Source: Candidatus Gastranaerophilales bacterium
Lineage (GTDB): Bacteria > Cyanobacteriota > Vampirovibrionia > Gastranaerophilales > Gastranaerophilaceae
Reading direction: 5' to 3'
DNA length: 58,973 bases
Assembly: GCA_947589705.1 (NCBI GenBank)
Contig: CANQCO010000001.1
Span: 1 to 58,973 of the forward strand
Within the stretch, counting starts at the first letter, position 1. The number at the start of each line of letters is the position of its first letter. The translations under genes were made by a program, and so were the position numbers. A model generated the notes under the pieces. It was not told where the DNA came from and ran no database searches. It saw nothing but the letters and a program-made list of their open reading frames with translations. This document shows, piece after piece, positions 1 to 58,973 of the stretch.

Positions 1-60
1 TACGCTCGCACGTACGACGGTTTTCAAGACCGCTCCGATCAACCGCTCCGGCACTCCTCC
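1..60 (-). tRNA. tRNA-Ser(UGA), 5' portion; the 3' part lies beyond the left window edge
   Basis: Reverse complement of 1-60 reads GGAGGAG UG CCGG..CGG A GCGGU CUUGAAA ACCGU followed by CGUACGUGCGAGCGUA. This gives a 7-nt acceptor strand, a D arm, a 5-bp anticodon stem, the loop C-U-UGA-A-A and the start of a long class II variable arm. It is a GC-rich patch in AT-rich DNA. Confidence 0.75.
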
Positions 61-189
61 GGATTTTTTAGAGGTCTCATCTACCCGTTAAGTGTGACTT
101 TTGAAAAGACAATTACCCCTTTTTTCTCGGACAAATATTATATTAATAAAAAAAACTTTTATTGTAAAGCTTTTTTAGTTATTTTAGAA

Positions 190-1161
190 TTATAGATTTT
201 TTTCAAGCCAATTTTTTATATGTGATGAAATATTTGAAGAAAAGAATACATCTTTTTGTTCTTTAAAATACATTAAAACTTCTCTTAAATTATCTGATAT
301 GGGTTTATTGAAATTTTCACTCATCCAGAAAAATTCCATATTAACCTCAATAGAAGAACAACCGATTTTTCTGCAGCGTTTCAGAAATTCTTTTACATCT
401 TTCATATTATCGTTAACAGTTGGAATAATCACATATTTTATAGTAACAAGTGCATTTGGATTTTTCTTTTGAGCTTTTATATATTTCTTTAAATTAGACC
501 AAACTGCGTCATAACCTTTAACCCGTTTAATTGTTTCATAAGTTTTTTTAATACCGGCATCAACAGAAACTTTTAATTTACTGTTTCCAAATTCAAGAGC
601 TTTTCTAATGTCATCTGAATATGTAATTCCTGCACTTAAAAATTCAATAGAGCCGTTTATGGAAAAGACAAAATCAATAAGCCATTTAAGTTCACCATTA
701 GGGTATTCAGCACATTCCCCGCCGCCTATTATAAAGTGACAATGCTTTTTAAATAAATTATTATCTTTCAGTTGATTGAGTAAGGGGCGCACATCATAAG
801 TCTTTTTTGTATTTAAATCTTTTTTAACTTCACTGTTTCCACCACCTGAAATTATACAATATATACAATCACAACTGCAATTGGTTCTGTTTGATACCGA
901 TACATCAATAAACCCAGGTGTTTCATCCCAATCTCTTTCTTCTAAAGTGGGGCAATCCTTGCATTGTTCAGGATAATCACCCTTTTTACATCTTTCAATA
1001 TAGAGTTTTCTGTCATTCAAATATTTTTCAATATCAATAAGTTCACCGTGATAATTTTCTAGGAATGTAAGCTTTTTATCAAAAGAAGCGCAGCAATATG
1101 TTAAATCGTCGGAATTAATAACTAAATGGGAAAGCGCCCATTCGCAGCATTTAAATTTCAT
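190..1161 (-). CDS. radical SAM protein with Cys-rich N-terminal extension (paralog of 38659-39696)
   Basis: CX3CX2C cluster motif in NCSCDCIYC. Shares KYSD..KAL, S.DA..KKTY..IKRV and IKY.IIP.VNDN blocks with the 345-aa ORF at 38659-39696. N-terminal CC/CC/C..C cysteines. Confidence 0.7.
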   Translation of the reverse strand: MKFKCCEWALSHLVINSDDLTYCCASFDKKLTFLENYHGELIDIEKYLNDRKLYIERCKKGDYPEQCKDCPTLEERDWDETPGFIDVSVSNRTNCSCDCIYCIISGGGNSEVKKDLNTKKTYDVRPLLNQLKDNNLFKKHCHFIIGGGECAEYPNGELKWLIDFVFSINGSIEFLSAGITYSDDIRKALEFGNSKLKVSVDAGIKKTYETIKRVKGYDAVWSNLKKYIKAQKKNPNALVTIKYVIIPTVNDNMKDVKEFLKRCRKIGCSSIEVNMEFFWMSENFNKPISDNLREVLMYFKEQKDVFFSSNISSHIKNWLEKNL

Positions 1162-1199
1162 ACTAAAACCCGTTAAGCTAACTTATAATAATCATAAAA

Positions 1200-2189
1200 T
1201 CAATTAAAATATTTATCAATAGTTTTATATTGTTTAAATTTTTCTGCAATCATAGAATAACAAGGCAGATTAACTCCATATTCCTTAGCAAGTTCCAAAA
1301 CAATAAAGAATAGAAAATCTATTTCAGAGTTTTGCCCGATTTTCATATCATGCAAAATGGATGAATAAACATTAGCATCATCTCTTTCTTTATATTTTTC
1401 AAAATTAGCATAGTATTCGTTTAGAAAATTTTTATTTATATCAATATTAAGAGCCTTAGCAAGTATTAAAAGTTCATTACACAAATTTTCAAACATAATA
1501 CGCTTTTCATCCACAATTTGATTTGCATTTATATCAAAATATATACAGCACGCTTCAAAAGGAGAACGTGTAATAAGTCTTTCAAATGAATTTTTATTAA
1601 ATTCATCAGAATTCATAATTGCAGTATTCATGCCTGATTCGGAAAAATCATCTTTTATTTGATAAAGAAGCTTATTATCAGCACAGTTGAAAGAATCGGA
1701 CAAATTAAGTTCAACATATTCTCTCAATTGCAGATATTCAGCATTTTCTCTGTTAAACCATCTGCACTTACCGACGAAATTAGCATCAATAACACAAAGT
1801 TTATTTTTAAGTTTTTTATTTAAAGCATATCCGATACCATAACCGTTAGAAATAGAAAAAACGATTGTATTTTTATGTGAAGCTTTTTCGATTAACGTTA
1901 AAGCAGATAATATGTCGGGGGTTCTAATACATAGTACTATAACATCAGCTTTATCTTTATATGATTTTTCATCCGTGATTTTAATTTTATAAGTATGTTC
2001 GCCTTTAACAGTTGAAGTCAAATGCAAACCTTGTTTTCTTACTGTATTAATAACCGAATCATATTTAGAAATTAAAGTAACATTTTTAGATGCACTATGA
2101 AGGAAACAAGAGAATGTAGCTCCAACTGAACCTGCTCCAATAATTAAATATTTAAGCTTCTTGTTAAGTAGATTATCAAATAATTTCAT
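1200..2189 (-). CDS. ketopantoate reductase (PanE/ApbA) family NAD(P)-dependent oxidoreductase
   Basis: N-terminal Rossmann motif YLIIGAGSVGATF. Length (329 aa) and layout are typical of the 2-dehydropantoate 2-reductase family. Abuts the upstream gene with no gap. Confidence 0.55.
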   Translation of the reverse strand: MKLFDNLLNKKLKYLIIGAGSVGATFSCFLHSASKNVTLISKYDSVINTVRKQGLHLTSTVKGEHTYKIKITDEKSYKDKADVIVLCIRTPDILSALTLIEKASHKNTIVFSISNGYGIGYALNKKLKNKLCVIDANFVGKCRWFNRENAEYLQLREYVELNLSDSFNCADNKLLYQIKDDFSESGMNTAIMNSDEFNKNSFERLITRSPFEACCIYFDINANQIVDEKRIMFENLCNELLILAKALNIDINKNFLNEYYANFEKYKERDDANVYSSILHDMKIGQNSEIDFLFFIVLELAKEYGVNLPCYSMIAEKFKQYKTIDKYFN

Positions 2190-2873
2190 TTATGTACTCA
2201 TATTTTTTAAATTATTATGGATAATAAAATCAGCCCCCGTTGATTTTTTAATATCATCAATTGAGAATAACGGGTTGATTTCCGTTAAAATAAGTCCCTG
2301 TGAGAAAACATTAAAGACAGCTCTTTCCGTAACAATCATATCAACTTCCCGATAAGCTGTAAGAGGAAGCGAGCATTTTTTTACTATTTTACTGGAACCG
2401 TCATTTGATGTATGAGTCATAGCCACAATAACTCTTTTAGAGCCGACAATTAAATCCATAGAGCCGCCGATTCCGGGGACAAATTTACCGGGGATTTGCC
2501 AGCTTGCTATACTTCCTTCAGAATCAACCTCTAAAGCACCTAATACTGTTGCGTCAATATGACCGCCTCTCATAATGGTAAAAGCCATTTGAGAATCATA
2601 GAAGCACGCACCTTCATTTACATTAACGTAAGTTCCGCCTGCATTAACAACTTTTTTATTATAATTAGGTCCGACCTGATTTTTTCCCATACCCAAAATA
2701 CCGTTTTCGGATTGAAAGATAATATGAAGATTTTCTTCAACATAGTTAGCGGCTTCTGTTGGAAGTCCAATACCTAAAGTTACAATGTCATTAGGTTTAA
2801 ATTCTTTTGCAATTCTTCTTGCAATAATTTCTTTTATTTTATCTTTACTCAAATCAACAATAGAGGCAATCAT
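2190..2873 (-). CDS. family I CoA-transferase, subunit B (AtoA/ScoB-like)
   Basis: Conserved SENG catalytic-glutamate motif (IIFQSENGILGMG). 227 aa. The start overlaps the subunit A stop by 1 nt (TAATG). Confidence 0.8.
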   Translation of the reverse strand: MIASIVDLSKDKIKEIIARRIAKEFKPNDIVTLGIGLPTEAANYVEENLHIIFQSENGILGMGKNQVGPNYNKKVVNAGGTYVNVNEGACFYDSQMAFTIMRGGHIDATVLGALEVDSEGSIASWQIPGKFVPGIGGSMDLIVGSKRVIVAMTHTSNDGSSKIVKKCSLPLTAYREVDMIVTERAVFNVFSQGLILTEINPLFSIDDIKKSTGADFIIHNNLKNMST

Positions 2874-3523
2874 TAAACTTCACCGCCTTTAACAATATAA
2901 TCTATAAAGATACCCGGGATTACAACACTATCAGGATTTAGGCAATCAACCAGTTCTTCCGCCTGAACAATAACGGTCTCAGCTGCTGTAGCCATAGAAG
3001 TATTAAAGTTTCTGGTAGTACCTTCAAACATTACATTACCGAATTTATCAACCTTAGAACCGTAAATAATAGCGAAATCAGCACCTAAAGGTTCTTCAAA
3101 AATAAATTTTTTACCTTTTATTTCAACTGTTTTTTTACCTTCTTCAAGAATAGTTCCAATACCTGTAGGAGTAAGAACTCCACCCAAGCCAGAACCCTTT
3201 GCGTGAATTTTTTCGACTAAAGTTCCCATCGGATAAAATTCAACTTCAAGTTCACCCGATTTCATTTTTTCACCCGTAATCGGATTTGTTCCTATATGAG
3301 TGGTTATAACTTTTTTGACGAGTCCGTTTTTTATTAGCTTCCCCTTATCAACGTCCTGAAAAGAGGTATCATTACAAATCATAGTAAGATTATTGATTTT
3401 CTGTTCAACAATAGCGTCAATAATTTTATCGGGAGCGCCGCAACTTAAAAACCCGCCGACCATAATTGTTGATCCGTTTTTTATAAGAGAGGCTGCTTCT
3501 TTTGCTGATATTATTTGCTTCAA
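2873..3523 (-). CDS. family I CoA-transferase, subunit A (AtoD/ScoA-like)
   Basis: N-terminus KEAASLIKNGSTIMVGGF..CG.P is typical of 3-oxoacid/acetate CoA-transferase alpha subunits. 216 aa, directly upstream of subunit B. Confidence 0.8.
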   Translation of the reverse strand: MKQIISAKEAASLIKNGSTIMVGGFLSCGAPDKIIDAIVEQKINNLTMICNDTSFQDVDKGKLIKNGLVKKVITTHIGTNPITGEKMKSGELEVEFYPMGTLVEKIHAKGSGLGGVLTPTGIGTILEEGKKTVEIKGKKFIFEEPLGADFAIIYGSKVDKFGNVMFEGTTRNFNTSMATAAETVIVQAEELVDCLNPDSVVIPGIFIDYIVKGGEV

Positions 3524-3678
3524 AAATAGTCCAATCTTTTTTATTTACTTTTAATTTTTATATAATTATACATTAAAATTATATTTTTTTTTATTTTTTA
3601 ATATTAATGGATTTTAACTAAAGTTTATTTTATTTTATCCGATAAATATAATATAGGAATGTAAGGAATTTTTTATTT

Positions 3679-6600
3679 ATGGATTTTAATGAAATAAAAA
3701 AAATAAAAATTAATATAAACCAATCTTTACCTAAAAAACAGGAAAATATAATTAAAAGTGATGATAATAATATAGCTTATGAACACAACAATTCTCCTGT
3801 TGATCCTTTATACTGGCAAAAAACCTCCGGTATAAATAATCAAGATATATCATTTGGCTCTTCTGAAAAATCTAATCTAAATGATAGTGAATTTATAGAT
3901 GAATGTATAACTAAAATAAAATTCTTTGCTTATTCCGTTAATAAAACACCTGATGAAGAATATTTCAGACAAACTCTTCAAAATATACTTCCATTAGGTA
4001 AAGAAGCGGTGGAACTTTATGTAAATATGGTTTGTTATTTAGAATATGACAAAAAGAATGATAATTCAGAAGAAAATATAAAAAAAGAAAATATATCCGA
4101 TTTCGTTTTAAGATTGGGAAATTCACCCGACCAAATAAAAAAACTAAATTATCTTTCAATGCCTAATTTTCTAACTACTGAAACAATGTCATTAATTATA
4201 AATAATGATTGTGAACAGATTGACACTGAAACAATAAAACATATAATTGATGAGTTATATAAGGATAAGAGTAAAGCTGACATTATAAATTTATTATCTT
4301 CCGATAAAAATATTACAAATGCAGATATTACAAATAAAGATATATTAAATGTATTACAATTTAAATTTGATTCTAAAAAAGAAACTCAAAATGATAGTCA
4401 ATTATTTATGAAGGTTCTTGAATCTTTAAAGCAAAAAATAGAAAAAAATGATTCTGTATTTTGTAATATTGAATATTTGTTAAATTTTTTCTCTATGTTA
4501 AATAGCGAAAATGTTGAGGCATTACTTGAAACAACAAAAAATATGTCTTTGGATGATACAATTGATGAGGCAAAAAAATTCACAAATCCGGTAACAAAAA
4601 AATATGATACAGATTTAAAATCTTTTTATGAAAAATTAAAAGACTACGGTATATCAGATGATTATAGAAAAGATTTGGCATTTGAATGTGTAGACTGTGA
4701 AACGGGTGAAATTAGTCCTGTAGCTCTTGATTTTTTGAATTTTATTTTTCCTGATAAATTTTCTGTTAAAACTAAATTTATAAATAAAATTCAAGATTTC
4801 AGTATGAAAGCAAGTTCGTATGCTATATTAATTAATAATATTCCTAAAAGAAATAGAGATATAATTCCATTGATTAAATGTTTAAAGGACAATAATCAAA
4901 AATTTGAATTAAAAAATTTAATATATTTGAAAAAATATATATTAATGGCTGAAACTAAAAATTATAAAAATATCTGTGAAGTATTCAAATTGATGAAGGA
5001 CGAAAATGGAATAATAGATAATGATAAATATATGTTAGGAAAAAATATAACAAAATTAATGGACTCGCCGGATGACGCTTTGCCTGTCCTTGAAAAATTA
5101 TTTAATTTCCCTAATTCAAAACAAAAAAATATATATGATATTTGTAGAAGTATTTGGAATAAACGTGATTTAGAAAAGAATTTAAAAGAATATTTAGAAT
5201 ATTGTTTTACTGAAGATGGTATGCCTATCCAAAAAAATATAGACTATATTCACCAAATTCACAAAATTAATCCTAATCAAAGCTTAGATAAAAATGTAAT
5301 TGATATGTTTAGAGAATCACCCGATAGTAAAAATTTTGTGTTTGAAGTATTAAAAAATATGGATAAAGATGATGATATAGGTCTAATTCGATTAGGTAAA
5401 ATTTACAATACCTATAAACAAAACAATAAAACTATTCCTCTAGAAATAAAGGGATATATATTAAAATATGTCAAGAAAGTTCACTGTTTAGATGGTTTTT
5501 CTAGAATATATGATTATTGTAGTAGAAATGGAAGTTTTGATTATGCAAACTATAATAAAATTTTAAACTTTATTGGGTTGATTTCATTCAAATCGTTGGA
5601 GCCTGTTGTTAAAGATAATTTACTTGAAATAGTTACTGAAAATTTAAAACCTGAAGAAATTAATTTCAAGATGAGAGTTTCTCTTCTGAATTCACTGCAA
5701 AAAATTACAAAATCTACTAATGCAAATGAAAATGAAATTGAAGAATATAAATATATATTAAAAGTTATTTCTGATATAGAAAAAAGTATAAATCAAACCA
5801 ATATATCTAATCCGATAAATGAAACAGATAGAAAAAATTTTATATCTAATATTTTGATATCAAATTCCAATAATACCCCTACCGAATTTGAAAAAATAAT
5901 GGCAGATTCTATTCCTGTTTTTAAAACATTTAAAACAGGAATTCCATTAACATATTCAAGAAAAGAATTTTTAGAAGATTTAAGTGAACTGTGTGATAAT
6001 CAAGAAAAACTTAATATACTTACAAAAAAAACAGGTATAACACCTATAATAACTGATAGTAATAATATAACAGGATATAATGGATTATTGAATTTAAATA
6101 AATTAGATTTAAATAATCCGTTTGAAAAACAACTATATGGAATAATAAATAAGTTTATATATCAAAATGAAGTTAATACAGGAAACAAACCATTAGATAA
6201 AGAACTTAATTATATTATTAAAGCTTGTCCTGAATTTATTAATATAATAGGGAAAGTTCAACATGGGACTCATGATTATACATTGGATATTCACTCTTTA
6301 TTAGTATTAGCAAATTCAATAAACAATCCTAATTATAGGATAAAATTAAATGAAACTGATAGAACTGTAATAAAATTTGCTTGTTTATTCCATGATATAA
6401 CTAAAATTGAAAATACAAAAGATAAAGGTCATCAATATCAATCAGCTATTTATGCAGGAAGTATATTAAAAAAATTCAGTAATAGTATAGAATTAAACGA
6501 TAGATTATGTGAAATAATAAAAAATCATCACTGGCTGGAAGAATATTCTGAGAGTCCAAATAAAGAACATGAAGCTAAAAAGCTTGCATTTAGTTTTAGA

Positions 6601-7542
6601 CGTCCTAATGATTTTGAAATAGCTAAAATAGTGGCTAATGCAGATTTAATGTCAGTTAGTGATAAATTCTATAATGAGAATAAAGAACAACTTAATGAGA
6701 ATAATTTAGAACTTATACAGAAAAAACTTGATTTTTTGTATTCTACAGGTAATGCTGTTTTTACTGATTATATAATTTCACCAAGTAAATTAAAACAGCA
6801 TACGATTACTAAAAATGGTGTTGAATATAATGTAATAGATTTTAATAAAATTAAAGATAATGAGGATTTATCAGATTACGGATTTAATTACATGAAAAAA
6901 GATGATGTAAGATTTCTTGTTCATATGGTTGAAGACGATAACTTGTATGAAGATTTAAATACTGCACGAATACTTACTTCACCATTCAATGGTGGAATAT
7001 TATCAGAATCTATTATTTCTCCAAAATATCAAAGAACTTATTCTAATAGAAAATTTGGTTTATTACTTTCTCAAATTAATACAAATATAATTAATGAAAA
7101 CAGAGCAAATCAAAAAAGTGGTAAACAAAAAGGATTTAGTGATCTTATTCAATTATTATACAATGATTTAAAATTAAATTTACGAATGAACTTTAGGAAT
7201 AGTCTATTAAAAAATTTAGGAATAGATTTAAATGAAGTTAGTGATGAAGATTATGGCGAATTTTATAAAAATGTTCTTGCTTCAAAAACATCTTTAAGCC
7301 AAATCAATCCTCAAACAAATTATAAAATAGGTAAATATTCTTTTACCGGACAAACTTTGATTAATGCAATAAAAAAATATCAAGACAATTTAATAGATTC
7401 AAAAGAAAATAATCATAATGAAATAGTAGGATATACTCCAAAAATAAAAGGATTAATAGCAAAAGTAAAAAGTTTTGATGAACTTCCTGAGGATTTTTTA
7501 CAATTTGCTCGCGAAAATAATTATCCTATAATATTAATATGA
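3679..7542 (+). CDS. 1287-aa Asn/Lys/Ile-rich protein with one internal HD-superfamily phosphohydrolase domain
   Basis: Uninterrupted 3.9-kb ORF. HD signature H..H(x~30)LFHDITK(x~20)H(x~25)KNHHW around nt 6250-6680. The rest has no motif I recognise. No signal peptide. Confidence 0.6.
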   Translation: MDFNEIKKIKININQSLPKKQENIIKSDDNNIAYEHNNSPVDPLYWQKTSGINNQDISFGSSEKSNLNDSEFIDECITKIKFFAYSVNKTPDEEYFRQTLQNILPLGKEAVELYVNMVCYLEYDKKNDNSEENIKKENISDFVLRLGNSPDQIKKLNYLSMPNFLTTETMSLIINNDCEQIDTETIKHIIDELYKDKSKADIINLLSSDKNITNADITNKDILNVLQFKFDSKKETQNDSQLFMKVLESLKQKIEKNDSVFCNIEYLLNFFSMLNSENVEALLETTKNMSLDDTIDEAKKFTNPVTKKYDTDLKSFYEKLKDYGISDDYRKDLAFECVDCETGEISPVALDFLNFIFPDKFSVKTKFINKIQDFSMKASSYAILINNIPKRNRDIIPLIKCLKDNNQKFELKNLIYLKKYILMAETKNYKNICEVFKLMKDENGIIDNDKYMLGKNITKLMDSPDDALPVLEKLFNFPNSKQKNIYDICRSIWNKRDLEKNLKEYLEYCFTEDGMPIQKNIDYIHQIHKINPNQSLDKNVIDMFRESPDSKNFVFEVLKNMDKDDDIGLIRLGKIYNTYKQNNKTIPLEIKGYILKYVKKVHCLDGFSRIYDYCSRNGSFDYANYNKILNFIGLISFKSLEPVVKDNLLEIVTENLKPEEINFKMRVSLLNSLQKITKSTNANENEIEEYKYILKVISDIEKSINQTNISNPINETDRKNFISNILISNSNNTPTEFEKIMADSIPVFKTFKTGIPLTYSRKEFLEDLSELCDNQEKLNILTKKTGITPIITDSNNITGYNGLLNLNKLDLNNPFEKQLYGIINKFIYQNEVNTGNKPLDKELNYIIKACPEFINIIGKVQHGTHDYTLDIHSLLVLANSINNPNYRIKLNETDRTVIKFACLFHDITKIENTKDKGHQYQSAIYAGSILKKFSNSIELNDRLCEIIKNHHWLEEYSESPNKEHEAKKLAFSFRRPNDFEIAKIVANADLMSVSDKFYNENKEQLNENNLELIQKKLDFLYSTGNAVFTDYIISPSKLKQHTITKNGVEYNVIDFNKIKDNEDLSDYGFNYMKKDDVRFLVHMVEDDNLYEDLNTARILTSPFNGGILSESIISPKYQRTYSNRKFGLLLSQINTNIINENRANQKSGKQKGFSDLIQLLYNDLKLNLRMNFRNSLLKNLGIDLNEVSDEDYGEFYKNVLASKTSLSQINPQTNYKIGKYSFTGQTLINAIKKYQDNLIDSKENNHNEIVGYTPKIKGLIAKVKSFDELPEDFLQFARENNYPIILI

Positions 7543-8444
7543 GCGAAATAAAAATATGTTTTACAGTTGATAATAATTATGCGCAATATATTGGAAGTGC
7601 AATGGCTTCTGTTTTGTGTAATGCAGATAGTAATGATAAACTGACTTTTTATATTATCAGCTCTGATATTACAGAAGAAAATAAAGAAAAAATAAATAAT
7701 TTAAAGCGGATAAAAGATTTTAACATTGAATATATTAAACCTAAAGAAGATGAATTTAGCGAATTTAAGAAAATAAAAACAACGGGCTATCTGCCTCTTA
7801 CGTCATTTTACAGACTTAAACTTGCGAGTTATATAAATGAAGACAAAATAATATACTTAGACCCTGATTTAATCGTCAATTCAAGTCTGGAAGAATTATA
7901 CAATACTAATGTTGAACAATATTTTATGGGTGCAATAGCCGATATCGGGAGCAAAAGATATCACAAGAGAAATCAACTGAAACAAAAGTTTTATATAAAT
8001 TCAGGAGTACTATTAATAAATTTGAAAAAATGGCGTCAGGAGAATGCTGAAGAAATATTTATTAAGTGTGCTAAAAATAATCAAAATGTATTTATATTGG
8101 GTGATCAGGATATATTAAATAAAGCATTTGACGGTAAAATATTAAAATTGGACAGCAAATGGAATGTCCAAGTTTCAAATTATACTTCACGCTCAAATTA
8201 TTCTTTAAAATTTAACATACTGCACTACACCGGACCGCAAAAACCTTGGAAATATGGAGCATATACGCCGTTTAAAGAATATTATTTTAAATATTCAACT
8301 CTAACCGATTGGGAAACACCTGATAAAAAATGGCAAAAAGAATCAAATTTAAAAAGTTATATTAATTATTTCAGACATAGACCTTTATTTATATTCAGAC
8401 CCGGCTTTATTAAAGCGGTTTATTATTATATGTTAAAAAAATAA
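7539..8444 (+). CDS. glycosyltransferase family 8 (LPS/glycogenin-type retaining GT)
   Basis: N-terminus ICFTVDNNYAQY, DxD motif in YLDPDLIV, then INSGVLLINL and LGDQDILN blocks typical of GT8. The ATG overlaps the upstream stop (ATGA). Confidence 0.75.
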   Translation: MSEIKICFTVDNNYAQYIGSAMASVLCNADSNDKLTFYIISSDITEENKEKINNLKRIKDFNIEYIKPKEDEFSEFKKIKTTGYLPLTSFYRLKLASYINEDKIIYLDPDLIVNSSLEELYNTNVEQYFMGAIADIGSKRYHKRNQLKQKFYINSGVLLINLKKWRQENAEEIFIKCAKNNQNVFILGDQDILNKAFDGKILKLDSKWNVQVSNYTSRSNYSLKFNILHYTGPQKPWKYGAYTPFKEYYFKYSTLTDWETPDKKWQKESNLKSYINYFRHRPLFIFRPGFIKAVYYYMLKK

Positions 8445-8535
8445 AATAAAAATTTACATTTGAATTAAAAATATAATCATGACAATGTATTTATGATATA
8501 ATTTTTAAACAAAATTTTGGGATATGGAGATAAAA

Positions 8536-10617
8536 ATGTTAAATACGGAGATTGAAAAATCTTCTTTTTATGAAGATTTTAAATCAGGTAAATGGCAAAG
8601 TGAAATTAATGTTAGGGATTTTATACAGAATAACTATACGCCTTATGAAGGAGACGCAAGCTTTTTAACTAATCCGACTCAGGCTACTATGGATTTGTGG
8701 CAGGAGTGCTGTGATTTATTTAAGCAGGAGAGAGAAAATAACGGCGTCCTTGATATGGATACACATATTGTATCAACAATAACCTCTCACAGCGCAGGTT
8801 ATATAAATAAAAATTTAGAAGTTATAGTAGGTCTTCAAACGGATAAGCCGTTAAAAAGGTCACTGCAGCCATTTGGCGGAATAAGAATGGCAGAAACAGC
8901 CTGTAAATCTTATGGTTATATGGTGGATAGAGAAATTTCGGAAATCTTTAACAAATACAGAAAAACTCATAATCAAGGCGTATTTGATGTTTATACACCC
9001 GAGATGAAAGCGGCAAGACATTCTGCCATAATAACAGGGCTTCCTGACGCATACGGCAGAGGCAGAATTATAGGTGACTACAGAAGAGTAGCCCTATATG
9101 GTATCGACAGGCTAATTGAAGATAAACAAAATCAATTTAAATCACTTGAAGGGGAAATGACTCCTGATAGAATCCAATTAAGAGAAGAAATTACTGACCA
9201 GATAAAAGCTCTTGAAGAAATGAAAGAGTTAGGTAAAATTTACGGTTTTGATATATCAAAACCCGCTCAAAACGCAAAAGAGGCTGTTCAATGGTTATAT
9301 TTCGGATATCTGTCAGCCGTAAAAGAGCAAAACGGTGCTGCTATGAGTATCGGAAGAACATCTACTTTCTTAGATATATTTATTGAAAGAGATTTGAAAA
9401 ACGGTATTATTACAGAAGAACAGGCGCAAGAATTAATTGACCAGTTTATAATGAAATTGAGACTTGTAAAATTTGCAAGAACGCCTGAATATAACGAACT
9501 CTTTTCAGGCGATCCAACTTGGGTAACAGAATCCATTGCTGGTATGGGCGTTGACGGTAGACCATTGGTTACAAAAAATTCTTTCAGATACCTTCATACG
9601 CTTGAAAATTTAGGTACATCCCCGGAGCCAAACTTAACGGTATTATGGGCAAAGAACTTACCGCATAACTTTAAAGAATACTGTGCAAAAATTTCCATAA
9701 CTACCTCATCCATTCAATATGAAAATGATGATTTAATGAGAGCTGTTCATGGTGATGATTACGCAATTGCCTGCTGCGTTTCATCTATGGTTGTAGGGAA
9801 AGAAATGCAATTTTTCGGTGCAAGAGCAAACCTTGCAAAATGCTTGTTATATGCGATTAACGGCGGTGTTGACGAAAGATTGAAAGTTCAGGTAGGGCCT
9901 AAATATCAGCCTGTTACATCAGAGTATCTTGACTATAATGAAGTAATGGAAAAGTATGATGCGATGATGGAGTGGCTTGCCGGGCTGTATGTAAATACTT
10001 TAAATGTAATTCATTATATGCACGACAAATACTGTTATGAAAAAGCACAAATGGCTTTAATGGATAGAGATGTTAAAAGATATTTTGCAACGGGTATTGC
10101 AGGTTTATCCGTTGTGGCAGACTCACTTTCAGCTATTAAATATGCAAAAGTTAAAACAATACGTGATGAAAACGGTATAGTTATTGACTATGAAACAGAA
10201 GGAGAGTTTCCTAAATATGGAAACAACGATGACAGAGTTGATGAAATAGCCGTAAATATTGTTAAAACATTTATGGAAAAAATAAGAAAACACTATACTT
10301 ATAGAAATTCAATACCTACAATGTCAATATTAACGATAACATCAAATGTTGTATACGGGAAAAAGACAGGCAACACACCTGACGGAAGGAAAGAAGGAGT
10401 ACCGCTTGCCCCAGGAGCTAATCCAATGCACGGACGCGATACCCATGGAGCTTTAGCTTCACTGTCATCCGTTGCAAAACTTCCATTCCACGACGCACAA
10501 GACGGTATTTCAAATACTTTCTCTATAATTCCTGACGCTTTAGGTAAGGATGAAGTATTTATGGGCGATTTGATGGTTAATTTAGATTGCGGATGCTGTG
10601 AGAATAATAATTATTAG
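8536..10617 (+). CDS. pflB: pyruvate formate-lyase (glycyl-radical enzyme), large fragment that ends before the glycyl-radical loop
   Basis: Collinear by eye with E. coli PflB from [20 protein letters not shown] through the catalytic IACCVS (Cys-Cys) to SVAKLPF...DGIS.TFSI.P.ALGKDEV. It then diverges and stops (TAG 10615-10617). Start placed at ATG 8536 (GGAGA 6 nt upstream). ATG 8524 is an alternative. Confidence 0.85.
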
Positions 10618-10628
10618 GAGATTTGATT

Positions 10629-10871
10629 ATGACAACTATGCAGGAAGAAAACTTAATTAATCTGATAGACGGTTATGTTGAAAAAGGCGGACACCATTTA
10701 AACGTAAATGTTTTTAACCGTGAAACATTAATTGACGCACAAAAACACCCTGAGAAATATCCTCAACTGACTGTCAGAGTTTCAGGTTACGCTGTTAATT
10801 TTAATAAATTAACAAAAGAACAGCAGGATGACGTTATCTCAAGAACATTCCATTCTAAAATTAACGGTTAA
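10629..10871 (+). CDS. stand-alone glycyl-radical domain protein (GrcA/YfiD-like, equivalent to the PFL C-terminus)
   Basis: Contains [48 protein letters not shown], matching the PflB/GrcA radical-glycine motif RVSGYAV. AGGAG at 10616-10620 lies 8 nt before ATG 10629. It is in a different frame from the large fragment. Confidence 0.8.
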
Positions 10872-10880
10872 AGAAGCATA

Positions 10881-11438
10881 ATGTTTTGTCCAAATTGTGG
10901 CAAAGAATATACCGAACTAGACAGAGAATTTTGCGAAAATTGTGGTTATTCTTTAATTAATAACAGTATTATTAAAAACCCCAAAAAACATACAATATAT
11001 AAGTATTGTATATTATTTTTTCTTTTGCTTATTTTAAATATTTTCTTTCTTATAAACAAAGATTATGTAAAAAATTATAATGATAAAATAAATAATTTTA
11101 TATCTCAATATATAAAAGAAGAAAAAAGAGAAAATATAAATAAAACGGAAGATGTTGATTTTACTCCTTATATGCAAAAATTGCAGAATGATATAAAAAG
11201 AAATTGGAATCCGCCGAAAACAAACGAGAGTAGGCATACTGTAGTATTATTTAAAGTATCCAAAACAGGTGAACTTCTAAAATTGGATTTAAAAAAGTCA
11301 TCAGGCTGTGAAGAATGTGACAAAGCAGCTGCTGAAGCCGTAATATACACATCACCGTTTGAGCCGCTGCCCGTGGAGTTTAAAGGTGACAATGTCGATA
11401 TTCATTTTACATTTGACTACAATGTTATTGGAAAATAA
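10881..11438 (+). CDS. membrane-anchored protein: N-terminal zinc ribbon, one TM helix, TonB/TolA C-terminal-like domain
   Basis: CPNCG..(x11)..CENCG zinc ribbon. Hydrophobic stretch YCILFFLLLILNIFFLI. C-terminal Y...L...I...W.PP ... KKSSG.EECDKAAAEAV..TSPFEPLP resembles the TonB_C/TolA_C signature. Confidence 0.5.
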   Translation: MFCPNCGKEYTELDREFCENCGYSLINNSIIKNPKKHTIYKYCILFFLLLILNIFFLINKDYVKNYNDKINNFISQYIKEEKRENINKTEDVDFTPYMQKLQNDIKRNWNPPKTNESRHTVVLFKVSKTGELLKLDLKKSSGCEECDKAAAEAVIYTSPFEPLPVEFKGDNVDIHFTFDYNVIGK

Positions 11439-11441
11439 TAT

Positions 11442-12188
11442 ATGCAAAACATAAATGGGCGTATACATTCAATTGAAACATTTGGCACGGTGGATGGACC
11501 GGGTATAAGGTTTGTTGTATTTATGCAGGGATGTCCTATGCGCTGTTTATACTGCCATAACCCAGATACTTGGGAGTATTCCGATAATAAAGAAATGAGC
11601 GTTTCTGAAATTTTAAAACAGTATGACGGAATAAAAGAATTTTTAAAAAATGGCGGTATAACGGTTACGGGCGGGGAACCATTAGTTCAGATTGATTTTG
11701 TTATTGAACTGTTTAAAGCTGCAAAAGAAAAAAACATACATACAGCCCTTGATACATCGGGTATTTTGTTTGATTGTTCCGATAAATACAATGGACTCAT
11801 TAAATATACCGACCTTGTACTTTTGGATATCAAGCATATTAATAATGAAGAACATATAAAATTAACGAAACATACAAATAAATCCGTTCTTGAATTTGCA
11901 AAATTCCTCTCTCAAAACAATATCCCCATGTGGATAAGGCACGTTATAGTTCCTTCAATTACGGATAAAGAAGAATATTTAAAGGAATTAGGCAGGTTTA
12001 TTTCAACACTAAAAAGTGTAAAAGCACTTGATATATTGCCATACCACGATATGGCAAAAGAAAAATATAAAAAACTAAATATAGATTATCCTTTAAAATC
12101 AATAGCTCCCGCAACTAAGGAAGAAGCCATAAAAGCAAGAGACATAATATTAAAAGAATTAAAAAGGAATCTAACTTTACCCGAATAA
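11442..12188 (+). CDS. pflA: pyruvate formate-lyase activating enzyme (radical SAM)
   Basis: N-terminal G.IHS.ETFGTVDGPGIRFVVFMQGCPMRCLYCHNPDTW is the canonical PflA opening with the CX3CX2C cluster. 248 aa, downstream of pfl. Confidence 0.9.
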   Translation: MQNINGRIHSIETFGTVDGPGIRFVVFMQGCPMRCLYCHNPDTWEYSDNKEMSVSEILKQYDGIKEFLKNGGITVTGGEPLVQIDFVIELFKAAKEKNIHTALDTSGILFDCSDKYNGLIKYTDLVLLDIKHINNEEHIKLTKHTNKSVLEFAKFLSQNNIPMWIRHVIVPSITDKEEYLKELGRFISTLKSVKALDILPYHDMAKEKYKKLNIDYPLKSIAPATKEEAIKARDIILKELKRNLTLPE

Positions 12189-12205
12189 ATACCCGATTAT
12201 AGAAT

Positions 12206-12628
12206 ATGAATTTTTCACAGAGGATTTATCATTGTGATATGGAAAATTCAATTTGGTTTCACAGCTTAAATAAACCTTTTTTAAATCCGCCCGATTGGCT
12301 TTTTGCTCCCGTGTGGACAATTTTATACATTCTTATTGCTATTTCTTTTATACTGTTTATAAGAAGCGGAATGACAAGAGAAAAACTTCTTCCATTAACG
12401 TTTTTCATAATACAAATGGTATTAAATCTTGCATGGTCGCCTGTATTTTTTAAATTGCACAGTATATCAGGTGCTTTGTTTATAATTGTTTTGATGTGGA
12501 TATTTATTCTCCTTACGATAATAACATTTTTTAAACATTCAAAAATAGCGGCATTGTTGCTATTACCGTATCTGTTTTGGGTAAGTTTCGCATTTTACTT
12601 AAATTTTAGTTATTTTGTAATGAACTGA
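12206..12628 (+). CDS. tspO: TspO/MBR family tryptophan-rich sensory protein
   Basis: L.KP...PP.W.F.PVWT.LY.LI motif, about five TM segments, Trp-rich, 140 aa. Confidence 0.7.
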   Translation: MNFSQRIYHCDMENSIWFHSLNKPFLNPPDWLFAPVWTILYILIAISFILFIRSGMTREKLLPLTFFIIQMVLNLAWSPVFFKLHSISGALFIIVLMWIFILLTIITFFKHSKIAALLLLPYLFWVSFAFYLNFSYFVMN

Positions 12629-12662
12629 TTAATATTATATTATACATAGTGTTTTTTAATAA

Positions 12663-12690
12663 TAAATTGATTATATTTGTCTAAAATTGA
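12663..12690. promoter_or_regulatory. direct repeat AAATTGAT x2 with 20-bp period upstream of the MerR-like gene (candidate operator)
   Basis: AAATTGAT at 12663-12670 and 12683-12690, about 60-85 nt upstream of ATG 12750. A short AT-rich repeat, so a chance match is plausible. Confidence 0.2.
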
Positions 12691-12749
12691 TATTTTTAAT
12701 AAATTATCTAGACACTTTAAAAAATTATTAAGTATGTTAAAATATATAT

Positions 12750-13319
12750 ATGGATAATAATTTAAAAATAGCATTTAATACTAATTTTGTTTCTTCTTTG
12801 ACAGGAGCAAGTGTATCTCAGTTAAATTTATGGGATAGAAAAGGACTTGTATCTCCAAGCATTATTAAGTCGTCTGGGAGGGGAACAATCAGACTATATT
12901 CATTTAAAGATATTATTGAAATAAAAACAGTTGTATATTTAAGAGCGAATAAAATTAGCCTATCTAATATAAAACTTGCAATATCATATCTTCAAAATAC
13001 TTTTGATTATTCTTCACCTTTATCAGAGCTATTATTAATTTCTAATGGTCAAGATGTATTATGTGCCCCCGAATCTAAAATTAATATAAATGATTATAGT
13101 GCGAAATGGCTAGCTGCAAATAAAGGTGGTCAGCTTGTAATGCCTTTTGTTGTACCTTTAGGTGCAATAACTCAAACTATTGACGCTGCAATAAAAAAAT
13201 ATAATGAAAGAATAAAAGAAGCTGAAGAACAAGAAGCGAATGGTTCTTTGATTTCATTAGAAGAGATAGAGGGAAGTATTTTTGGTGTATCAAGTAAAAT
13301 TAATAAAAAGCGTGCTTGA
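12750..13319 (+). CDS. MerR-family HTH protein (189 aa), candidate antitoxin/regulator of the downstream RelE-like gene
   Basis: Classic MerR N-terminus: F.SSLTGASVSQLNLWDRKGLVSPS....G.R.YSFKDI.EIK.VVYLR.N.ISL..IK. Its 3' end overlaps the RelE-like ORF. Confidence 0.7.
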   Translation: MDNNLKIAFNTNFVSSLTGASVSQLNLWDRKGLVSPSIIKSSGRGTIRLYSFKDIIEIKTVVYLRANKISLSNIKLAISYLQNTFDYSSPLSELLLISNGQDVLCAPESKININDYSAKWLAANKGGQLVMPFVVPLGAITQTIDAAIKKYNERIKEAEEQEANGSLISLEEIEGSIFGVSSKINKKRA

Positions 13320-13587
13320 TGAAGATATACCAAAATTGAAAAAATCGGGTATTAATTTAGAGGCACTTTATAGGTCAATAAAAAAATTAGAAACTAATCC
13401 TTATGGTAGTTCAAGAGCAAAAACCGGGGATTTGCAAGGAATTAGGGGAATGGATTGGAATAAAGGATATAGAATCCTTTTTAAAATTGATGAAGAAAAA
13501 ATGTTCGTAACTATAATGTCAATTGATAATCATGATGATTCATATAAAAAAGTCAAAAAACGAATTACATCATCTAAAAATATCTAA
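13282..13587 (+). CDS. RelE/ParE-superfamily toxin-like protein
   Basis: About 100 aa. ..DIPKL....(x)..LQGIRGMDWNKGYRILFKIDEEKMFVTIMSIDNHDDSYKK matches the RelE/ParE pattern (G.YR.i%.i......v.i..i.hr...Y). The exact start is uncertain (TTG 13282 or GTG 13285). It overlaps the upstream gene. Confidence 0.7.
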   Translation: MVYQVKLIKSVLDEDIPKLKKSGINLEALYRSIKKLETNPYGSSRAKTGDLQGIRGMDWNKGYRILFKIDEEKMFVTIMSIDNHDDSYKKVKKRITSSKNI

Positions 13588-13610
13588 GTTAATATATAAT
13601 TTCATTTTAT

Positions 13611-14633
13611 TTATTTAATTTCTTCTCTAATATGTTTGTTTATAAATTCATTTAATGCATTTTCACAACAGTATGTAAAATCGACATTATTTCCAAATAT
13701 TTCTTTATATCTATTTTTAATTCTCTCATCAGTATTAATTACATATATATTTACTTGTTTTTCTTTATTACTTAATGCTGAATCAAATAGAAATCTTATG
13801 GATAAATCAGTTACTGGAAATGAAAAACCAATAATATATATTTCATCCGCATTCTTAAGTACATCATATGCATCTGCCCATATACTTTTTAGTATATTGT
13901 GATTATAAAAATTTGTTTTATCAAGTACAGGAGGAATAATGTATGAGGTTAAGTCTTTTCGCAAATATTTGTCTACATTCCCATGTGTCATATATATAGG
14001 ATCAGCAGGATTTGTTCCTGACCAAAGCCAATTTATTGAACCATGTAGTTTATGAATAACTGGGAAATTGTCTTTTCTTTGAAATACTTTGATTGTAAAA
14101 TAATCTCCAAGGCAAGTATACCCTTGTGGTGTTCTTTCGATTATATCAATAATGGCTTGTTTATAAAAATAATTAAAGAATTTGCCGTGAGAATCTTCTT
14201 TAAATAAATAATAAAACAACAATTTTTCTAACAAAGTATCGTAATTTAGTGTAATAGATGTAATTTTGTTATCTATAATATATTTTGCCAAAACATCACT
14301 ATTTTGAAAATCGTACTCGGAGTTAATATCTATATTATTAAAATAATCTGCAATTTTATTTGTAAGTTCAAAATACAATGCTTTATCTAAATGTAACATT
14401 TGTGGATTTTGCCAAGGTAAGTCAGAATACAAATATGTTAATAAATGTTCAATATTATTTTTATATTTTTCTGAAATTTCATTCAAATGGGCATATATAG
14501 AATTTTTTGAGAAGTTATTTAATATTTCATTGGACAAATTTTTTAGTGTAGGGTATTTTTTATTATTGGTTATGCACTGTTGGGCAAGTGCAATTGAAAA
14601 ACCTGCACCAAGAAAAAATGCTTTATTTACCAT
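13611..14633 (-). CDS. stand-alone SIR2-like (SIR2_2 family) protein, putative NAD+-consuming effector
   Basis: Motifs FLGAGFS (GAGxS NAD loop), TLNYDTLLE (TxNYD), KLHGSINW (catalytic His) and IIGFSFPVTD (GxS..D), in the order seen in defence-type SIR2 domains. AGGAG lies 7 nt upstream of the ATG. The ATG lies inside the last codons of the RM gene (11-nt overlap). Confidence 0.75.
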   Translation of the reverse strand: MVNKAFFLGAGFSIALAQQCITNNKKYPTLKNLSNEILNNFSKNSIYAHLNEISEKYKNNIEHLLTYLYSDLPWQNPQMLHLDKALYFELTNKIADYFNNIDINSEYDFQNSDVLAKYIIDNKITSITLNYDTLLEKLLFYYLFKEDSHGKFFNYFYKQAIIDIIERTPQGYTCLGDYFTIKVFQRKDNFPVIHKLHGSINWLWSGTNPADPIYMTHGNVDKYLRKDLTSYIIPPVLDKTNFYNHNILKSIWADAYDVLKNADEIYIIGFSFPVTDLSIRFLFDSALSNKEKQVNIYVINTDERIKNRYKEIFGNNVDFTYCCENALNEFINKHIREEIK

Positions 14634-17436
14634 TTATAATCTCCTGATACATTTTCATTAATTCGGCGACGGTTTCGGATTCTGTCAGCCAATGGTATTT
14701 ACCGTTTTCATCTTTCTTTTTAAAGCCATAAGTTTCCATTACGGCTTTGTCGTTTTCTTGGTGTGCTTTTCTTAACTCTGGCGGCATTGTGAGTTCGTCA
14801 TATAAATCAGCTAAAGAGCAATCGGGATATAGCGCTCTGGCGTCTAAAATAGCTTTTGCAGTGCGCTCTATTTTTGTCTTTTGTTCATCCGTTGGATTAC
14901 ACCAAGGGAAATTATTGTAAACAATAGTATTTGAATATCTGTAATCACTTTTTAATCTACCGCAAACCGCTCTCATCCAAGCCATGTGGACATTAGAAGT
15001 TAAGATACCAAAATGATATATGTTAGAATTTGGAATTATAAAATTTGCATTACTGCTAATACATTCATGTGACATAAATCCTATTGGTATATATTTCCGA
15101 TTTTCAGAAGAATGACTAGGAATTAGTATATATTCAGTTTTTGGCTGTCTTATTTCCATAAATCTTGTAGGATACTCTGCAAATTTTCTAGTAGCCTTTT
15201 TTGAACTTGCCAGTCTTATTTCTTTTACTTTTTTTATTCGGTCTAGTACCAATGGACAATTTTTTAGTTCTGTAGGCGTAGATTCTATTAACCATAGACA
15301 ATATCTATCTTTTTTATTTATAAATTCTTCTGAGCCAATAAATTTTTTTATAAATTTCTTTGCTTGTGGTTCTTTTATTATAAAAGTATTATAATCATCT
15401 GCTTCAATTATTAAATTTCCTCCGTCAACAGGTATGCTTCCTTTTTCCATTATTGGCACATTACATATTGGTTTTTTAATATTGTCTATAAAGATATTAT
15501 TAGCATTTAATAAATATGCATTTATATTATCAACAAGTTGCACTCTTTCACCGGAGAATAATTTTCTTTTATTGTTATTTTGTGCACAACTAAAACCTAC
15601 AATTACACAATGAACATGTGCTTTTGAATTTGATTCACTATCCCAGCGGAATGTTCTATGTGCAAAATCAATATGAATATTGAATCTTTCAAATAATGGT
15701 TTCCAAACACCTGCTACTTGTTCGCCTTGTGTTATAGAATTTGTTGAAACTAAAGCTGTTGATATGTTCTTCCCCCCCCCCCCCGACATAAAATCAGAAG
15801 CTTTATAATACCATCCTGCAACATAATCAATTTTACCTGACGTTTTATATGGTTTTCCTTTTTCATCAACATAAATTGAAAGTATGTCATTTTTTTGTTC
15901 TTTTGATTGCAATGAATATCCTACAAACGGCGGGTTACCCATTATATAATTAAGTTTATCTTTTGATATAACATCTTGCCAATCAATTCTTAGAGCATTT
16001 CCTTCAACAATATTTGCGTATGTTTTGAGTGGCAAGAAGTCTAAATCCATATGAACTATATCTTCTGTTTTTTTCATCATTTGTGATTCAGCTATCCATA
16101 ATGCAGTTTTTGCTACCGTTACGGCGAAATCATTTATTTCAATTCCGTAAAATTGCTGTATGGAAACTTTTATCGGATTAACAATTGAGCCTAAGGTCTT
16201 TTGACCTTTTAAAAGTTCAAATAAAATTTCATTTTCCAATTTCCTTAAAGAAATATAAGTTCCCGTTAAAAAGTTTCCGCTACCACACGCAGGGTCTAAA
16301 AAATTCAAACTTGCAATTTTGTTTTGGAATTCTGATAATTTTTTATCTCTTGCCTTATTATCAGGCAGTTTCTTTATTTCTTCAAATTCTTTATTTAAAT
16401 CATCCATATATAACGGGTCAATTACTTTATGGATATTTTCTATTGAGGTATAGTGCATTCCGCCTTTTCTTCTCGTAACAGGATTTAATGTACTTTCAAA
16501 AACCGCACCGAATATTGTCGGGCTTATTTCAGACCAATCAAAATCAGCACTTGCTTTATTTAAAAGTAATTCTCTAATTTCATCGGTAAAACATGGTATC
16601 TCAATATTTTTATTTGCAAAAAGTCCGCCATTTACATAAGGGAATGCTTTTAATTCAGGCTCTAAATACGGGTCTCTATCTTCAATTTTTGTATTTAATA
16701 TTTGGAATAAATCAATTAAGGCTTTTCTCATGTGGTTTGTATCAAACTGTTTCATATAATCAAGAAACATATCATGTTTGCCGAAAATTCCCGCATCTTC
16801 CGCATACAAACAAAATACTAACCTAACACATAATATATTCAAACTTTTTAGAGTTTCTTCGTTTGTTTTATCAATATACTGATTCAATAAAGCATCATAT
16901 AAAAGCCCGACTATATCTCCGGCTTTTATTGAAACTTCCATTTCTTTTCTTAAATGTTCATTTCCTGTGTCTGTTAAAAAAGACAAACGATAATATTCTT
17001 TTTCTAAATCTTTAAGTAAAATCTCTTGAGGTTCGCCGTTTGGCTGTTCCATATCATATATGCAAAACTTCTTAAAATTAGATATTACAACCCACCTTGG
17101 TTGTTTAGAAAATGGTAATTCGGCTCTATATCTTTTTGCTTGCTGAAATGGAGTTAATAAACTTCCGTCTGATTGTTTAATAGCTTTGTTTAAATCTATC
17201 TTAGAACTTTTTTGTTCAATCAAAACTTTTGTTTCTTCAATATAACCGTCTATAAAACTTGTATGGTCTAATTTTACTTGTTCTTCAAATGTAATAAATT
17301 GTTCAGGATGTTCAACGCCTAAAACATTTCTTAATAATGAAATCCAAAATGGCTGACTTTCTCCCTTTTCGTATCCCTTATCTTTCCAGAAATCAACAAA
17401 TTCTCTAATAGATGTTCTTTGTTTTGAATCCGCCAT
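14623..17436 (-). CDS. MmeI-family type IIL (IIG) restriction-modification enzyme: fused PD-ExK nuclease, N6-adenine methyltransferase and target-recognition domain
   Basis: The N-terminus parallels MmeI: FIDGYIEETKVLIEQKS (D..ExK nuclease motif) and PRWVVISNFKKFCIYDM. SAM motif I is FLDPACGSGNFL. Catalytic motif IV is IMGNPPFVGYS. Followed by VSTNSITQGEQV. 937 aa. Confidence 0.85.
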   Translation of the reverse strand: MADSKQRTSIREFVDFWKDKGYEKGESQPFWISLLRNVLGVEHPEQFITFEEQVKLDHTSFIDGYIEETKVLIEQKSSKIDLNKAIKQSDGSLLTPFQQAKRYRAELPFSKQPRWVVISNFKKFCIYDMEQPNGEPQEILLKDLEKEYYRLSFLTDTGNEHLRKEMEVSIKAGDIVGLLYDALLNQYIDKTNEETLKSLNILCVRLVFCLYAEDAGIFGKHDMFLDYMKQFDTNHMRKALIDLFQILNTKIEDRDPYLEPELKAFPYVNGGLFANKNIEIPCFTDEIRELLLNKASADFDWSEISPTIFGAVFESTLNPVTRRKGGMHYTSIENIHKVIDPLYMDDLNKEFEEIKKLPDNKARDKKLSEFQNKIASLNFLDPACGSGNFLTGTYISLRKLENEILFELLKGQKTLGSIVNPIKVSIQQFYGIEINDFAVTVAKTALWIAESQMMKKTEDIVHMDLDFLPLKTYANIVEGNALRIDWQDVISKDKLNYIMGNPPFVGYSLQSKEQKNDILSIYVDEKGKPYKTSGKIDYVAGWYYKASDFMSGGGGKNISTALVSTNSITQGEQVAGVWKPLFERFNIHIDFAHRTFRWDSESNSKAHVHCVIVGFSCAQNNNKRKLFSGERVQLVDNINAYLLNANNIFIDNIKKPICNVPIMEKGSIPVDGGNLIIEADDYNTFIIKEPQAKKFIKKFIGSEEFINKKDRYCLWLIESTPTELKNCPLVLDRIKKVKEIRLASSKKATRKFAEYPTRFMEIRQPKTEYILIPSHSSENRKYIPIGFMSHECISSNANFIIPNSNIYHFGILTSNVHMAWMRAVCGRLKSDYRYSNTIVYNNFPWCNPTDEQKTKIERTAKAILDARALYPDCSLADLYDELTMPPELRKAHQENDKAVMETYGFKKKDENGKYHWLTESETVAELMKMYQEIINGK
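15772..15784 (-). repeat. homopolymeric tract: C13 on + strand, G13 on the coding strand of the RM gene
   Basis: Counted directly: 9 C at 15772-15780 plus 4 C at 15781-15784. Read on the minus strand as TCG GGG GGG GGG GGG AAG, giving S-G-G-G-G-K. Confidence 0.95.
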
Positions 17437-17479
17437 TCATAAATTCCTTTTTATAACATAGAGTATTATATAGCATATA

Positions 17480-18061
17480 TTAACTGTTTTGTACTAAATT
17501 AAGCAGATTGTTATAAACATCAACAGTTTGATAACAAATGGGTAATTTCCTTTTTAAAAGGCTTTTGATTGTAATTTTAAAGCTTTTTAAAAGAGCTTCA
17601 TCAAGATTATTATTTTTGTTTAAAGCTTTTTCGATTTTTTCACGAAACTTTAGTTCTCTGGTTCTTGTCTCTATTTTATCGGCAATAAAAATAATCTTTT
17701 CAAACTCGCTCATGCCTATTTTGCCTACTGTATGCCACCTGATGGAAGAAAGTATTTCTTCATCATCAACGCCCCAGTCTTTTTTTGCAATTATAGCGCC
17801 GACAGGTGCATGCCAAGTTTTTTCACTTAATTTTTCGCAATCTTCAAAATTATCTTTGTATTTTAAAAGTTCATCTTTAGGGAAACATTTTGCGCAGTCA
17901 TGCAACAGCCCTGCCAGTTGAGCCTTTTTAACATCGCAGTTAAATTTTTGCGCAAGCTCAACTGCTTTTTCCATTGTACCTATTGAATGAAGATAGCGTT
18001 CTTCAGACAGTATTTCTTTTAATTTTTCTTTTATTTCTTCAATACTATATTTTATATACAT
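17480..18061 (-). CDS. yqeK: HD-domain bis(5'-nucleosyl)-tetraphosphatase YqeK
   Basis: RY.HS.GT...A.ELA..(x)..AGLLHDCAK HD motif, about 190 aa, immediately after nadD as in the conserved nadD-yqeK pair. ATG 18061 is preferred over the TTG at 18085 in the ORF track. Confidence 0.75.
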   Translation of the reverse strand: MYIKYSIEEIKEKLKEILSEERYLHSIGTMEKAVELAQKFNCDVKKAQLAGLLHDCAKCFPKDELLKYKDNFEDCEKLSEKTWHAPVGAIIAKKDWGVDDEEILSSIRWHTVGKIGMSEFEKIIFIADKIETRTRELKFREKIEKALNKNNNLDEALLKSFKITIKSLLKRKLPICYQTVDVYNNLLNLVQNS

Positions 18062-18644
18062 TATTTTTCTCGATATATTCAGCAACTTTTAACGGTACAA
18101 GGTCAATTAAACTTTCATGGTTTTTTGCCTTTTCCCTTATAAGTGTAGCAGATATATCCCAAAATGGCATATCCGTTAAAATATAATTATAACCTTTTTC
18201 TTTTAAGTTTATAAATTGGGTTTCATCAAAATTATTATGGCGTTTAAAAAGGATAAAATTAACAAGGTCTTTGAGTTCTTGCGACCTATACCATGATTCA
18301 ATGTGGATAAAGGCATCCGTACCTATAATAAAATTAATTTTTTCGGTATTTCCCGTTATTTGATTAATTTGAGTAATTGTATCAAAGGTATATGAGGGCT
18401 TATTTCTGGTATATTCAATAGCTGAAAAATTAAAGTAGGGTATATCTTTAACTGCGAGTTCCACCATATTAAGCCTATGTATTGCATTATCGGAATCAAA
18501 CTCAGCAGAATCTTTATGAGGAGGCTTAAAGGCAGGTATAAACATAATTTCATCCATATTTAATTTGTCATGCACATATTCAGCCGCCTTAAGATGTGCA
18601 TTGTGAATGGGATTAAATGACCCTTGAAATAGACATATACTCAT
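18045..18644 (-). CDS. nadD: nicotinate-nucleotide adenylyltransferase
   Basis: N-terminal GSFNPIHNAHL nucleotidyltransferase motif, 199 aa, ISAT.IR near the C-terminus, followed by yqeK. Confidence 0.85.
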   Translation of the reverse strand: MSICLFQGSFNPIHNAHLKAAEYVHDKLNMDEIMFIPAFKPPHKDSAEFDSDNAIHRLNMVELAVKDIPYFNFSAIEYTRNKPSYTFDTITQINQITGNTEKINFIIGTDAFIHIESWYRSQELKDLVNFILFKRHNNFDETQFINLKEKGYNYILTDMPFWDISATLIREKAKNHESLIDLVPLKVAEYIEKNNVYKI

Positions 18645-18655
18645 AAACTACCTGT

Positions 18656-19516
18656 TTAAAAATGTATTTGATTAATAATTGAAAGAATTTTACCGACAAA
18701 AATTTTATAACCTTCTCTTTCAGCTTCACCTGAAAGAACAATATCCGCTATATTTTTGCATGGTCTTATATGGATTTGCGCTTTGTTTGAAGCATTTTGA
18801 TATATATTTTCGGCGCCCGAGCCCAGTCCCCTTTCATTTGCCCTTATGAAAAATCTCTTTTTTTGAATATCGGAATCTATATCAACATAAACTTTAAAGT
18901 CAAAAGCATTTCTGATTTTATCCGTGAGGGTAAAAAGACCTTCTGAAATAATAATTTTAGACGGTTCTGCCTTTGTATAATTATCCCATCTTATTGTAGT
19001 CCCTGACATATCGTACTTGGGAAGCATAACGGTTTCGCCTGAAAGCAGTTTATTAATGTGCTTATACATTAAATCAAGCTCTAAGGCTTCAGGCACGTCG
19101 AAGTCGTAATTTTTTGCAAATTCACCTATTCCGCCTGCTTTTTTGACTTCTTCCGATCTGTCATAATAGTAATCATCAGTATTAACTCTGGTTATTACTT
19201 TTTTAAGATTATGTACTTTTGAAAACTGTTCTATCTCATCAATAATATCAAGAGTAATTGTAGATTTACCGCTTGCGGTTTCACCTGCTATTCCTATTGA
19301 GGCAGAGCGTTTTATGTTTCCGCTTATAAATTTAGCAAGTTTATATATAACTTCATTTTTATAATCAACGACAACTCCAAAGGGATTGTTTATTTCTTCT
19401 TCAAATATTTTAAAGAGCTGACTTTCTATTTTATTTAAATCTACAAAGGGAGAAGAAACATATTGCTCTTCAAAAGTTTTTACTTTAGCATTATTTAGGC
19501 TGATTAGAGCTGTCAC
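18656..19516 (-). CDS. uridine kinase / phosphoribulokinase-family P-loop kinase with about 70-aa N-terminal extension
   Basis: Walker A IGIAGETASGKST, followed by a D.YY and ...IISEGLF layout typical of Udk/PRK-family kinases. Confidence 0.5.
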   Translation of the reverse strand: MTALISLNNAKVKTFEEQYVSSPFVDLNKIESQLFKIFEEEINNPFGVVVDYKNEVIYKLAKFISGNIKRSASIGIAGETASGKSTITLDIIDEIEQFSKVHNLKKVITRVNTDDYYYDRSEEVKKAGGIGEFAKNYDFDVPEALELDLMYKHINKLLSGETVMLPKYDMSGTTIRWDNYTKAEPSKIIISEGLFTLTDKIRNAFDFKVYVDIDSDIQKKRFFIRANERGLGSGAENIYQNASNKAQIHIRPCKNIADIVLSGEAEREGYKIFVGKILSIINQIHF

Positions 19517-19621
19517 AATTATTTCCTTAGCTTAAATCTTTTTTGACTATACCAAAATCAAATACAAAACAAAATATTTTTATTCAATTTGTAAAGATTA
19601 TATCAGTAATTTTTACAAAAA

Positions 19622-20563
19622 TTACAATTTATTTTGAGGCATAAAGCAACTCATATACATAGAAAAAAAAGTTAATAAACATTGTTGTTGTCCTTCTTCA
19701 GAAATACCTTTATTTTTTAATGCTTCAATATATTTTTTTGAGATGGAGTCTATGTCTTTTATTACGGATTGTTTCTGTTCTTCGCTAATTTTATATTCTG
19801 AATTAATATATGTTGGAATATATCGTATGTTTGTTAGTGCAAAAAGTAAACCACCCCAATTAATAGAACTTGGAAATTTAACCATATCAGTTAATTTAAG
19901 AGTTTTAGTTTCTTTATCAACCATTATATTATTGGAATTTATATAATCAAAAAAATAACCGCATTTTGCTGCTTCTTTAATATCATCTATTAATTTTTCA
20001 TAAGTACTGACCGGAAAAGAAGCCAGCATTGAAAGAAAATTCTCATATTTTTTTTTCATTTCTTTGGAAGAATAAAATGAATATAATTTAAAATCATCAT
20101 CGAAAAATTGTTCATATACTTCTATAGGGGCAATTCCTATAGATTCACCTTTTTGTTTTTTTAGTATAGAAATAGAAGAACAATCATTAGTCGTATTAAA
20201 ATTAATTTTAGCTACTTCTTGTCCTATATTTATTTTTAAGTTCTTGTCTTCAACATCTTCAATACTATAATTTTCTATATTGACTTCATTTATATTAAAA
20301 TCAACAGGAACTCTTAAAACATAATCATTGCAATGCGGGATAGAGTATACTTTATGAAAGAGCCCTCTGCCTATTTCATTTTTTGAACAAGACAATGTGT
20401 TTTTTAATTCTAATTGAATAAACTTTGAAGTATTTAACCAATTTACAGCTTTTGACGAAGAACAAACCTTCTTTTCAAAAATATCACCTTGGAAAGAGAT
20501 ATTTTTCTTTGCAATTGAAAAATTTCTCATTTTAACTGCGGGAGCTATAGGAGAAATTTTCAT
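19622..20563 (-). CDS. atypical protein-kinase-like fold protein, paralog B
   Basis: Paralog of 20565-21584 along its full length. Gly-rich loop IGRGLFHKVYSIP, then YVLRVP, then GYFFDYINSNNIMVD...LKLTDM (catalytic D/N and metal-binding D equivalents). Start moved to ATG 20563 (MKISPIAP), 1 nt after the upstream stop. The ORF-track extension to 20647 overlaps the neighbour. Confidence 0.5.
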   Translation of the reverse strand: MKISPIAPAVKMRNFSIAKKNISFQGDIFEKKVCSSSKAVNWLNTSKFIQLELKNTLSCSKNEIGRGLFHKVYSIPHCNDYVLRVPVDFNINEVNIENYSIEDVEDKNLKINIGQEVAKINFNTTNDCSSISILKKQKGESIGIAPIEVYEQFFDDDFKLYSFYSSKEMKKKYENFLSMLASFPVSTYEKLIDDIKEAAKCGYFFDYINSNNIMVDKETKTLKLTDMVKFPSSINWGGLLFALTNIRYIPTYINSEYKISEEQKQSVIKDIDSISKKYIEALKNKGISEEGQQQCLLTFFSMYMSCFMPQNKL

Positions 20564-20564
20564 A

Positions 20565-21584
20565 TTATTCAACGATTCCCATTTCTTGAAGTTTTTGCCA
20601 TTTTTTATTGTCATCCGTACTATTACAATAAAAACAAAACGGCACACTTAAAAATAATTTCATAAATTCATAAGTACAGCTATCTTTGTCAATTTTTAGA
20701 CCTTTATTTTTCATAGCCTGCATATATCTATCAATAATGGTAATGGTATTTTCTATAGCCTGATATTTTTCATCGTCAGTAACTTTATAACCAAAATTAC
20801 CGGAATAAGTAGTATTATAATTGATATTGGAAAGGGCATAAAGTACATTACCATAATTTAAATATCCGCTATTTTTATCCATATCAATTAAACCAATAGT
20901 TTTACTATTTTCATCATACATAAGATTATTGGAATTTAAGTAGTCAAAATAATAACCCAACTCATTAGTATGTTTAAGATCATCAAGAAGTTTTTCATAA
21001 GCACTTACGGGCATATTAGCAAGTGCTTTTATTGAAGCGGCATACTTATCTTTATTTATTTTTGAATCATATTCCGCCTCACCTTCTTTTAATTGCCCTG
21101 ATTCATAGGATATGGCTTCAAAAGGAGGCACTCCTACGGGTTTCCCGTGTTGTTTTCTTAATAAGGAAACTAGAGATTCATTTCCATTATTATCTAAAAA
21201 TATAATTTGAGCAGCTTCCTGCCCTATGTTAACCTTTAAATTTTTATCTAGTGTATCTTTTATTTTATATTTATTTATATCTATTTTATTTAAATCAAAA
21301 TGGTTAGAAGTCCTTAATACGTAATCTTCATTACCGGGAATAGAATAAACACAATGATGAAAACCTTGTCCTATTTTGTTATTGCTGTCAGAAAGTATTT
21401 TGCATAATTCTTGTTTAATAAAATTTGAATTTTCCAGCCAATTAATAGCGGGATTTTCCGCTTGAACTTTATATTCGGTTCTTTCAAATGTATCAGATTG
21501 TATTACACTGTTAGTCAATGCTTCATTTAGTTTTTTATTTGCTTTAAATGAATAGTTTATTGGTGATATTGAATTTATTATCAT
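20565..21584 (-). CDS. atypical protein-kinase-like fold protein, paralog A
   Basis: IGQGFHHCVYSIPG..DYVLRTS, then GYYFDYLNSNNLMYDENSKTIGLIDMD, resembling the APH/choline-kinase Brenner motif (D....N ... D). 339 aa. Confidence 0.5.
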   Translation of the reverse strand: MIINSISPINYSFKANKKLNEALTNSVIQSDTFERTEYKVQAENPAINWLENSNFIKQELCKILSDSNNKIGQGFHHCVYSIPGNEDYVLRTSNHFDLNKIDINKYKIKDTLDKNLKVNIGQEAAQIIFLDNNGNESLVSLLRKQHGKPVGVPPFEAISYESGQLKEGEAEYDSKINKDKYAASIKALANMPVSAYEKLLDDLKHTNELGYYFDYLNSNNLMYDENSKTIGLIDMDKNSGYLNYGNVLYALSNINYNTTYSGNFGYKVTDDEKYQAIENTITIIDRYMQAMKNKGLKIDKDSCTYEFMKLFLSVPFCFYCNSTDDNKKWQKLQEMGIVE

Positions 21585-21626
21585 ATTAATTCCTTTTATT
21601 CTTTTAATTCCTATGAATTTTTTTTA

Positions 21627-21654
21627 TTGATAAATCTTAATATTCTTTTATCAA
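21627..21654. promoter_or_regulatory. 8-bp perfect inverted repeat TTGATAAA-N12-TTTATCAA in a divergent intergenic region (candidate operator)
   Basis: TTGATAAA at 21627-21634 and its reverse complement at 21647-21654, between the kinase-like gene (-) and the 88-aa ORF (+). AT-rich, so a chance match is possible. Confidence 0.25.
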
Positions 21655-21673
21655 AAGTTTACATAAACATTAA

Positions 21674-21702
21674 TTGACTTAAAATGATAAAATCATTATC
21701 AT
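21674..21702 (+). promoter_or_regulatory. sigma-70-type promoter for the 88-aa ORF
   Basis: TTGACT (21674-21679), 17-nt spacer, TATCAT (21697-21702). GGAGAG SD just before ATG 21728. Confidence 0.4.
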
Positions 21703-21727
21703 GTTATAGAGAAAGACGGAGAGATAC

Positions 21728-21994
21728 ATGAGATTGGCAGACAAACTTAAAATATTTGAAAGACAACTTGTTTTTATGAAATGGGGAACAAGTGAAAGTT
21801 ACGGCAGAATAAATTACGTTGGTTTTGATTTTGTTGAGTTTGAAATTTTTGATACAGAAGAACTTGAATATACTGACAAAATTTTAATAAATGTCCAGTT
21901 AATATTGGAAGTTGTTATAAAAGGTTCAGATATTGCAAGAATTTTAGCAGAATATTCTGCGTCTTTACCTGACCATAATAAAGATAATGTATAG
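21728..21994 (+). CDS. small hypothetical protein (88 aa), possibly Sm/DUF2642-like
   Basis: Good SD and promoter. The pattern G.I..VGFDFVEF resembles small Lsm-like DUF2642 proteins. This is a weak call. Confidence 0.35.
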   Translation: MRLADKLKIFERQLVFMKWGTSESYGRINYVGFDFVEFEIFDTEELEYTDKILINVQLILEVVIKGSDIARILAEYSASLPDHNKDNV

Positions 21995-21999
21995 ACGGT

Positions 22000-22674
22000 T
22001 TAAGGCTGTTCTTTAAAGTTGGGAAACATATTTAATGTACCGTCGTCATTTCTCCAATTAAACCAGCCGACTTTTGCCTGTTTTGTCATATCATTAGCGC
22101 TTGCCAAAAGCCAATTACCTCTTATAACCGTAAAGGATATAAATTTAGGATATGATAATTGTTCTAAAACTTGTGAAGATTTATCTTCTTTAGCATATAA
22201 TACTTTTTCTTCTTTAGGTAAATCATTAAATAATCTGATTCCGTATTTTTTACCCCATTTATAAAACATACGTCTGTATGTATAGAAATCAGATTTATTA
22301 TCATTGTAGACCCAGCCCGTTTCCCCTGTAGTTTGGTCTAAAAATACACAATACCAATCATTACCCGGGTTTAAATCAACAGTGAGTAAAGCAACATCAC
22401 TATCCGGAACATAAGCTACATAAGAAACTTTTCGCATATCAACCGAATTTACTATAGCCGATTTTTTAAGCCCGTCATAATTTACTTCTCTTATAATTTT
22501 TGAATCTGTATACGGATATTTATAAACAACATAGCTTTTAGGCATATTTAAAACGCCGATACCATAATATTTAATACTCTTTGTACTCAAAGGAATTATA
22601 TCCGCTTTAGCCGGCATAAAAAATAATGTGAATATAAAAAATATTAACAATAAAATTAACTTTTTCATATTCAC
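22000..22674 (-). CDS. secreted hypothetical protein with Sec signal peptide
   Basis: N-terminus MNMKKLILLLIFFIFTLFFMPAKA-D (n-h-c regions, AxA-type cleavage site). Trp/Tyr-rich mature part. Confidence 0.5.
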   Translation of the reverse strand: MNMKKLILLLIFFIFTLFFMPAKADIIPLSTKSIKYYGIGVLNMPKSYVVYKYPYTDSKIIREVNYDGLKKSAIVNSVDMRKVSYVAYVPDSDVALLTVDLNPGNDWYCVFLDQTTGETGWVYNDNKSDFYTYRRMFYKWGKKYGIRLFNDLPKEEKVLYAKEDKSSQVLEQLSYPKFISFTVIRGNWLLASANDMTKQAKVGWFNWRNDDGTLNMFPNFKEQP

Positions 22675-22699
22675 ATTATAGCAGTGTTTTATATAAAGT

Positions 22700-24481
22700 C
22701 TATAAGTTTAAATCCTGAGATTTAGAATGAATTTTATTTAATGCTTTTTGAACAAAGTCGTCAACATTCATTGTTCCTGCTTCACCTATACCTCTGATTC
22801 TTACTGCAACTTTATTATCATCTATTTCTTTATCACCCATAACAAGTACATAAGGAATTTTATTACCTTGCAGTGCTTCTCTTATTTTATATCCCATACT
22901 TTCAGAGCGGTCATCAAGTTTAACTCTTATACCTGCGGCAAACAGTTTATCATAAACCTGTTTTGCGTAATCATTATGGCGCTCGGAAATCGGAACTACG
23001 CAGACTTGAACAGGGGCAAGCCACATCGGGAAGGCACCTGCATAGTGTTCAATCAAAATACCGTGGAAACGTTCCATAGAACCGAATATTACTCTGTGCA
23101 GCATAACGGGTGTTTTCATCTGTCCGTCTTTATCCTGATATTTAATTTCAAATCTTTCGGGAAGATTAAAGTCTAACTGGATTGTAGCACACTGCCAGGT
23201 TCTTCCTATTGCGTCTTTAACCTTGAAATCAATTTTAGGTCCGTAAAATGCTCCGTCACCTTCATTGATTTCATATTTCATTCCACGTTTATCCATGGCT
23301 TCCTTCAGCCCTGCTTCAGCAAGCTCCCAATTTTTAAGGTCGCCTACGTAGCTTTCGGGCCTTGTTGAAAGCTCTACTTCAAATTCCATATTGAAGATTT
23401 TCATTGTATCAGCTACAAAGTCAATAATATTATTTATTTCATCGACTAATTGCTCGGGGGTGCAAAATATATGAGCATCATCCTGAGTAAAACCTTGTAC
23501 ACGTGTTAAACCTGATAAAGCACCCGATTTTTCTTTTCTGTATACGGTTCCGAGTTCCGCCATTCTTAAAGGCAATGAACGGTATGAGTATCTGTTAGCC
23601 TGATAAATCATTATATGGAAAGGACAGTTCATAGGTTTAACTATATACTGTTCATCCTCTTCATTCTCTTTTTGAATAAAGAACATATTTTCTCTGTAGT
23701 GGTCGATGTGTCCAGATAGCTCCCATAATTTTGATTTAGCGATTTGGGGAGTATGAACAATAACATAACCTCTTTTTCTGTGCTCCGTTCTCCAATAATT
23801 TTCAATTTCTTCACGAACAACAGCTAAATTCGGATGCCACAATACAAGCCCTCCGCCTATTTCATCTCTGACAGAGAATAAATCAAGCTGAGTTCCGAGT
23901 TTTCTGTGGTCTCTTTTTTGAGCTTCTTCCAAGAAATTTAAGTATTTATCCAAATCTTCTTTTGTCCAAAATGCCGTTGCATAGATTCTTTGAAGCATTT
24001 TGTTCTTTTCGTTGCCTCTCCAGTATGCCCCTGCTACTTTTAACAGTTTTATTGCGTTACCTTTAATATATGTTGTATTTGGGAGGTGAGGACCTGAGCA
24101 AAGGTCATTAAATAATACTTTTCCGTCTTTATCTTTTGTTAAATACAGTGTAGGATTATCATTTTTGTGTTCTTCAAGCAATTCGGCTTTATATATTTCA
24201 CCTTGTGCTTTAAATTCATCTATTTGTTTTTGAACATCGGGAATTTGATATTTTTCAAATGTCAAATTTTGTTTAACGATATTTTTCATCTCGTTTTCAA
24301 TATTAACAAGGTCTTCGTCTGTAAAAGAGTGGCCTTCCAAGTCAAAATCATAATAAAATCCGTTATCAATAGCGGGACCTATTGCAAGTTTGGCATTCGG
24401 AAACAAATTTTGTACTGCTTGAGCCATAATATGTGAGGCTGAATGCCTTAGTATATGAAGTGTTTCATTATTCTTTTCCAT
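22700..24481 (-). CDS. thrS: threonyl-tRNA synthetase lacking the N-terminal TGS domain
   Basis: Begins at the editing domain (LRHSASHIMAQAV HxxxH motif). Class II core (FRDE-like R.E..G.L.GL.RV..FTQDDAHIF) and C-terminal anticodon-binding domain. 593 aa. Confidence 0.9.
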   Translation of the reverse strand: MEKNNETLHILRHSASHIMAQAVQNLFPNAKLAIGPAIDNGFYYDFDLEGHSFTDEDLVNIENEMKNIVKQNLTFEKYQIPDVQKQIDEFKAQGEIYKAELLEEHKNDNPTLYLTKDKDGKVLFNDLCSGPHLPNTTYIKGNAIKLLKVAGAYWRGNEKNKMLQRIYATAFWTKEDLDKYLNFLEEAQKRDHRKLGTQLDLFSVRDEIGGGLVLWHPNLAVVREEIENYWRTEHRKRGYVIVHTPQIAKSKLWELSGHIDHYRENMFFIQKENEEDEQYIVKPMNCPFHIMIYQANRYSYRSLPLRMAELGTVYRKEKSGALSGLTRVQGFTQDDAHIFCTPEQLVDEINNIIDFVADTMKIFNMEFEVELSTRPESYVGDLKNWELAEAGLKEAMDKRGMKYEINEGDGAFYGPKIDFKVKDAIGRTWQCATIQLDFNLPERFEIKYQDKDGQMKTPVMLHRVIFGSMERFHGILIEHYAGAFPMWLAPVQVCVVPISERHNDYAKQVYDKLFAAGIRVKLDDRSESMGYKIREALQGNKIPYVLVMGDKEIDDNKVAVRIRGIGEAGTMNVDDFVQKALNKIHSKSQDLNL

Positions 24482-24541
24482 AATTATTCCTTTTTTTTGG
24501 ATGTTCTCATAAAATTATACACCAATCATAATTATTTTAAA

Positions 24542-25912
24542 TTATAAATTTATTTCAATCTCAAAAAAACGGTTCCAAGGGAAACTGTAGAAAGGGTTTA
24601 TATTTTCTGATTTTAATTTTTTTAGAATTTCTGTTTCAAATGGCTTTATGTTTGATTTTAGAATATCGGGAGATAAATTTTCACGTTTTTCTCTGATTTT
24701 ACCTCTTATATTAGCCTGATAAGCCCAGTCATCAAGGAATCTTATAATTTGAAGTTTTATAAATTCGTTTTTATTGGGATTTTTTGCTCTAAAATATGTC
24801 ATAGCACAGCTTATAGCGGAACCTAAAGTATTACCCGTTGTGTTCCAAGCGGCATAACCTAAAAAATTTTTCCAATCACCGATTTTAAAAAGCTTATTAA
24901 CAAAATTATTATCAGCTCCGTTGGCATTTAAAATATCCGCAATAAAATAAGGTTTATCAGGCAGTATTAAATCCCCTTCAAACAATGGTTCATACATATT
25001 CATGACAAGTTCACCCTGCTCATTTTTAAAATTATTAATAAGTAATATTAAATCAGTATTATTTTCATCAGATACAAAAGCGCCTGCAAGTTCAATTTGG
25101 GCTTCAACAGATTCTTTAACCGAAATATCTTCATACTTTGAAATTTTATTAATGCTGTCAGGATTCAAATAAACAGGGGCAATTTTGATTTTTTTATTAC
25201 TGTTAACGGCTCTGGTGAAAAGAACTAAAGGTATTTCATCTGCGCCTGTTTTAATAAAAATATTATCAATATTATAAGACAGCTTTTTAAGCTCCTGCGC
25301 TTCCATAACATTTAAGCCGAATTTTGCGCAATCATCTTTTGAAAATACTAATGTGTCCAAAATACCCTGTTTTTTTAGTTCTATATAATATTTGTTCAGG
25401 TTAAAATTACGGTTTCTTGTATTAAGGTAATCACTTAGAACCCAAGAAGGGATATCATTTGAAGTTTTATTACCTGTCTTGTGGTACTCATAAGAATACT
25501 TAAAGATTTTTTCCCCGTATAAACTCCAGTACTCTTTTTCTTCTTCATTGACATTATTATTTGAAATGCGCATAATACTTGAGAATGCAAATACTTTTAT
25601 ATTTTTTTCTTTTATTATTTGCACAAATTTATCAATACGTGATTTAACGATATCAAAAGAGTCAGTGCTTCTTCTTGAAGGAATAAGCCCTCCATAAGCT
25701 ATAGTATCTAAAGAAACTATTAAAAAATCAACATTTTCAAGAGATTCAATCCATTTAATTATACCGTTTATATCGGAATTTTTAGTTAATCCCCCCAATA
25801 AATCCTTAGGCGGCAGTGATAAATTTATATTTTTATCTGATAAAGCCGTTTGCTTAATTAAATCATAACACACAGGACGGTTATCAATAGGAATTACGGC
25901 TACATTATACAT
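24542..25912 (-). CDS. DUF4127-like protein (456 aa), function unknown
   Basis: N-terminal V.VIPIDNRPVCYD and SLDTIAYGGLIPSR blocks match my recollection of DUF4127. Begins 5 nt after the upstream WYL gene. Confidence 0.45.
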   Translation of the reverse strand: MYNVAVIPIDNRPVCYDLIKQTALSDKNINLSLPPKDLLGGLTKNSDINGIIKWIESLENVDFLIVSLDTIAYGGLIPSRRSTDSFDIVKSRIDKFVQIIKEKNIKVFAFSSIMRISNNNVNEEEKEYWSLYGEKIFKYSYEYHKTGNKTSNDIPSWVLSDYLNTRNRNFNLNKYYIELKKQGILDTLVFSKDDCAKFGLNVMEAQELKKLSYNIDNIFIKTGADEIPLVLFTRAVNSNKKIKIAPVYLNPDSINKISKYEDISVKESVEAQIELAGAFVSDENNTDLILLINNFKNEQGELVMNMYEPLFEGDLILPDKPYFIADILNANGADNNFVNKLFKIGDWKNFLGYAAWNTTGNTLGSAISCAMTYFRAKNPNKNEFIKLQIIRFLDDWAYQANIRGKIREKRENLSPDILKSNIKPFETEILKKLKSENINPFYSFPWNRFFEIEINL

Positions 25913-25917
25913 TGATT

Positions 25918-26835
25918 TTATTCCTCCTCAAGATTTTTGAGAACATCATCCGTTAAAGCAATAAATTCATCAATTGCATCTTTAGGTCTTTCTATTTTAC
26001 AATTTTCTCCGTATTTTAAGAGTCTTTTAAGTAAGCCTTCTCTGTCATTTCCGGAATTAGAAATAATTAAATATCCGTTTTCAAAATTAATCATTTTTTC
26101 GTCTTCTTTTATTTTATAAGCTTTAGCCAGCCTGCCGTATAGTTTAAATACAACAGAATTAGAGCATTCAACATTTTTTATTCTGGAGGGCATTTGTTTC
26201 AATGAAATAATAGAATTAAGATATATTTTTCTGTTTCTATGTTTTGATAAATCATAACATACAATCTGAAAATTCCCGTTTTTTTCTGTTATATGTTTAA
26301 GTTCAACGATAATAGTTTCAATTGTTTTGTTAGATTTTGAATATGTAAGTGAAATTTGCTGTCCGTCTGAAATAAGTTTTTCAATATTACTTATAAGGTT
26401 ATTATAATCATCAAGATTTTCGGCATTTTGATTTATAGCATTCAGAATTTCATTTTGGTTTTCTTCAGGAATGTATTTTAAAATTTTATAAAAGAAATTT
26501 CTTAATTGTGTTTCAATTTCAGTATTGTGAAGTATCCTTATATATTTAATGAATGAAATTAAGACATTTTTTTCTTCTTCAGTAAGATTAATTTTGTAAA
26601 AAGTATTTCTAAGTTTATAAATATTTTTACTTTTTTCAATTTTAAATCCTAAAATTTCCAAAGTATTAAAATATTTAATAAAAGCTTCTGCCGTATAAAT
26701 ATTTGCAAATAAAGAATTATCTTTAACTTCTTCCATAAGATCGGATTTAGATAAATCCTTGTCCAACAGAATTTTTAATATTTCAAAGATTCTTAAAGCT
26801 GTATCATAACTTTTCTCAGATTTAGTCATTAACAT
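25918..26835 (-). CDS. HTH-WYL-type transcriptional regulator (PafB/PafC-, BrxR/CapW-like architecture), copy 2
   Basis: N-terminal wHTH (ALRIFEILKILL....SKSDL). Central WYL-like segment NGNFQIVCYDLSKHRNRKIYLNSIISL. C-terminal LLKRLLKYGENCKIERP (WCX-like). Confidence 0.55.
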   Translation of the reverse strand: MLMTKSEKSYDTALRIFEILKILLDKDLSKSDLMEEVKDNSLFANIYTAEAFIKYFNTLEILGFKIEKSKNIYKLRNTFYKINLTEEEKNVLISFIKYIRILHNTEIETQLRNFFYKILKYIPEENQNEILNAINQNAENLDDYNNLISNIEKLISDGQQISLTYSKSNKTIETIIVELKHITEKNGNFQIVCYDLSKHRNRKIYLNSIISLKQMPSRIKNVECSNSVVFKLYGRLAKAYKIKEDEKMINFENGYLIISNSGNDREGLLKRLLKYGENCKIERPKDAIDEFIALTDDVLKNLEEE

Positions 26836-27772
26836 AACCCTTCTTAATCAGCTTGATTTTATCAATAAGTTTTTGTTTAAAGAAATCAGGTGAAATAATT
26901 TTAAAATCACTGCCAAATAGCAATAATCTTTGAACGAACCAAAACTCTTGATTAACATTAGCTTTAACAATAATATAATCATCGGTTTTTTCAAGAATTT
27001 CTTCATTGATTTCCTGTTTAAAATCAGCTAAAGCATTGCCTATTAATTTATAAATCACCTCATAAGAATCATAAAATTGAGAATTTTTAATAATACTGAC
27101 CGAATTAATTTTTAAAATTCTTTCAACATTAAGAATACTAAATTTTTGATATTTAAAAACGTAGCACCATAAATAAAGTTTACCATTCTCATAAACAACT
27201 CTTTGAGGAATAATATCAAGTATTTCTTTATCAAATTTAGGTGAAGAATAAAGAACTGAAACTTTTTTCCCGACTAAATTAGGATTAGATAATTGTTTAT
27301 ATAAACTTTTAAAATTTTCCATAGGCGCAGAATCATGAATTTTATCAATAAGAACTTGATTTTCCGTCAGTTTCATAATTTTATCTAAGAGATTGTTAAG
27401 TATATAAATATCTTCAATATTAATATCCTGACTATATCTGTTTCTTAAATTAATAATTAAATCAATAACCTCTTCCGTAGAATTAAGAGTAAATGGCATA
27501 TTTAAAAGTTCATATTTAAAATTATTTGAAGAACAGGGTCTTGAAATGTCGCAGCCTGCCATTCTTAGAGTTTTAATTGTCAGCCTTACCGTATCTTCAG
27601 AGAATGATTTAGCTGTGATTTTATTGGTTTCTAAAATATCGGTAAGTTCTTTAACGCTTCTTCCTCTTTCAAGAAGAAGCGCAAAAACCAATAGGATTCT
27701 ATATCCTGTAATACTAATCCATACTTTTTTATTCTCTTTTAAGTTATTATTTAAATTCTCAAGTAAATTCAT
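26822..27772 (-). CDS. HTH-WYL-type transcriptional regulator, copy 1
   Basis: wHTH (GYRILLVFALLLERGRSVKEL). WYL-like NGKLYLWCYVFKYQKFSILNVERILKI. C-terminal QRLLLFGSDFKIISP. Overlaps copy 2 by 14 nt. Confidence 0.55.
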   Translation of the reverse strand: MNLLENLNNNLKENKKVWISITGYRILLVFALLLERGRSVKELTDILETNKITAKSFSEDTVRLTIKTLRMAGCDISRPCSSNNFKYELLNMPFTLNSTEEVIDLIINLRNRYSQDINIEDIYILNNLLDKIMKLTENQVLIDKIHDSAPMENFKSLYKQLSNPNLVGKKVSVLYSSPKFDKEILDIIPQRVVYENGKLYLWCYVFKYQKFSILNVERILKINSVSIIKNSQFYDSYEVIYKLIGNALADFKQEINEEILEKTDDYIIVKANVNQEFWFVQRLLLFGSDFKIISPDFFKQKLIDKIKLIKKGYVND

Positions 27773-27886
27773 ACAGTATTATTTTATACAAATTTCTCAT
27801 AAAGTATAAATACTTTACAATTCATAAATCTATATATGAAGATGTAAAAGAGTCTGCTAATATAAATATAAAGATAGGTGGATAAA

Positions 27887-28342
27887 ATGGTAAAAGAGTG
27901 GTGTGAATATTTTCTTGAAATAGCAAAAACCTGCTCAACAAGGTCTAATTGCTTAAGAGCGCATGTAGGAGCCGTTATTGTAGGGGAAGATAAAAAAATA
28001 AAAGCAACCGGATACAATGGAACTCCTTCAAAGGTAATTTCCTGCTACGAAATAGGGAAATGTTACAGGATAGAAAATAATATTCCATCAGGCACTCAAT
28101 ATGAAACATGCAGAAGTATTCACGCAGAACAAAATGCAATTATTCAAGCGGGGCAAGACAGATGTAAAGATGCAACAATGTATATTTACGGTCATAATTT
28201 CATCTGCATTTTATGTAAAAGATTTATTGTTCAGTCAGGGATAAAAGAAGTTTTTTTGAGAAAAGATGATAATTCACCTATCGAGCATATATTAGTTGAA
28301 GATATAAGAAATGAATTATCAAAACAAGTTAATTTGAAATAA
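27887..28342 (+). CDS. dCMP deaminase (ComEB/cytidine-deoxycytidylate deaminase family)
   Basis: Zinc motifs HAEQNAI and C..C (CILCKRFIVQSGI). About 150 aa. ATG 27887 with AGGTGGA SD is preferred over GTG 27878. Confidence 0.75.
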   Translation: MVKEWCEYFLEIAKTCSTRSNCLRAHVGAVIVGEDKKIKATGYNGTPSKVISCYEIGKCYRIENNIPSGTQYETCRSIHAEQNAIIQAGQDRCKDATMYIYGHNFICILCKRFIVQSGIKEVFLRKDDNSPIEHILVEDIRNELSKQVNLK

Positions 28343-28344
28343 AT

Positions 28345-29034
28345 ATGGCTAAATTGATAGAATACAGCGTAAATACAGGCATGATAAATATGGCAACAGA
28401 TGCAGAACTTTTGTATAATGCCATTAAAAACAATGAAAAAGAACCGATTATACGTTTTTACGGCTGGAAACCAAGGTGTGTTTCTCTCGGAAGAAATCAA
28501 TCCGAAAGCTCTGTAAATAAGAAATATTGCGATGAAAATAATATTGATATTGTAAGGAGAATAACAGGCGGCAGAGGTTTATTACACGACTGTGAACTTA
28601 CTTATTCTTTTATATGTTCGGTAAATTTTTTAAAAAACGGAGAAAGCATAATACATTCATACAAAGAAATTTCTTCCGCTATTATTTTGGGGTTTAAAGA
28701 ATTGGGTTTAGAACTTAATATAGGACAAAAACAAAGAGGAAAAAATAATTTTGAATATTGTATGTCGCTATCAACAGGCGCTGACTTATGTTACGCAAGT
28801 AAAAAATTAATAGGTTCTGCTCAATACAGAAAACAAAACTATATACTTCAACACGGCTCGATTTTATTTGATTATAATCCTAATATCATTGAAAAAATTT
28901 TTAATGAGAAACCCTGTACAAATTCTGTAACTTGTTTAAAAGAAATTGATAAACAATTAAATTACAAAGATATAACAGAATGTATGAAAAAAGGATTCAG
29001 TATGTATTTTTCTATTGCTTTTGACCAAATTTAG
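28345..29034 (+). CDS. lipoate-protein ligase / octanoyltransferase (LplA/LipM, BPL-LPL catalytic domain)
   Basis: RRITGGRGLLHD and KKLIGSAQYR (catalytic Lys region) motifs. 229 aa, single catalytic domain. Confidence 0.7.
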   Translation: MAKLIEYSVNTGMINMATDAELLYNAIKNNEKEPIIRFYGWKPRCVSLGRNQSESSVNKKYCDENNIDIVRRITGGRGLLHDCELTYSFICSVNFLKNGESIIHSYKEISSAIILGFKELGLELNIGQKQRGKNNFEYCMSLSTGADLCYASKKLIGSAQYRKQNYILQHGSILFDYNPNIIEKIFNEKPCTNSVTCLKEIDKQLNYKDITECMKKGFSMYFSIAFDQI

Positions 29035-29422
29035 CACTGTAAAATTTATCAGTTCTGCTTATAAGTTTATGAATTCTCTTTTCATCTTCTTCTGTAGCTG
29101 CAGTAAGAAAATATCTTTCTTCGGTTTCTCTCGGATTAACATAGAAATTAACTTTTGTTAATTTAACTTTTTTTGAACCTTTTGTCAGTATATTCCTATA
29201 TAATTCATCAAGTCTTTTTGCAAAATTCATTGCCGCATTATGTACAGTGCCGTCTATATCCTCATTAAATGTAGCAGTATCAGTTAATTTATATGCTTTT
29301 AATTTCGGATTATTCCTAAAAGCAGTTTGTATGAGAACCGGCATTGGTGCTTTTGGTTTGCCGTCATTTAATGTAAATACCATTAAAGATTTAAATGAAA
29401 TGGGGTTTATATTCATAAACAT
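29012..29422 (-). CDS. hypothetical protein (136 aa)
   Basis: ORF only. Its 3' end overlaps the convergent lipoate-ligase-like gene by 23 nt. No motif recognised. Confidence 0.35.
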   Translation of the reverse strand: MFMNINPISFKSLMVFTLNDGKPKAPMPVLIQTAFRNNPKLKAYKLTDTATFNEDIDGTVHNAAMNFAKRLDELYRNILTKGSKKVKLTKVNFYVNPRETEERYFLTAATEEDEKRIHKLISRTDKFYSAKFGQKQ

Positions 29423-29522
29423 TCCTTTTTGTAGGGTTACATTGATATAAAACTCGAGAAAAAAAAATTTGCGCTTATAATTATGAAAAAGCTGTAAAAT
29501 CTGTTACAATATATAGGTAAAT

Positions 29523-30896
29523 ATGAAGAACAGAGGTCCAATAATGGCAGAAGAAAAAATTAAAAAGTATTCAATAAAATATCCATACTTGGAAAGACCT
29601 GTTGAAATATATGAAAGAGAAAACGGACATAAAATAGTTTTTGCATATAAACGTGGAAGCTTAATAAATATAAGCAGCTGGGTTAAAACAGGTTCAATAA
29701 ATGAGAATGATGAAAATAACGGCATATCTCATTTCCTTGAGCATTTGATGTTTAAAGGAACATCAAAACATAAAGCAGGAGAATTTGACAGAACACTTGA
29801 ATCCAGAGGAGCAATTGTTAATGCCGCTACTTGGAAAGATTACACTTTTTATTATGTAACTATTCCTAAAGGCATTGATAGTAAAAATTTTAATGACACG
29901 CTTAAATTGCATGCCGATATGATGCTTGATCCTATTATCCCACCTAATGAAATAGGCGAGCCTTTTGATTTAAACGATACAAAAATTACTACAAAACGAG
30001 AAAGACATGTTGTTATTGAAGAAATAAGAATGCGTAAAGACCAGCCTTGGACTAAAGTTTATAATCAATGCAATAACGATTTATATACTTCTCACCCTTA
30101 TAAAAGAGACGTTATTGGTAACGAGCAAATAATTTCAACAATAAAAAGAGAAACAATTCTTGATTATTATAAAAAATTCTATACACCAAATAATATAACA
30201 ACAATAATAGTCGGAGATTTAAAAGCAGAAGAAATTATTCCTAAAATAACAAAAGAATTTAATTTTAAAGGAAGAAAAAACACAATAATAAAAGAAAATA
30301 AACCCGATAAACAAATAAAAGGCGGTAAATATTCAGAAGTATATTCGGATATAAATACCGGATTTCTTATGTTTGGATATTTAGGTTCTAAAGCTGGTGA
30401 TATAAAAACTTCGACAATATTGGAAATGATATGTTTAATACTGGGACAGGGGCAAAGTTCAAGACTGTATCAGGAATTAATTGAAAAATCAAAAAAAACA
30501 ATATTTAATATAGTCTCTACCGATTATTATCATTTTAGAGATGGCGGAAACTTATTTGTACAAGCGAATTTTATTCCCGATGAAAAAGACAATGCTATTA
30601 AATTAATAAAAAATCAAATAGAAAAACTATATAATCAAGGTATAGATGAAAAAGAGTTGAATAAAGCCAAGAAAAAGTTAAAATCAGCTTTCGCAGAAAA
30701 CTCTGAAACCGTATCTGATATAGCTGAAACAATAGGCTTTTATATGACTGTTTGCGATAAACTTGATTGTGTTGAAGAATATATAAATATTATAGATAAA
30801 ATAACAGTTAAAGACTTAGAAGACACTGCTAAAAAGTTTTTAAATACACAAAATGCCGTAATATCGGTATTAATGCCTCAAAAGTATAAAAAATAA
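29523..30896 (+). CDS. M16-family zinc peptidase (pitrilysin/insulinase-like), active subunit
   Basis: Inverted zinc motif HFLEHLMFKGT (HxxEH). About 450 aa. Start could be ATG 29544. Confidence 0.8.
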   Translation: MKNRGPIMAEEKIKKYSIKYPYLERPVEIYERENGHKIVFAYKRGSLINISSWVKTGSINENDENNGISHFLEHLMFKGTSKHKAGEFDRTLESRGAIVNAATWKDYTFYYVTIPKGIDSKNFNDTLKLHADMMLDPIIPPNEIGEPFDLNDTKITTKRERHVVIEEIRMRKDQPWTKVYNQCNNDLYTSHPYKRDVIGNEQIISTIKRETILDYYKKFYTPNNITTIIVGDLKAEEIIPKITKEFNFKGRKNTIIKENKPDKQIKGGKYSEVYSDINTGFLMFGYLGSKAGDIKTSTILEMICLILGQGQSSRLYQELIEKSKKTIFNIVSTDYYHFRDGGNLFVQANFIPDEKDNAIKLIKNQIEKLYNQGIDEKELNKAKKKLKSAFAENSETVSDIAETIGFYMTVCDKLDCVEEYINIIDKITVKDLEDTAKKFLNTQNAVISVLMPQKYKK

Positions 30897-30907
30897 CAGG
30901 TGAAATT

Positions 30908-32149
30908 ATGAAAAAAATAATATTAAATAACGGGATTGAAGCAATAATAAAAAAGAATAAAAATACACCGAGAACCGCAGTAGTAATTTATGTGAAATTA
31001 AATAGAGATGAGGAAAAATATGGTTTATACCATTTGGTAACTCAACTGTTATTGCAGGGGACTAAAAACAGAACATCAGAAGACCTTGCTGCCGAATTGG
31101 ATGAAAATGCAATTGATTTTTGTTTTGAAAAAAAATCAGACTATCTTCGTTTCAAACTGCAATTTTTAAACGAAGATTTAAATAAAGCCTTTGAACTTTT
31201 TCAAGATGTAATTGAAAATTCTACTTTTAGCGATTATAAAAAAGAAATTCAAAAAATAAAAGGAGAGTTAATTGCGGATTTAGATTCTGCTAAAATACTG
31301 GCTCAAGACGAATATTACAGAACTATTTTTAAAAATCATCCCTACTCTATAGGCAGACAAGAAATTATAAATGAAATTGAGTCCATAACAAAAAAAGACA
31401 TAATAAATACTTATAAAGAAATAAAAGATGTGCTTAAGAAAAATATAGCAATAATTGGTGATTTGGATGAAAATAAAGTAAAACCTGTTTTGGAAAAATA
31501 TTTAAAAAATCTAAGCTGTAAGGAAAATAAAGAAGAAAGACAAAAAGTAAAAAAAATAACTAAAGATAGAATATCAACAGTAATAAAGGAAGATGCAAAT
31601 CAGGCACAAATATTTTTAGGCTGGCAGGTTCCTACTATAAAAACTAAAGAATATCCTATAATAATTCTGTTAAATACAATTTTAGGCGCCTCAGGCTTAT
31701 CTTCGAGATTATTTCTTGAATTAAGAGAAAAAAAAGGACTTGCATATACGGTAAGAAGTGTATATGAGCCATATTTATTATGCGGAAACTTCTTTGTTTA
31801 TATCGCAACCGAGCCTAAAAACATTAAGATTTCTATAGACGGATTTAAAGAAGAAATAGAAAAAATAATGACAGAACCAATATCTGAAGAAGAATTACAT
31901 AATGCAAAAAATAATGCTATTGGAAAACGTCAGTTTTATCAGGAAACAAATATGCTTGAAGCTGCATTAAAAGGAAATTATGAATATTTAGGACTCGGAT
32001 ATGATTATGAAGAAAAACTAAATAAATTAATAAGTAAAGTAACAAAAGAAGAGATACAAGATACGGCAAAAAAATATTTTTCAAAACCAAATACTTTATG
32101 TGTATTGGCACCAAAAAAATATTTAAAAGATGCAGGATTAGTAAAATAA
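30908..32149 (+). CDS. M16-family peptidase-like protein, non-catalytic partner (no HxxEH)
   Basis: Same fold-length and position as M16 beta partners. YHLVTQLLLQGT replaces HxxEH. Conserved LSSRLF.ELREK.GLAY block. Confidence 0.7.
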   Translation: MKKIILNNGIEAIIKKNKNTPRTAVVIYVKLNRDEEKYGLYHLVTQLLLQGTKNRTSEDLAAELDENAIDFCFEKKSDYLRFKLQFLNEDLNKAFELFQDVIENSTFSDYKKEIQKIKGELIADLDSAKILAQDEYYRTIFKNHPYSIGRQEIINEIESITKKDIINTYKEIKDVLKKNIAIIGDLDENKVKPVLEKYLKNLSCKENKEERQKVKKITKDRISTVIKEDANQAQIFLGWQVPTIKTKEYPIIILLNTILGASGLSSRLFLELREKKGLAYTVRSVYEPYLLCGNFFVYIATEPKNIKISIDGFKEEIEKIMTEPISEEELHNAKNNAIGKRQFYQETNMLEAALKGNYEYLGLGYDYEEKLNKLISKVTKEEIQDTAKKYFSKPNTLCVLAPKKYLKDAGLVK

Positions 32150-32180
32150 TACTTATTATGGTAAAATCGTCAATAAAGAT

Positions 32181-33779
32181 ATGAATGACATCAATTTTGA
32201 TAATAAAAGAATAAAAAAAGAAATAGATAAATTCCAAAAAACAGGAAACATTCAAAAAGCAATTGAAGCCTGTAAAGGTGCTTTATCTAAAGATGAGAAC
32301 AATGCCGAGCTTCATGTTAAACTCGGTGATTTATATATGGAATGGCACCTTGATATTCATCAGATAAAACAGTATGCGGATGAAGCTATTACTGAATATC
32401 AAAGAGCATTAGAATCTTGTGTTAATTCTGCTGAAATATATTATAAAATAGCAATGGCTTTTTATTATAAACGAGAACTTGATAAGTCTGTAAATTATTT
32501 TAAGCTTGCACTTGAACACAATCCTAAAATGTCAAATGCTCATTATATGATAGCTGAAATATTTATGAGAAAAGGTGATTTCATAGAAGCAGTTGAAGCC
32601 GCAGAGCGTGCAATTCTTATAGCTCCGTTTTCTTCCTCTAGAGCTAATTTCTTAATTTATTGTATTCAATCTTTATCAAATAAAACAAAATGGTATAAAA
32701 AATTTTCAAAACTTATTTTGTCAATTTTAACACTTCCTTTTGATAAATATGCAATTAAAGAAGTAATAAAAAGATTATCATATTTTCAATTTCTGCCTGT
32801 ATTAATAAAAACATCAATATTGATATTTATGCACGGATTTAATCAGCAGCTTTTAGATTTATATAGAGAAACCATAGAAAAAGCACCGGGTTTTGCTGAG
32901 TTATACATAAATTTAGGCAGAATATACTATGAGTTAAAAAGATATGAAGATGCAATTTGTGAATATAAAATGGCTATATGGCTCGATAGTCTTAATATAA
33001 GAGCGTATTATTATTTATGCTGTTTGTATGAAGAAATAAGAGATTTTGAAAATGCAATAGATATATGCAGAAAAATGATAGAATTACAGCCCCATTCCGC
33101 TGAAATTCACTGCAGATTGGCACAGTATTTATACTTATGTGGAGATATTGATGAAGCAATTGAGCATTATCAAACGGCTGTTACCTTAAATCCAAACCCA
33201 AAATGGACAAGCATTGTAGCTCAAACTTTAGGTTTTATATTTCAAGAAAATACAAAAGATTTGGATGCGGCTATATCATCTTATCAAAATGCTTACAATT
33301 TAAATTCAACTGACATAGACATATATTTAAATTTAGGAAATGTTTTTTTTGAAAAAGGTTCTTATGATAATGCTTTAATAGTATATCAAAAAGCATTGGA
33401 AACATCCCCTCATAATGCCAGACTCCATTGTAATTTGGGATATTTATATTGGGGTAAAGGTAATACCGATGAAGCAATTAAAGAATACGAAAAAGCTATA
33501 AAATATGATAATACCTATGATATAGCTTATAATAACTTGGGAGTTATATACTTAGATGATTTAGGTAAAGTGCAAAAAGCTATAGAATTATTTGAAGAAG
33601 CAAGAAAATATAACCCTAACTATGCGCTTGCATATTACAACTTAGCCCGTTCAATTGCTATAACCGGAGATAAAGTTGAAGCTGCTAAATTATATCAGAT
33701 TGCTTTAGATATTAATAAATATACTATGGAACTTGACCCTAATGATATAGAAGAAAAAATACAGGATTTATTTACTTAA
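32181..33779 (+). CDS. TPR-repeat protein with central hydrophobic segments
   Basis: Multiple 34-aa TPR units (..A...Y..AL..(D/N)P....A...LG..Y..) in both halves. Hydrophobic stretch around aa 175-215. Confidence 0.7.
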   Translation: MNDINFDNKRIKKEIDKFQKTGNIQKAIEACKGALSKDENNAELHVKLGDLYMEWHLDIHQIKQYADEAITEYQRALESCVNSAEIYYKIAMAFYYKRELDKSVNYFKLALEHNPKMSNAHYMIAEIFMRKGDFIEAVEAAERAILIAPFSSSRANFLIYCIQSLSNKTKWYKKFSKLILSILTLPFDKYAIKEVIKRLSYFQFLPVLIKTSILIFMHGFNQQLLDLYRETIEKAPGFAELYINLGRIYYELKRYEDAICEYKMAIWLDSLNIRAYYYLCCLYEEIRDFENAIDICRKMIELQPHSAEIHCRLAQYLYLCGDIDEAIEHYQTAVTLNPNPKWTSIVAQTLGFIFQENTKDLDAAISSYQNAYNLNSTDIDIYLNLGNVFFEKGSYDNALIVYQKALETSPHNARLHCNLGYLYWGKGNTDEAIKEYEKAIKYDNTYDIAYNNLGVIYLDDLGKVQKAIELFEEARKYNPNYALAYYNLARSIAITGDKVEAAKLYQIALDINKYTMELDPNDIEEKIQDLFT

Positions 33780-33791
33780 AGGAACTAAAAA

Positions 33792-34202
33792 TTGGAATAT
33801 ATTCAAAATATAAGAATATTATACAGCGATACGGATTCATACGGTGTGGTCTGGCATGGAGCTTATACAAAGTGGTTTGAAGCGGCAAGAGTTGAATTGG
33901 TTGAAAAGCTCGGATTGAAACTTGATATGCTTGAAAAAAATAATATAATTTTCCCTGTTGTTGAATTAAACATAAGATACAAGTCTTCTGCTAAAATGAA
34001 TGAAAGAATTGAAATAAAAACTCATATTAAAGAAGTAAAACCTGTCAGTATAACATTTGAACATAATGTTTATGAAAAACAGACGGGAATATTAAGGGTA
34101 AATGCCCAAAGTACTATAGTTACCGTAAATTCAGAAACAGGAAAATTATATAGAAAAATCCCCGATGATATATATAATAAATTTTTATTGGGAATAAGCT
34201 AA
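33792..34202 (+). CDS. acyl-CoA thioesterase, YbgC/4HBT hotdog family
   Basis: YSDTDSYGVVWHGAYTKWFEAARVE matches the YbgC catalytic-Asp region. 136 aa. TTG start with AAAGGAA SD. Confidence 0.75.
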   Translation: MEYIQNIRILYSDTDSYGVVWHGAYTKWFEAARVELVEKLGLKLDMLEKNNIIFPVVELNIRYKSSAKMNERIEIKTHIKEVKPVSITFEHNVYEKQTGILRVNAQSTIVTVNSETGKLYRKIPDDIYNKFLLGIS

Positions 34203-34294
34203 GTGTATATTGAACTTTAGATTAATAAATTTAAATCTATAGACTATATTATCCCGCAACAATATTCTTTAGAATTAAAAAAGAAGGGGGATAT

Positions 34295-35050
34295 ATGGCA
34301 GGAAGTACAATTAAAAAAACTGTAAAAAAAATGCAGTTGGATTCTTTGGCAGAAAAGTATTTTAATTTGGCTGAAAAATTAAGAAAAAATAATAAATATA
34401 AAGAATCTGTTGAAAAATATCTCAATTCAATTTTAATTGAAAGAAATAATGTTAAATCATATATAGGGCTTGCCGGTTCATATAAAAATTTAAAAGAATA
34501 TGATAAAGCAATTAATAATTTAGAAAAAGCGGAAAAAATAGATTCCGATAATGCAGAAATACAAAAAGAAATTGCTCTATGCTTTATAATCAAAGGAGAT
34601 TTTGAAAGCGGATTAAAACATTTAATGAAAGCTATAAAATTAGAACCTGATAATCCGGATATACAAATGCAGCTTGCTCTCGTGCATGAAATGATTGAAG
34701 AAGAGGATATGGCTCTTATGGTATATCAAAAAATAATTGAAACATATCCTGACTATATTAGAGCATATATTCAAAAAGCAACATTATATATGCACATGGA
34801 TGACTATTTAAACTCGGCATTATTATTTAAAAAAATAATAAAAAAACAACCCGATTATTATAGAGCATATCTTGCCTTGGGAATTTGCTGCGAAAAGCTG
34901 GCAAATAGTAATGCTGCAAAAAGATATTATAAAAAATATCTTAAACAAAATCCTCCTTCCGTTGACTATTTCGATATAAAATACAGAATAAACGAATTAA
35001 AGTCAAAAAAACTTAGAAATAATAATAAATTAAAGATTGTAAAAAATTGA
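34295..35050 (+). CDS. TPR-repeat protein
   Basis: About five tandem TPR units (e.g. KAINNLEKAEKIDSDNAEI, MKAIKLEPDNPDI, YQKIIETYPDYIRAY). Confidence 0.7.
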   Translation: MAGSTIKKTVKKMQLDSLAEKYFNLAEKLRKNNKYKESVEKYLNSILIERNNVKSYIGLAGSYKNLKEYDKAINNLEKAEKIDSDNAEIQKEIALCFIIKGDFESGLKHLMKAIKLEPDNPDIQMQLALVHEMIEEEDMALMVYQKIIETYPDYIRAYIQKATLYMHMDDYLNSALLFKKIIKKQPDYYRAYLALGICCEKLANSNAAKRYYKKYLKQNPPSVDYFDIKYRINELKSKKLRNNNKLKIVKN

Positions 35051-35095
35051 TAATTACAAAGCTTTCTGATAAACTTTAATTTTGGAAAGAATAAT

Positions 35096-36040
35096 ATGGA
35101 CAAACTGGATATAATAACAATAGGTGAAAGTCTGATAGAGTTATCAACATCTGATTCGATAGCACAAACGGATAAACTGGACAAATATTATGGCGGAGAT
35201 AATTTAACAACAGCCATTACGGCACTTAGACTGGGTTCAAAAGTAGGTTTTATATCAAGAATAGGAATGGACTGCTTTAAAAATTATTTACTTGAAAGCT
35301 GGCAGGAAGAAGGACTTGATATTTCACATGTAAAACCGGTAAATGGTTCAAACGGATTATATATACTATCAAGAGAACAAAACGGTGAAAACAAAGAATT
35401 TTCTTTCTACAGAAAAAAAACCGCTGCTACAAATCTTTCCATTGATGATATTTCAACAGAATACATTCAAAAAACTTCCTTGCTTTATTCAACAGGAATA
35501 ACCCAATCACTTTCACTATCAGCAAGAGAAGCTGTAAAACAGGCTTTTAAAATTGCAAAAGAAAATAATATATTAACTGCCTACGATCCTAATTATAATT
35601 CTAAAATTTGGTCGGAAGATGAAGCAAAAGAGGCTTTTTATGAAATTGCCGAATTTATTGATATATTATTTATAAATATAAAACATGATTCTAAAATAAT
35701 AACTGATTCATCATCTATAGATAACATAATAAAATATTTATGGGATAAAGGTATTTCAACTGTTATAATTAAATCATCTACTGAAAAAGGTTATTATACC
35801 GGATATCAAGGTAAGATTGAATTTACAAAATTTATTAATGAAAATGTAATTGATAATACAGGTGCAGGAGATGCCTTTAACGGTGGTGTAATTCACGCTC
35901 TAGTTTCCGGCATGTCTCCTTTTAGAGCAGTTAATTTGGGTGCTATTGTTGCAGGATTACAAATAAAAGGAATCGGGGCTATAAAATCTATACCTGATAA
36001 AGATGAAGTTTATAAAATTTTTAAAGGTCAAAATGACTAA
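35096..36040 (+). CDS. PfkB-family carbohydrate kinase (KdgK-like)
   Basis: GG...N.A.A..RLG..V.F.S..G N-terminal motif and the C-terminal DNTGAGDAFNGG anion-hole motif. Confidence 0.75.
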   Translation: MDKLDIITIGESLIELSTSDSIAQTDKLDKYYGGDNLTTAITALRLGSKVGFISRIGMDCFKNYLLESWQEEGLDISHVKPVNGSNGLYILSREQNGENKEFSFYRKKTAATNLSIDDISTEYIQKTSLLYSTGITQSLSLSAREAVKQAFKIAKENNILTAYDPNYNSKIWSEDEAKEAFYEIAEFIDILFINIKHDSKIITDSSSIDNIIKYLWDKGISTVIIKSSTEKGYYTGYQGKIEFTKFINENVIDNTGAGDAFNGGVIHALVSGMSPFRAVNLGAIVAGLQIKGIGAIKSIPDKDEVYKIFKGQND

Positions 36041-37037
36041 AAAAATTTGTATATCAGGCTATTATGGATTTAATAACTTTGGGGATGAAACTATCCTTAA
36101 AATATTAACCGAAAATTTAAGTCAATATGAAATAACAGTTTTTTCATCTAATCCAAATCAAACTAAAAATAATTTAAAAGTTAATAGTGTATATACATTT
36201 GATATATTAAAAGTAATAGGAGCATTAAAAAAATGTGATTGCTTAATCTCAGGTGGAGGAAGCCTGCTTCAGGATTCATCAAGTAAGAAAAGTTTAATTT
36301 ACTATCTTTTTGTCATAGCTTCTGCTCTGTTTTTTAAAAAAAAGGTTATAATTTTTGCTCAGGGTATAGGTCCTATTAAAAATAAATTTCTTTTAAAAAT
36401 AACTCTTGAATTATTAAAACACGCAAAATATATAACAGTCAGAGATAAAAACAGTAAAACACTTTTGGACAATTATCAAATCAATTCAATTTTATGTTCA
36501 GACCCTGTTTGGAATTTAGAAAAAATAAATACCGAAAAAAATAATATTATTGGAATTCAGTTAAGGAATCACCCGAATTTAAGTGATAATTTTATTGAAT
36601 ATTTAGCTAATAATATAAATCAATATTATCAAAATAAAAAAATACACATACTTGCTATGCAAAACTGTCAGGATTTAAACGTATGTAATAAATTAAGGGA
36701 TAAACTGTTAAATATAAATCCTAATCTTAAAATAACGGTAAAAGAACATAAAACAACAGAAGAAACCATAAAAAATATAGCAGGTTTAAATGAATTAATA
36801 GCAATGAGATATCATGCCTGTCTTATAGCAATAAAAAATGAAGTAAAAATTCTGCCTATAAATTATGATATAAAAGTTGAAGAGCTTGCAAAAGAATTTA
36901 AATTAAAATATATGAATTTGCGGGAAAATGAAAATAAAATTGCAGATTTTATAAGAACAGATATTAAATATGATAAAAATAAAATAAATCAAAAAAAATA
37001 TAATTTTGAAGAATTAATAAAAGAAATAAATTTATAG
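36033..37037 (+). CDS. polysaccharide pyruvyl transferase (CsaB-like)
   Basis: N-terminal ICISGYYGFNNFGDETIL and GGGSLLQD blocks typical of CsaB. Start placed at ATG 36033 (overlaps the kinase stop by 8 nt) rather than 36003. Confidence 0.6.
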   Translation: MTKKICISGYYGFNNFGDETILKILTENLSQYEITVFSSNPNQTKNNLKVNSVYTFDILKVIGALKKCDCLISGGGSLLQDSSSKKSLIYYLFVIASALFFKKKVIIFAQGIGPIKNKFLLKITLELLKHAKYITVRDKNSKTLLDNYQINSILCSDPVWNLEKINTEKNNIIGIQLRNHPNLSDNFIEYLANNINQYYQNKKIHILAMQNCQDLNVCNKLRDKLLNINPNLKITVKEHKTTEETIKNIAGLNELIAMRYHACLIAIKNEVKILPINYDIKVEELAKEFKLKYMNLRENENKIADFIRTDIKYDKNKINQKKYNFEELIKEINL

Positions 37038-37865
37038 AGAAGATTTTATTTTTTCAGTTTTATTGGCATTAAGAATATTTCTAAGTTTCATAATAGCTTG
37101 AGCGTGGATTTGGCAGACTCTCGATTCTGTAACATCTATACTTTCACCGATTTCTTTAAGAGTCATATTCTCATGATAATAAAGGACCATAACCATACGT
37201 TCACGCTCAGGAAGTTGTTTTAATGCAGCTTGAAGTTCATTTTTTACATCTTTTTCTTCAAGTTTTTCTAAAGGATTAATATAATTAACATCCTCAATAG
37301 TATCAATAAGTTCAATACCTTCTTCACCGGAATATTTTTTATCATATAAAGAACCTATAGAAGTATCTTCTGCAAGTATTGAGATAACTTTATCTTTTTC
37401 CATGCCGAGATAATCTGCAATTTCCTGATTAGAAGGAGTTTTTCCAAGCTTTTGTTTCAGTATTTCAGCTGCTTTTTTAACATCTTTGATTTTTTTTCTT
37501 GTGCTTCTTGGCATCCAATCTTGAGAACGTATTTTGTCAATAATGGTTCCCTTAATTCTCATAATAGCGTAAGTTTCAAAATGAGCACCTTTCTCAGGCA
37601 TAAATTTTTCAACAGCATCTATTAGTCCTTCAATACCAAAACTTGATATATCATCAATTGCAATATTGGGGGGTAAATTTATCTTTATTCTCCCTATTAC
37701 ATATTTTGTCAGATATATATATTGAATAATAATTTGATCACGAAGCTTTTTATTTGTTTTATCAGCAAGATAAGACATCCATAGTTTTTCCAGCTCACTA
37801 TCTGAAAGTCGTTTAATATTTCCGTATGAATTGTATTTGATATCGTCAGTCATCAACTGCTCCAT
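37032..37865 (-). CDS. fliA: RNA polymerase sigma factor, FliA/WhiG (sigma-28) family
   Basis: FETYAIMRIKGTIIDKIRSQDWMPRSTR (FliA-type region 2.4/3 signature) and region 4 TLKEIGESIDVTESRVCQIHAQAIMKLR. Confidence 0.75.
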   Translation of the reverse strand: MEQLMTDDIKYNSYGNIKRLSDSELEKLWMSYLADKTNKKLRDQIIIQYIYLTKYVIGRIKINLPPNIAIDDISSFGIEGLIDAVEKFMPEKGAHFETYAIMRIKGTIIDKIRSQDWMPRSTRKKIKDVKKAAEILKQKLGKTPSNQEIADYLGMEKDKVISILAEDTSIGSLYDKKYSGEEGIELIDTIEDVNYINPLEKLEEKDVKNELQAALKQLPERERMVMVLYYHENMTLKEIGESIDVTESRVCQIHAQAIMKLRNILNANKTEKIKSSL

Positions 37866-37939
37866 TATAAAAGCACAACATAACTAATATCAATTGTAGT
37901 CATATAATAACAATATCAAATCATATATATAAATGAGTT

Positions 37940-38512
37940 TTAATAATTAATAAGAATTGGAGAATTTTTTATACGTTTTTGCCAAAAGGAAGACAATTCT
38001 ATATTCATAGAATAAGTTTCTCCAAACATTTCCTGTTCATATTTACTTTGATATTCTTCTTTACAAAAATCTTTATTAGTAATAAACTTTTTTATTTTAT
38101 TTTTTAAAGCAATGGGGAAAGAAAGATTTATTTTTAATATTTTATCAGTAGTACTGTAAAGAGTTTTTTCTGCTGCTATTTGAAATAAAGGATTAAATGT
38201 CTGTTCAAAATCAAAATTAATACCGGATTTTATATTGATAATATAAACACTGTCTTTGTATACTCTCAAATCCATACCGGCAACAATGTTGCCCTGTTCA
38301 TCTTTTAATACATATTTTTCTACATTATTTTTTGTTGAAAATTTTCTAAAAAGTCCTATAAATAGTTGTTTATGGCTGAACAAACTTTTTCTTTCTACTA
38401 TAATATCTTTTATCTTTTCCCACTTGGAAAAGATAAATGATTCATTTAAAAGATTTTCTAATATAAGAGAACTTTGATCTTTTTTTTCTGTTTTTGAAAT
38501 TGTATTAATCAT
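37940..38512 (-). CDS. hypothetical protein (190 aa)
   Basis: ORF only. No motif recognised. Confidence 0.35.
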   Translation of the reverse strand: MINTISKTEKKDQSSLILENLLNESFIFSKWEKIKDIIVERKSLFSHKQLFIGLFRKFSTKNNVEKYVLKDEQGNIVAGMDLRVYKDSVYIINIKSGINFDFEQTFNPLFQIAAEKTLYSTTDKILKINLSFPIALKNKIKKFITNKDFCKEEYQSKYEQEMFGETYSMNIELSSFWQKRIKNSPILINY

Positions 38513-38658
38513 ATGATAATAAATACCCTTAACTTAATTAGTTGAAGAAAATATAATCTTAAATATAACGTTAAGTTTCTGATTCTCCAGCCGTTAACTC
38601 TCCATACTTACCAAGATAGTTAATTTATTCTATATTCTAAAATAAAATAAGTCAATAA

Positions 38659-39696
38659 TTATTTACCTAAATATATCAAATTTTTATTACGTTGATTGCA
38701 TAAAGATAAATAAATTTTAAATAACGGTTTATATTTAATTAAAAATGTTTGTTTAATATTTCTATTTTTTAGGATATAAGAAAGAAAGCTGTATATTAAT
38801 AAATCTTTATTATATTTTTTAATTAATTTTTCAAAATAATCAACAAGCAGATATATATGTGGTGATATAAATTTATTTTGATGTGCTCTTGCATATAATA
38901 CTTCAATATCAAGAGCAATCTTTTTAACATTTAGTTTATTCATTAAAATAAAGAATTTATCAATCTCGTTTATATTATCATTAACTCCGGGAATAATTAT
39001 ATATTTTATAATAACGTTATCTGGGGTAGAAGAACTATCTACATATTTTTTTATATTAGAACAAACAGTTTCGAATGAATCTACACGTTTAATTTTTTTA
39101 TATGTTTTATTAGTAGCTGAATCAAGTGATATAACAATAGTTCCTTTATTTAATTTTAGTGCCTTACTTACGGTATCACTATACTTTATACCGTTTGAAT
39201 GGATTCTGACAATAGTGCCTTGTTCTATGAATAAATCAACCAGTTCATCAAAATTAGGCATTAAAGTAGGTTCACCGCCTTGAAAAGTTGCTTCGCCTCC
39301 TGATTTATAATAGCCTTTTTCAATTAAATCCTTAATAACAGGATAGGTATTATATGAAGTTTTTTTTGAATTATAATCAGAGGAGCAATAAATACATTTT
39401 GCATTACATATTCTAAAGTGTGAAAAATGAAATTCCGATATTTTTCGCTCGTTGGTAAACTGAAAATTATTAAGGTGATAGCATCCTTCACATTCAAAAA
39501 TAGTTTTTTGCTTTTGCTTTTGAATACGCTTTGCTTTTTTATCAAAAAGTGATTCCCAGTCTATAATATTTCCCTTGTAATTACTAATTAAAATAGGAAG
39601 TCCCCTGCCATCATTATGCGAAATACAGCAGTCACAAACCATATATAAATCAAAATTAATACCATATTGAAGAAAACTACAACCTTGATTATTCAT
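38659..39696 (-). CDS. radical SAM protein with Cys-rich N-terminal extension (paralog of 190-1161)
   Basis: CX3CX2C in ICNAKCIYC, GGEP SAM-binding motif (FQGGEPTL), and N-terminal C..CC and CEGC cysteines. Collinear with the 323-aa ORF at the left end. Confidence 0.7.
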   Translation of the reverse strand: MNNQGCSFLQYGINFDLYMVCDCCISHNDGRGLPILISNYKGNIIDWESLFDKKAKRIQKQKQKTIFECEGCYHLNNFQFTNERKISEFHFSHFRICNAKCIYCSSDYNSKKTSYNTYPVIKDLIEKGYYKSGGEATFQGGEPTLMPNFDELVDLFIEQGTIVRIHSNGIKYSDTVSKALKLNKGTIVISLDSATNKTYKKIKRVDSFETVCSNIKKYVDSSSTPDNVIIKYIIIPGVNDNINEIDKFFILMNKLNVKKIALDIEVLYARAHQNKFISPHIYLLVDYFEKLIKKYNKDLLIYSFLSYILKNRNIKQTFLIKYKPLFKIYLSLCNQRNKNLIYLGK

Positions 39697-39766
39697 ATAA
39701 CAGTCCCCAAGTACAAAAGAAAAAAGAACAACTAAAAAGCTGTTCTTCTTTCAAATTTACTAAAAA

Positions 39767-40021
39767 CTATTGAGCGTAGACACTAACTTGTTTTCTGTCG
39801 CGTCTATGCGGTTCAAATTTAACCACACCGTCAATTAAAGCAAATAGAGTATAGTCCTTACCCATACCAACATTGTTACCGGGATGTACTTTAGTACCCT
39901 TTTGGCGAACAATGATATTGCCGACAGAAACAGATTCACCGCCGAATTTTTTAACGCCTAATCTTTTACTTTCGCTGTCGCGGCCGTTTTTACTTGACCC
40001 GACCCCTTTTTTATGTGCCAT
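39767..40021 (-). CDS. rpmA: 50S ribosomal protein L27
   Basis: [24 protein letters not shown]...GNIIVRQ.GTK..PG.NVG.GKD.TLFA: canonical L27, with no N-terminal propeptide. Confidence 0.95.
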
Positions 40022-40043
40022 TTTATTATTCTCCTTAAATTAT

Positions 40044-40397
40044 TTATTCTTCAGTTGTATTTTCAACTGTTTCTGATTTTTTAGCCGCAGTTCTGATTTT
40101 ATTAATCATAACTCTTGTAAAATTTTGTCTGTGACCTTGTTTTCTTCTATAACCTTTTTTAGCTCTTTGTTTATAAACTAAAACTTTTTTTGTTTTATCA
40201 TTTTTAACAATAACACCTTCAACAGAAGCATTTTTAACATAAGGCTGTCCTATTTTTGATTTTTTACCGTTAACAAGCATAACGATATTTTCAAAAACAA
40301 CTTTAGAATCTGCTTCATTATTAAGTAATTCAATATCAACGTAGCGACCTTCCGAAACCTGATATTGTTTTCCGCCTGTTTCAATAATTGCAAACAT
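40044..40397 (-). CDS. rplU: 50S ribosomal protein L21
   Basis: [17 protein letters not shown]... and K...[19 protein letters not shown]: canonical L21, upstream of rpmA. Confidence 0.95.
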
Positions 40398-40489
40398 TTC
40401 TTATTCCTTTCATTTGAGGCATTTGCAGCATATAGCATTTAAAGCAAAATACCTATCTAAACCCATGCACAATAGTACATTATGAGTTA

Positions 40490-40518
40490 AGTTTACCCTG
40501 CACAAAAAGTAAAGTCAA
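40490..40518 (-). promoter_or_regulatory. sigma-70-type promoter for rplU-rpmA
   Basis: On the minus strand TTGACT (40518-40513), 17-nt spacer, TAAACT (40495-40490). This leaves a leader of about 90 nt before the rplU ATG. Confidence 0.4.
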
Positions 40519-40542
40519 CAGTTTTACACGAAATAAATTGAA

Positions 40543-41601
40543 TTAGTCTTCATTTTTAATACTTAAACTTATCCTTCTGTCATCGGGATTAAATTTAAGA
40601 ATAGTAGTGAGAATTTTATCACCGACTTTAAGAATAACATCTTTTTGATTTTGATATTCAATTAGTTCATTATTAGGTAAAAGTGCCTCAACTCCCGGGC
40701 ATACTTCAACAAAAGCACCAAAATGTTTAATTCTGGTAACAATGCCTTCTACTTTATCGCCGTCTTTAATTTTATCTTTTGCTTCAAGCCAAGGGTCTTT
40801 TTCTAGATTTTTTAGGCTTAAACTTATTCTCTGTTTATCTTGGTCGATAACAATAACTTCAACATTAACAATATCACCGACTTTTAAGATATCGGAAGGA
40901 TGGTCGACCCATCTCCAAGAGATTTGAGAAAGCGGTAATAAAGCATCAACGCCGCCGATATCAATAAATGCACCGAAGTCTGTGATTCTAACTACTTCAC
41001 CTTTAACAATCTGTCCGACTTCTATGGATTCAAACAAATCTTTTTTTGTTTCTTCTTTATCTTCTGAATAAACTTTTCTGTTTGATAAAATAAAATTACC
41101 CTGCTGAATATCCATAGTAAGGATTTTAAGTTCGAGTTTATCACCTATGGAAGCTTCACCTTGTTTCAATTTTAACTGACTGGAAGGAACAAATCCTCTG
41201 ACTCCTTTAACTTCAACAAGAACACCGCCTTTAACAACGGATACAATAACACCTTCAACTATGGCATCTTCTGCTTTTAATTTTTCAAGTTCACGCCAGT
41301 TATAAGCAAGAGCAACTTTTTTATATGAGAGCATGAATCTTCCGTCTTCATCTTCTTCTCTAATTATAAGAAATTCATATTCCTGATTTTTTTTCAAAGT
41401 ATCTTCAAGCGAAACGGATTTATCAACAACAGCTTCTTTTGAGGGAACATAAGCAGATGTTTTAGCACCTATATCAACAATAACTCCGGAGGAGTCATAA
41501 GAACATACTATTCCTTTTACAAGATCTCCTTTTTGAAAACTGTAGTCATATTTATTGAGCAATGTCTCAAATTCAGCGTCCGTATACTTTTGTTCACTCA
41601 T
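40543..41601 (-). CDS. rpsA: 30S ribosomal protein S1 (four S1 domains)
   Basis: Four repeats of the S1 OB-fold pattern (G..V.G.V......G..VD.G....G..P.S). Start placed at MSEQKYTDAEF (ATG 41601). Confidence 0.85.
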   Translation of the reverse strand: MSEQKYTDAEFETLLNKYDYSFQKGDLVKGIVCSYDSSGVIVDIGAKTSAYVPSKEAVVDKSVSLEDTLKKNQEYEFLIIREEDEDGRFMLSYKKVALAYNWRELEKLKAEDAIVEGVIVSVVKGGVLVEVKGVRGFVPSSQLKLKQGEASIGDKLELKILTMDIQQGNFILSNRKVYSEDKEETKKDLFESIEVGQIVKGEVVRITDFGAFIDIGGVDALLPLSQISWRWVDHPSDILKVGDIVNVEVIVIDQDKQRISLSLKNLEKDPWLEAKDKIKDGDKVEGIVTRIKHFGAFVEVCPGVEALLPNNELIEYQNQKDVILKVGDKILTTILKFNPDDRRISLSIKNED

Positions 41602-41778
41602 CTTTTTTACTCCGCAAACTATCATTAATTTTTTATAAAAAGTATTATACCTCTTAAACGCCTTTTTGTAAATATTTTGAGATTTTAAATCTTAAAAAGA
41701 ATTATCATTACTATGTTAGTCAGTCCCATAACAAATTTAAGCCCGACTAACATAATAAATCATTTTTTATAATTAAAT

Positions 41779-42675
41779 TTAATACAAATAAGTATATCTT
41801 AAATTGAATGCACTATTATCTGTTTTAAGTTTATTAAGTGCTCTTGCTTCGGTTTGTCTTATACATTCTTTTGTTACGCCATAAATTTTACCTATATCTT
41901 CAAGTGTTTGTCTTTGTCTGTCAAAAAGTCCGAAACGCATTATTATAACATTTTGTTCACGGTCTTTTAGTTTATTTATCAAACCTAAAATATCTTTTTT
42001 CATAGATTCATATTCTAAGTCATTTTGAAAAGATGATTTCTTATCTTCGATAATATCTGATAATCTTACTTCAGAACCGTTATTTGCTTCTATATTTGCA
42101 TCAAGAGAAAGAGTCTGTTTATAGGCATTAAGACAATTATTTATTCTGTCTAAATCTGTATTCATTTTTTCTGCAATTTTTTCGGGATTAATATCAGTGC
42201 AGCCTTGTTTTTCCAGTTCTGCTTTGAATTTTGAATATCTTGAAAGAGTTTCCTGAATATAAACAGGAATTTTAAATGAATGCGATTGTTCTGAAATAGC
42301 TTTAAACATTGCCTGTTTAATCCACCAAGAGGCATAAGTTGAAAATCTGTATCCGAATTTCCAGTTAAATTTATCAACTGCTGCAATAAGTCCTAAATTA
42401 CCTTCCTGAATCAAATCAATCATAGGAAGTTTGCTTGAGTGAATTACCTTTTTTGCGATTGTAATAACAAGTTTAAGATTTGCCTTTATTAATTTTTGTT
42501 TAGCTGCTACATTTCCCTCTTTCGCCAATCTTGCTGTTTCTTGTTCTTCTTCTAATGTAAGATTTTTGTACTTTGATATTTCTTTTATGTATGTATTTAA
42601 GTCTGCATCTGCAAATAAAGGATTTGAAACTACTTCTTTTTCTGTTTCTGATGAATAAACACAATTTAAAACCAT
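41779..42675 (-). CDS. RNA polymerase sigma-70 family factor, RpoD/SigA-like but short (no region 1.1)
   Basis: Regions 1.2-2 (NLKLVITIAKK, LIQEGNLGLIAAVDKF.....RFSTYASWWIKQA), region 3 and region 4 (TLEDIGKIYGVTKECIRQTEARALNKLK). 298 aa. Confidence 0.8.
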   Translation of the reverse strand: MVLNCVYSSETEKEVVSNPLFADADLNTYIKEISKYKNLTLEEEQETARLAKEGNVAAKQKLIKANLKLVITIAKKVIHSSKLPMIDLIQEGNLGLIAAVDKFNWKFGYRFSTYASWWIKQAMFKAISEQSHSFKIPVYIQETLSRYSKFKAELEKQGCTDINPEKIAEKMNTDLDRINNCLNAYKQTLSLDANIEANNGSEVRLSDIIEDKKSSFQNDLEYESMKKDILGLINKLKDREQNVIIMRFGLFDRQRQTLEDIGKIYGVTKECIRQTEARALNKLKTDNSAFNLRYTYLY

Positions 42676-42943
42676 ATTAATACTCCTGATTTACTAAGTA
42701 ATACACACTATTCCGCCAACGGCAGAGCAAATAATGCCTATATGAGGCAGTTTTATGATATATTTGAAAGGAATCACTTATGTTTAAATAATTTTATATA
42801 TAATTTGTATATCTTTAATATATCACTTTGTAATTTTTATTTCAATCCTTTTGTAAAGACATGTTAAGTTAAAATTCAAATACTAATGATTTTTGTAATA
42901 TGTCGTTACATTATTATTAGAATAATAATGATAAAATAGTTTT

Positions 42944-45900
42944 ATGTTAGTTCAGGGAAGCATTAATTCACAAAAAGAAGAAATCCTTTTAAATAAATAC
43001 AAAGAATTCATAAATTCGGGAGTTAATGCCGAAGAAATTTTAGTACTTAAATTAAATCCTTATAAAAAAAATATTTTTTATGAAAAATTAATTAAGGAAA
43101 TTCCCGAAGATAAATTAAAAAATCACAAAATAATGACTCTGTACGGTTTAAGCTATAACAGCTTTTATGATAATAAAGAATACATAAAAAAATTAATAAA
43201 AACCGATGATGATAAAGAGATAAATTTATGCGGGCTTGAGGTCTCCCAATATATATTTAAGAAAAGCATAAAAGAAGCTGATTTTTCTGACTATATATCA
43301 AAAGTAAATCTTCTTCACCAATTATTCAGAAGATATTCTTTGATAGTACAGAATAATCTCAGTAATGAAGAAATAGTAAAACGCTCTTGCATATTAAAAG
43401 AATCGTTTTATAAAGATGCACAAAAAGCAATTAATGATTATAAAGTTAAAACAATAGAATACAGAAGTTTTGATTATTTAAGACAACTTGCCATATTACC
43501 TTTAATTCAAAAGGATACCGATTACTTTAAAGGAATAAAATACCTAATGGCAGATGATGCGGATGAAATGCCTTATATATTATTTCAGTTTATATATAAT
43601 CTTATTCCTCAGTTAGATGATTATATAATTATATATGATAAATACGGTTCAACCAGAAGCGGATACTTATGTGCATATAAGGGAGGAATTAATGAATTAA
43701 AAAAAAGATTCTCGCCTAAGGAAATAATTTTAAAAGACAATAGTTATTTTAAACAAACAGCTCAAACATTATACGAAAATATAAAAAACGGTAAAAAAAC
43801 CGATATATCAGAATTTAAATATATAAATACAACCAAACGACTGGAAATGGCAGATATTGTTATTGAGGATATTAAAAAATTAATAAATTCCGGAGTAAAC
43901 CCTAATAATATTGCTCTTATTACACCTGTTGCCGATGAGGTGCTTATTCAATATTTAACAAATAATAATTTTGGAATAAATTTTCAAATTATTTCGGGTA
44001 ATACAAAATTAGCAGAAATAAAAATAATAAAATATATTATTTCCATGCTTAAAATTGCAAATTCAATAAAAATAAATGACTATGAATTGAAAAGTTTACT
44101 TGTTGAATTTCTTAAGATACCTTATAGAAAATGTTTTAAGATAATAGAAAAGTATAAAAAAACGAACGAACTAATAAAATCAGAATTTGACAATGAAATA
44201 TACAGTGAAAAGTATATAAAACTTTTGAGTATAATTAAATCTATAAATCCCGAAATACACTCACTTACGGAGCAAATTAAGATAATTCGCTCTAATTTAT
44301 TAGAAATCGAAACAGAAGAAGAAATAAAGAAATATGATTTTTTTATAAAAGAAGCCCAAAGTTTTGAAACTGCCTTTTCTTCTTCAAGTGAAAGCATAGT
44401 TACGGATTTTATCAATCAAACAGAGAACAGTATAATAAGTGAAAACCCTGTAAATTCATTTTCATTAAAAGAAAACAGCGTTATATTAAGTTCAATTCAA
44501 AAATTATCCGATTATGAAATAAATACAGATTACCAAATGTGGCTTGATGTATCTAATTGTGATTGGTTTAAACAAGACACGGGAACATTATATAATTCGT
44601 GGGTTTTTAATAAAGACTGGAATAAAAATACATATTCTTCAGAAGATTGTATTAAATTAACAAGGGAAAAGACAGCTGCAACGGTTAGAAAATTAATATT
44701 ATGTGCAAATAAAGAAATCAGATTTTACTCCAGTATATATGATAATTTCGGAAATGAGAATTTTTCGGGGCTTTCTGATTTTCTTGAAATAAGGAAACAA
44801 ACAAAAAAAGAATATAACATAACTCCAAGGGATGACCAAAAACCGGTGTTGGAATATAAAGAAGGGAAAATGGCGGTAACGGCTGTTCCCGGGGCAGGTA
44901 AAACAACAATTTTACTTTCTTTAATAATAAAACTTCTAACATCCGGCGTTAATCCAAATAATATATTCGTTTTAACCTATATGGAATCTGCCGCTAAAAA
45001 CTTTAAAGATAAAATAAAGCAATATTTTGATGAATCAAATGTAATGCCAAATATTTCAACAATCCACGGACTTGCTCTCAGAATTATTAAAGAGAACGGA
45101 AATTATATTAAAATGGGACTTGATGAAGACTTTGACATCTGTGATGATATTATTAAAGAAAAAATTATAAAAGAAATTTTCTATAAATTGAAAATTCCTG
45201 ATGAAAAATATGAAAATTACTTAAAAAGCATTTCTATTGTTAAATTAAGCGGATTAAATAAGGAATTTAAATCAAAATACTCTGATATACAAGAATTTTA
45301 TAATTTTCTCAAATTATACAATCAGACACTAAAGCAAAAAAATTTAATAGATTATGATGATATGCTTAAATATTCCGTTTTGATACTAAAGACAGATAAA
45401 GAAACAAGAGAATACTATCAGAATCTGTGTAAATATATAATTGAAGATGAGGCTCAAGATTCAACGGATATTCAACAGTCATTAATCAATATTCTTTCAC
45501 AAAAGCATAAAAATATAGTAAGGTGTGGGGATATAAATCAATCTATTACTTCTACTTTTACAAATTCTAATTTAGAGAGTTTTAAGAAATTTATAAATGA
45601 AAATAAAAAAGTAGAGATGACCTCATCTCAAAGATGCGCAAAGCCTATTTATGAGCTTGCCAATAAAATGATTAAAGCAGCACAGACAAATGATAATACT
45701 AAAAACGCTTTTTATAATATATCCGTAAAAGGAACACCAAATAATCCAAAAGATAATAAAGAACCTGAGTATATTGTTTTTGATAGTGAAAAAGAAGAAA
45801 AGACTTTTATTTTAAATAAGATTAAAGAAATAAAGAAAAATACCCCCTGCTCTTCAATCGCAATACTTACAAGATTAAATTCCCAAGTAAATGATTATAA

Positions 45901-46768
45901 TGAATTTTTAAACTCTAACGGAATAAAAACTGCAGTAAGAACGGATTGTTTAGCTCAAAAAAGAATATATAAATACATATTTGCCGTATTAAAAATAATT
46001 GAAAATCCATTAAACAATGATTTAATAACAGATTTAATTGAATTATACTCAAATAATTATGCGAAAAATATAAAAGAAGATGCACAGGAATATATAAAAA
46101 CCCTCAAATCTCCGTTTATAAATATTAATGAAGATGACATACAGAACGAATTATTAGTACAAATATACTGGGATATAAATTACTGGCTTAATAATTCAAC
46201 CTTGCCGATAGATGAAACAGCACTAAAAATAGGATTATTTTATTCCAAAAATATAACAGATAAATCTAACACATATCTTATTTCTACTTTTATTAAACGA
46301 ATAAAAAATGAAAATGAATCAACGGATGAACTGTTAAAAAAATTAAATTATAATTCACAAAGACCTTTAAGTGCATACAAGTTTTTTGATGATAATTTGC
46401 AGGATGAAAATAATATTAATGTAATGACAATGCACAAATCAAAAGGTGATGAATTTGATTATGTATTTATTCCGCAATTAAATGAAGATAATTATTCTAT
46501 AAGTAAAGAGAATGTAAAAATAAAAAGTTCGGGACATTTTTTAGAAGCGGTAAAAAATTCTATATATAATTGTGGAATAAAGTCAGTTGAGCAATTAAAA
46601 AAAGAACAAATTGAAGAAACTTTAAGGCTTTTATATGTAGGTGTAACAAGAGCTAAAAGAGAGTTATATTTAACAACTGCAAAAAAATATCAAAAACGTC
46701 GTAATACTTGTGAGTGTGATTTTTTCATAAATTTATGTAACTATAGCAATAAAATTAATGTAATTTAA
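42944..46768 (+). CDS. 1274-aa fused double UvrD/Rep-like protein: degenerate N-terminal helicase-like half plus intact SF1 helicase C-terminal half
   Basis: C-terminal half: Walker A VTAVPGAGKTT, DEAQD (IIEDEAQD), MTMHKSKGDEFDYVFIP and LLYVGVTRAKRELYL. N-terminal half: same order of blocks but the P-loop is lost (VQGSINSQKE), with ILVL..N and LMADDADEM. Confidence 0.65.
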   Translation: MLVQGSINSQKEEILLNKYKEFINSGVNAEEILVLKLNPYKKNIFYEKLIKEIPEDKLKNHKIMTLYGLSYNSFYDNKEYIKKLIKTDDDKEINLCGLEVSQYIFKKSIKEADFSDYISKVNLLHQLFRRYSLIVQNNLSNEEIVKRSCILKESFYKDAQKAINDYKVKTIEYRSFDYLRQLAILPLIQKDTDYFKGIKYLMADDADEMPYILFQFIYNLIPQLDDYIIIYDKYGSTRSGYLCAYKGGINELKKRFSPKEIILKDNSYFKQTAQTLYENIKNGKKTDISEFKYINTTKRLEMADIVIEDIKKLINSGVNPNNIALITPVADEVLIQYLTNNNFGINFQIISGNTKLAEIKIIKYIISMLKIANSIKINDYELKSLLVEFLKIPYRKCFKIIEKYKKTNELIKSEFDNEIYSEKYIKLLSIIKSINPEIHSLTEQIKIIRSNLLEIETEEEIKKYDFFIKEAQSFETAFSSSSESIVTDFINQTENSIISENPVNSFSLKENSVILSSIQKLSDYEINTDYQMWLDVSNCDWFKQDTGTLYNSWVFNKDWNKNTYSSEDCIKLTREKTAATVRKLILCANKEIRFYSSIYDNFGNENFSGLSDFLEIRKQTKKEYNITPRDDQKPVLEYKEGKMAVTAVPGAGKTTILLSLIIKLLTSGVNPNNIFVLTYMESAAKNFKDKIKQYFDESNVMPNISTIHGLALRIIKENGNYIKMGLDEDFDICDDIIKEKIIKEIFYKLKIPDEKYENYLKSISIVKLSGLNKEFKSKYSDIQEFYNFLKLYNQTLKQKNLIDYDDMLKYSVLILKTDKETREYYQNLCKYIIEDEAQDSTDIQQSLINILSQKHKNIVRCGDINQSITSTFTNSNLESFKKFINENKKVEMTSSQRCAKPIYELANKMIKAAQTNDNTKNAFYNISVKGTPNNPKDNKEPEYIVFDSEKEEKTFILNKIKEIKKNTPCSSIAILTRLNSQVNDYNEFLNSNGIKTAVRTDCLAQKRIYKYIFAVLKIIENPLNNDLITDLIELYSNNYAKNIKEDAQEYIKTLKSPFININEDDIQNELLVQIYWDINYWLNNSTLPIDETALKIGLFYSKNITDKSNTYLISTFIKRIKNENESTDELLKKLNYNSQRPLSAYKFFDDNLQDENNINVMTMHKSKGDEFDYVFIPQLNEDNYSISKENVKIKSSGHFLEAVKNSIYNCGIKSVEQLKKEQIEETLRLLYVGVTRAKRELYLTTAKKYQKRRNTCECDFFINLCNYSNKINVI

Positions 46769-46840
46769 AATAAAAAGTGCTATAATAGTAGTAGTTAATT
46801 TTTAGAAATTATAATGAAAATTTTATAAAAAGGAATAGAA

Positions 46841-47188
46841 ATGACATATAAACATGGAAGTCTCGAAAATGAGATATTAAATGCCGTATGGAATATGGAA
46901 GAAAACAGTGCAGCTGTAAAAGATATATCAGTAAGCGAAGTTCTTGAAGAAATAAATAATAATGGAAATGTAAGAGCGTATACAACAGTTAAAACTGTTA
47001 TGGACAGACTTGTTGATAAAAATTTATTAAAACGACAAAAAATCGGAAAAAAGTTTTGTTACAAATCTGTCGAATCCCGTGAAGAAATGGCAAAAAGTGC
47101 AATAAATAAACTTGCAAGACAATATTTTAATAATGATATAAGTTCTTTAATGCGGGCATTAGAAAAACAATGCAGCGTGAAAGTATAG
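46841..47188 (+). CDS. BlaI/MecI/CopY-family winged-helix repressor
   Basis: E..IL..VW....(x)..V.EVLEE......AYTTVKTVMDRLVDK.LLKR...GK.F.Y. 115 aa. Confidence 0.65.
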   Translation: MTYKHGSLENEILNAVWNMEENSAAVKDISVSEVLEEINNNGNVRAYTTVKTVMDRLVDKNLLKRQKIGKKFCYKSVESREEMAKSAINKLARQYFNNDISSLMRALEKQCSVKV

Positions 47189-47547
47189 ATTATAAAGAAC
47201 TGCGAAAAAAAGCAGCAGAATTATATGATAAAGTCATAAATAAACAGATGTCAGTCAGGAATGCTCTATCACAATTTCCGGCTGATTGCGAAGATGCTAC
47301 GCTTATTACAGCTTGGCATGCTTTGTGTCATTTTGAAGCTGATGAGGATATTCGTGCAAAAGATAGTTTATATAAAGAAGTTCAGGATGATTATATCTCT
47401 TTTATAAGAGATACACTTAAAAAAGGAAATGAGCTTCCAAAGAATATTGTAAATAAATATATTCCATATCATGAAAATGCACTTATTCCAAATTCTAAAA
47501 GATTAAAGGGAATCTTTCAAACTTTAAAACGCTTTATAAATTGTTAG
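47170..47547 (+). CDS. hypothetical soluble protein (125 aa), overlapping the BlaI-like gene
   Basis: ORF only. Its ATG lies 19 nt inside the upstream gene. No TM segments and no M56 peptidase motif. Confidence 0.4.
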   Translation: MQRESIDYKELRKKAAELYDKVINKQMSVRNALSQFPADCEDATLITAWHALCHFEADEDIRAKDSLYKEVQDDYISFIRDTLKKGNELPKNIVNKYIPYHENALIPNSKRLKGIFQTLKRFINC

Positions 47548-47601
47548 AATCTTTACAGATTTATTAAATTTGATACAATTTAATAACAGCGGGGGTAAAT
47601 T

Positions 47602-48279
47602 ATGAGAAGATTAACATATATAGGGCATAGTGCATTTTTAATAGAAAAAGATTGGGATTCAATCTTAATAGATCCTTTTATAACGGGAAATCCGTCTGCA
47701 GATTTTGATTATAAAAAAAAGAGAATAAGTCATATAGTTGTTACTCATGCTCATTTGGATCATTTAGGAGATGCCATAGCAATATCAAAGAATACGGGAG
47801 CGCCAATAATAGCTGTAGTTGAACTGGCACAATACTGTGCACGTCAAGGAGCAAGAACAATAGGATTGAATATCGGCGGATGTTTAAAGTTTAATTGGGG
47901 AAGCCTTAGATTTTTGGGGGCAAATCACTCAAGTTCAAATCCGGACATAGAATATGGCGGTCCTGCTGCGAGTGTTTTGTTTGATATTGACGGAACAACA
48001 ATTTTTCACGCAGGTGATAGCGGATTAATTAGTGAATACTCTATAATAGGAGAAATGTATAATCCGTATTATGCCTTGTTACCTATAGGCGGATATTATA
48101 CAATGGATATAAATGAGGCTGCTATGGCGGCTAAAATGCTTTATGCCATGGAAATAATTCCTATGCACTATAATACGTTTAATAATATTAAAGCTGATGT
48201 TCAAAGTTTTAAAGATAAAATTGAAGCTCAAGGACAAAAATGTCTGCCGTTAAAACCTAATGAATATGTTGAATTATAA
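47602..48279 (+). CDS. UPF0173-type metal-dependent hydrolase (metallo-beta-lactamase fold)
   Basis: YIGHSAFLIE, DPFITGNP and THAHLDHLGDA (HxHxDH) blocks. 225 aa. Confidence 0.7.
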   Translation: MRRLTYIGHSAFLIEKDWDSILIDPFITGNPSADFDYKKKRISHIVVTHAHLDHLGDAIAISKNTGAPIIAVVELAQYCARQGARTIGLNIGGCLKFNWGSLRFLGANHSSSNPDIEYGGPAASVLFDIDGTTIFHAGDSGLISEYSIIGEMYNPYYALLPIGGYYTMDINEAAMAAKMLYAMEIIPMHYNTFNNIKADVQSFKDKIEAQGQKCLPLKPNEYVEL

Positions 48280-49270
48280 ATATAACAAAAAACCAATAAT
48301 AGCAATGGTAGTACCTACTGGAATAGGCGCATCTATAGGCGGTTATGCAGGTGATGCTTCATTGACTGCACGTGAATTGAGTAAAGATTTTAAAGTTATC
48401 GTCAATCCTAATGTTGTTAATGCTGCTTGTTTTTCGGGAATAAACAACAATATGCTCTACACGGAAGGGTGGGCATTAACGGAATTATTTAAAGGAAATT
48501 TGTCCTTAATTCAGTCTCAAAATAATAAAATAGGTGTTATTTTTGATAAAAGTATATCGAAAGGTATACTAAATGTTCATCTTAATACAATTAATGCCGT
48601 AAAAACAGTATATGGAGTTAATATAATCGGCTATGAAATAACAAAAGAAGAAGTTGGAGTGAATTTTTTTAATACATCAAGCGGGATTTCATCAGGAAGC
48701 GTAATGAACAATAAAACACTTATTGAAGCAGGAAAAAAACTTATAGAAAAAGGAGCAGAAGTGCTTGCCGTGGTATGTAAATTTGATGAACCACCTGAAG
48801 ATGACGGATATAAAGACGGTAATGGAGTTGACATAGTTGGCGGTATTGAAGCTGTCATTTCTCATTATATGACAAGAGAACTCAAAGTTCCTGTTGTACA
48901 TGCACCGGCGTTTGAAAATATAGATATTACAAAAGAATTAGTTGACTCTAAAGCAGCTGCGGAATACATAACTCCTACATTCCTTCCATGTTTACTAATC
49001 GCACTTTCTAATTCACCGTTATATTCATTTGAAAAAAGGGAACAACATATAAATAATAAAAATATAAAAGCTTTAATCATGCCTTTTAATGCGCTTGGTT
49101 CATCAATTGTTCTTGATGCCGTTAAAAATAATATTAAAGTATTTGCCGTAAAAGAAAACAAATCAGTTTTAAATATTACTAAAAATATTATTAATAAAAA
49201 TGATATAATAGAAACAGACACTTATATTGATTGTCAAAAAATATTAAAGGAAAAATTGAATGAGAATTAA
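48260..49270 (+). CDS. conserved hypothetical protein, possibly DUF3326-like
   Basis: N-terminal VVPTGIGASIGGYAGDA block matches my recollection of DUF3326 (cyanobacteria/plants). Unverified. Confidence 0.35.
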   Translation: MNMLNYKYNKKPIIAMVVPTGIGASIGGYAGDASLTARELSKDFKVIVNPNVVNAACFSGINNNMLYTEGWALTELFKGNLSLIQSQNNKIGVIFDKSISKGILNVHLNTINAVKTVYGVNIIGYEITKEEVGVNFFNTSSGISSGSVMNNKTLIEAGKKLIEKGAEVLAVVCKFDEPPEDDGYKDGNGVDIVGGIEAVISHYMTRELKVPVVHAPAFENIDITKELVDSKAAAEYITPTFLPCLLIALSNSPLYSFEKREQHINNKNIKALIMPFNALGSSIVLDAVKNNIKVFAVKENKSVLNITKNIINKNDIIETDTYIDCQKILKEKLNEN

Positions 49271-50309
49271 GAAAAAAGGATTTACATTAGGTGAAATTTT
49301 GGTTGTAATGATGATAATAGGCGTTATAATGGCGTTGTCTATACAATCTATAAGAATAGTTAAAACTTCATATACATCCTTAGCTTATTTTGCTTTTAGA
49401 AATATGCAGATTGCAACCAGAGATTTATATGGCGGTCAAACTGCAAAAACTGTAGCGGAAGATTCTGCAACTATTTTGTGTAGAAAAAGTAATGGTGTTA
49501 GTGTACATGTTTTTAAGCCTGATAGTGATGTAAAATATACAACAATTCCTAAATGTTCAGAATTACCTACCGATACTAATGATGCAACTAAAAATTTATG
49601 CAGTTTCATTGTAAAATCTTTAAATACAACAGGAAAAATAAACTGTACTAAACTTTATACCGCTTCAAAAGGTGAAGGCGGACTTGATCCTGAAATAACT
49701 AATATTGATGTATTAAATCCGAATTTTGTTACAACAAACGGACAAAGATATTTTTTAACAACCAGAACATTTAGTGAAAGTGTTTCAAAAGATTATGGCT
49801 ACAGACTTTTGGCTGTTGATTTGAATGGTAAAAGCAAACCTAATATAACTAAAAAAGATAGTAAAAAAATGCCTCCCGATATAGTTACTTTTATGTTGTT
49901 AGATAATGGTGAATTATACCCCTTGGGTATTGCTGCTGATAATATGGAATTAAATCAAGATACGAATATAAACTATATAAGTTCTAAAGCTAAAGGATAT
50001 TATTATTCTAATAATAAAGGACAAAACTCAGGAAATATACCAAAAGAATGTACGGTAAAAACAAAGTCCGGAACAAAACAAACGTGCGATTTTCGTGTCG
50101 TTTCTTTAAAAAACAGTAAAAATAAACTCGTATACGGTTATAGAGAAGCTTTATGTATGACCTTAGGCGAAGATGAAAAACTAACATTCGAAAATTATTG
50201 CTACAATACTTCAAGAAATCCTTTATGTCCGCCATCAAGTGAACAACAAAGATTTGATACTTGTGAAGTAGAGACTGTTAAACCAATGTTTAGATTCAAT
50301 TTGAATTAA
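49260..50309 (+). CDS. type IV pilin-like (prepilin N-terminal cleavage/methylation) protein with large Cys-rich C-terminal domain
   Basis: MRIKKKGFTLGEILVVMMIIGVIMAL: G|FTL.E class III signal plus hydrophobic helix. 349 aa. 10 Cys in the globular part. Confidence 0.7.
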   Translation: MRIKKKGFTLGEILVVMMIIGVIMALSIQSIRIVKTSYTSLAYFAFRNMQIATRDLYGGQTAKTVAEDSATILCRKSNGVSVHVFKPDSDVKYTTIPKCSELPTDTNDATKNLCSFIVKSLNTTGKINCTKLYTASKGEGGLDPEITNIDVLNPNFVTTNGQRYFLTTRTFSESVSKDYGYRLLAVDLNGKSKPNITKKDSKKMPPDIVTFMLLDNGELYPLGIAADNMELNQDTNINYISSKAKGYYYSNNKGQNSGNIPKECTVKTKSGTKQTCDFRVVSLKNSKNKLVYGYREALCMTLGEDEKLTFENYCYNTSRNPLCPPSSEQQRFDTCEVETVKPMFRFNLN

Positions 50310-50315
50310 AAATAA

Positions 50316-50344
50316 AGAAACCGCTTTTATAAGCGGTTTCTTTT
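50316..50344. terminator. bidirectional Rho-independent terminator between the convergent pilin-like gene and ileS
   Basis: AGAAACCGCTT-TTAT-AAGCGGTTTCT gives a perfect 11-bp stem with a 4-nt loop, flanked by an A-run upstream and a T-run downstream. Confidence 0.85.
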
Positions 50345-50349
50345 AAATT

Positions 50350-53190
50350 TTATTGTGTTATTGCTTCGTAGCAGTCATCACATATAGTTTCGTAACCAAT
50401 GTGATTACCTAAAGGTCTATATTTCCAGCAGCGTTCACATTTTTCACCAAGCGCTTTTGTTACATAGACTTTGTATTCATCTTCAAAGTACTCATTCATT
50501 ACGTTATCAGGTTTTTCATTAACAATGAAAGCCTGAGACGTAATAAATATATTGCAGAGTTCTTTTTCATATTTTTTAAGCAGCTCTTTTTTATCAGAGA
50601 TTATATAAACAGCTGTTTCTAAAGAACTTCCTATAAGTTTATCTGCTCTTAAAGGTTCTATTGCTTTAGTAACAATTTCTCTAAGTTTAAGGATTTGAGT
50701 AAATTCTTCTTCCAATTGAGGGTTGTTCCATTCATTATTAACTGAGGGCCAAGCGGAGAGGAGGATACTTTCTAAGCCGTTTCTTTGGCATTCGGGTGTA
50801 TTTTGCCAGATGTCTTCTGCCTGATGGGGCATAACGGGAACTAATATTCTTGTGAGCGCTTGAGCTATTTCATATAATACGCTCTGGCATGCACGTCTTG
50901 AAAGTGATTTTTTCCCGCTTGTATATAATCTGTCTTTTACAATATCCAAATAGAATGAACTTAAATCAACCGCAGCAAAGTTTTGCAGGTATTGGAAATA
51001 TTTGTAAAATTCATAAGATTCAAAAGCCTCTGTAACATTTTCAATCAAAGTATTTAATTTATGAAGGGCAAATTTATCAATAGCTTTTAAATCTTCATAT
51101 TTGACATAATCTTTAGCTGGATCAAAATCATAGAGATTACCGAGTAAAAATCTTGCTGTGTTTCTTGTCTTTTTAAAGATTTCGGTAAGCTGTTTTATTA
51201 TATTATCTCCGATTTTTACGTCATTTCTGTAGTCTATTGAAGCAGCCCAAAGTCTTAAAATATCAGCTCCATAGTTTTTTATAATATCATCGGGTCTGAT
51301 GTAGTTACCCAGTGACTTAGACATTTTTCTTCCGTCTTCGCCAAAAACAAAGCCGTGAGTAAGAACTTGTTTATAAGGAGCCTTCCCTGTTGTAGCTACA
51401 GAGGTTAAAAGAGAGGATTGGAACCAGCCTCTATGCTGGTCTGAACCTTCTAAATACATATCAACCGGAGTATGACCGAGTTCATCCGAACGGCACTCAA
51501 CGACTGCTCTCCAAGAAACACCTGAGTCAAACCAAACGTCCATAATATCTTTTTCTTTTCTAAAGTGAGTTTTCCCGCATTTAGGGCATTTAAAACCTTT
51601 AGGCAGAAGTTCTTCAGCGCTGTGGTTAACCCAGGCATCAGAGCTTTCTTTTGAAAATATTTGTGCGATATTTTCTATGGTTTCATCCGTGCAGATAACT
51701 TCCCCGCAGTCCTCGCAGTAAAATACGGGAATAGGAACTCCCCAAGCTCTTTGACGTGAAATACACCAGTCGGTTCTTCCTTCAACCATATTGCCTATTC
51801 TGCTTTCGCCACTTGCAGGAATCCATTTTACATTTTTTATGGCGTCCATAGCTTTATCTCTGAATTTATCAACTTTGACAAACCATTGAGGAGTAGCCCT
51901 GTAAATAACGGGATTTTTACATCTCCAGCAATGCGGGTAGCTATGATTTATATCAGCTTTTTTTAGAAGTGCTTTATTTGCTTCAAGTTTCTGTATAACT
52001 ATTTCATTACCTTTATAATATGGAACTCCGATTAAATCAGCGTCATAAAACATATCGGATTTTTGCCACATACCTTTTGAATCCAAAGGAGAAAATGTCG
52101 GTATTGAATATTTTTGGCATACTTCCCAGTCTTCAAGACCGTGACCGGGAGCAGTATGAACACATCCCGTACCGGCATCCAATGTAACGTGGTCACCAAG
52201 AATCAATTTGCTTTCTCTGTTATATAACGGGTGTATTGCACTCATATTCTCAAGTTCGGCACCTTTTAAAGTCGCAAGAACTCTTATTTCGGATTCTTCC
52301 CATTCTACATCCTTTAAAAATGCACTCATTAGGTCTGTTGCAACTATATAGTTATCATTTTTATAACTGAACATTGTATATTCAAATTTTGCATTTAAAC
52401 ATACAGCCAAATTTGAAGGAATTGTCCAAGGGGTTGTTGTCCAAATAATCACATATAAATCATTTTCGGATTTTGCATTAACAAGATTATAAACTTTATT
52501 TTTATCTGTTTCATTGAACTTAAATCTTACATAGATACTTGTTGAAGTATGGTCAGCATATTCAACTTCGGCTTCAGCAAGAGCTGTTTCACAAGATGCA
52601 CACCAATAAACAGGTTTTAACCCCTTTTCTATGTATCCTTTTTTGTACATTTCGCCAAAAACTCTTATTTGTTCGGCTTCATATTCAGGAGCAATTGTTA
52701 AATAAGGGTTAGCCCAGTTACCGAGAACTCCGAGTCTTTTAAATGCAGCTTCTTGACCTTTTAAGCTGTTTTGTGCATATTCTCTGCATTTTTGTCTTAA
52801 TTCACCTTCCGTAACAGAATATCTTCCGCCTTTAAGTGTTTTAACAACGGCATTTTCAATAGGAAGACCGTGAGCGTCATACCCCGGAACATAAGGTGTA
52901 TAGCAGCCTTTTTGAGATTTATATTTAATAATAATATCTTTTAAAATTTTGTTTAATGCCGTTCCTACATGGATTTTATCGGAACTCAAATAAGGAGGAC
53001 CGTCATGCAGAACAAATTTATTTGTCTTATCTCTTTGTCCTATATTTTTTTCATATATTTTATTATCTTCCCAAAACTTTTGAGTCAGAGGTTCTTTTTG
53101 AGTCGCATTTGCTCTCATCTCCAGAGTAGTTTTAGGCAAATTTATACTGTCTTTATAATCTTTCTTCGTAGTCTCTGTCATAATATCCAC
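50350..53190 (-). CDS. ileS: isoleucyl-tRNA synthetase
   Basis: Class I motifs (GPPYLSSDKIHVGTALN as a HIGH variant, KMSKS in RKMSKSLGN), CP1 editing insert, and C-terminal zinc fingers CERCW...CDDC. 946 aa. Confidence 0.9.
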   Translation of the reverse strand: MDIMTETTKKDYKDSINLPKTTLEMRANATQKEPLTQKFWEDNKIYEKNIGQRDKTNKFVLHDGPPYLSSDKIHVGTALNKILKDIIIKYKSQKGCYTPYVPGYDAHGLPIENAVVKTLKGGRYSVTEGELRQKCREYAQNSLKGQEAAFKRLGVLGNWANPYLTIAPEYEAEQIRVFGEMYKKGYIEKGLKPVYWCASCETALAEAEVEYADHTSTSIYVRFKFNETDKNKVYNLVNAKSENDLYVIIWTTTPWTIPSNLAVCLNAKFEYTMFSYKNDNYIVATDLMSAFLKDVEWEESEIRVLATLKGAELENMSAIHPLYNRESKLILGDHVTLDAGTGCVHTAPGHGLEDWEVCQKYSIPTFSPLDSKGMWQKSDMFYDADLIGVPYYKGNEIVIQKLEANKALLKKADINHSYPHCWRCKNPVIYRATPQWFVKVDKFRDKAMDAIKNVKWIPASGESRIGNMVEGRTDWCISRQRAWGVPIPVFYCEDCGEVICTDETIENIAQIFSKESSDAWVNHSAEELLPKGFKCPKCGKTHFRKEKDIMDVWFDSGVSWRAVVECRSDELGHTPVDMYLEGSDQHRGWFQSSLLTSVATTGKAPYKQVLTHGFVFGEDGRKMSKSLGNYIRPDDIIKNYGADILRLWAASIDYRNDVKIGDNIIKQLTEIFKKTRNTARFLLGNLYDFDPAKDYVKYEDLKAIDKFALHKLNTLIENVTEAFESYEFYKYFQYLQNFAAVDLSSFYLDIVKDRLYTSGKKSLSRRACQSVLYEIAQALTRILVPVMPHQAEDIWQNTPECQRNGLESILLSAWPSVNNEWNNPQLEEEFTQILKLREIVTKAIEPLRADKLIGSSLETAVYIISDKKELLKKYEKELCNIFITSQAFIVNEKPDNVMNEYFEDEYKVYVTKALGEKCERCWKYRPLGNHIGYETICDDCYEAITQ

Positions 53191-53310
53191 CTATTTACTT
53201 TTACCATATAATATTGTAATATAAACAGGGTCAATAGTAAAAAAGTTATTAATATTAGTTCAAATATTGTAAAATGATATAATGCTAATTTAAATATTAA
53301 GGTAAGAGTT

Positions 53311-53883
53311 ATGAAAAAGAAAAATATAATTTTTATTTGTATATTTGTTATAATGGTATTATTTGTTATATCTAAATTCTTTTTCTACCTTCTTTACCAC
53401 GACAATTCAAAAAATGTTAACAAAGATGATTTTCAGACTAAACTGGAAAAATGTGTAGAAAATTTAGACGATGCTTTAAAAAAAAGCAGGGATATATTCC
53501 CAAGTTGTAAAACACAATACGAATTTGCCAGACTTTGGGTTTACGGTTTAAGGGTTTCAAATGTTGAAAATATGATTATTCCTGAAGCTATATCAGTAGA
53601 TTATACAAAAGATGAATTGAAAAATTATAATATTGAGGAAGAGTATTATTATAAACCGGTAGTACATACTTTTGACAGGACATCTTATTATCTGCTTAAG
53701 TTTGAACCTCTATGTCCAAATGTTGATTTGATAAATCCTTATAATTCAAGTTGTATTATTACAATCGATGTAAACGATTTTAAAACACCTAATAATAAAG
53801 GTGAGGACAGGTTTGATTACATTTTTGACGGAACTGATTATAAATTGATTTTCATAAAAGAGCTTCTTGAAAATAAACAATAA
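53311..53883 (+). CDS. membrane-anchored hypothetical protein (190 aa)
   Basis: N-terminal TM/signal anchor IIFICIFVIMVLFVISKFFFYLL. No other motif. Confidence 0.4.
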   Translation: MKKKNIIFICIFVIMVLFVISKFFFYLLYHDNSKNVNKDDFQTKLEKCVENLDDALKKSRDIFPSCKTQYEFARLWVYGLRVSNVENMIIPEAISVDYTKDELKNYNIEEEYYYKPVVHTFDRTSYYLLKFEPLCPNVDLINPYNSSCIITIDVNDFKTPNNKGEDRFDYIFDGTDYKLIFIKELLENKQ

Positions 53884-53963
53884 TAATATCGTCATCTTTT
53901 TAAATACTTGTTTAGTATTTATGTATTTAGTATCATTATATAGATACGTTTAAGGAGATAGTT

Positions 53964-56234
53964 ATGACAGCCGAAACATTAGAACAGGAATTATTTAAAT
54001 CCGTAGAAAATAATACTCCAGATTACATAAAAAATAATAAATACATTAATCTTGATAATAAAAATGAATTTGTTTTTATTTTGAAAAAAGAACATTTATT
54101 GCCTTATGATGAAACAAAAAACCCTGAGGGGTTAGACTTAAATAACTGGTTAAAAAATTATGAAAAAGAAGCTGCCGTTTCAACGGCTGGTATCAGGGGT
54201 CCGCAAAATATTTTATACCCTTATGATGTAAGATTTCCAATAAATATTATGGGAATTATGCTTGCAACATACGCTAAAGCTCTTGTCGCAAAAGAAAAAT
54301 ACAATGGTAAAAAGCTTTTAAAACTTGCAGGGCGAGAAGTAAGATATAATTCGGATAAATTTCTCGATTTAATAGCAAGAGTTCAGGCTGCTCAAGGCAT
54401 TGAAACACTTACTACTTATGAAAGAAAAACAATGCCTATATGGCTTGCTTCTTTTTTATGTTTTAAACTTGATTTACTCGGAGGAGAATATATAACCTCA
54501 AGTCACGGTATCAGCGTAAAAAATGCAACAAAAGACCTTAACTCTCAAGGCAGTCAGTATCTTCCCGAAGAATCCATGGAGTTTGTCAATAAGATAAAAG
54601 AAATTTTTAATATTGTTCAAAAAGAAGGCAGATACGAAATAAAAATTGCAAAATCCGATGACAAATTCATAAACGAAAGCTTTATGAAAACTATCAATAA
54701 CGGTATTGATTTATATAGAGAGTATCTTGAACAAGGAGTTGCGAATAAAGAAAATATTGATTTAATAAAATCAGCTAAGAAAAAAATTATAATAGAAAAT
54801 GTTGGCGGAAGCGCATTTAATACTTTAAGTAAAATTTTAGAATCATTTAAAATAAGTGAAAAATTTGTATGGCAAAATATTGAAGAAGACCCGTTTTTCC
54901 ACGGTATCGGGAAATATGATAAAGACCCTAAAGGAAAAAAATGTTTCTATGATTACTCTGTTGACGCAACTGTTATAGCTAAAAATAAAGAAGGCAAAGC
55001 ATATTTCCCCGTTATAGATACGCTTAATTATCAGGAAAAACTTAAAAGTTATCCAAAAGGTACAGTTGTATTAATAACAGACCCCGACCATGACAGGCTT
55101 ACGGTTTGCCAGATTGAAGAAAAAGAAAAAATACCGTTTTTGGACAAAACGGGTATAAGCTACTCAATGCTTGAATCAAACAGAATCTTATGTGTTTATA
55201 CGGCAAATCAATCATTTTTATTAATAATGGATTTTTGGGCAAAGCAATTAAAATCAGCTGATAAATGGAATAACCACCCGAGATTCATAATAAAAACAAC
55301 AGCCAGTGCTAAATCTTGGGATGAATGGGCAAAATATAACGGAGTAAAGGTAGTTAATGTACCTGTCGGTTTTAAGGAAATCGCAAATATTATGAAGAAA
55401 ACAGAACAGCAGCTGATAAATAACCCCGAAAAAGACGTTATAATAACTGATGTCTTAGGAAACGACATAAATTTGGGCAAGAACCCGAGAATGCTCTTTG
55501 GCGGTGAAGAATCAGGCGGAATGATTATAGGAAGCGAGGAGCTGATAAAATCAAAATCCGGAAGAATTGCAATAGCCATGAGAGAAAAGAGCGCTTCTGA
55601 AGCAATAATTATAGCCTCCGCTATGGCAGCTAAGCTTGAAAATGAAAATAAAATGCTTTCTGAAGCTCTTGATGAAATATTTACAGCCAATAAAATTATA
55701 GCTAAATATGATATGAGGGAAGATATTGCATACTATAATGAATCGGAACCCGATATAAATAAACTTACACAGGCAAAAAAAGACGGGGAAGCATTAAGAA
55801 CAAAGAATGATTTATTCTATCTTACAATGGCTCTTGCGGAGTTTGACGGAATAATCTCGCTTAATCAGGTAAAATCCATTTTAAAATCGACTTTTAAAAC
55901 TCTTAATTTTGATAATCTAACCGATGTTAAATTTGTAGGCGATGGAACATACCTTCAATTTACGGATAAATTTATAGAAATAAGACCGTCAGGTACCGAC
56001 GCTAAAACAAAAGCATACGGTTCAGGAAGCAACAGAAGTGATATATCTGAATTTGCAAGAATATTAGGTAATTATTCGGGAGACTTGAATGATGAATATC
56101 TTGCCTTAATTCCAAAAGATTATTACAATAATGCTAAAGAAAAATCAATGAAGGAATATTTAAAATTCACTGATAAAGACGCAGATAAAAGAATTTTTGA
56201 AATTCCTGATTATAATAAGACACTAAATATATAA
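53964..56234 (+). CDS. alpha-D-phosphohexomutase superfamily protein (PGM/PMM-like), divergent and long (756 aa)
   Basis: Ordered motifs: phosphoserine loop ITSSHGIS, metal loop ITDPDHDR (DxDxDR), sugar loop GGEESGG, phosphate loop RPSGTDAKTKAY. Confidence 0.65.
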   Translation: MTAETLEQELFKSVENNTPDYIKNNKYINLDNKNEFVFILKKEHLLPYDETKNPEGLDLNNWLKNYEKEAAVSTAGIRGPQNILYPYDVRFPINIMGIMLATYAKALVAKEKYNGKKLLKLAGREVRYNSDKFLDLIARVQAAQGIETLTTYERKTMPIWLASFLCFKLDLLGGEYITSSHGISVKNATKDLNSQGSQYLPEESMEFVNKIKEIFNIVQKEGRYEIKIAKSDDKFINESFMKTINNGIDLYREYLEQGVANKENIDLIKSAKKKIIIENVGGSAFNTLSKILESFKISEKFVWQNIEEDPFFHGIGKYDKDPKGKKCFYDYSVDATVIAKNKEGKAYFPVIDTLNYQEKLKSYPKGTVVLITDPDHDRLTVCQIEEKEKIPFLDKTGISYSMLESNRILCVYTANQSFLLIMDFWAKQLKSADKWNNHPRFIIKTTASAKSWDEWAKYNGVKVVNVPVGFKEIANIMKKTEQQLINNPEKDVIITDVLGNDINLGKNPRMLFGGEESGGMIIGSEELIKSKSGRIAIAMREKSASEAIIIASAMAAKLENENKMLSEALDEIFTANKIIAKYDMREDIAYYNESEPDINKLTQAKKDGEALRTKNDLFYLTMALAEFDGIISLNQVKSILKSTFKTLNFDNLTDVKFVGDGTYLQFTDKFIEIRPSGTDAKTKAYGSGSNRSDISEFARILGNYSGDLNDEYLALIPKDYYNNAKEKSMKEYLKFTDKDADKRIFEIPDYNKTLNI

Positions 56235-56249
56235 AAGAGAGGAAAAGCA

Positions 56250-56492
56250 ATGGCAGAAGAAGCAAAAATACTCGCAACAATACCGAGAAACGCAACAGAA
56301 CAACTTCAAATAAGTATAAATTCATATAAAGAAAAGAAATATCTTGATTTAAGAATATACTACACAACTGATGACGGTGCAAATTGGCTTCCGACCAAAA
56401 AAGGTGTAACAGTATCACCCGATAATCTTATGACATTAAAAGATGCGGTTGAACAAGCTATGCAAGAACTGTTAACAGTTGAAGAAGAATAA
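56250..56492 (+). CDS. PC4/YdbC-like small ssDNA-binding protein (DUF2128-type)
   Basis: 80 aa. The pattern L.ISIN.YK.KKYLDLR.YY..DDG..WLPTKKGV.VS...L..L..A resembles bacterial PC4-like YdbC proteins. The stop overlaps the priA ATG (TAATG). Confidence 0.5.
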   Translation: MAEEAKILATIPRNATEQLQISINSYKEKKYLDLRIYYTTDDGANWLPTKKGVTVSPDNLMTLKDAVEQAMQELLTVEEE

Positions 56493-58768
56493 TGAAAGAA
56501 AATAACAACAAGGAATTAAATACACTTGATAGGGGCATATCATATAAATATGCCCTTTGTCTTGTTGATGTAAAAAATCTCGGTACAAGAACATTCTCAT
56601 ACCTTATTCCTGAGCATTTAAAAGAAAAAATAAGAATAGGACAAGCTGTTTGTGTTCCTTTCGGAAGAAGAAAACAAAATATTATTGCTTTTGTTACGGG
56701 ATTTTCAAATTATCTTGAAGAAGGAATAAAGGCAAAAGAAATAATAAAAATAATAGACCGAAGAGCTGTTTTTACGCTTGATTATTTAAAATTGCTTGAC
56801 TGGATAAGCAATTATTACTGCTGTGATATAAATACAGTAGTGCAGGCTGCTGTTCCGATGAAATTTTTAAAAGAAAATTCGGGTAAAAATATAAAAGAAA
56901 AAACTCAAAAATATATAATCTTCAAACATAAAGAAAATGCACCATCAAGACAGATAAGGATTCTTGAACTTATTGAAAAATTTGGTGAATACTCGCTTAT
57001 TGACTTTGAAAAAGAAGCAAAAACAACAAGAGCCACTATTCTTAAACTTAAAGAAGCAGGATTTATTGATATTGAAGAAAGAGTTGTATATAGAAACCCT
57101 TTGAATATATTTAAAAATATAGGAAAAGACGAATTTCCGCCTTTATCAACCGAGCAGCAGAAAGTATTTGACGAAATTTCAAGAAAAACAGACACAAAAG
57201 AAAAAAATCCGATATTATTAAACGGAATAACGGGTTCAGGTAAGACCGAGATATATTTTAGAACAATAAAAAAAATAATTGATGAAGGACGTAATGTTTT
57301 ATTTTTAGCGCCTGAAATAGCTCTGGCATCACAGCTTACATTAAGGTTGATAAAGCGTTTTGACCCTGAAATGATAGCTGTTTGGCATAGTTCAATATCT
57401 GATGGCGAAAAATTCGATGTCTGGAATAAATTAAGAGACAATAAGATAAGAATTATAATAGGAGCCCGCTCTGCAATTTTTGCACCGTTAAAAAATATTG
57501 GGCTTGTAATAATAGATGAAGAACACGAAAACACTTATAAACAGACTTCTCCCGCACCAAGATATGATGCAAGAACCGTAGCTGAAAAAATTTGCGAAAT
57601 AAATAATGCAGTTTTATTAAAAGGCAGTGCAACACCTGATGTTATTTCATATTATAAAGCATTAGCAACAGGTAATTTATTAACACTTTCTGAAAGATTT
57701 AAAGGAATAGACCTTGCAAAAGTAACCGTAATAGATATGAGAGAAGAATTCTACCGTGAGGCAAGAACATTATTTTCAAATACATTGGTAAATGCGATTA
57801 ATGAAACTTTGAATAATAAAAGACAGACAATCTTGCTTATGAACAGGCGCGGGTTTTATACAAGCGTTCAATGCCAAACTTGCGGTGAGGTTATAAGATG
57901 TCCCAATTGCGATATACCTCTTGTTTATCACGCAGAGGATAAGACTTTAAAATGTCACTGGTGCAATATATCAAAGCCTGTTAGTGAGTTATGCCCCAAA
58001 TGTTCTTCACCTGAATTAAAAATGACGGGTGCCGGAACTCAAAGAATTGAGACAATAGTTCAAAAATTATTTCCTAATGCGAAAATAGCAAGAATTGATT
58101 CTGATGTTTTATCTTCAAAATATAAATATATTGATATACTTGATAAGTTCCAAAATGGGGAAACGGATATATTAATAGGTACTCAAATGATAGCTAAGGG
58201 GCTGGATAATAAAAATGTAACACTTGTCGGGGTATTAGATGCCGATTTAAGTTTTTCTTTCCCCGATTACCGTTCAAGTGAACGAGGATTTCAATTGCTA
58301 ATGCAGGTTGCCGGTAGAGCTGGCAGAGGGGAATATGACGGCAGGGTTATATTCCAAACATACAATCCTAATCTTTATGCAATAGAAAATGCTAAGTCAC
58401 AAAATTATCAGAGTTTTTATAAAAATGAAATAATGAGAAGGGAAACTTTTGATTTTCCGCCGTTCTGTCAAATTATAAAAATACTTATTTCATCTAATGA
58501 TGAAGCAAGAGCTGCCGTTTGTGCCAATGAAATAGCTCAAATGTTAAGAGAACAGATTATTAAACTTAAATTAACGGAATATATAGAAGTAAACGGCTCT
58601 ATGAAATGTATTATGCACAAAATTAACTCGGAGTATCGCTATCAAATTATTATAAAAAATAAAATGAATAAAAAAGGTCAATATATAATATCAACATTTA
58701 TGAAAAACACTTCAGCCGCTGATGACATAAAACTTATAATAGACATTGACCCTGTTGATATAATTTAA
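56492..58768 (+). CDS. priA: primosomal protein N' (replication restart helicase PriA)
   Basis: Walker A LNGITGSGKTE, DEEH box (IIDEEHE), Cys-rich zinc insertion CQTCGEVIRCPNCDIPLVYH...CHWCN...CPKC, and QVAGRAGR motif VI. 758 aa. Confidence 0.9.
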   Translation: MKENNNKELNTLDRGISYKYALCLVDVKNLGTRTFSYLIPEHLKEKIRIGQAVCVPFGRRKQNIIAFVTGFSNYLEEGIKAKEIIKIIDRRAVFTLDYLKLLDWISNYYCCDINTVVQAAVPMKFLKENSGKNIKEKTQKYIIFKHKENAPSRQIRILELIEKFGEYSLIDFEKEAKTTRATILKLKEAGFIDIEERVVYRNPLNIFKNIGKDEFPPLSTEQQKVFDEISRKTDTKEKNPILLNGITGSGKTEIYFRTIKKIIDEGRNVLFLAPEIALASQLTLRLIKRFDPEMIAVWHSSISDGEKFDVWNKLRDNKIRIIIGARSAIFAPLKNIGLVIIDEEHENTYKQTSPAPRYDARTVAEKICEINNAVLLKGSATPDVISYYKALATGNLLTLSERFKGIDLAKVTVIDMREEFYREARTLFSNTLVNAINETLNNKRQTILLMNRRGFYTSVQCQTCGEVIRCPNCDIPLVYHAEDKTLKCHWCNISKPVSELCPKCSSPELKMTGAGTQRIETIVQKLFPNAKIARIDSDVLSSKYKYIDILDKFQNGETDILIGTQMIAKGLDNKNVTLVGVLDADLSFSFPDYRSSERGFQLLMQVAGRAGRGEYDGRVIFQTYNPNLYAIENAKSQNYQSFYKNEIMRRETFDFPPFCQIIKILISSNDEARAAVCANEIAQMLREQIIKLKLTEYIEVNGSMKCIMHKINSEYRYQIIIKNKMNKKGQYIISTFMKNTSAADDIKLIIDIDPVDII

Positions 58769-58796
58769 TTATATTTAGAAAATAACTCTTCCTCTT

Positions 58797-58806
58797 CCCC
58801 CCCCCC
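58797..58806. repeat. homopolymeric C10 tract in the priA-downstream intergenic region
   Basis: Counted directly: 4 C at 58797-58800 plus 6 C at 58801-58806. Confidence 0.95.
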
Positions 58807-58816
58807 TTAAAAAATT

Positions 58817-58825
58817 TGGTATAAT
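58817..58825 (+). promoter_or_regulatory. extended -10 promoter element TGgTATAAT for the terminal small membrane ORF
   Basis: TG at 58817-58818 and TATAAT at 58820-58825, about 30 nt upstream of ATG 58855. The position expected for a -35 element falls inside the C10 tract. Confidence 0.4.
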
Positions 58826-58854
58826 AATCTCGGTTAATTATTAAAGGTAAAAAG

Positions 58855-58973
58855 ATGGATTATTATATAATACTCTTGATATTATTGATAGTATTTATAC
58901 TTCTTGTAATTTTTATAATAAAGGGTTTTAAATCTTTAAAATATCTGATTGAAAACAGAAAATGTTTTAAGTA
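58855..58973 (+). CDS. partial ORF (runs off the window) encoding an N-terminal transmembrane segment
   Basis: ATG 58855 preceded by AAAGG. Hand translation gives MDYYIILLILLIVFILLVIFIIKGFKSLKYLIENRKCFK with no stop before the window end. Confidence 0.3.
   Translation, partial: MDYYIILLILLIVFILLVIFIIKGFKSLKYLIENRKCFK

Follow-up and report, generated by a model that had tools for sequence, protein, structure and literature searches.

A SIR2 gene overlapping an MmeI-family restriction-modification gene in a Gastranaerophilales bacterium: a probable NAD+-consuming effector in a variable cassette

Introduction

Sir2-superfamily enzymes have been described as AbiH components and linked to type I and type III restriction-modification (R-M) systems (Makarova, Anantharaman, Aravind, Koonin 2012; PMC3506569). 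This link was an in-silico observation made within the immunity-suicide coupling hypothesis, in which Sir2 serves as the toxin or suicide arm. AbiH is a sirtuin-like single-gene abortive-infection (Abi) system of ~346 aa from lactococci and streptococci, for which phage resistance has been shown, while the model case of a second line behind restriction is PrrC/EcoprrI, an anticodon nuclease encoded within a type Ic R-M locus. Guilt-by-embedding has since been used to find defence genes lodged within loci of type I R-M, BREX, DISARM, and Hma (Payne et al., 2024). One example of such embedded genes is TgvAB on VPI-2 of V. cholerae, and Gao19 pairs in S. thermophilus are also found as insertions inside R-M loci or downstream of them. 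As for triggers, m6-dAMP is that of PUA-Cal-HAD and dITP that of the Kongming SIR2 complex.

Here we describe a gene pair in a stretch of 58,973 nucleotides (hereafter, the window) from a Candidatus Gastranaerophilales bacterium. The initial annotation proposed the pair as a candidate undescribed module combining R-M with an NADase. However, the general link between R-M and Sir2 was published in 2012 (PMC3506569) and embedding was generalised by Payne et al. (2024). What stands is the narrower statement that no pairing with a type IIL enzyme is known to have been described: in the literature searched, no paper joined SIR2 to MmeI or to type IIG/IIL enzymes, and none reported an experimental test of the 2012 observation for this SIR2 family. 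Overall, the association has been known since 2012, and the type IIL partner is new.

The MmeI-Family Enzyme and the SIR2 Protein

The upstream gene of the pair (14,623–17,436, minus strand) encodes a 937-aa MmeI-family type IIL/IIG R-M enzyme. Its translation contains FIDGYIEETKVLIEQKS, PRWVVISNFKKFCIYDM, FLDPACGSGNFL, GNPPF, and VSTNSITQGEQV, and follows the MmeI layout: a nuclease motif of PD-ExK type lies at the N-terminus and a C-terminal domain at the other end, with a helical spacer, a gamma-class N6-adenine methyltransferase (FLDPACGSGNFL, NPPF), and a TRD in between. Each of the five Pfam domains of MmeI (MmeI_N, MmeI_hel, MmeI_Mtase, MmeI_TRD, and MmeI_C) is matched far above cut-off (E 3e-86 to 4e-21), the PADLOC model REase_MTase_IIG scores 1176 bits, and the MmeI crystal structure (PDB 5HR4) is matched in sequence over residues 9–909, nearly the full length (E 1.7e-195). 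Coordinates, motifs, and profiles thus agree with the assignment made in the initial annotation.

The downstream gene (13,611–14,633, minus strand) encodes a stand-alone, single-domain SIR2 protein of the immune type (SIR2_2 or "SIRim"), 340 aa in length, whose translation contains FLGAGFS, TLNYD, KLHGS, and IIGFSFPVTD. By itself, the window protein falls below the Pfam SIR2_2 cut-off (21.6 versus 24.5 bits), but all 31 aligned relatives match this profile. The AlphaFold (AF2) model adopts a sirtuin fold (pLDDT 87, pTM 0.88), and its best Foldseek match is the SIR2 subunit of SIR2-HerA (8wld_Q, TM 0.61), followed by sirtuins, DSR2, and ThsA; the Kongming SIR2 complex (9xvc) is also among the matches. 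The putative catalytic Asn/Asp of the TLNYD motif (N130-Y131-D132, codons at 14,238–14,246, minus strand) and the putative catalytic His of the KLHGS motif (H197, codon at 14,043–14,045, minus strand) are invariant in the 31 relatives, and align with the putative catalytic N163/D165 and H212, respectively, of the Paenibacillus SIR2 (8W9L). Because relatives, fold, and triad all agree, the SIR2 identity proposed from the four motifs is secure despite the sub-cut-off score. The protein is probably an NAD+-consuming effector, judging from its relatives. Compared with its counterparts in loci L001 and L002, its dN/dS is 0.14–0.25, values by which the gene is taken to be maintained under purifying selection, and no positive selection is detectable among the closest alleles.

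On the basis of conservation, alleles, and pLDDT, residues ~101–190 (14,064–14,333, minus strand) form the most variable part of the protein: family conservation is 0.24–0.37 in blocks 101–120 and 161–190, and pLDDT drops below 50 at residues 172–182. This region is a candidate specificity or regulatory part. Domain and structure searches found no recognisable sensor, nucleic-acid-binding, or nucleotide-sensor domain in the window SIR2. The Pfam AbiH model gives no match to it at E<=0.01 and touches 5 of the 31 relatives weakly, while PADLOC AbiH models match none of the relatives at E<=0.001. In PADLOC, generic SIR2 HMMs are the sole matches of the family, which is not among the named systems or candidates of v2.

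The Overlapping Junction and Its Recurrence

The junction (14,623–14,645, minus strand) also marks where the variable cassette begins on its 5' side. Read along the minus strand, it consists of an AGGAG (14,645–14,641), a 7-nt spacer, the SIR2 ATG (14,633–14,631), and the MmeI TAA stop (14,625–14,623), giving a gene overlap of 11 nt. Both the overlap and the separate AGGAG, on which the initial annotation had based translational coupling, were verified. This arrangement indicates that translation of SIR2 would be coupled to that of MmeI on the MmeI mRNA and, because the genes overlap, the two are presumably co-transcribed. The adjacency is not confined to this contig: the pair recurs with the same junction and 11-nt overlap in L001/L002, L086, and L171/L172, spanning three diverged lineages in which MmeI is 70–73% and SIR2 56–57% identical.

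Close MmeI homologues nevertheless occur without SIR2. Three sampled loci of this kind, L174, L175, and L176, found on 1, 24, and 13 contigs, encode enzymes 83%, 81%, and 77% identical, respectively, to that of the window. L174 is syntenic with the window, occupying the same nadD-yqeK...TspO site without SIR2, and its MmeI shares 98.2% identity with the enzyme of the SIR2-bearing L001, with differences mainly in the last 6 residues; between loci with and without SIR2, differences in the MmeI tails are confined to the final ~6 residues. In blastn against the sibling genome L174, homology extends over 19,304–14,645, ends at 14,645, and resumes from 12,643, delimiting a variable segment of ~2.0 kb (12,644–14,644) that holds SIR2 and a ParE/MerR pair; L174 carries instead ~1.3 kb with two unrelated ORFs. 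MmeI homologues 75–83% identical to that of the window form more than 120 clusters, versus no more than a handful of close relatives for SIR2.

The ParE/MerR pair comprises a convergent gene for a 101-aa ParE/RelE-like toxin (13,282–13,587, plus strand; Pfam ParE-like_toxin 3e-06, NCBIfam RelE_StbE 8e-04) and an overlapping gene for a 189-aa MerR-type HTH protein (12,750–13,319, plus strand; Pfam MerR_1 7e-10), a putative antitoxin or regulator. The toxin gene is kept beside SIR2 in L001/L002 and is absent from L086 and L171; it probably belongs to an independent toxin-antitoxin pair.

Genomic Contexts of the SIR2 Family

A census of 54 loci encoding proteins at least 33% identical to the window SIR2 was made with probes for type I systems, MmeI, one GmrSD-like gene, and HamB. 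A type I gene adjoins SIR2 in 18 loci and lies within 4 kb on the same strand in three more; MmeI adjoins it in five, Hachiman in four, and a type IV gene in one, so that SIR2 lies on the same strand beside a restriction or Hachiman gene in 31/54. One further locus has a probe match within 5 kb on the opposite strand. The remaining 22, including housekeeping and recombinase contexts, have no match to any of these probes, and such "solo" loci may adjoin other R-M types. Solo copies are of equal length and retain the same invariant residues. Some of them may depend on R-M systems encoded at other sites in the genome.

The commonest setting of the clade is inside type I operons of the order hsdM-SIR2-hsdS-hsdR, mostly right after hsdM with a conserved 8-nt overlap; other copies come after hsdR, a GmrSD-like type IV gene, or Hachiman HamB. 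In type I operons, HsdM is 92–100% identical, yet SIR2 is only 45–56% identical between allele groups, which marks SIR2 as a swapped or hypervariable cassette, and DNA homology between operons otherwise 88–95% identical breaks within the variable part of SIR2. This comparison gave no sign of co-divergence with the partner, and the SIR2s linked to MmeI do not cluster in a clade specific to that partner. Unrelated defence genes fill the same slot, namely RhuM/Fic, KwaB-like, and DUF4917/PDC-S21 genes; the DUF4917 SIR2-like neighbour in L008 matches candidate PDC-S21 of Payne et al. (2024). No HerA gene adjoins SIR2 in the window or in the relatives' loci examined. Overall, neither MmeI nor SIR2 requires the other; the self-sufficiency of MmeI enzymes is upheld, and the proposed module is not obligate.

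Proposed Function and Alternative Explanations

The reading that we favor, with slightly better than even confidence, is that SIR2 works on its own as an abortive-infection NADase resembling AbiH and, expressed together with the restriction enzyme, forms a second layer behind it. A self-sufficient MmeI-type R-M gene would have captured a mobile, hypervariable accessory SIR2 cassette at its 3' end, the cassette bringing its own ribosome-binding site and rewriting only the last ~6 MmeI codons. A phage-derived cue, probably sensed by the hypervariable central region, would cause SIR2 to hydrolyse NAD+ via the N130/D132/H197 site and halt growth of the infected cell, backing up restriction against phages already methylated or carrying anti-restriction functions. 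Lodging right behind restriction-system genes, most often hsdM, would be a habit of the family that allows co-expression and co-transfer. NADase activity, trigger, and Abi outcome are suggested here by analogy with ThsA, DSR2, SIR2-HerA, and AbiH. However, the strong tendency of SIR2 to lie immediately 3' of the gene for a gamma-class N6-adenine methyltransferase (hsdM, MmeI) counts against autonomy, as does the bare SIR2 domain of the window protein, since characterised bare SIR2 effectors (SIR2 of SIR2-HerA) need a partner. A functional tie would equally predict the overlapping codons and the conserved junctions in two R-M types.

Such a tie might resemble PrrC, with SIR2 held inactive by binding the methyltransferase module common to HsdM and MmeI until the R-M enzyme is put out of action or remodelled by a phage-encoded anti-restriction protein, which would free SIR2 to deplete NAD+; restriction and suicide would then be mechanistically coupled. 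The 21 loci in or beside type I operons, mostly right after hsdM, and the five directly after MmeI, each with its conserved overlap, would fit, as would a SIR2 protein without a sensor domain. PrrC itself provides the precedent, being an effector that is encoded inside a type I locus and that the R-M inhibitor Stp sets off; Sir2 from type I/III R-M loci is listed alongside it in the immunity-suicide coupling hypothesis (PMC3506569). We consider this guard rather unlikely, given that 22 of the 54 loci have no R-M probe nearby, several lying among housekeeping genes, that copies after hsdR, a GmrSD-like type IV gene, or HamB are offered no such methyltransferase surface, that SIR2 alleles diverge behind near-identical HsdM, and that PrrC, unlike this family, is almost exclusively embedded.

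Less probable still is activation of SIR2 by DNA ends, oligonucleotides, or (methylated) nucleotides released by restriction or nuclease-helicase systems, by which a failing restriction event would be amplified into NAD+ depletion. The diverse partners (type I, type IIL, type IV, Hachiman) do all cut or process DNA, and nucleotide-derived danger signals trigger other effectors, including PUA-Cal-HAD and the Kongming complex, but solo copies exist, the protein has no recognisable domain for binding nucleic acids or sensing nucleotides, and a conserved small-molecule or DNA-end ligand would leave the hypervariable central region unexplained. The initial annotation also suggested that SIR2 might instead modulate the R-M enzyme. 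On this reading, it could be a deacylase or ADP-ribosyltransferase that acts on MmeI/HsdM or DNA and tunes restriction versus modification. Sirtuins are classically such enzymes, mono-ADP-ribosylation was raised as a possibility by Makarova et al. (PMC3506569), and the genes are translationally coupled; because solo copies exist and co-divergence with the partner is not seen, however, we regard this as very improbable, the more so as a near-identical MmeI allele lacks SIR2 and the nearest relatives of SIR2, in structure as in sequence, are immune NADases rather than CobB-type deacylases. It is equally hard to credit that SIR2 is a neighbour by chance that plays no part in defence, or a passenger gene in decay: SIR2 is optional at the MmeI locus and its Pfam score is low, but purifying selection, the invariant triad, same-strand placement in 31 loci, far above chance, and an overlapping junction kept across three lineages all speak against it.

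Comparison with Known Systems

AbiH resembles the window SIR2 in size (~340–350 aa), in consisting of one SIR2-like domain, and in belonging to the "SIRim" immune branch. AbiH acts as a single gene, as the window SIR2 may also do, but has been reported on ICEs and not embedded in R-M operons. With PrrC, the window SIR2 shares the embedding of an effector gene in an R-M operon with which it would be co-expressed. The chemistry is unrelated, PrrC being a tRNA nuclease with an ABC-ATPase-like regulatory domain, as opposed to a SIR2 domain alone. PrrC genes are nearly always embedded, whereas members of this family often stand by themselves, and physical latency and an anti-restriction trigger are PrrC features that are only hypothetical for SIR2. 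The closest solved relative is the SIR2 subunit of SIR2-HerA (Nezha/Gao19), both in sequence (8w9l, E 1e-08) and in structure (8wld_Q), with the same NxD...H catalytic motif and similar size; sequence identity is only 14–16%, and the HerA partner has no adjacent counterpart in the window.

The hsdM-SIR2-hsdS-hsdR layout of the relatives corresponds to the link described in 2012 (PMC3506569), which does not name the partner seen in the window, a single-chain MmeI-type IIL/IIG enzyme. Finally, the genomic logic is that of embedded defence genes, in which an independent defence gene is nested in a multi-gene restriction operon (Payne et al., 2024). That survey left out single-gene type IIG/IIL enzymes as hosts, and the host in the window is such an enzyme.

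Genomic Setting and the MmeI-Family Enzyme

The window is AT-rich (G+C about 30%), and its nearest public relatives are Candidatus Gastranaerophilales (Melainabacteria) gut MAGs. The initial annotation had placed two overlapping genes on its minus strand, and both were recovered: an MmeI-family type IIL/IIG restriction-modification (R-M) gene (14623..17436, minus strand, 937 aa) and a SIR2 gene (13611..14633, minus strand, 340 aa), with every motif quoted for them present in the translations. The rest of the window is housekeeping, including genes for pyruvate formate-lyase (PFL) and its activase, TspO, nadD, yqeK, uridine kinase, ThrRS, a class I aminoacyl-tRNA synthetase, and PriA.

The 937-aa protein matches five Pfam domains of the MmeI_ series in the correct order (E 3e-86 to 4e-21), so ordered on a single chain as N-terminal nuclease, helical spacer, methyltransferase, target recognition domain (TRD), and C-terminal domain. 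The sequence of the MmeI crystal structure (5HR4) aligns to residues 9-909 (E 1.7e-195), and the PADLOC model REase_MTase_IIG scores 1176 bits. The translation contains FID-x10-EQK, FLDPACGSGNFL, and GNPPF, the first being a PD-ExK-type nuclease motif whose residues were assigned from the motif pattern and not from structure superposition; motifs I (xxDPACGSG) and IV (NPPF) of gamma-class N6-adenine methyltransferases are both found. The large ORF is, to judge from these features, a bona fide MmeI-family type IIL/IIG enzyme that is apparently intact. This family's enzymes recognize an asymmetric site, cut about 20/18 nt away from it, and methylate adenine on a single strand. Between the window gene and its counterpart at L001:5210-8011, a locus in a related MAG (L-numbers denote loci of relatives compared with the window), dS is 1.77 in the TRD (codons ~501-800) versus 0.21 in codons 1-500, which implies that the TRD has been exchanged between otherwise close alleles and that specificity is switched by recombination.

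Upstream, nadD (NaMN adenylyltransferase, NAD synthesis) and yqeK (17480..18644, minus strand) end 43 nt before the MmeI start, and because they lie on the same strand at this distance, read-through transcription into MmeI-SIR2 is possible. A meaningful link between nadD and a putative NADase was considered and set aside as probably coincidental, since the other MmeI-SIR2 loci are flanked differently. Promoter and terminator scans gave counts at the level of shuffled sequence (38 versus 39.4; 2 versus 2.0) and are therefore uninformative. Elsewhere in the window are two paralogous tandem ORFs of about 340 aa that have no Pfam match (19622..21584, minus strand), a 1287-aa protein whose sole Pfam match is an HD domain (3679..7542, plus strand), and a 1274-aa UvrD-type helicase in which about 630 N-terminal residues lack any match (42944..46768, plus strand).

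The SIR2 Protein

Taken alone, the window protein is weak on Pfam SIR2_2, scoring 21.6 bits against a gathering cut-off of 24.5. PADLOC generic SIR2 models reach 2e-10, and NCBIfam holds no model for it. However, the identity of the small ORF as a SIR2 protein can be regarded as secured from its relatives, predicted fold, and residues. All 31 aligned relatives match SIR2_2 at E ≤ 0.01 (best 1.3e-10), and the confident AF2 model (pLDDT 87, pTM 0.88) has the sirtuin fold of a Rossmann and a small domain. Among 68 PDB structures matching this model at E ≤ 1e-3, SIR2 proteins make up nearly all of the best 50, the best being the SIR2 subunit of SIR2-HerA (TM 0.61), followed by classical sirtuins, DSR2, and ThsA. 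In addition, N130, D132, and H197 (NxD ... [quoted passage not shown] All 340 residues belong to a bare SIR2 domain, to which no sensor domain is attached.

In an exhaustive profile search, 50%-identity clusters numbered 563 at E ≤ 1e-30 and about 5,000 at E ≤ 1e-10; most of the proteins have 330-350 aa. Sequenced plasmids yielded one distant match and sequenced phages none, so that there is no evidence of carriage on either. PADLOC v2 has no named system for this family, which is matched by generic SIR2 HMMs only. In PADLOC, the pair thus matches REase_MTase_IIG and generic SIR2 models.

Purifying selection acts on SIR2 in the window lineage (dN/dS 0.14-0.25), indicating that the gene is maintained. 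At the sequence level, the locus joins an apparently intact MmeI-type enzyme to a translationally coupled, maintained, and catalytically competent-looking SIR2 domain.

The MmeI-SIR2 Junction and its Variable Cassette

The proposed translational coupling agrees with the junction as read on the window: AGGAG (14645..14641) is followed by a 7-nt spacer and the SIR2 ATG (14633..14631), and the MmeI stop TAA (14625..14623) creates an 11-nt overlap. In 80 representative-genome loci, MmeI lies directly upstream of SIR2 only in L001 and L002, two about 90%-identical Gastranaerophilales MAG loci. This first census hinted that the pair is unique to the window lineage, a notion overturned by the contexts of the next-closest SIR2 clade (51-57% identity), which contains two more independent pairs, one at L086 (flanked by resolvase, YjbR, and UvrA-like genes) and one at L171/L172 (flanked by CDP-alcohol phosphatidyltransferase and GFO/IDH genes). 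The adjacency, whose restriction to this contig would have spoken against the initial proposal, therefore recurs. The 11-nt overlap is identical in both additional lineages, and all junctions are homologous, with an MmeI tail ...AELMKMYQE...K-stop and the stop within SIR2 codons 3-4. The three lineages are mutually equidistant (MmeI 70-73%, SIR2 56-57% identical), which fits a two-gene unit of single origin that later diverged and moved. Because divergence between the MmeI lineages is concentrated in the TRD, this unit exists with different specificities. No partner-specific SIR2 clade emerged: in a tree that is neighbor-joining only, star-like, and poorly resolved, SIR2s linked to MmeI, linked to type I genes, or solo are interspersed at 55-63% identity.

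MmeI also occurs without SIR2. The window MmeI has more than 120 protein clusters at 75-83% identity, and a single SIR2 cluster is >57% identical to the window SIR2; SIR2 is missing beside all three MmeI homologues whose loci were examined, at 83%, 81%, and 77% identity (on 1, 24, and 13 contigs). One of them, L174, shares the neighborhood of the window (nadD, yqeK, MmeI, then TspO, PFL activase, and PFL). DNA homology runs through MmeI and stops at 14645, precisely at the SIR2 ribosome-binding site; it picks up again at 12643. Thus about 2.0 kb in the window, holding SIR2 and a ParE/MerR-like pair, gives way in L174 to about 1.3 kb with two unrelated ORFs. The L174 enzyme is 98.2% identical, TRD included, to that of SIR2-bearing L001 (dN 0.009, dS 0.085), and thus the same allele occurs with and without the cassette. 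Their differences cluster in the last six residues; as read from this alignment, the cassette carries its own ribosome-binding site and only the MmeI tail is rewritten. The position immediately 3' of MmeI behaves like a slot for variable cassettes.

The two replacing ORFs in L174 (4706-5831, minus strand) encode 134 and 242 aa with no family match, and in L175, another SIR2-less MmeI locus, the slot holds a DUF2513 gene. In the window, the overlapping genes of the ParE/MerR pair (12750..13587, plus strand) are convergent with SIR2, lie within the same ~2-kb segment, and encode a 189-aa MerR-type HTH protein and a 101-aa ParE/RelE-like toxin. The pair accompanies SIR2 in L001/L002, is missing from L174, L086, and L171, and is probably an independent toxin-antitoxin module gained or lost together with the cassette.

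Other Genomic Contexts of the SIR2 Family

The commonest setting of this SIR2 is inside type I R-M operons, where Pfam scans of neighboring genes give the order hsdM, SIR2, optional extra genes, hsdS, and hsdR in many loci. Here, the hsdM stop is overlapped by the SIR2 start by 4-8 nt; a second conserved junction type reads …aaaggagctacaaaATGTCTAA. A census covered 54 loci, some duplicating one another, with a SIR2 relative at no less than 33% identity. A type I gene was adjacent on the same strand in 18 and within 4 kb on the same strand in a further 3, MmeI was adjacent in 5 (three lineages), Hachiman in 4, and a type IV gene in 1; in another 1 a probe matched within 5 kb on the other strand. 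None of the census probes lay near SIR2 in 22 of the 54, a figure that is an upper bound because the probe set was limited.

Other arrangements include SIR2 located 3' of hsdR in one integrase-linked island, 133 nt downstream of a GmrSD_N-HNH type IV gene, or directly after Hachiman HamA-HamB, the last in one SIR2 subclade (L017:4907-9014, with HamB at 6e-52 in PADLOC; also L097, L099, and L101). SIR2 also stands in tandem with a DUF4917 gene whose protein matches PADLOC candidate PDC-S21; at L008:515-2639, where the DUF4917 gene follows SIR2 with an overlap and two different SIR2-like genes are thus in tandem, that match is 5e-101. Solo copies are found beside an HTH gene, a resolvase, or plain housekeeping genes. 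At L085:6955-7001, one of these, which follows an 87-aa HTH gene, retains about 45 nt upstream of the ATG that resemble the hsdM 3'-end junction of type I-embedded alleles, a hint that this copy was excised from a type I operon.

Some type I loci carry further unusual genes. An ORF of 301-314 aa without Pfam or PADLOC match always lies 3' of SIR2, with overlapping codons, in one operon family ordered hsdM-SIR2-ORF-hsdS-hsdR (L003:9001-9945, L167:4558-5463, L168:2233-3138, and L173:2692-3516). It is absent from MmeI loci and is possibly another embedded candidate or a SIR2 partner in those type I loci. The island at L081:1-8456 (also L082 and L083), beside an integrase, contains hsdM, a RhuM/Fic gene, three unknown ORFs, hsdR, SIR2, and a 131-aa ORF, and its SIR2 protein occurs on 24 contigs.

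Variability of SIR2 within Conserved Operons

Eight type I loci share 92-100% identity over the C-terminal 300 residues of HsdM, yet their SIR2 genes fall into three allele groups (L003/L005, L006/L088/L089, and L087/L167/L173; HsdR about 95% identical) that are only 45-56% identical to one another; for example, L087 and L003 share 98% of HsdM versus 47% of SIR2. The operons are otherwise 88-95% identical, and DNA homology breaks specifically inside SIR2. Between L003 and L006, SIR2 protein identity is 60-100% at the termini versus 20-47% over residues ~90-270, a localized hypervariability that resembles hsdS shuffling. The family-wide conservation minimum lies at residues 101-120 and 141-190, and AF2 confidence is lowest at residues 172-182. 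No convincing positive selection was detected in the SIR2 centre among the closest alleles (omega 0.17-0.20, over a short distance), and a lone omega of 1.93 was discounted, since it rests on dS=0.013. Judged by these comparisons, SIR2 does not co-evolve with its partner, and the loci together show that it is gained, lost, and swapped in cassette-like fashion behind restriction genes.

Possible Function and Significance

We lean towards a reading in which SIR2 is an autonomous NAD+-depleting abortive-infection effector, responding to a phage cue via its hypervariable centre and layered with restriction through embedding. By analogy to ThsA, DSR2, SIR2-HerA, and AbiH, SIR2 would deplete NAD+ and thereby cause abortive infection. 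The hypervariable centre may sense the phage cue, with SIR2 acting on its own, and embedding would cause SIR2 to be co-expressed and co-transferred with restriction, resulting in layered defence. It is rather unlikely that SIR2 is instead coupled to its R-M partner as a PrrC-like guard, which is the main rival reading. A guard would account for the absence of a sensor domain in SIR2 and for its strong preference for sitting immediately 3' of a gamma-class N6-adenine methyltransferase gene. Copies that are solo or linked to hsdR, type IV, or Hachiman genes weaken this reading, as does the fact that SIR2 and its partner do not co-diverge. A fuller version of the guard, which we rate as equally doubtful, would make this family a dedicated restriction-guard NADase docked on the methyltransferase module common to HsdM and MmeI, silent while R-M is intact, and triggered once that module comes under attack by phage anti-restriction proteins. 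The logic would resemble that of PrrC, with NAD+ depletion as the output, and would extend to types I and IIL; the hypervariable centre would tune which phage inhibitors or triggers are recognized, and solo copies would use R-M systems elsewhere in the genome.

The remaining explanations are all less likely than either an autonomous effector or a guard. Sensing of restriction products by SIR2 seems improbable, and it is more improbable still that SIR2 modifies the R-M enzyme; the chance that it is a functionless neighbor is just as slight.

If the autonomous-effector reading is right, this SIR2 is a compact, widespread single-domain effector, as the 563 clusters would indicate, that rides preferentially inside restriction operons, even though current tools would label it only as an orphan 'SIR2'. 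The immunity-suicide coupling hypothesis for Sir2 enzymes linked to type I and III R-M (Makarova et al., 2012; PMC3506569) would gain clean handles: the operon here has just two genes, with one polypeptide as its entire R-M part; MmeI alleles that are naturally isogenic occur with the cassette (L001) and lacking it (L174); and some type I operons differ almost only by SIR2 allele. Such near-identical backgrounds make the coupling question directly testable. The same natural comparisons could tell whether Abi effectors embedded in R-M loci merely hitch-hike on their hosts or are wired to them, and could map the specificity determinant of a minimal, putative SIR2 NADase. In addition, annotation pipelines could list the family as an R-M-associated SIR2 candidate.

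Comparison with Known Systems

In Thoeris ThsA, DSR1/DSR2, and SPARSA, SIR2 is combined with SLOG and ThsB, with a large C-terminal sensor, or with APAZ and a short pAgo, respectively. In contrast, the window SIR2 is a 340-aa protein with the SIR2 domain throughout and no adjacent TIR or pAgo gene, and Aga_SIR2 is matched weakly by 10 of the 31 relatives. It also differs from SIR2-HerA (Nezha/Gao19) in that its neighbors are MmeI and the ParE/MerR pair, with no adjacent HerA ATPase/helicase; no HerA gene was seen in the relatives' loci examined. SIR2-HerA pairs of S. thermophilus lie within or downstream of R-M loci. In size and single-domain form it agrees with AbiH, a sirtuin-like Abi protein of about 346 aa that is encoded by one gene and has been shown to confer phage resistance; for the window protein, an Abi phenotype is putative. 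Membership in AbiH was rejected on model evidence: the window protein has no PF14253 match at E ≤ 0.01, PF14253 matches 5 of the 31 relatives (best 1.3e-05), and the PADLOC AbiH model is absent among the matches of all 31.

A PrrC-type guard is held latent through physical association with the R-M complex until an anti-restriction factor activates it. The embedding of SIR2 in R-M operons (the 11-nt MmeI overlap; hsdM-SIR2-hsdS-hsdR in relatives) recalls PrrC; however, PrrC is near-exclusive to its R-M partner, whereas SIR2 has four kinds of R-M partner and solo copies in housekeeping contexts. Payne et al. (2024) showed that type I R-M, BREX, DISARM, and Hma loci frequently harbor embedded defence genes, PrrC being an example that is embedded almost exclusively; TgvAB of V. 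cholerae is an embedded case proven experimentally.

Our literature search found no experimental work on this SIR2 family, no relevant paper on SIR2 with hsdM and hsdS, and no pairing of SIR2 with MmeI or any type IIG/IIL enzyme. The initial observation is confirmed and its interpretation partly supported: the proposal of an undescribed R-M-plus-NADase module survives in its type IIL pairing; it does not hold as an obligate two-gene module, given SIR2-less MmeI and MmeI-less SIR2, nor as a new kind of system. Overall, the type IIL host is what is new, and the kind of Sir2-R-M association to which it belongs had already been predicted in silico.

Follow-up and report, generated by a model that had tools for sequence, protein, structure and literature searches.

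A run of 13 consecutive G residues inside the coding sequence of an MmeI-family restriction-modification (RM) gene of a Gastranaerophilales (Melainabacteria) gut bacterium is probably a hypermutable simple-sequence repeat, by which slippage switches the gene ON and OFF. It lies at positions 15772 to 15784 of the window, the 58,973-nt stretch of DNA that was analyzed, as C13 on the plus strand and hence G13 on the coding strand (assembled length). With it, a known type of on/off switch would plausibly be extended to a new group, the Gastranaerophilales. Such a switch had been proposed in a sequence-only reading of this DNA. In its favor are the non-random nature of the tract, the truncation that results from a change of one nucleotide in either direction, and the lengths of 13 and 10 in different lineages, whereas all of the observed lengths are ON and no OFF allele was found in the collections searched.

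The tract and its reading frames

The gene carrying the tract (14623 to 17436, minus strand) encodes 937 aa. Its proposed type IIL identity was corroborated by Pfam, PADLOC, and alignment to MmeI, all of which place it in the MmeI (type IIL/IIG) family. The Pfam domains MmeI_N, MmeI_hel, MmeI_Mtase, MmeI_TRD, and MmeI_C all scored well over their cutoffs, and the domain order is MmeI_N, helical spacer, methyltransferase (MTase; aa 361 to 627), TRD (aa 645 to 846), and C-terminal domain. The PADLOC score for REase_MTase_IIG was 1176 bits, and aa 9 to 909 could be aligned with MmeI (PDB 5HR4) at an E value of 1.7e-195. The catalytic motifs DPACGSGNF (aa 381 to 389; SAM-binding motif I) and NPPF (aa 501 to 504; motif IV) are present. 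A candidate D...ExK motif of the N-terminal nuclease domain, D63..E74-Q-K76 in IDGYIEETKVLIEQK, was identified by inspection, as the MmeI alignment made by HMMER has gaps around it. The gene lies between yqeK/nadD and a SIR2-like gene, and a separate methyltransferase gene is absent from this neighborhood. Judged by its sequence, the ORF is a complete single-chain MmeI-family enzyme. Members of this family cleave about 20/18 nt from their site, methylate one strand, and contain a gamma-class N6A methyltransferase. A TATAAT box (17465 to 17470, minus strand) in the 43 nt that separate yqeK from the RM start, identified by consensus match only, is possibly the gene's own promoter.

Within the gene, the tract occupies nt 1653 to 1665 and comprises the third base of Ser551 and four GGG glycine codons (552 to 555), followed by AAG (Lys556). 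The encoded S551-GGGG-K556 is flanked by NPPF and VSTNSITQGEQV (aa 563 to 574), as had been described, and the earlier statement that G13 in DNA of about 30% GC keeps the 937-aa frame ON also held (GC content of the window, 29.2%). Only one other G/C run of more than 6 nt, a C10 at 58797 to 58806, occurs in the window, and a G10 appeared in 0 of 100 dinucleotide-preserving shuffles. GGG contributes 9.2% of the glycine codons in the window's ORFs, which results in a probability of approximately 7e-5 for four in succession. These values support the conclusion that the tract is non-random and not a chance feature.

Slippage in silico left the frame open at G7, G10, G13, and G16. At G12, G9, and G15, the product reads ...GGGGRTYQQL and terminates at a TAG stop (15750 to 15752, minus strand) at a length of 560 to 562 aa, whereas G14, G11, and G17 lead through 27 out-of-frame codons to a TGA stop (15689 to 15691, minus strand), yielding 581 to 583 aa. 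An earlier hand translation, which placed TAG after 7 codons for G12 and TGA about 27 codons on for G14, was reproduced exactly. The predicted loss of the target-recognition half also followed: off-frame truncation at aa 560 to 583 precedes the end of the Pfam MTase domain at aa 627, so that both stops fall inside this domain and upstream of the TRD.

Slipped-strand mispairing in replication would add or remove single G residues. Lengths of 3n+1 (10, 13, and 16) would specify the full enzyme of 936 to 938 aa, and other lengths would introduce a stop 7 or 27 codons on, within the methyltransferase domain, so that the remainder of its fold would be missing along with the TRD and the C-terminal domain. 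Because a single chain with a single recognition domain serves both nuclease and methylase, restriction and modification would be lost together; a second slip would regain both. The mutability of poly-G tracts is 10-fold higher at G11 than at G8, with deletions predominant (PMC3401435). We infer that slippage would proceed at a useful rate in the Gastranaerophilales host and that the switch would be adaptive. A point against the switch is that Campylobacter, the source of the poly-G mutation rates, is not known to have MutS/MutL-type repair.

The tract site in relatives and alternative explanations

In most homologues (approximately 240), the loop that harbors the tract reads ELMQ-NT-NIK and has no glycine run. 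This was the case for 118 of the 120 best homologues, for all 120 matches listed in a search with the C-terminal half, and for 78 of 80 genome loci in a scan of relatives. MmeI has a short turn (..HYIQT-NANIR..) at the position where the window protein has S-GGGG-K. The loop appears permissive, because two homologues hold a whole DUF559-type domain at the same place. A glycine-rich linker of mixed GGN codons, which the sequence-only reading had named as evidence against a switch, was thus not present at this site in the homologues, and the comparison supports the view that the glycine stretch is neither a plain nor a required linker. The top match of the C-terminal search was 78% identical, and the search yielded no same-allele fragments and no glycine run at the tract site. 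A second GGGG site, in fragments P0140 and P0149, was rejected as a tract, since it is encoded by mixed GGT GGC GGA GGA codons; the gene is decayed and interrupted by a GmrSD gene.

Two loci (L001 and L008) of another Gastranaerophilales lineage, derived from independent assemblies of rabbit-gut samples (ERZ27060014 for L001 and Lapin-004 for L008), carry G10 at the same site, in frame. They differ from each other by 9 SNPs in 3.35 kb, and their housekeeping flanks are 70 to 78% identical to those of the window. Instead of one fixed length across relatives, the other finding that had been considered contrary to a switch, the assemblies have 13 G in one lineage and 10 in the other, with all three copies in frame. 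The G10 allele obeys the same frame logic, lengths other than 3n+1 leading to early stops in silico. The frameshift tails are 27 codons in the window versus 10 in the G10 allele and, in the other frame, 6 versus 13.

The similarity between the two alleles is concentrated around the tract. An island at 15748 to 15804 (minus strand; about aa 545 to 563, boundaries approximate) shows 84% nucleotide identity between the window and the G10 allele, compared to 59 to 69% between the window and all other alleles. In the flanks of the island this relationship is reversed, the window being less like the G10 allele than like other alleles. About 60 nt around the tract are therefore common to genes whose target-recognition alleles and variable cassettes otherwise differ, suggesting that recombination moved or preserved the segment with the tract.

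The same data bear on an unlikely, although credible, alternative, in which the tract is a mutational by-product: a glycine insertion grown by slippage in a tolerant loop and kept ON by purifying selection, with OFF variants as rare dead ends toward pseudogenization. Three of three copies being in frame and the equal length of L001 and L008 fit this account. So does a test of G-run retention based on synonymous divergence, which was not significant alone: divergence at local 4-fold sites between the tract alleles is 35%, giving 0.65^4 = 0.18. However, the occurrence of the tract segment in two allelic backgrounds argues for retention or transfer over a one-off accident, and the run is uninterrupted at 10 to 13 G, although one synonymous change of GGG to GGA or GGT, the preferred codons, would stabilize it.

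OFF alleles were not found in the collections searched, which is likewise compatible with a by-product. Nine predicted OFF products (G9, G11, G12, G14, and G15 of the window and G8, G9, G11, and G12 of the L001 allele) were absent from a collection of 15 billion proteins by exact look-up. Searching with the concatenated frameshift tails of both alleles revealed no tail-bearing protein; this constitutes weak evidence, because all matches were 267 aa or shorter and the window protein itself was missed. A scan for the pattern G8-N(20-45)-TNSITQG, in which the positive controls L001 and L008 were recovered, detected no match in either the JGI metagenome contigs or IMG/VR. Comparison of the two G10 assemblies showed no length difference within that lineage.

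Instead, the run might act mainly at the RNA level: if RNA polymerase slipped or ribosomes shifted frame on G13, full-length and truncated products would be mixed, which would set the enzyme dose with no heritable ON/OFF states. Long homopolymers are known slippage sites, and both shifted frames stop soon, which would generate defined short products. We consider this highly unlikely: the tract is accompanied by neither a stimulatory structure nor a conserved shifted-frame product, the window and G10 alleles have unlike tails in the +1 and -1 frames, and transcriptional slippage in bacteria is documented mostly at A/T runs. An artifact of assembly or sequencing (two-color poly-G or homopolymer miscall) is exceedingly improbable. 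In its favor, some platforms are prone to errors in homopolymer length, and the protein collection contains the window RM protein only as a singleton. Against it, the tract lies mid-contig, leaves the 937-aa frame open, and is found again at the same codon in two assemblies made independently from other samples, by which an artifact is effectively refuted for the existence of the tract, as distinct from its exact length (13 versus 12 or 14).

The overlapping SIR2-like gene

The RM stop overlaps by 11 nt with a SIR2_2/AbiH-like ORF of 340 aa (13611 to 14633, minus strand; ATG at 14633). It contains the motifs GAGFS, NYD, and KLHGS, and the residues G9, G11, S13, N130-Y131-D132, and K195-x-H197-G198 are invariant across 43 family members. 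Pfam SIR2_2 was matched by 40 of the 43 and AbiH by 4; the window protein alone scored 21.6 bits, under the gathering cutoff of 24.5. A sequence search of the PDB with the window protein gave no match, and the family profile was needed to retrieve solved SIR2-like defense proteins (1.2e-10). No relatives of the protein were found in JGI metagenomes, and a single-sequence AlphaFold model was unusable (mean pLDDT, 36.7). The ORF is assigned to the SIR2 (SIR2_2/AbiH-like) family and is a predicted NADase. Like the AbiH and stand-alone SIR2_2 defense proteins, the window ORF comes from a family of stand-alone proteins, of about 340 aa; it overlaps an MmeI-type gene. This overlapping linkage was seen only in one small clade that includes the window, and no description of it was found in the literature.

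A distance of 1.14 kb separates the tract from the SIR2 ATG downstream of it, in line with the approximately 1.1 kb and the overlapping start given earlier. That the tract gates SIR2 expression is possible but weakly supported and speculative, because the gene has its own Shine-Dalgarno-like AGGAG (14641 to 14645, minus strand), 7 nt upstream of the ATG within the RM 3' end, and because L002, a relative lacking the tract, has an identical RM-SIR2 junction. The AGGAG is conserved in L001, L002, and L008. Counts in a promoter and terminator scan (13300 to 19800) equaled the shuffle expectation and were thus uninformative on an internal SIR2 promoter. We regard as quite unlikely a broader scenario, in which a portable poly-G switch recombines between MmeI-type TRD alleles, a defense islet (RM, SIR2/AbiH-like gene, and a ParE/MerR-like pair) is exchanged between Gastranaerophilales species, and the OFF state also lowers the overlapping predicted SIR2 NADase, so that two defense layers would toggle together in a commensal phylum with no described phase variation.

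Relation to known phase-variable systems

The closest precedent, already named in the sequence-only reading, is cj0031 (cj0031/cj0032) of Campylobacter jejuni NCTC11168, a phase-variable type IIG RM gene with G9 within its ORF (PMC4889913). Its tract is missing from most homologues, its TRD is highly variable between strains, and the loss of restriction is coupled to that of modification; for this gene, measurements exist of switching, methylome change, and phage restriction (PMC4889913). The anatomy matches that of the window gene. Both encode a nuclease and a methylase in a single chain with a mid-ORF poly-G tract between conserved domains, both are split by a change of one nucleotide (in silico for the window), and in both the tract occurs in a subset of alleles. 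They differ in that cj0031 belongs to a different type IIG lineage, encodes 1243 aa, is not known to share the five-domain layout of MmeI, and carries G9, where the window has G13 and both L001 and L008 have G10. cj0031 comes from a pathogen that has many poly-G loci, whereas the window gene belongs to an uncultured commensal of the gut, with two G/C runs in 59 kb.

Type III mod and type I hsd phasevarions of Haemophilus, Neisseria, and Helicobacter are similar to the proposed switch in their repeat-mediated methyltransferase ON/OFF switching and allelic recognition domains but employ tetra- or pentanucleotide repeats or homopolymers in separate mod, hsdS, or hsdM genes. A phasevarion is defined by a regulon effect of methylation. 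Titles and abstract openings of publications on MmeI and "phase-variable" described no simple-sequence repeat within a gene of the MmeI family.

For a few pathogens, repeat-driven switching of RM enzymes has been documented well, but it has hardly been examined in uncultured gut commensals. If the tract acts as a switch, repeat-driven switching would extend to the MmeI (type IIL) family, and cells that restrict and are methylated would coexist in Gastranaerophilales populations with non-restricting, unmethylated ones. This would bear on phage susceptibility, gene flow, and the reading of metagenomic methylation signals.

A poly-G tract within an MmeI-family gene

The tract of 13 G's proposed by the sequence-only reading was found at 15772-15784 (C13 on the plus strand), corresponding to nt 1653-1665 of an RM gene that spans 14623 to 17436 on the minus strand and encodes 937 aa. 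The codons TCG GGG GGG GGG GGG AAG encode S551-GGGG-K556, located downstream of NPPF (aa 501-504) and ahead of VSTNSITQGEQV (aa 563-574). In a scan of the whole window, which has a GC content of 29.2%, the only other G or C run longer than 6 was a C10 at 58797-58806, and G10 arose in 0 of 100 dinucleotide-preserving shuffles.

The RM protein carries all five Pfam domains of MmeI: the N-terminal nuclease, helical spacer, methyltransferase (aa 361-627), target recognition domain (TRD; aa 645-846), and C-terminal domain. It scored 1176 bits against the PADLOC type IIG model and aligned to MmeI (PDB 5HR4) over aa 9-909 with an E value of 1.7e-195. Methyltransferase motifs I (DPACGSGNF) and IV (NPPF) are both intact. 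At aa ~826-834 (within CGRLKSDYRYS), RLKSDYRYS occupies the position of RLESRYRYS in MmeI; in published engineering of MmeI-family specificity, changing this E..R pair to K..D is reported to shift the last recognized base from C to G. The window derives from a Melainabacteria chromosome and carries ordinary housekeeping genes. Upstream of the RM gene are nadD, yqeK, and a gene resembling uridine kinase, and downstream is a SIR2-like ORF; there is no separate methylase gene among these neighbors. Its relatives in genome collections derive overwhelmingly from animal-gut Candidatus Gastranaerophilales MAGs, followed by Clostridia.

Slippage was modeled by rebuilding the gene in silico with 9 to 17 G's. 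The frame remained open with G10, G13, and G16 (936-938 aa), as claimed for G13. With G9, G12, and G15 it ended in ...RTYQQL followed by TAG at 15750-15752 (minus strand), and with G11, G14, and G17 it continued for 27 out-of-frame codons to TGA at 15689-15691 (minus strand). Earlier hand translations of G12 (7 codons, TAG) and G14 (about 27 codons, TGA) were thus exact. The predicted OFF products stop at aa 560-583 and would lack the final ~50-70 residues of the methyltransferase domain as well as the TRD and the C-terminal domain, which agrees with the claim that a change of one G in either direction would remove the target-recognition half.

The tract site among relatives

A G run at the identical codon was present in two assemblies, L001 (ENA ERZ27060014, protein P0006) and L008 (rabbit MAG Lapin-004 bin44). 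Both carry G10, encoding L-GGG-K in frame. Their loci shared 99.73% identity, with 9 SNPs and no gaps over 3353 nt, and by this measure they are one lineage sampled twice with the same tract length. Comparison of related genomes, suggested as a check on the switch, therefore gave different lengths, G13 in the window and G10 in L001 and L008, all in frame.

The alternative that the run is a Gly linker, which predicts mixed glycine codons in homologues, was not supported. A Gly run was absent at this site from 118 of the top 120 protein homologues (identity 75-83%), most of which read ...ELMQ-NT-NIKTALVSTN, and likewise from the best 120 in a search with the C-terminal half; 78 of 80 genome loci found in the scan for relatives also lacked it. 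Among Gly codons of the window ORFs, GGG is used least (77/834, 9.2%, tract excluded), and the probability of four consecutive GGG codons is ~7e-5. Judged from codon usage and homologues, the tract does not serve as a Gly linker. The loop tolerates insertions, since the corresponding turn of MmeI is two residues shorter and an entire DUF559/Vsr-like endonuclease domain (PF04480, PF18741) is inserted there in two homologues of 1077-1080 aa (P0050 and P0110).

GGGG in decayed MmeI fragments of other bacteria was rejected as a tract, being encoded by GGT GGC GGA GGA. On human gut contigs (L082-L085), an MmeI-family gene survives as three decayed fragments, and a GmrSD_N (type IV restriction) gene separates its N-terminal piece from the methyltransferase piece.

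The C10 at 58797-58806 (plus strand) is intergenic. The priA stop (58768) precedes it by 29 nt, and 50 nt beyond it is the ATG (58856) of a small hydrophobic ORF cut short by the window edge. A G10 or C10 occurred in 0 of 100 dinucleotide-preserving shuffles. An extended -10-like TGGTATAAT at 58817-58825 places the C10 where a -35/spacer element would lie, and the C10 is a candidate phase-variable site of the promoter type. A similar context was seen in another Gastranaerophilales MAG (L016), where an intergenic C9 at 10537-10545 precedes an A-rich stretch and then TGTACAAT; the next ORF-like stretch resembles a tRNA gene read as protein.

Probable exchange of the islet and its recognition cassette

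The islet between yqeK and TspO, comprising the RM gene, SIR2, and a ParE/MerR-like pair, was compared over window positions 12750-17436 with other Gastranaerophilales MAGs (L001, L002, L003, and L008). Nucleotide identity to these loci was 70-78% for the housekeeping flanks (PRK-like, nadD, yqeK, and TspO), 94-97% for the first 1500 nt of the RM gene, 92-93% for both its last 264 nt and the SIR2 ORF, and 95-98% for the ParE/MerR-like pair. By these identities the window belongs to a different lineage; identities of 92-98% in the islet, against 70-78% in the flanks, imply an exchange much more recent than flank divergence. It thus seems that a defense islet was recently exchanged at a fixed chromosomal site. 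In the same islet, ORFs for a MerR-type HTH protein (189 aa) and a ParE-like toxin (101 aa) overlap at 12750-13587 (plus strand), convergent with the SIR2 gene; the two are probably a toxin-antitoxin pair. Other small genes take the place of SIR2 and ParE/MerR in L003.

The central 1050 nt of the RM gene (window 14887-15936, RM nt 1501-2550), covering the end of the methyltransferase domain and the TRD, were only 69-70% identical. Four-fold sites diverged by 8% over aa 1-500 and by 43% over aa 500-937. By these alignments the recognition cassette occurs in widely divergent alleles, a pattern indicative of allele swapping at the recognition module.

Ten RM alleles were aligned by codon and their identity to the window was calculated by segment. 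At aa 500-539 and 580-700, on either side of the tract, the window most resembled the common alleles (80-90% identity to L004-L007), compared with 58-70% to L001. At aa 540-559, which contain the tract, it was 84% identical to L001 and 59-69% to all others. In residue-level view, ~75 nt around the tract differ from L001 by four substitutions and a 3-nt length difference, whereas other alleles show dozens of differences. A segment common to two otherwise different cassettes implies recombination, or retention during flank replacement. Conservation of the G run alone was not significant (local four-fold divergence 35%, 0.65^4 = 0.18). The shared island is the best indirect argument that the tract was kept rather than accidental.

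Possible phase switching and the downstream SIR2 gene

A DNA pattern requiring a run of G8 or longer, with the TNSITQG codons 20-45 nt further downstream, recovered L001 and L008 but gave zero matches in JGI metagenome contigs and IMG/VR. Nine predicted OFF products of the window and L001 alleles were absent from a collection of 15 billion proteins, in which the window allele itself was a singleton. A frameshifted-tail query returned only short proteins, none bearing the tail, which is weak evidence. All three observed copies (window, L001, and L008) were ON; for two independent lineages this has a chance of 1 in 9 under random phase and says little. Together with the negative searches, it leaves no direct evidence for switching.

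The SIR2 ORF (13611-14633, 340 aa) encodes, by family comparison, a genuine SIR2_2/AbiH-like protein. Its family comprises 3204 representative clusters at an E value of 1e-3 or better, and its profile matched solved SIR2-like proteins at 1e-10. Among 43 members, 40 matched SIR2_2 and 4 matched AbiH, and G9, G11, S13, N130-Y131-D132, and K195-x-H197-G198 were invariant. A Curtobacterium plasmid encodes a distant homologue whose annotation is SIR2 family protein. The start of SIR2 (ATG) and the end of the RM gene overlap by 11 nt, a junction identical in L001, L002, and L008. AGGAG lies 7 nt upstream of the ATG, so that SIR2 is equipped for independent initiation; L002 has the pair without the tract, which makes pairing independent of the switch, and in L003 the RM gene has no accompanying SIR2. 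The proposal that an OFF tract also lowers SIR2 expression, whether by polarity or by lost coupling, is possible but speculative.

No literature was found on phase variation in Gastranaerophilales or on MmeI-SIR2 linkage, and, among 12 of the 16 papers naming both MmeI and "phase-variable", none concerned a repeat in an MmeI-family gene, as judged by title or abstract opening. The suggested parallel to cj0031 of Campylobacter jejuni holds in anatomy: both genes carry an intragenic poly-G between conserved domains, the tract occurs in only some alleles, and TRDs vary. The window gene differs in its MmeI-type family, tract length, and host phylum. For cj0031, joint loss of restriction and modification has been argued (PMC4889913). 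In C. jejuni, tracts of 8-9 G's switch at high rates, and lengthening from G8 to G11 raises mutability 10-fold with a bias towards deletions (PMC3401435). By analogy, the commonest slip here would be G13 to G12, giving the 7-codon tail, although the C. jejuni rate cannot be carried over to Gastranaerophilales, whose mismatch repair may differ.

In MmeI-type enzymes, one chain with one TRD serves both cleavage and methylation (5HR4), so joint loss is expected here as well. A poly-G switch in this RM gene is credible. An OFF tract length would truncate the protein within the methyltransferase domain, before the TRD and C-terminal domain, and should abolish cleavage and methylation together.
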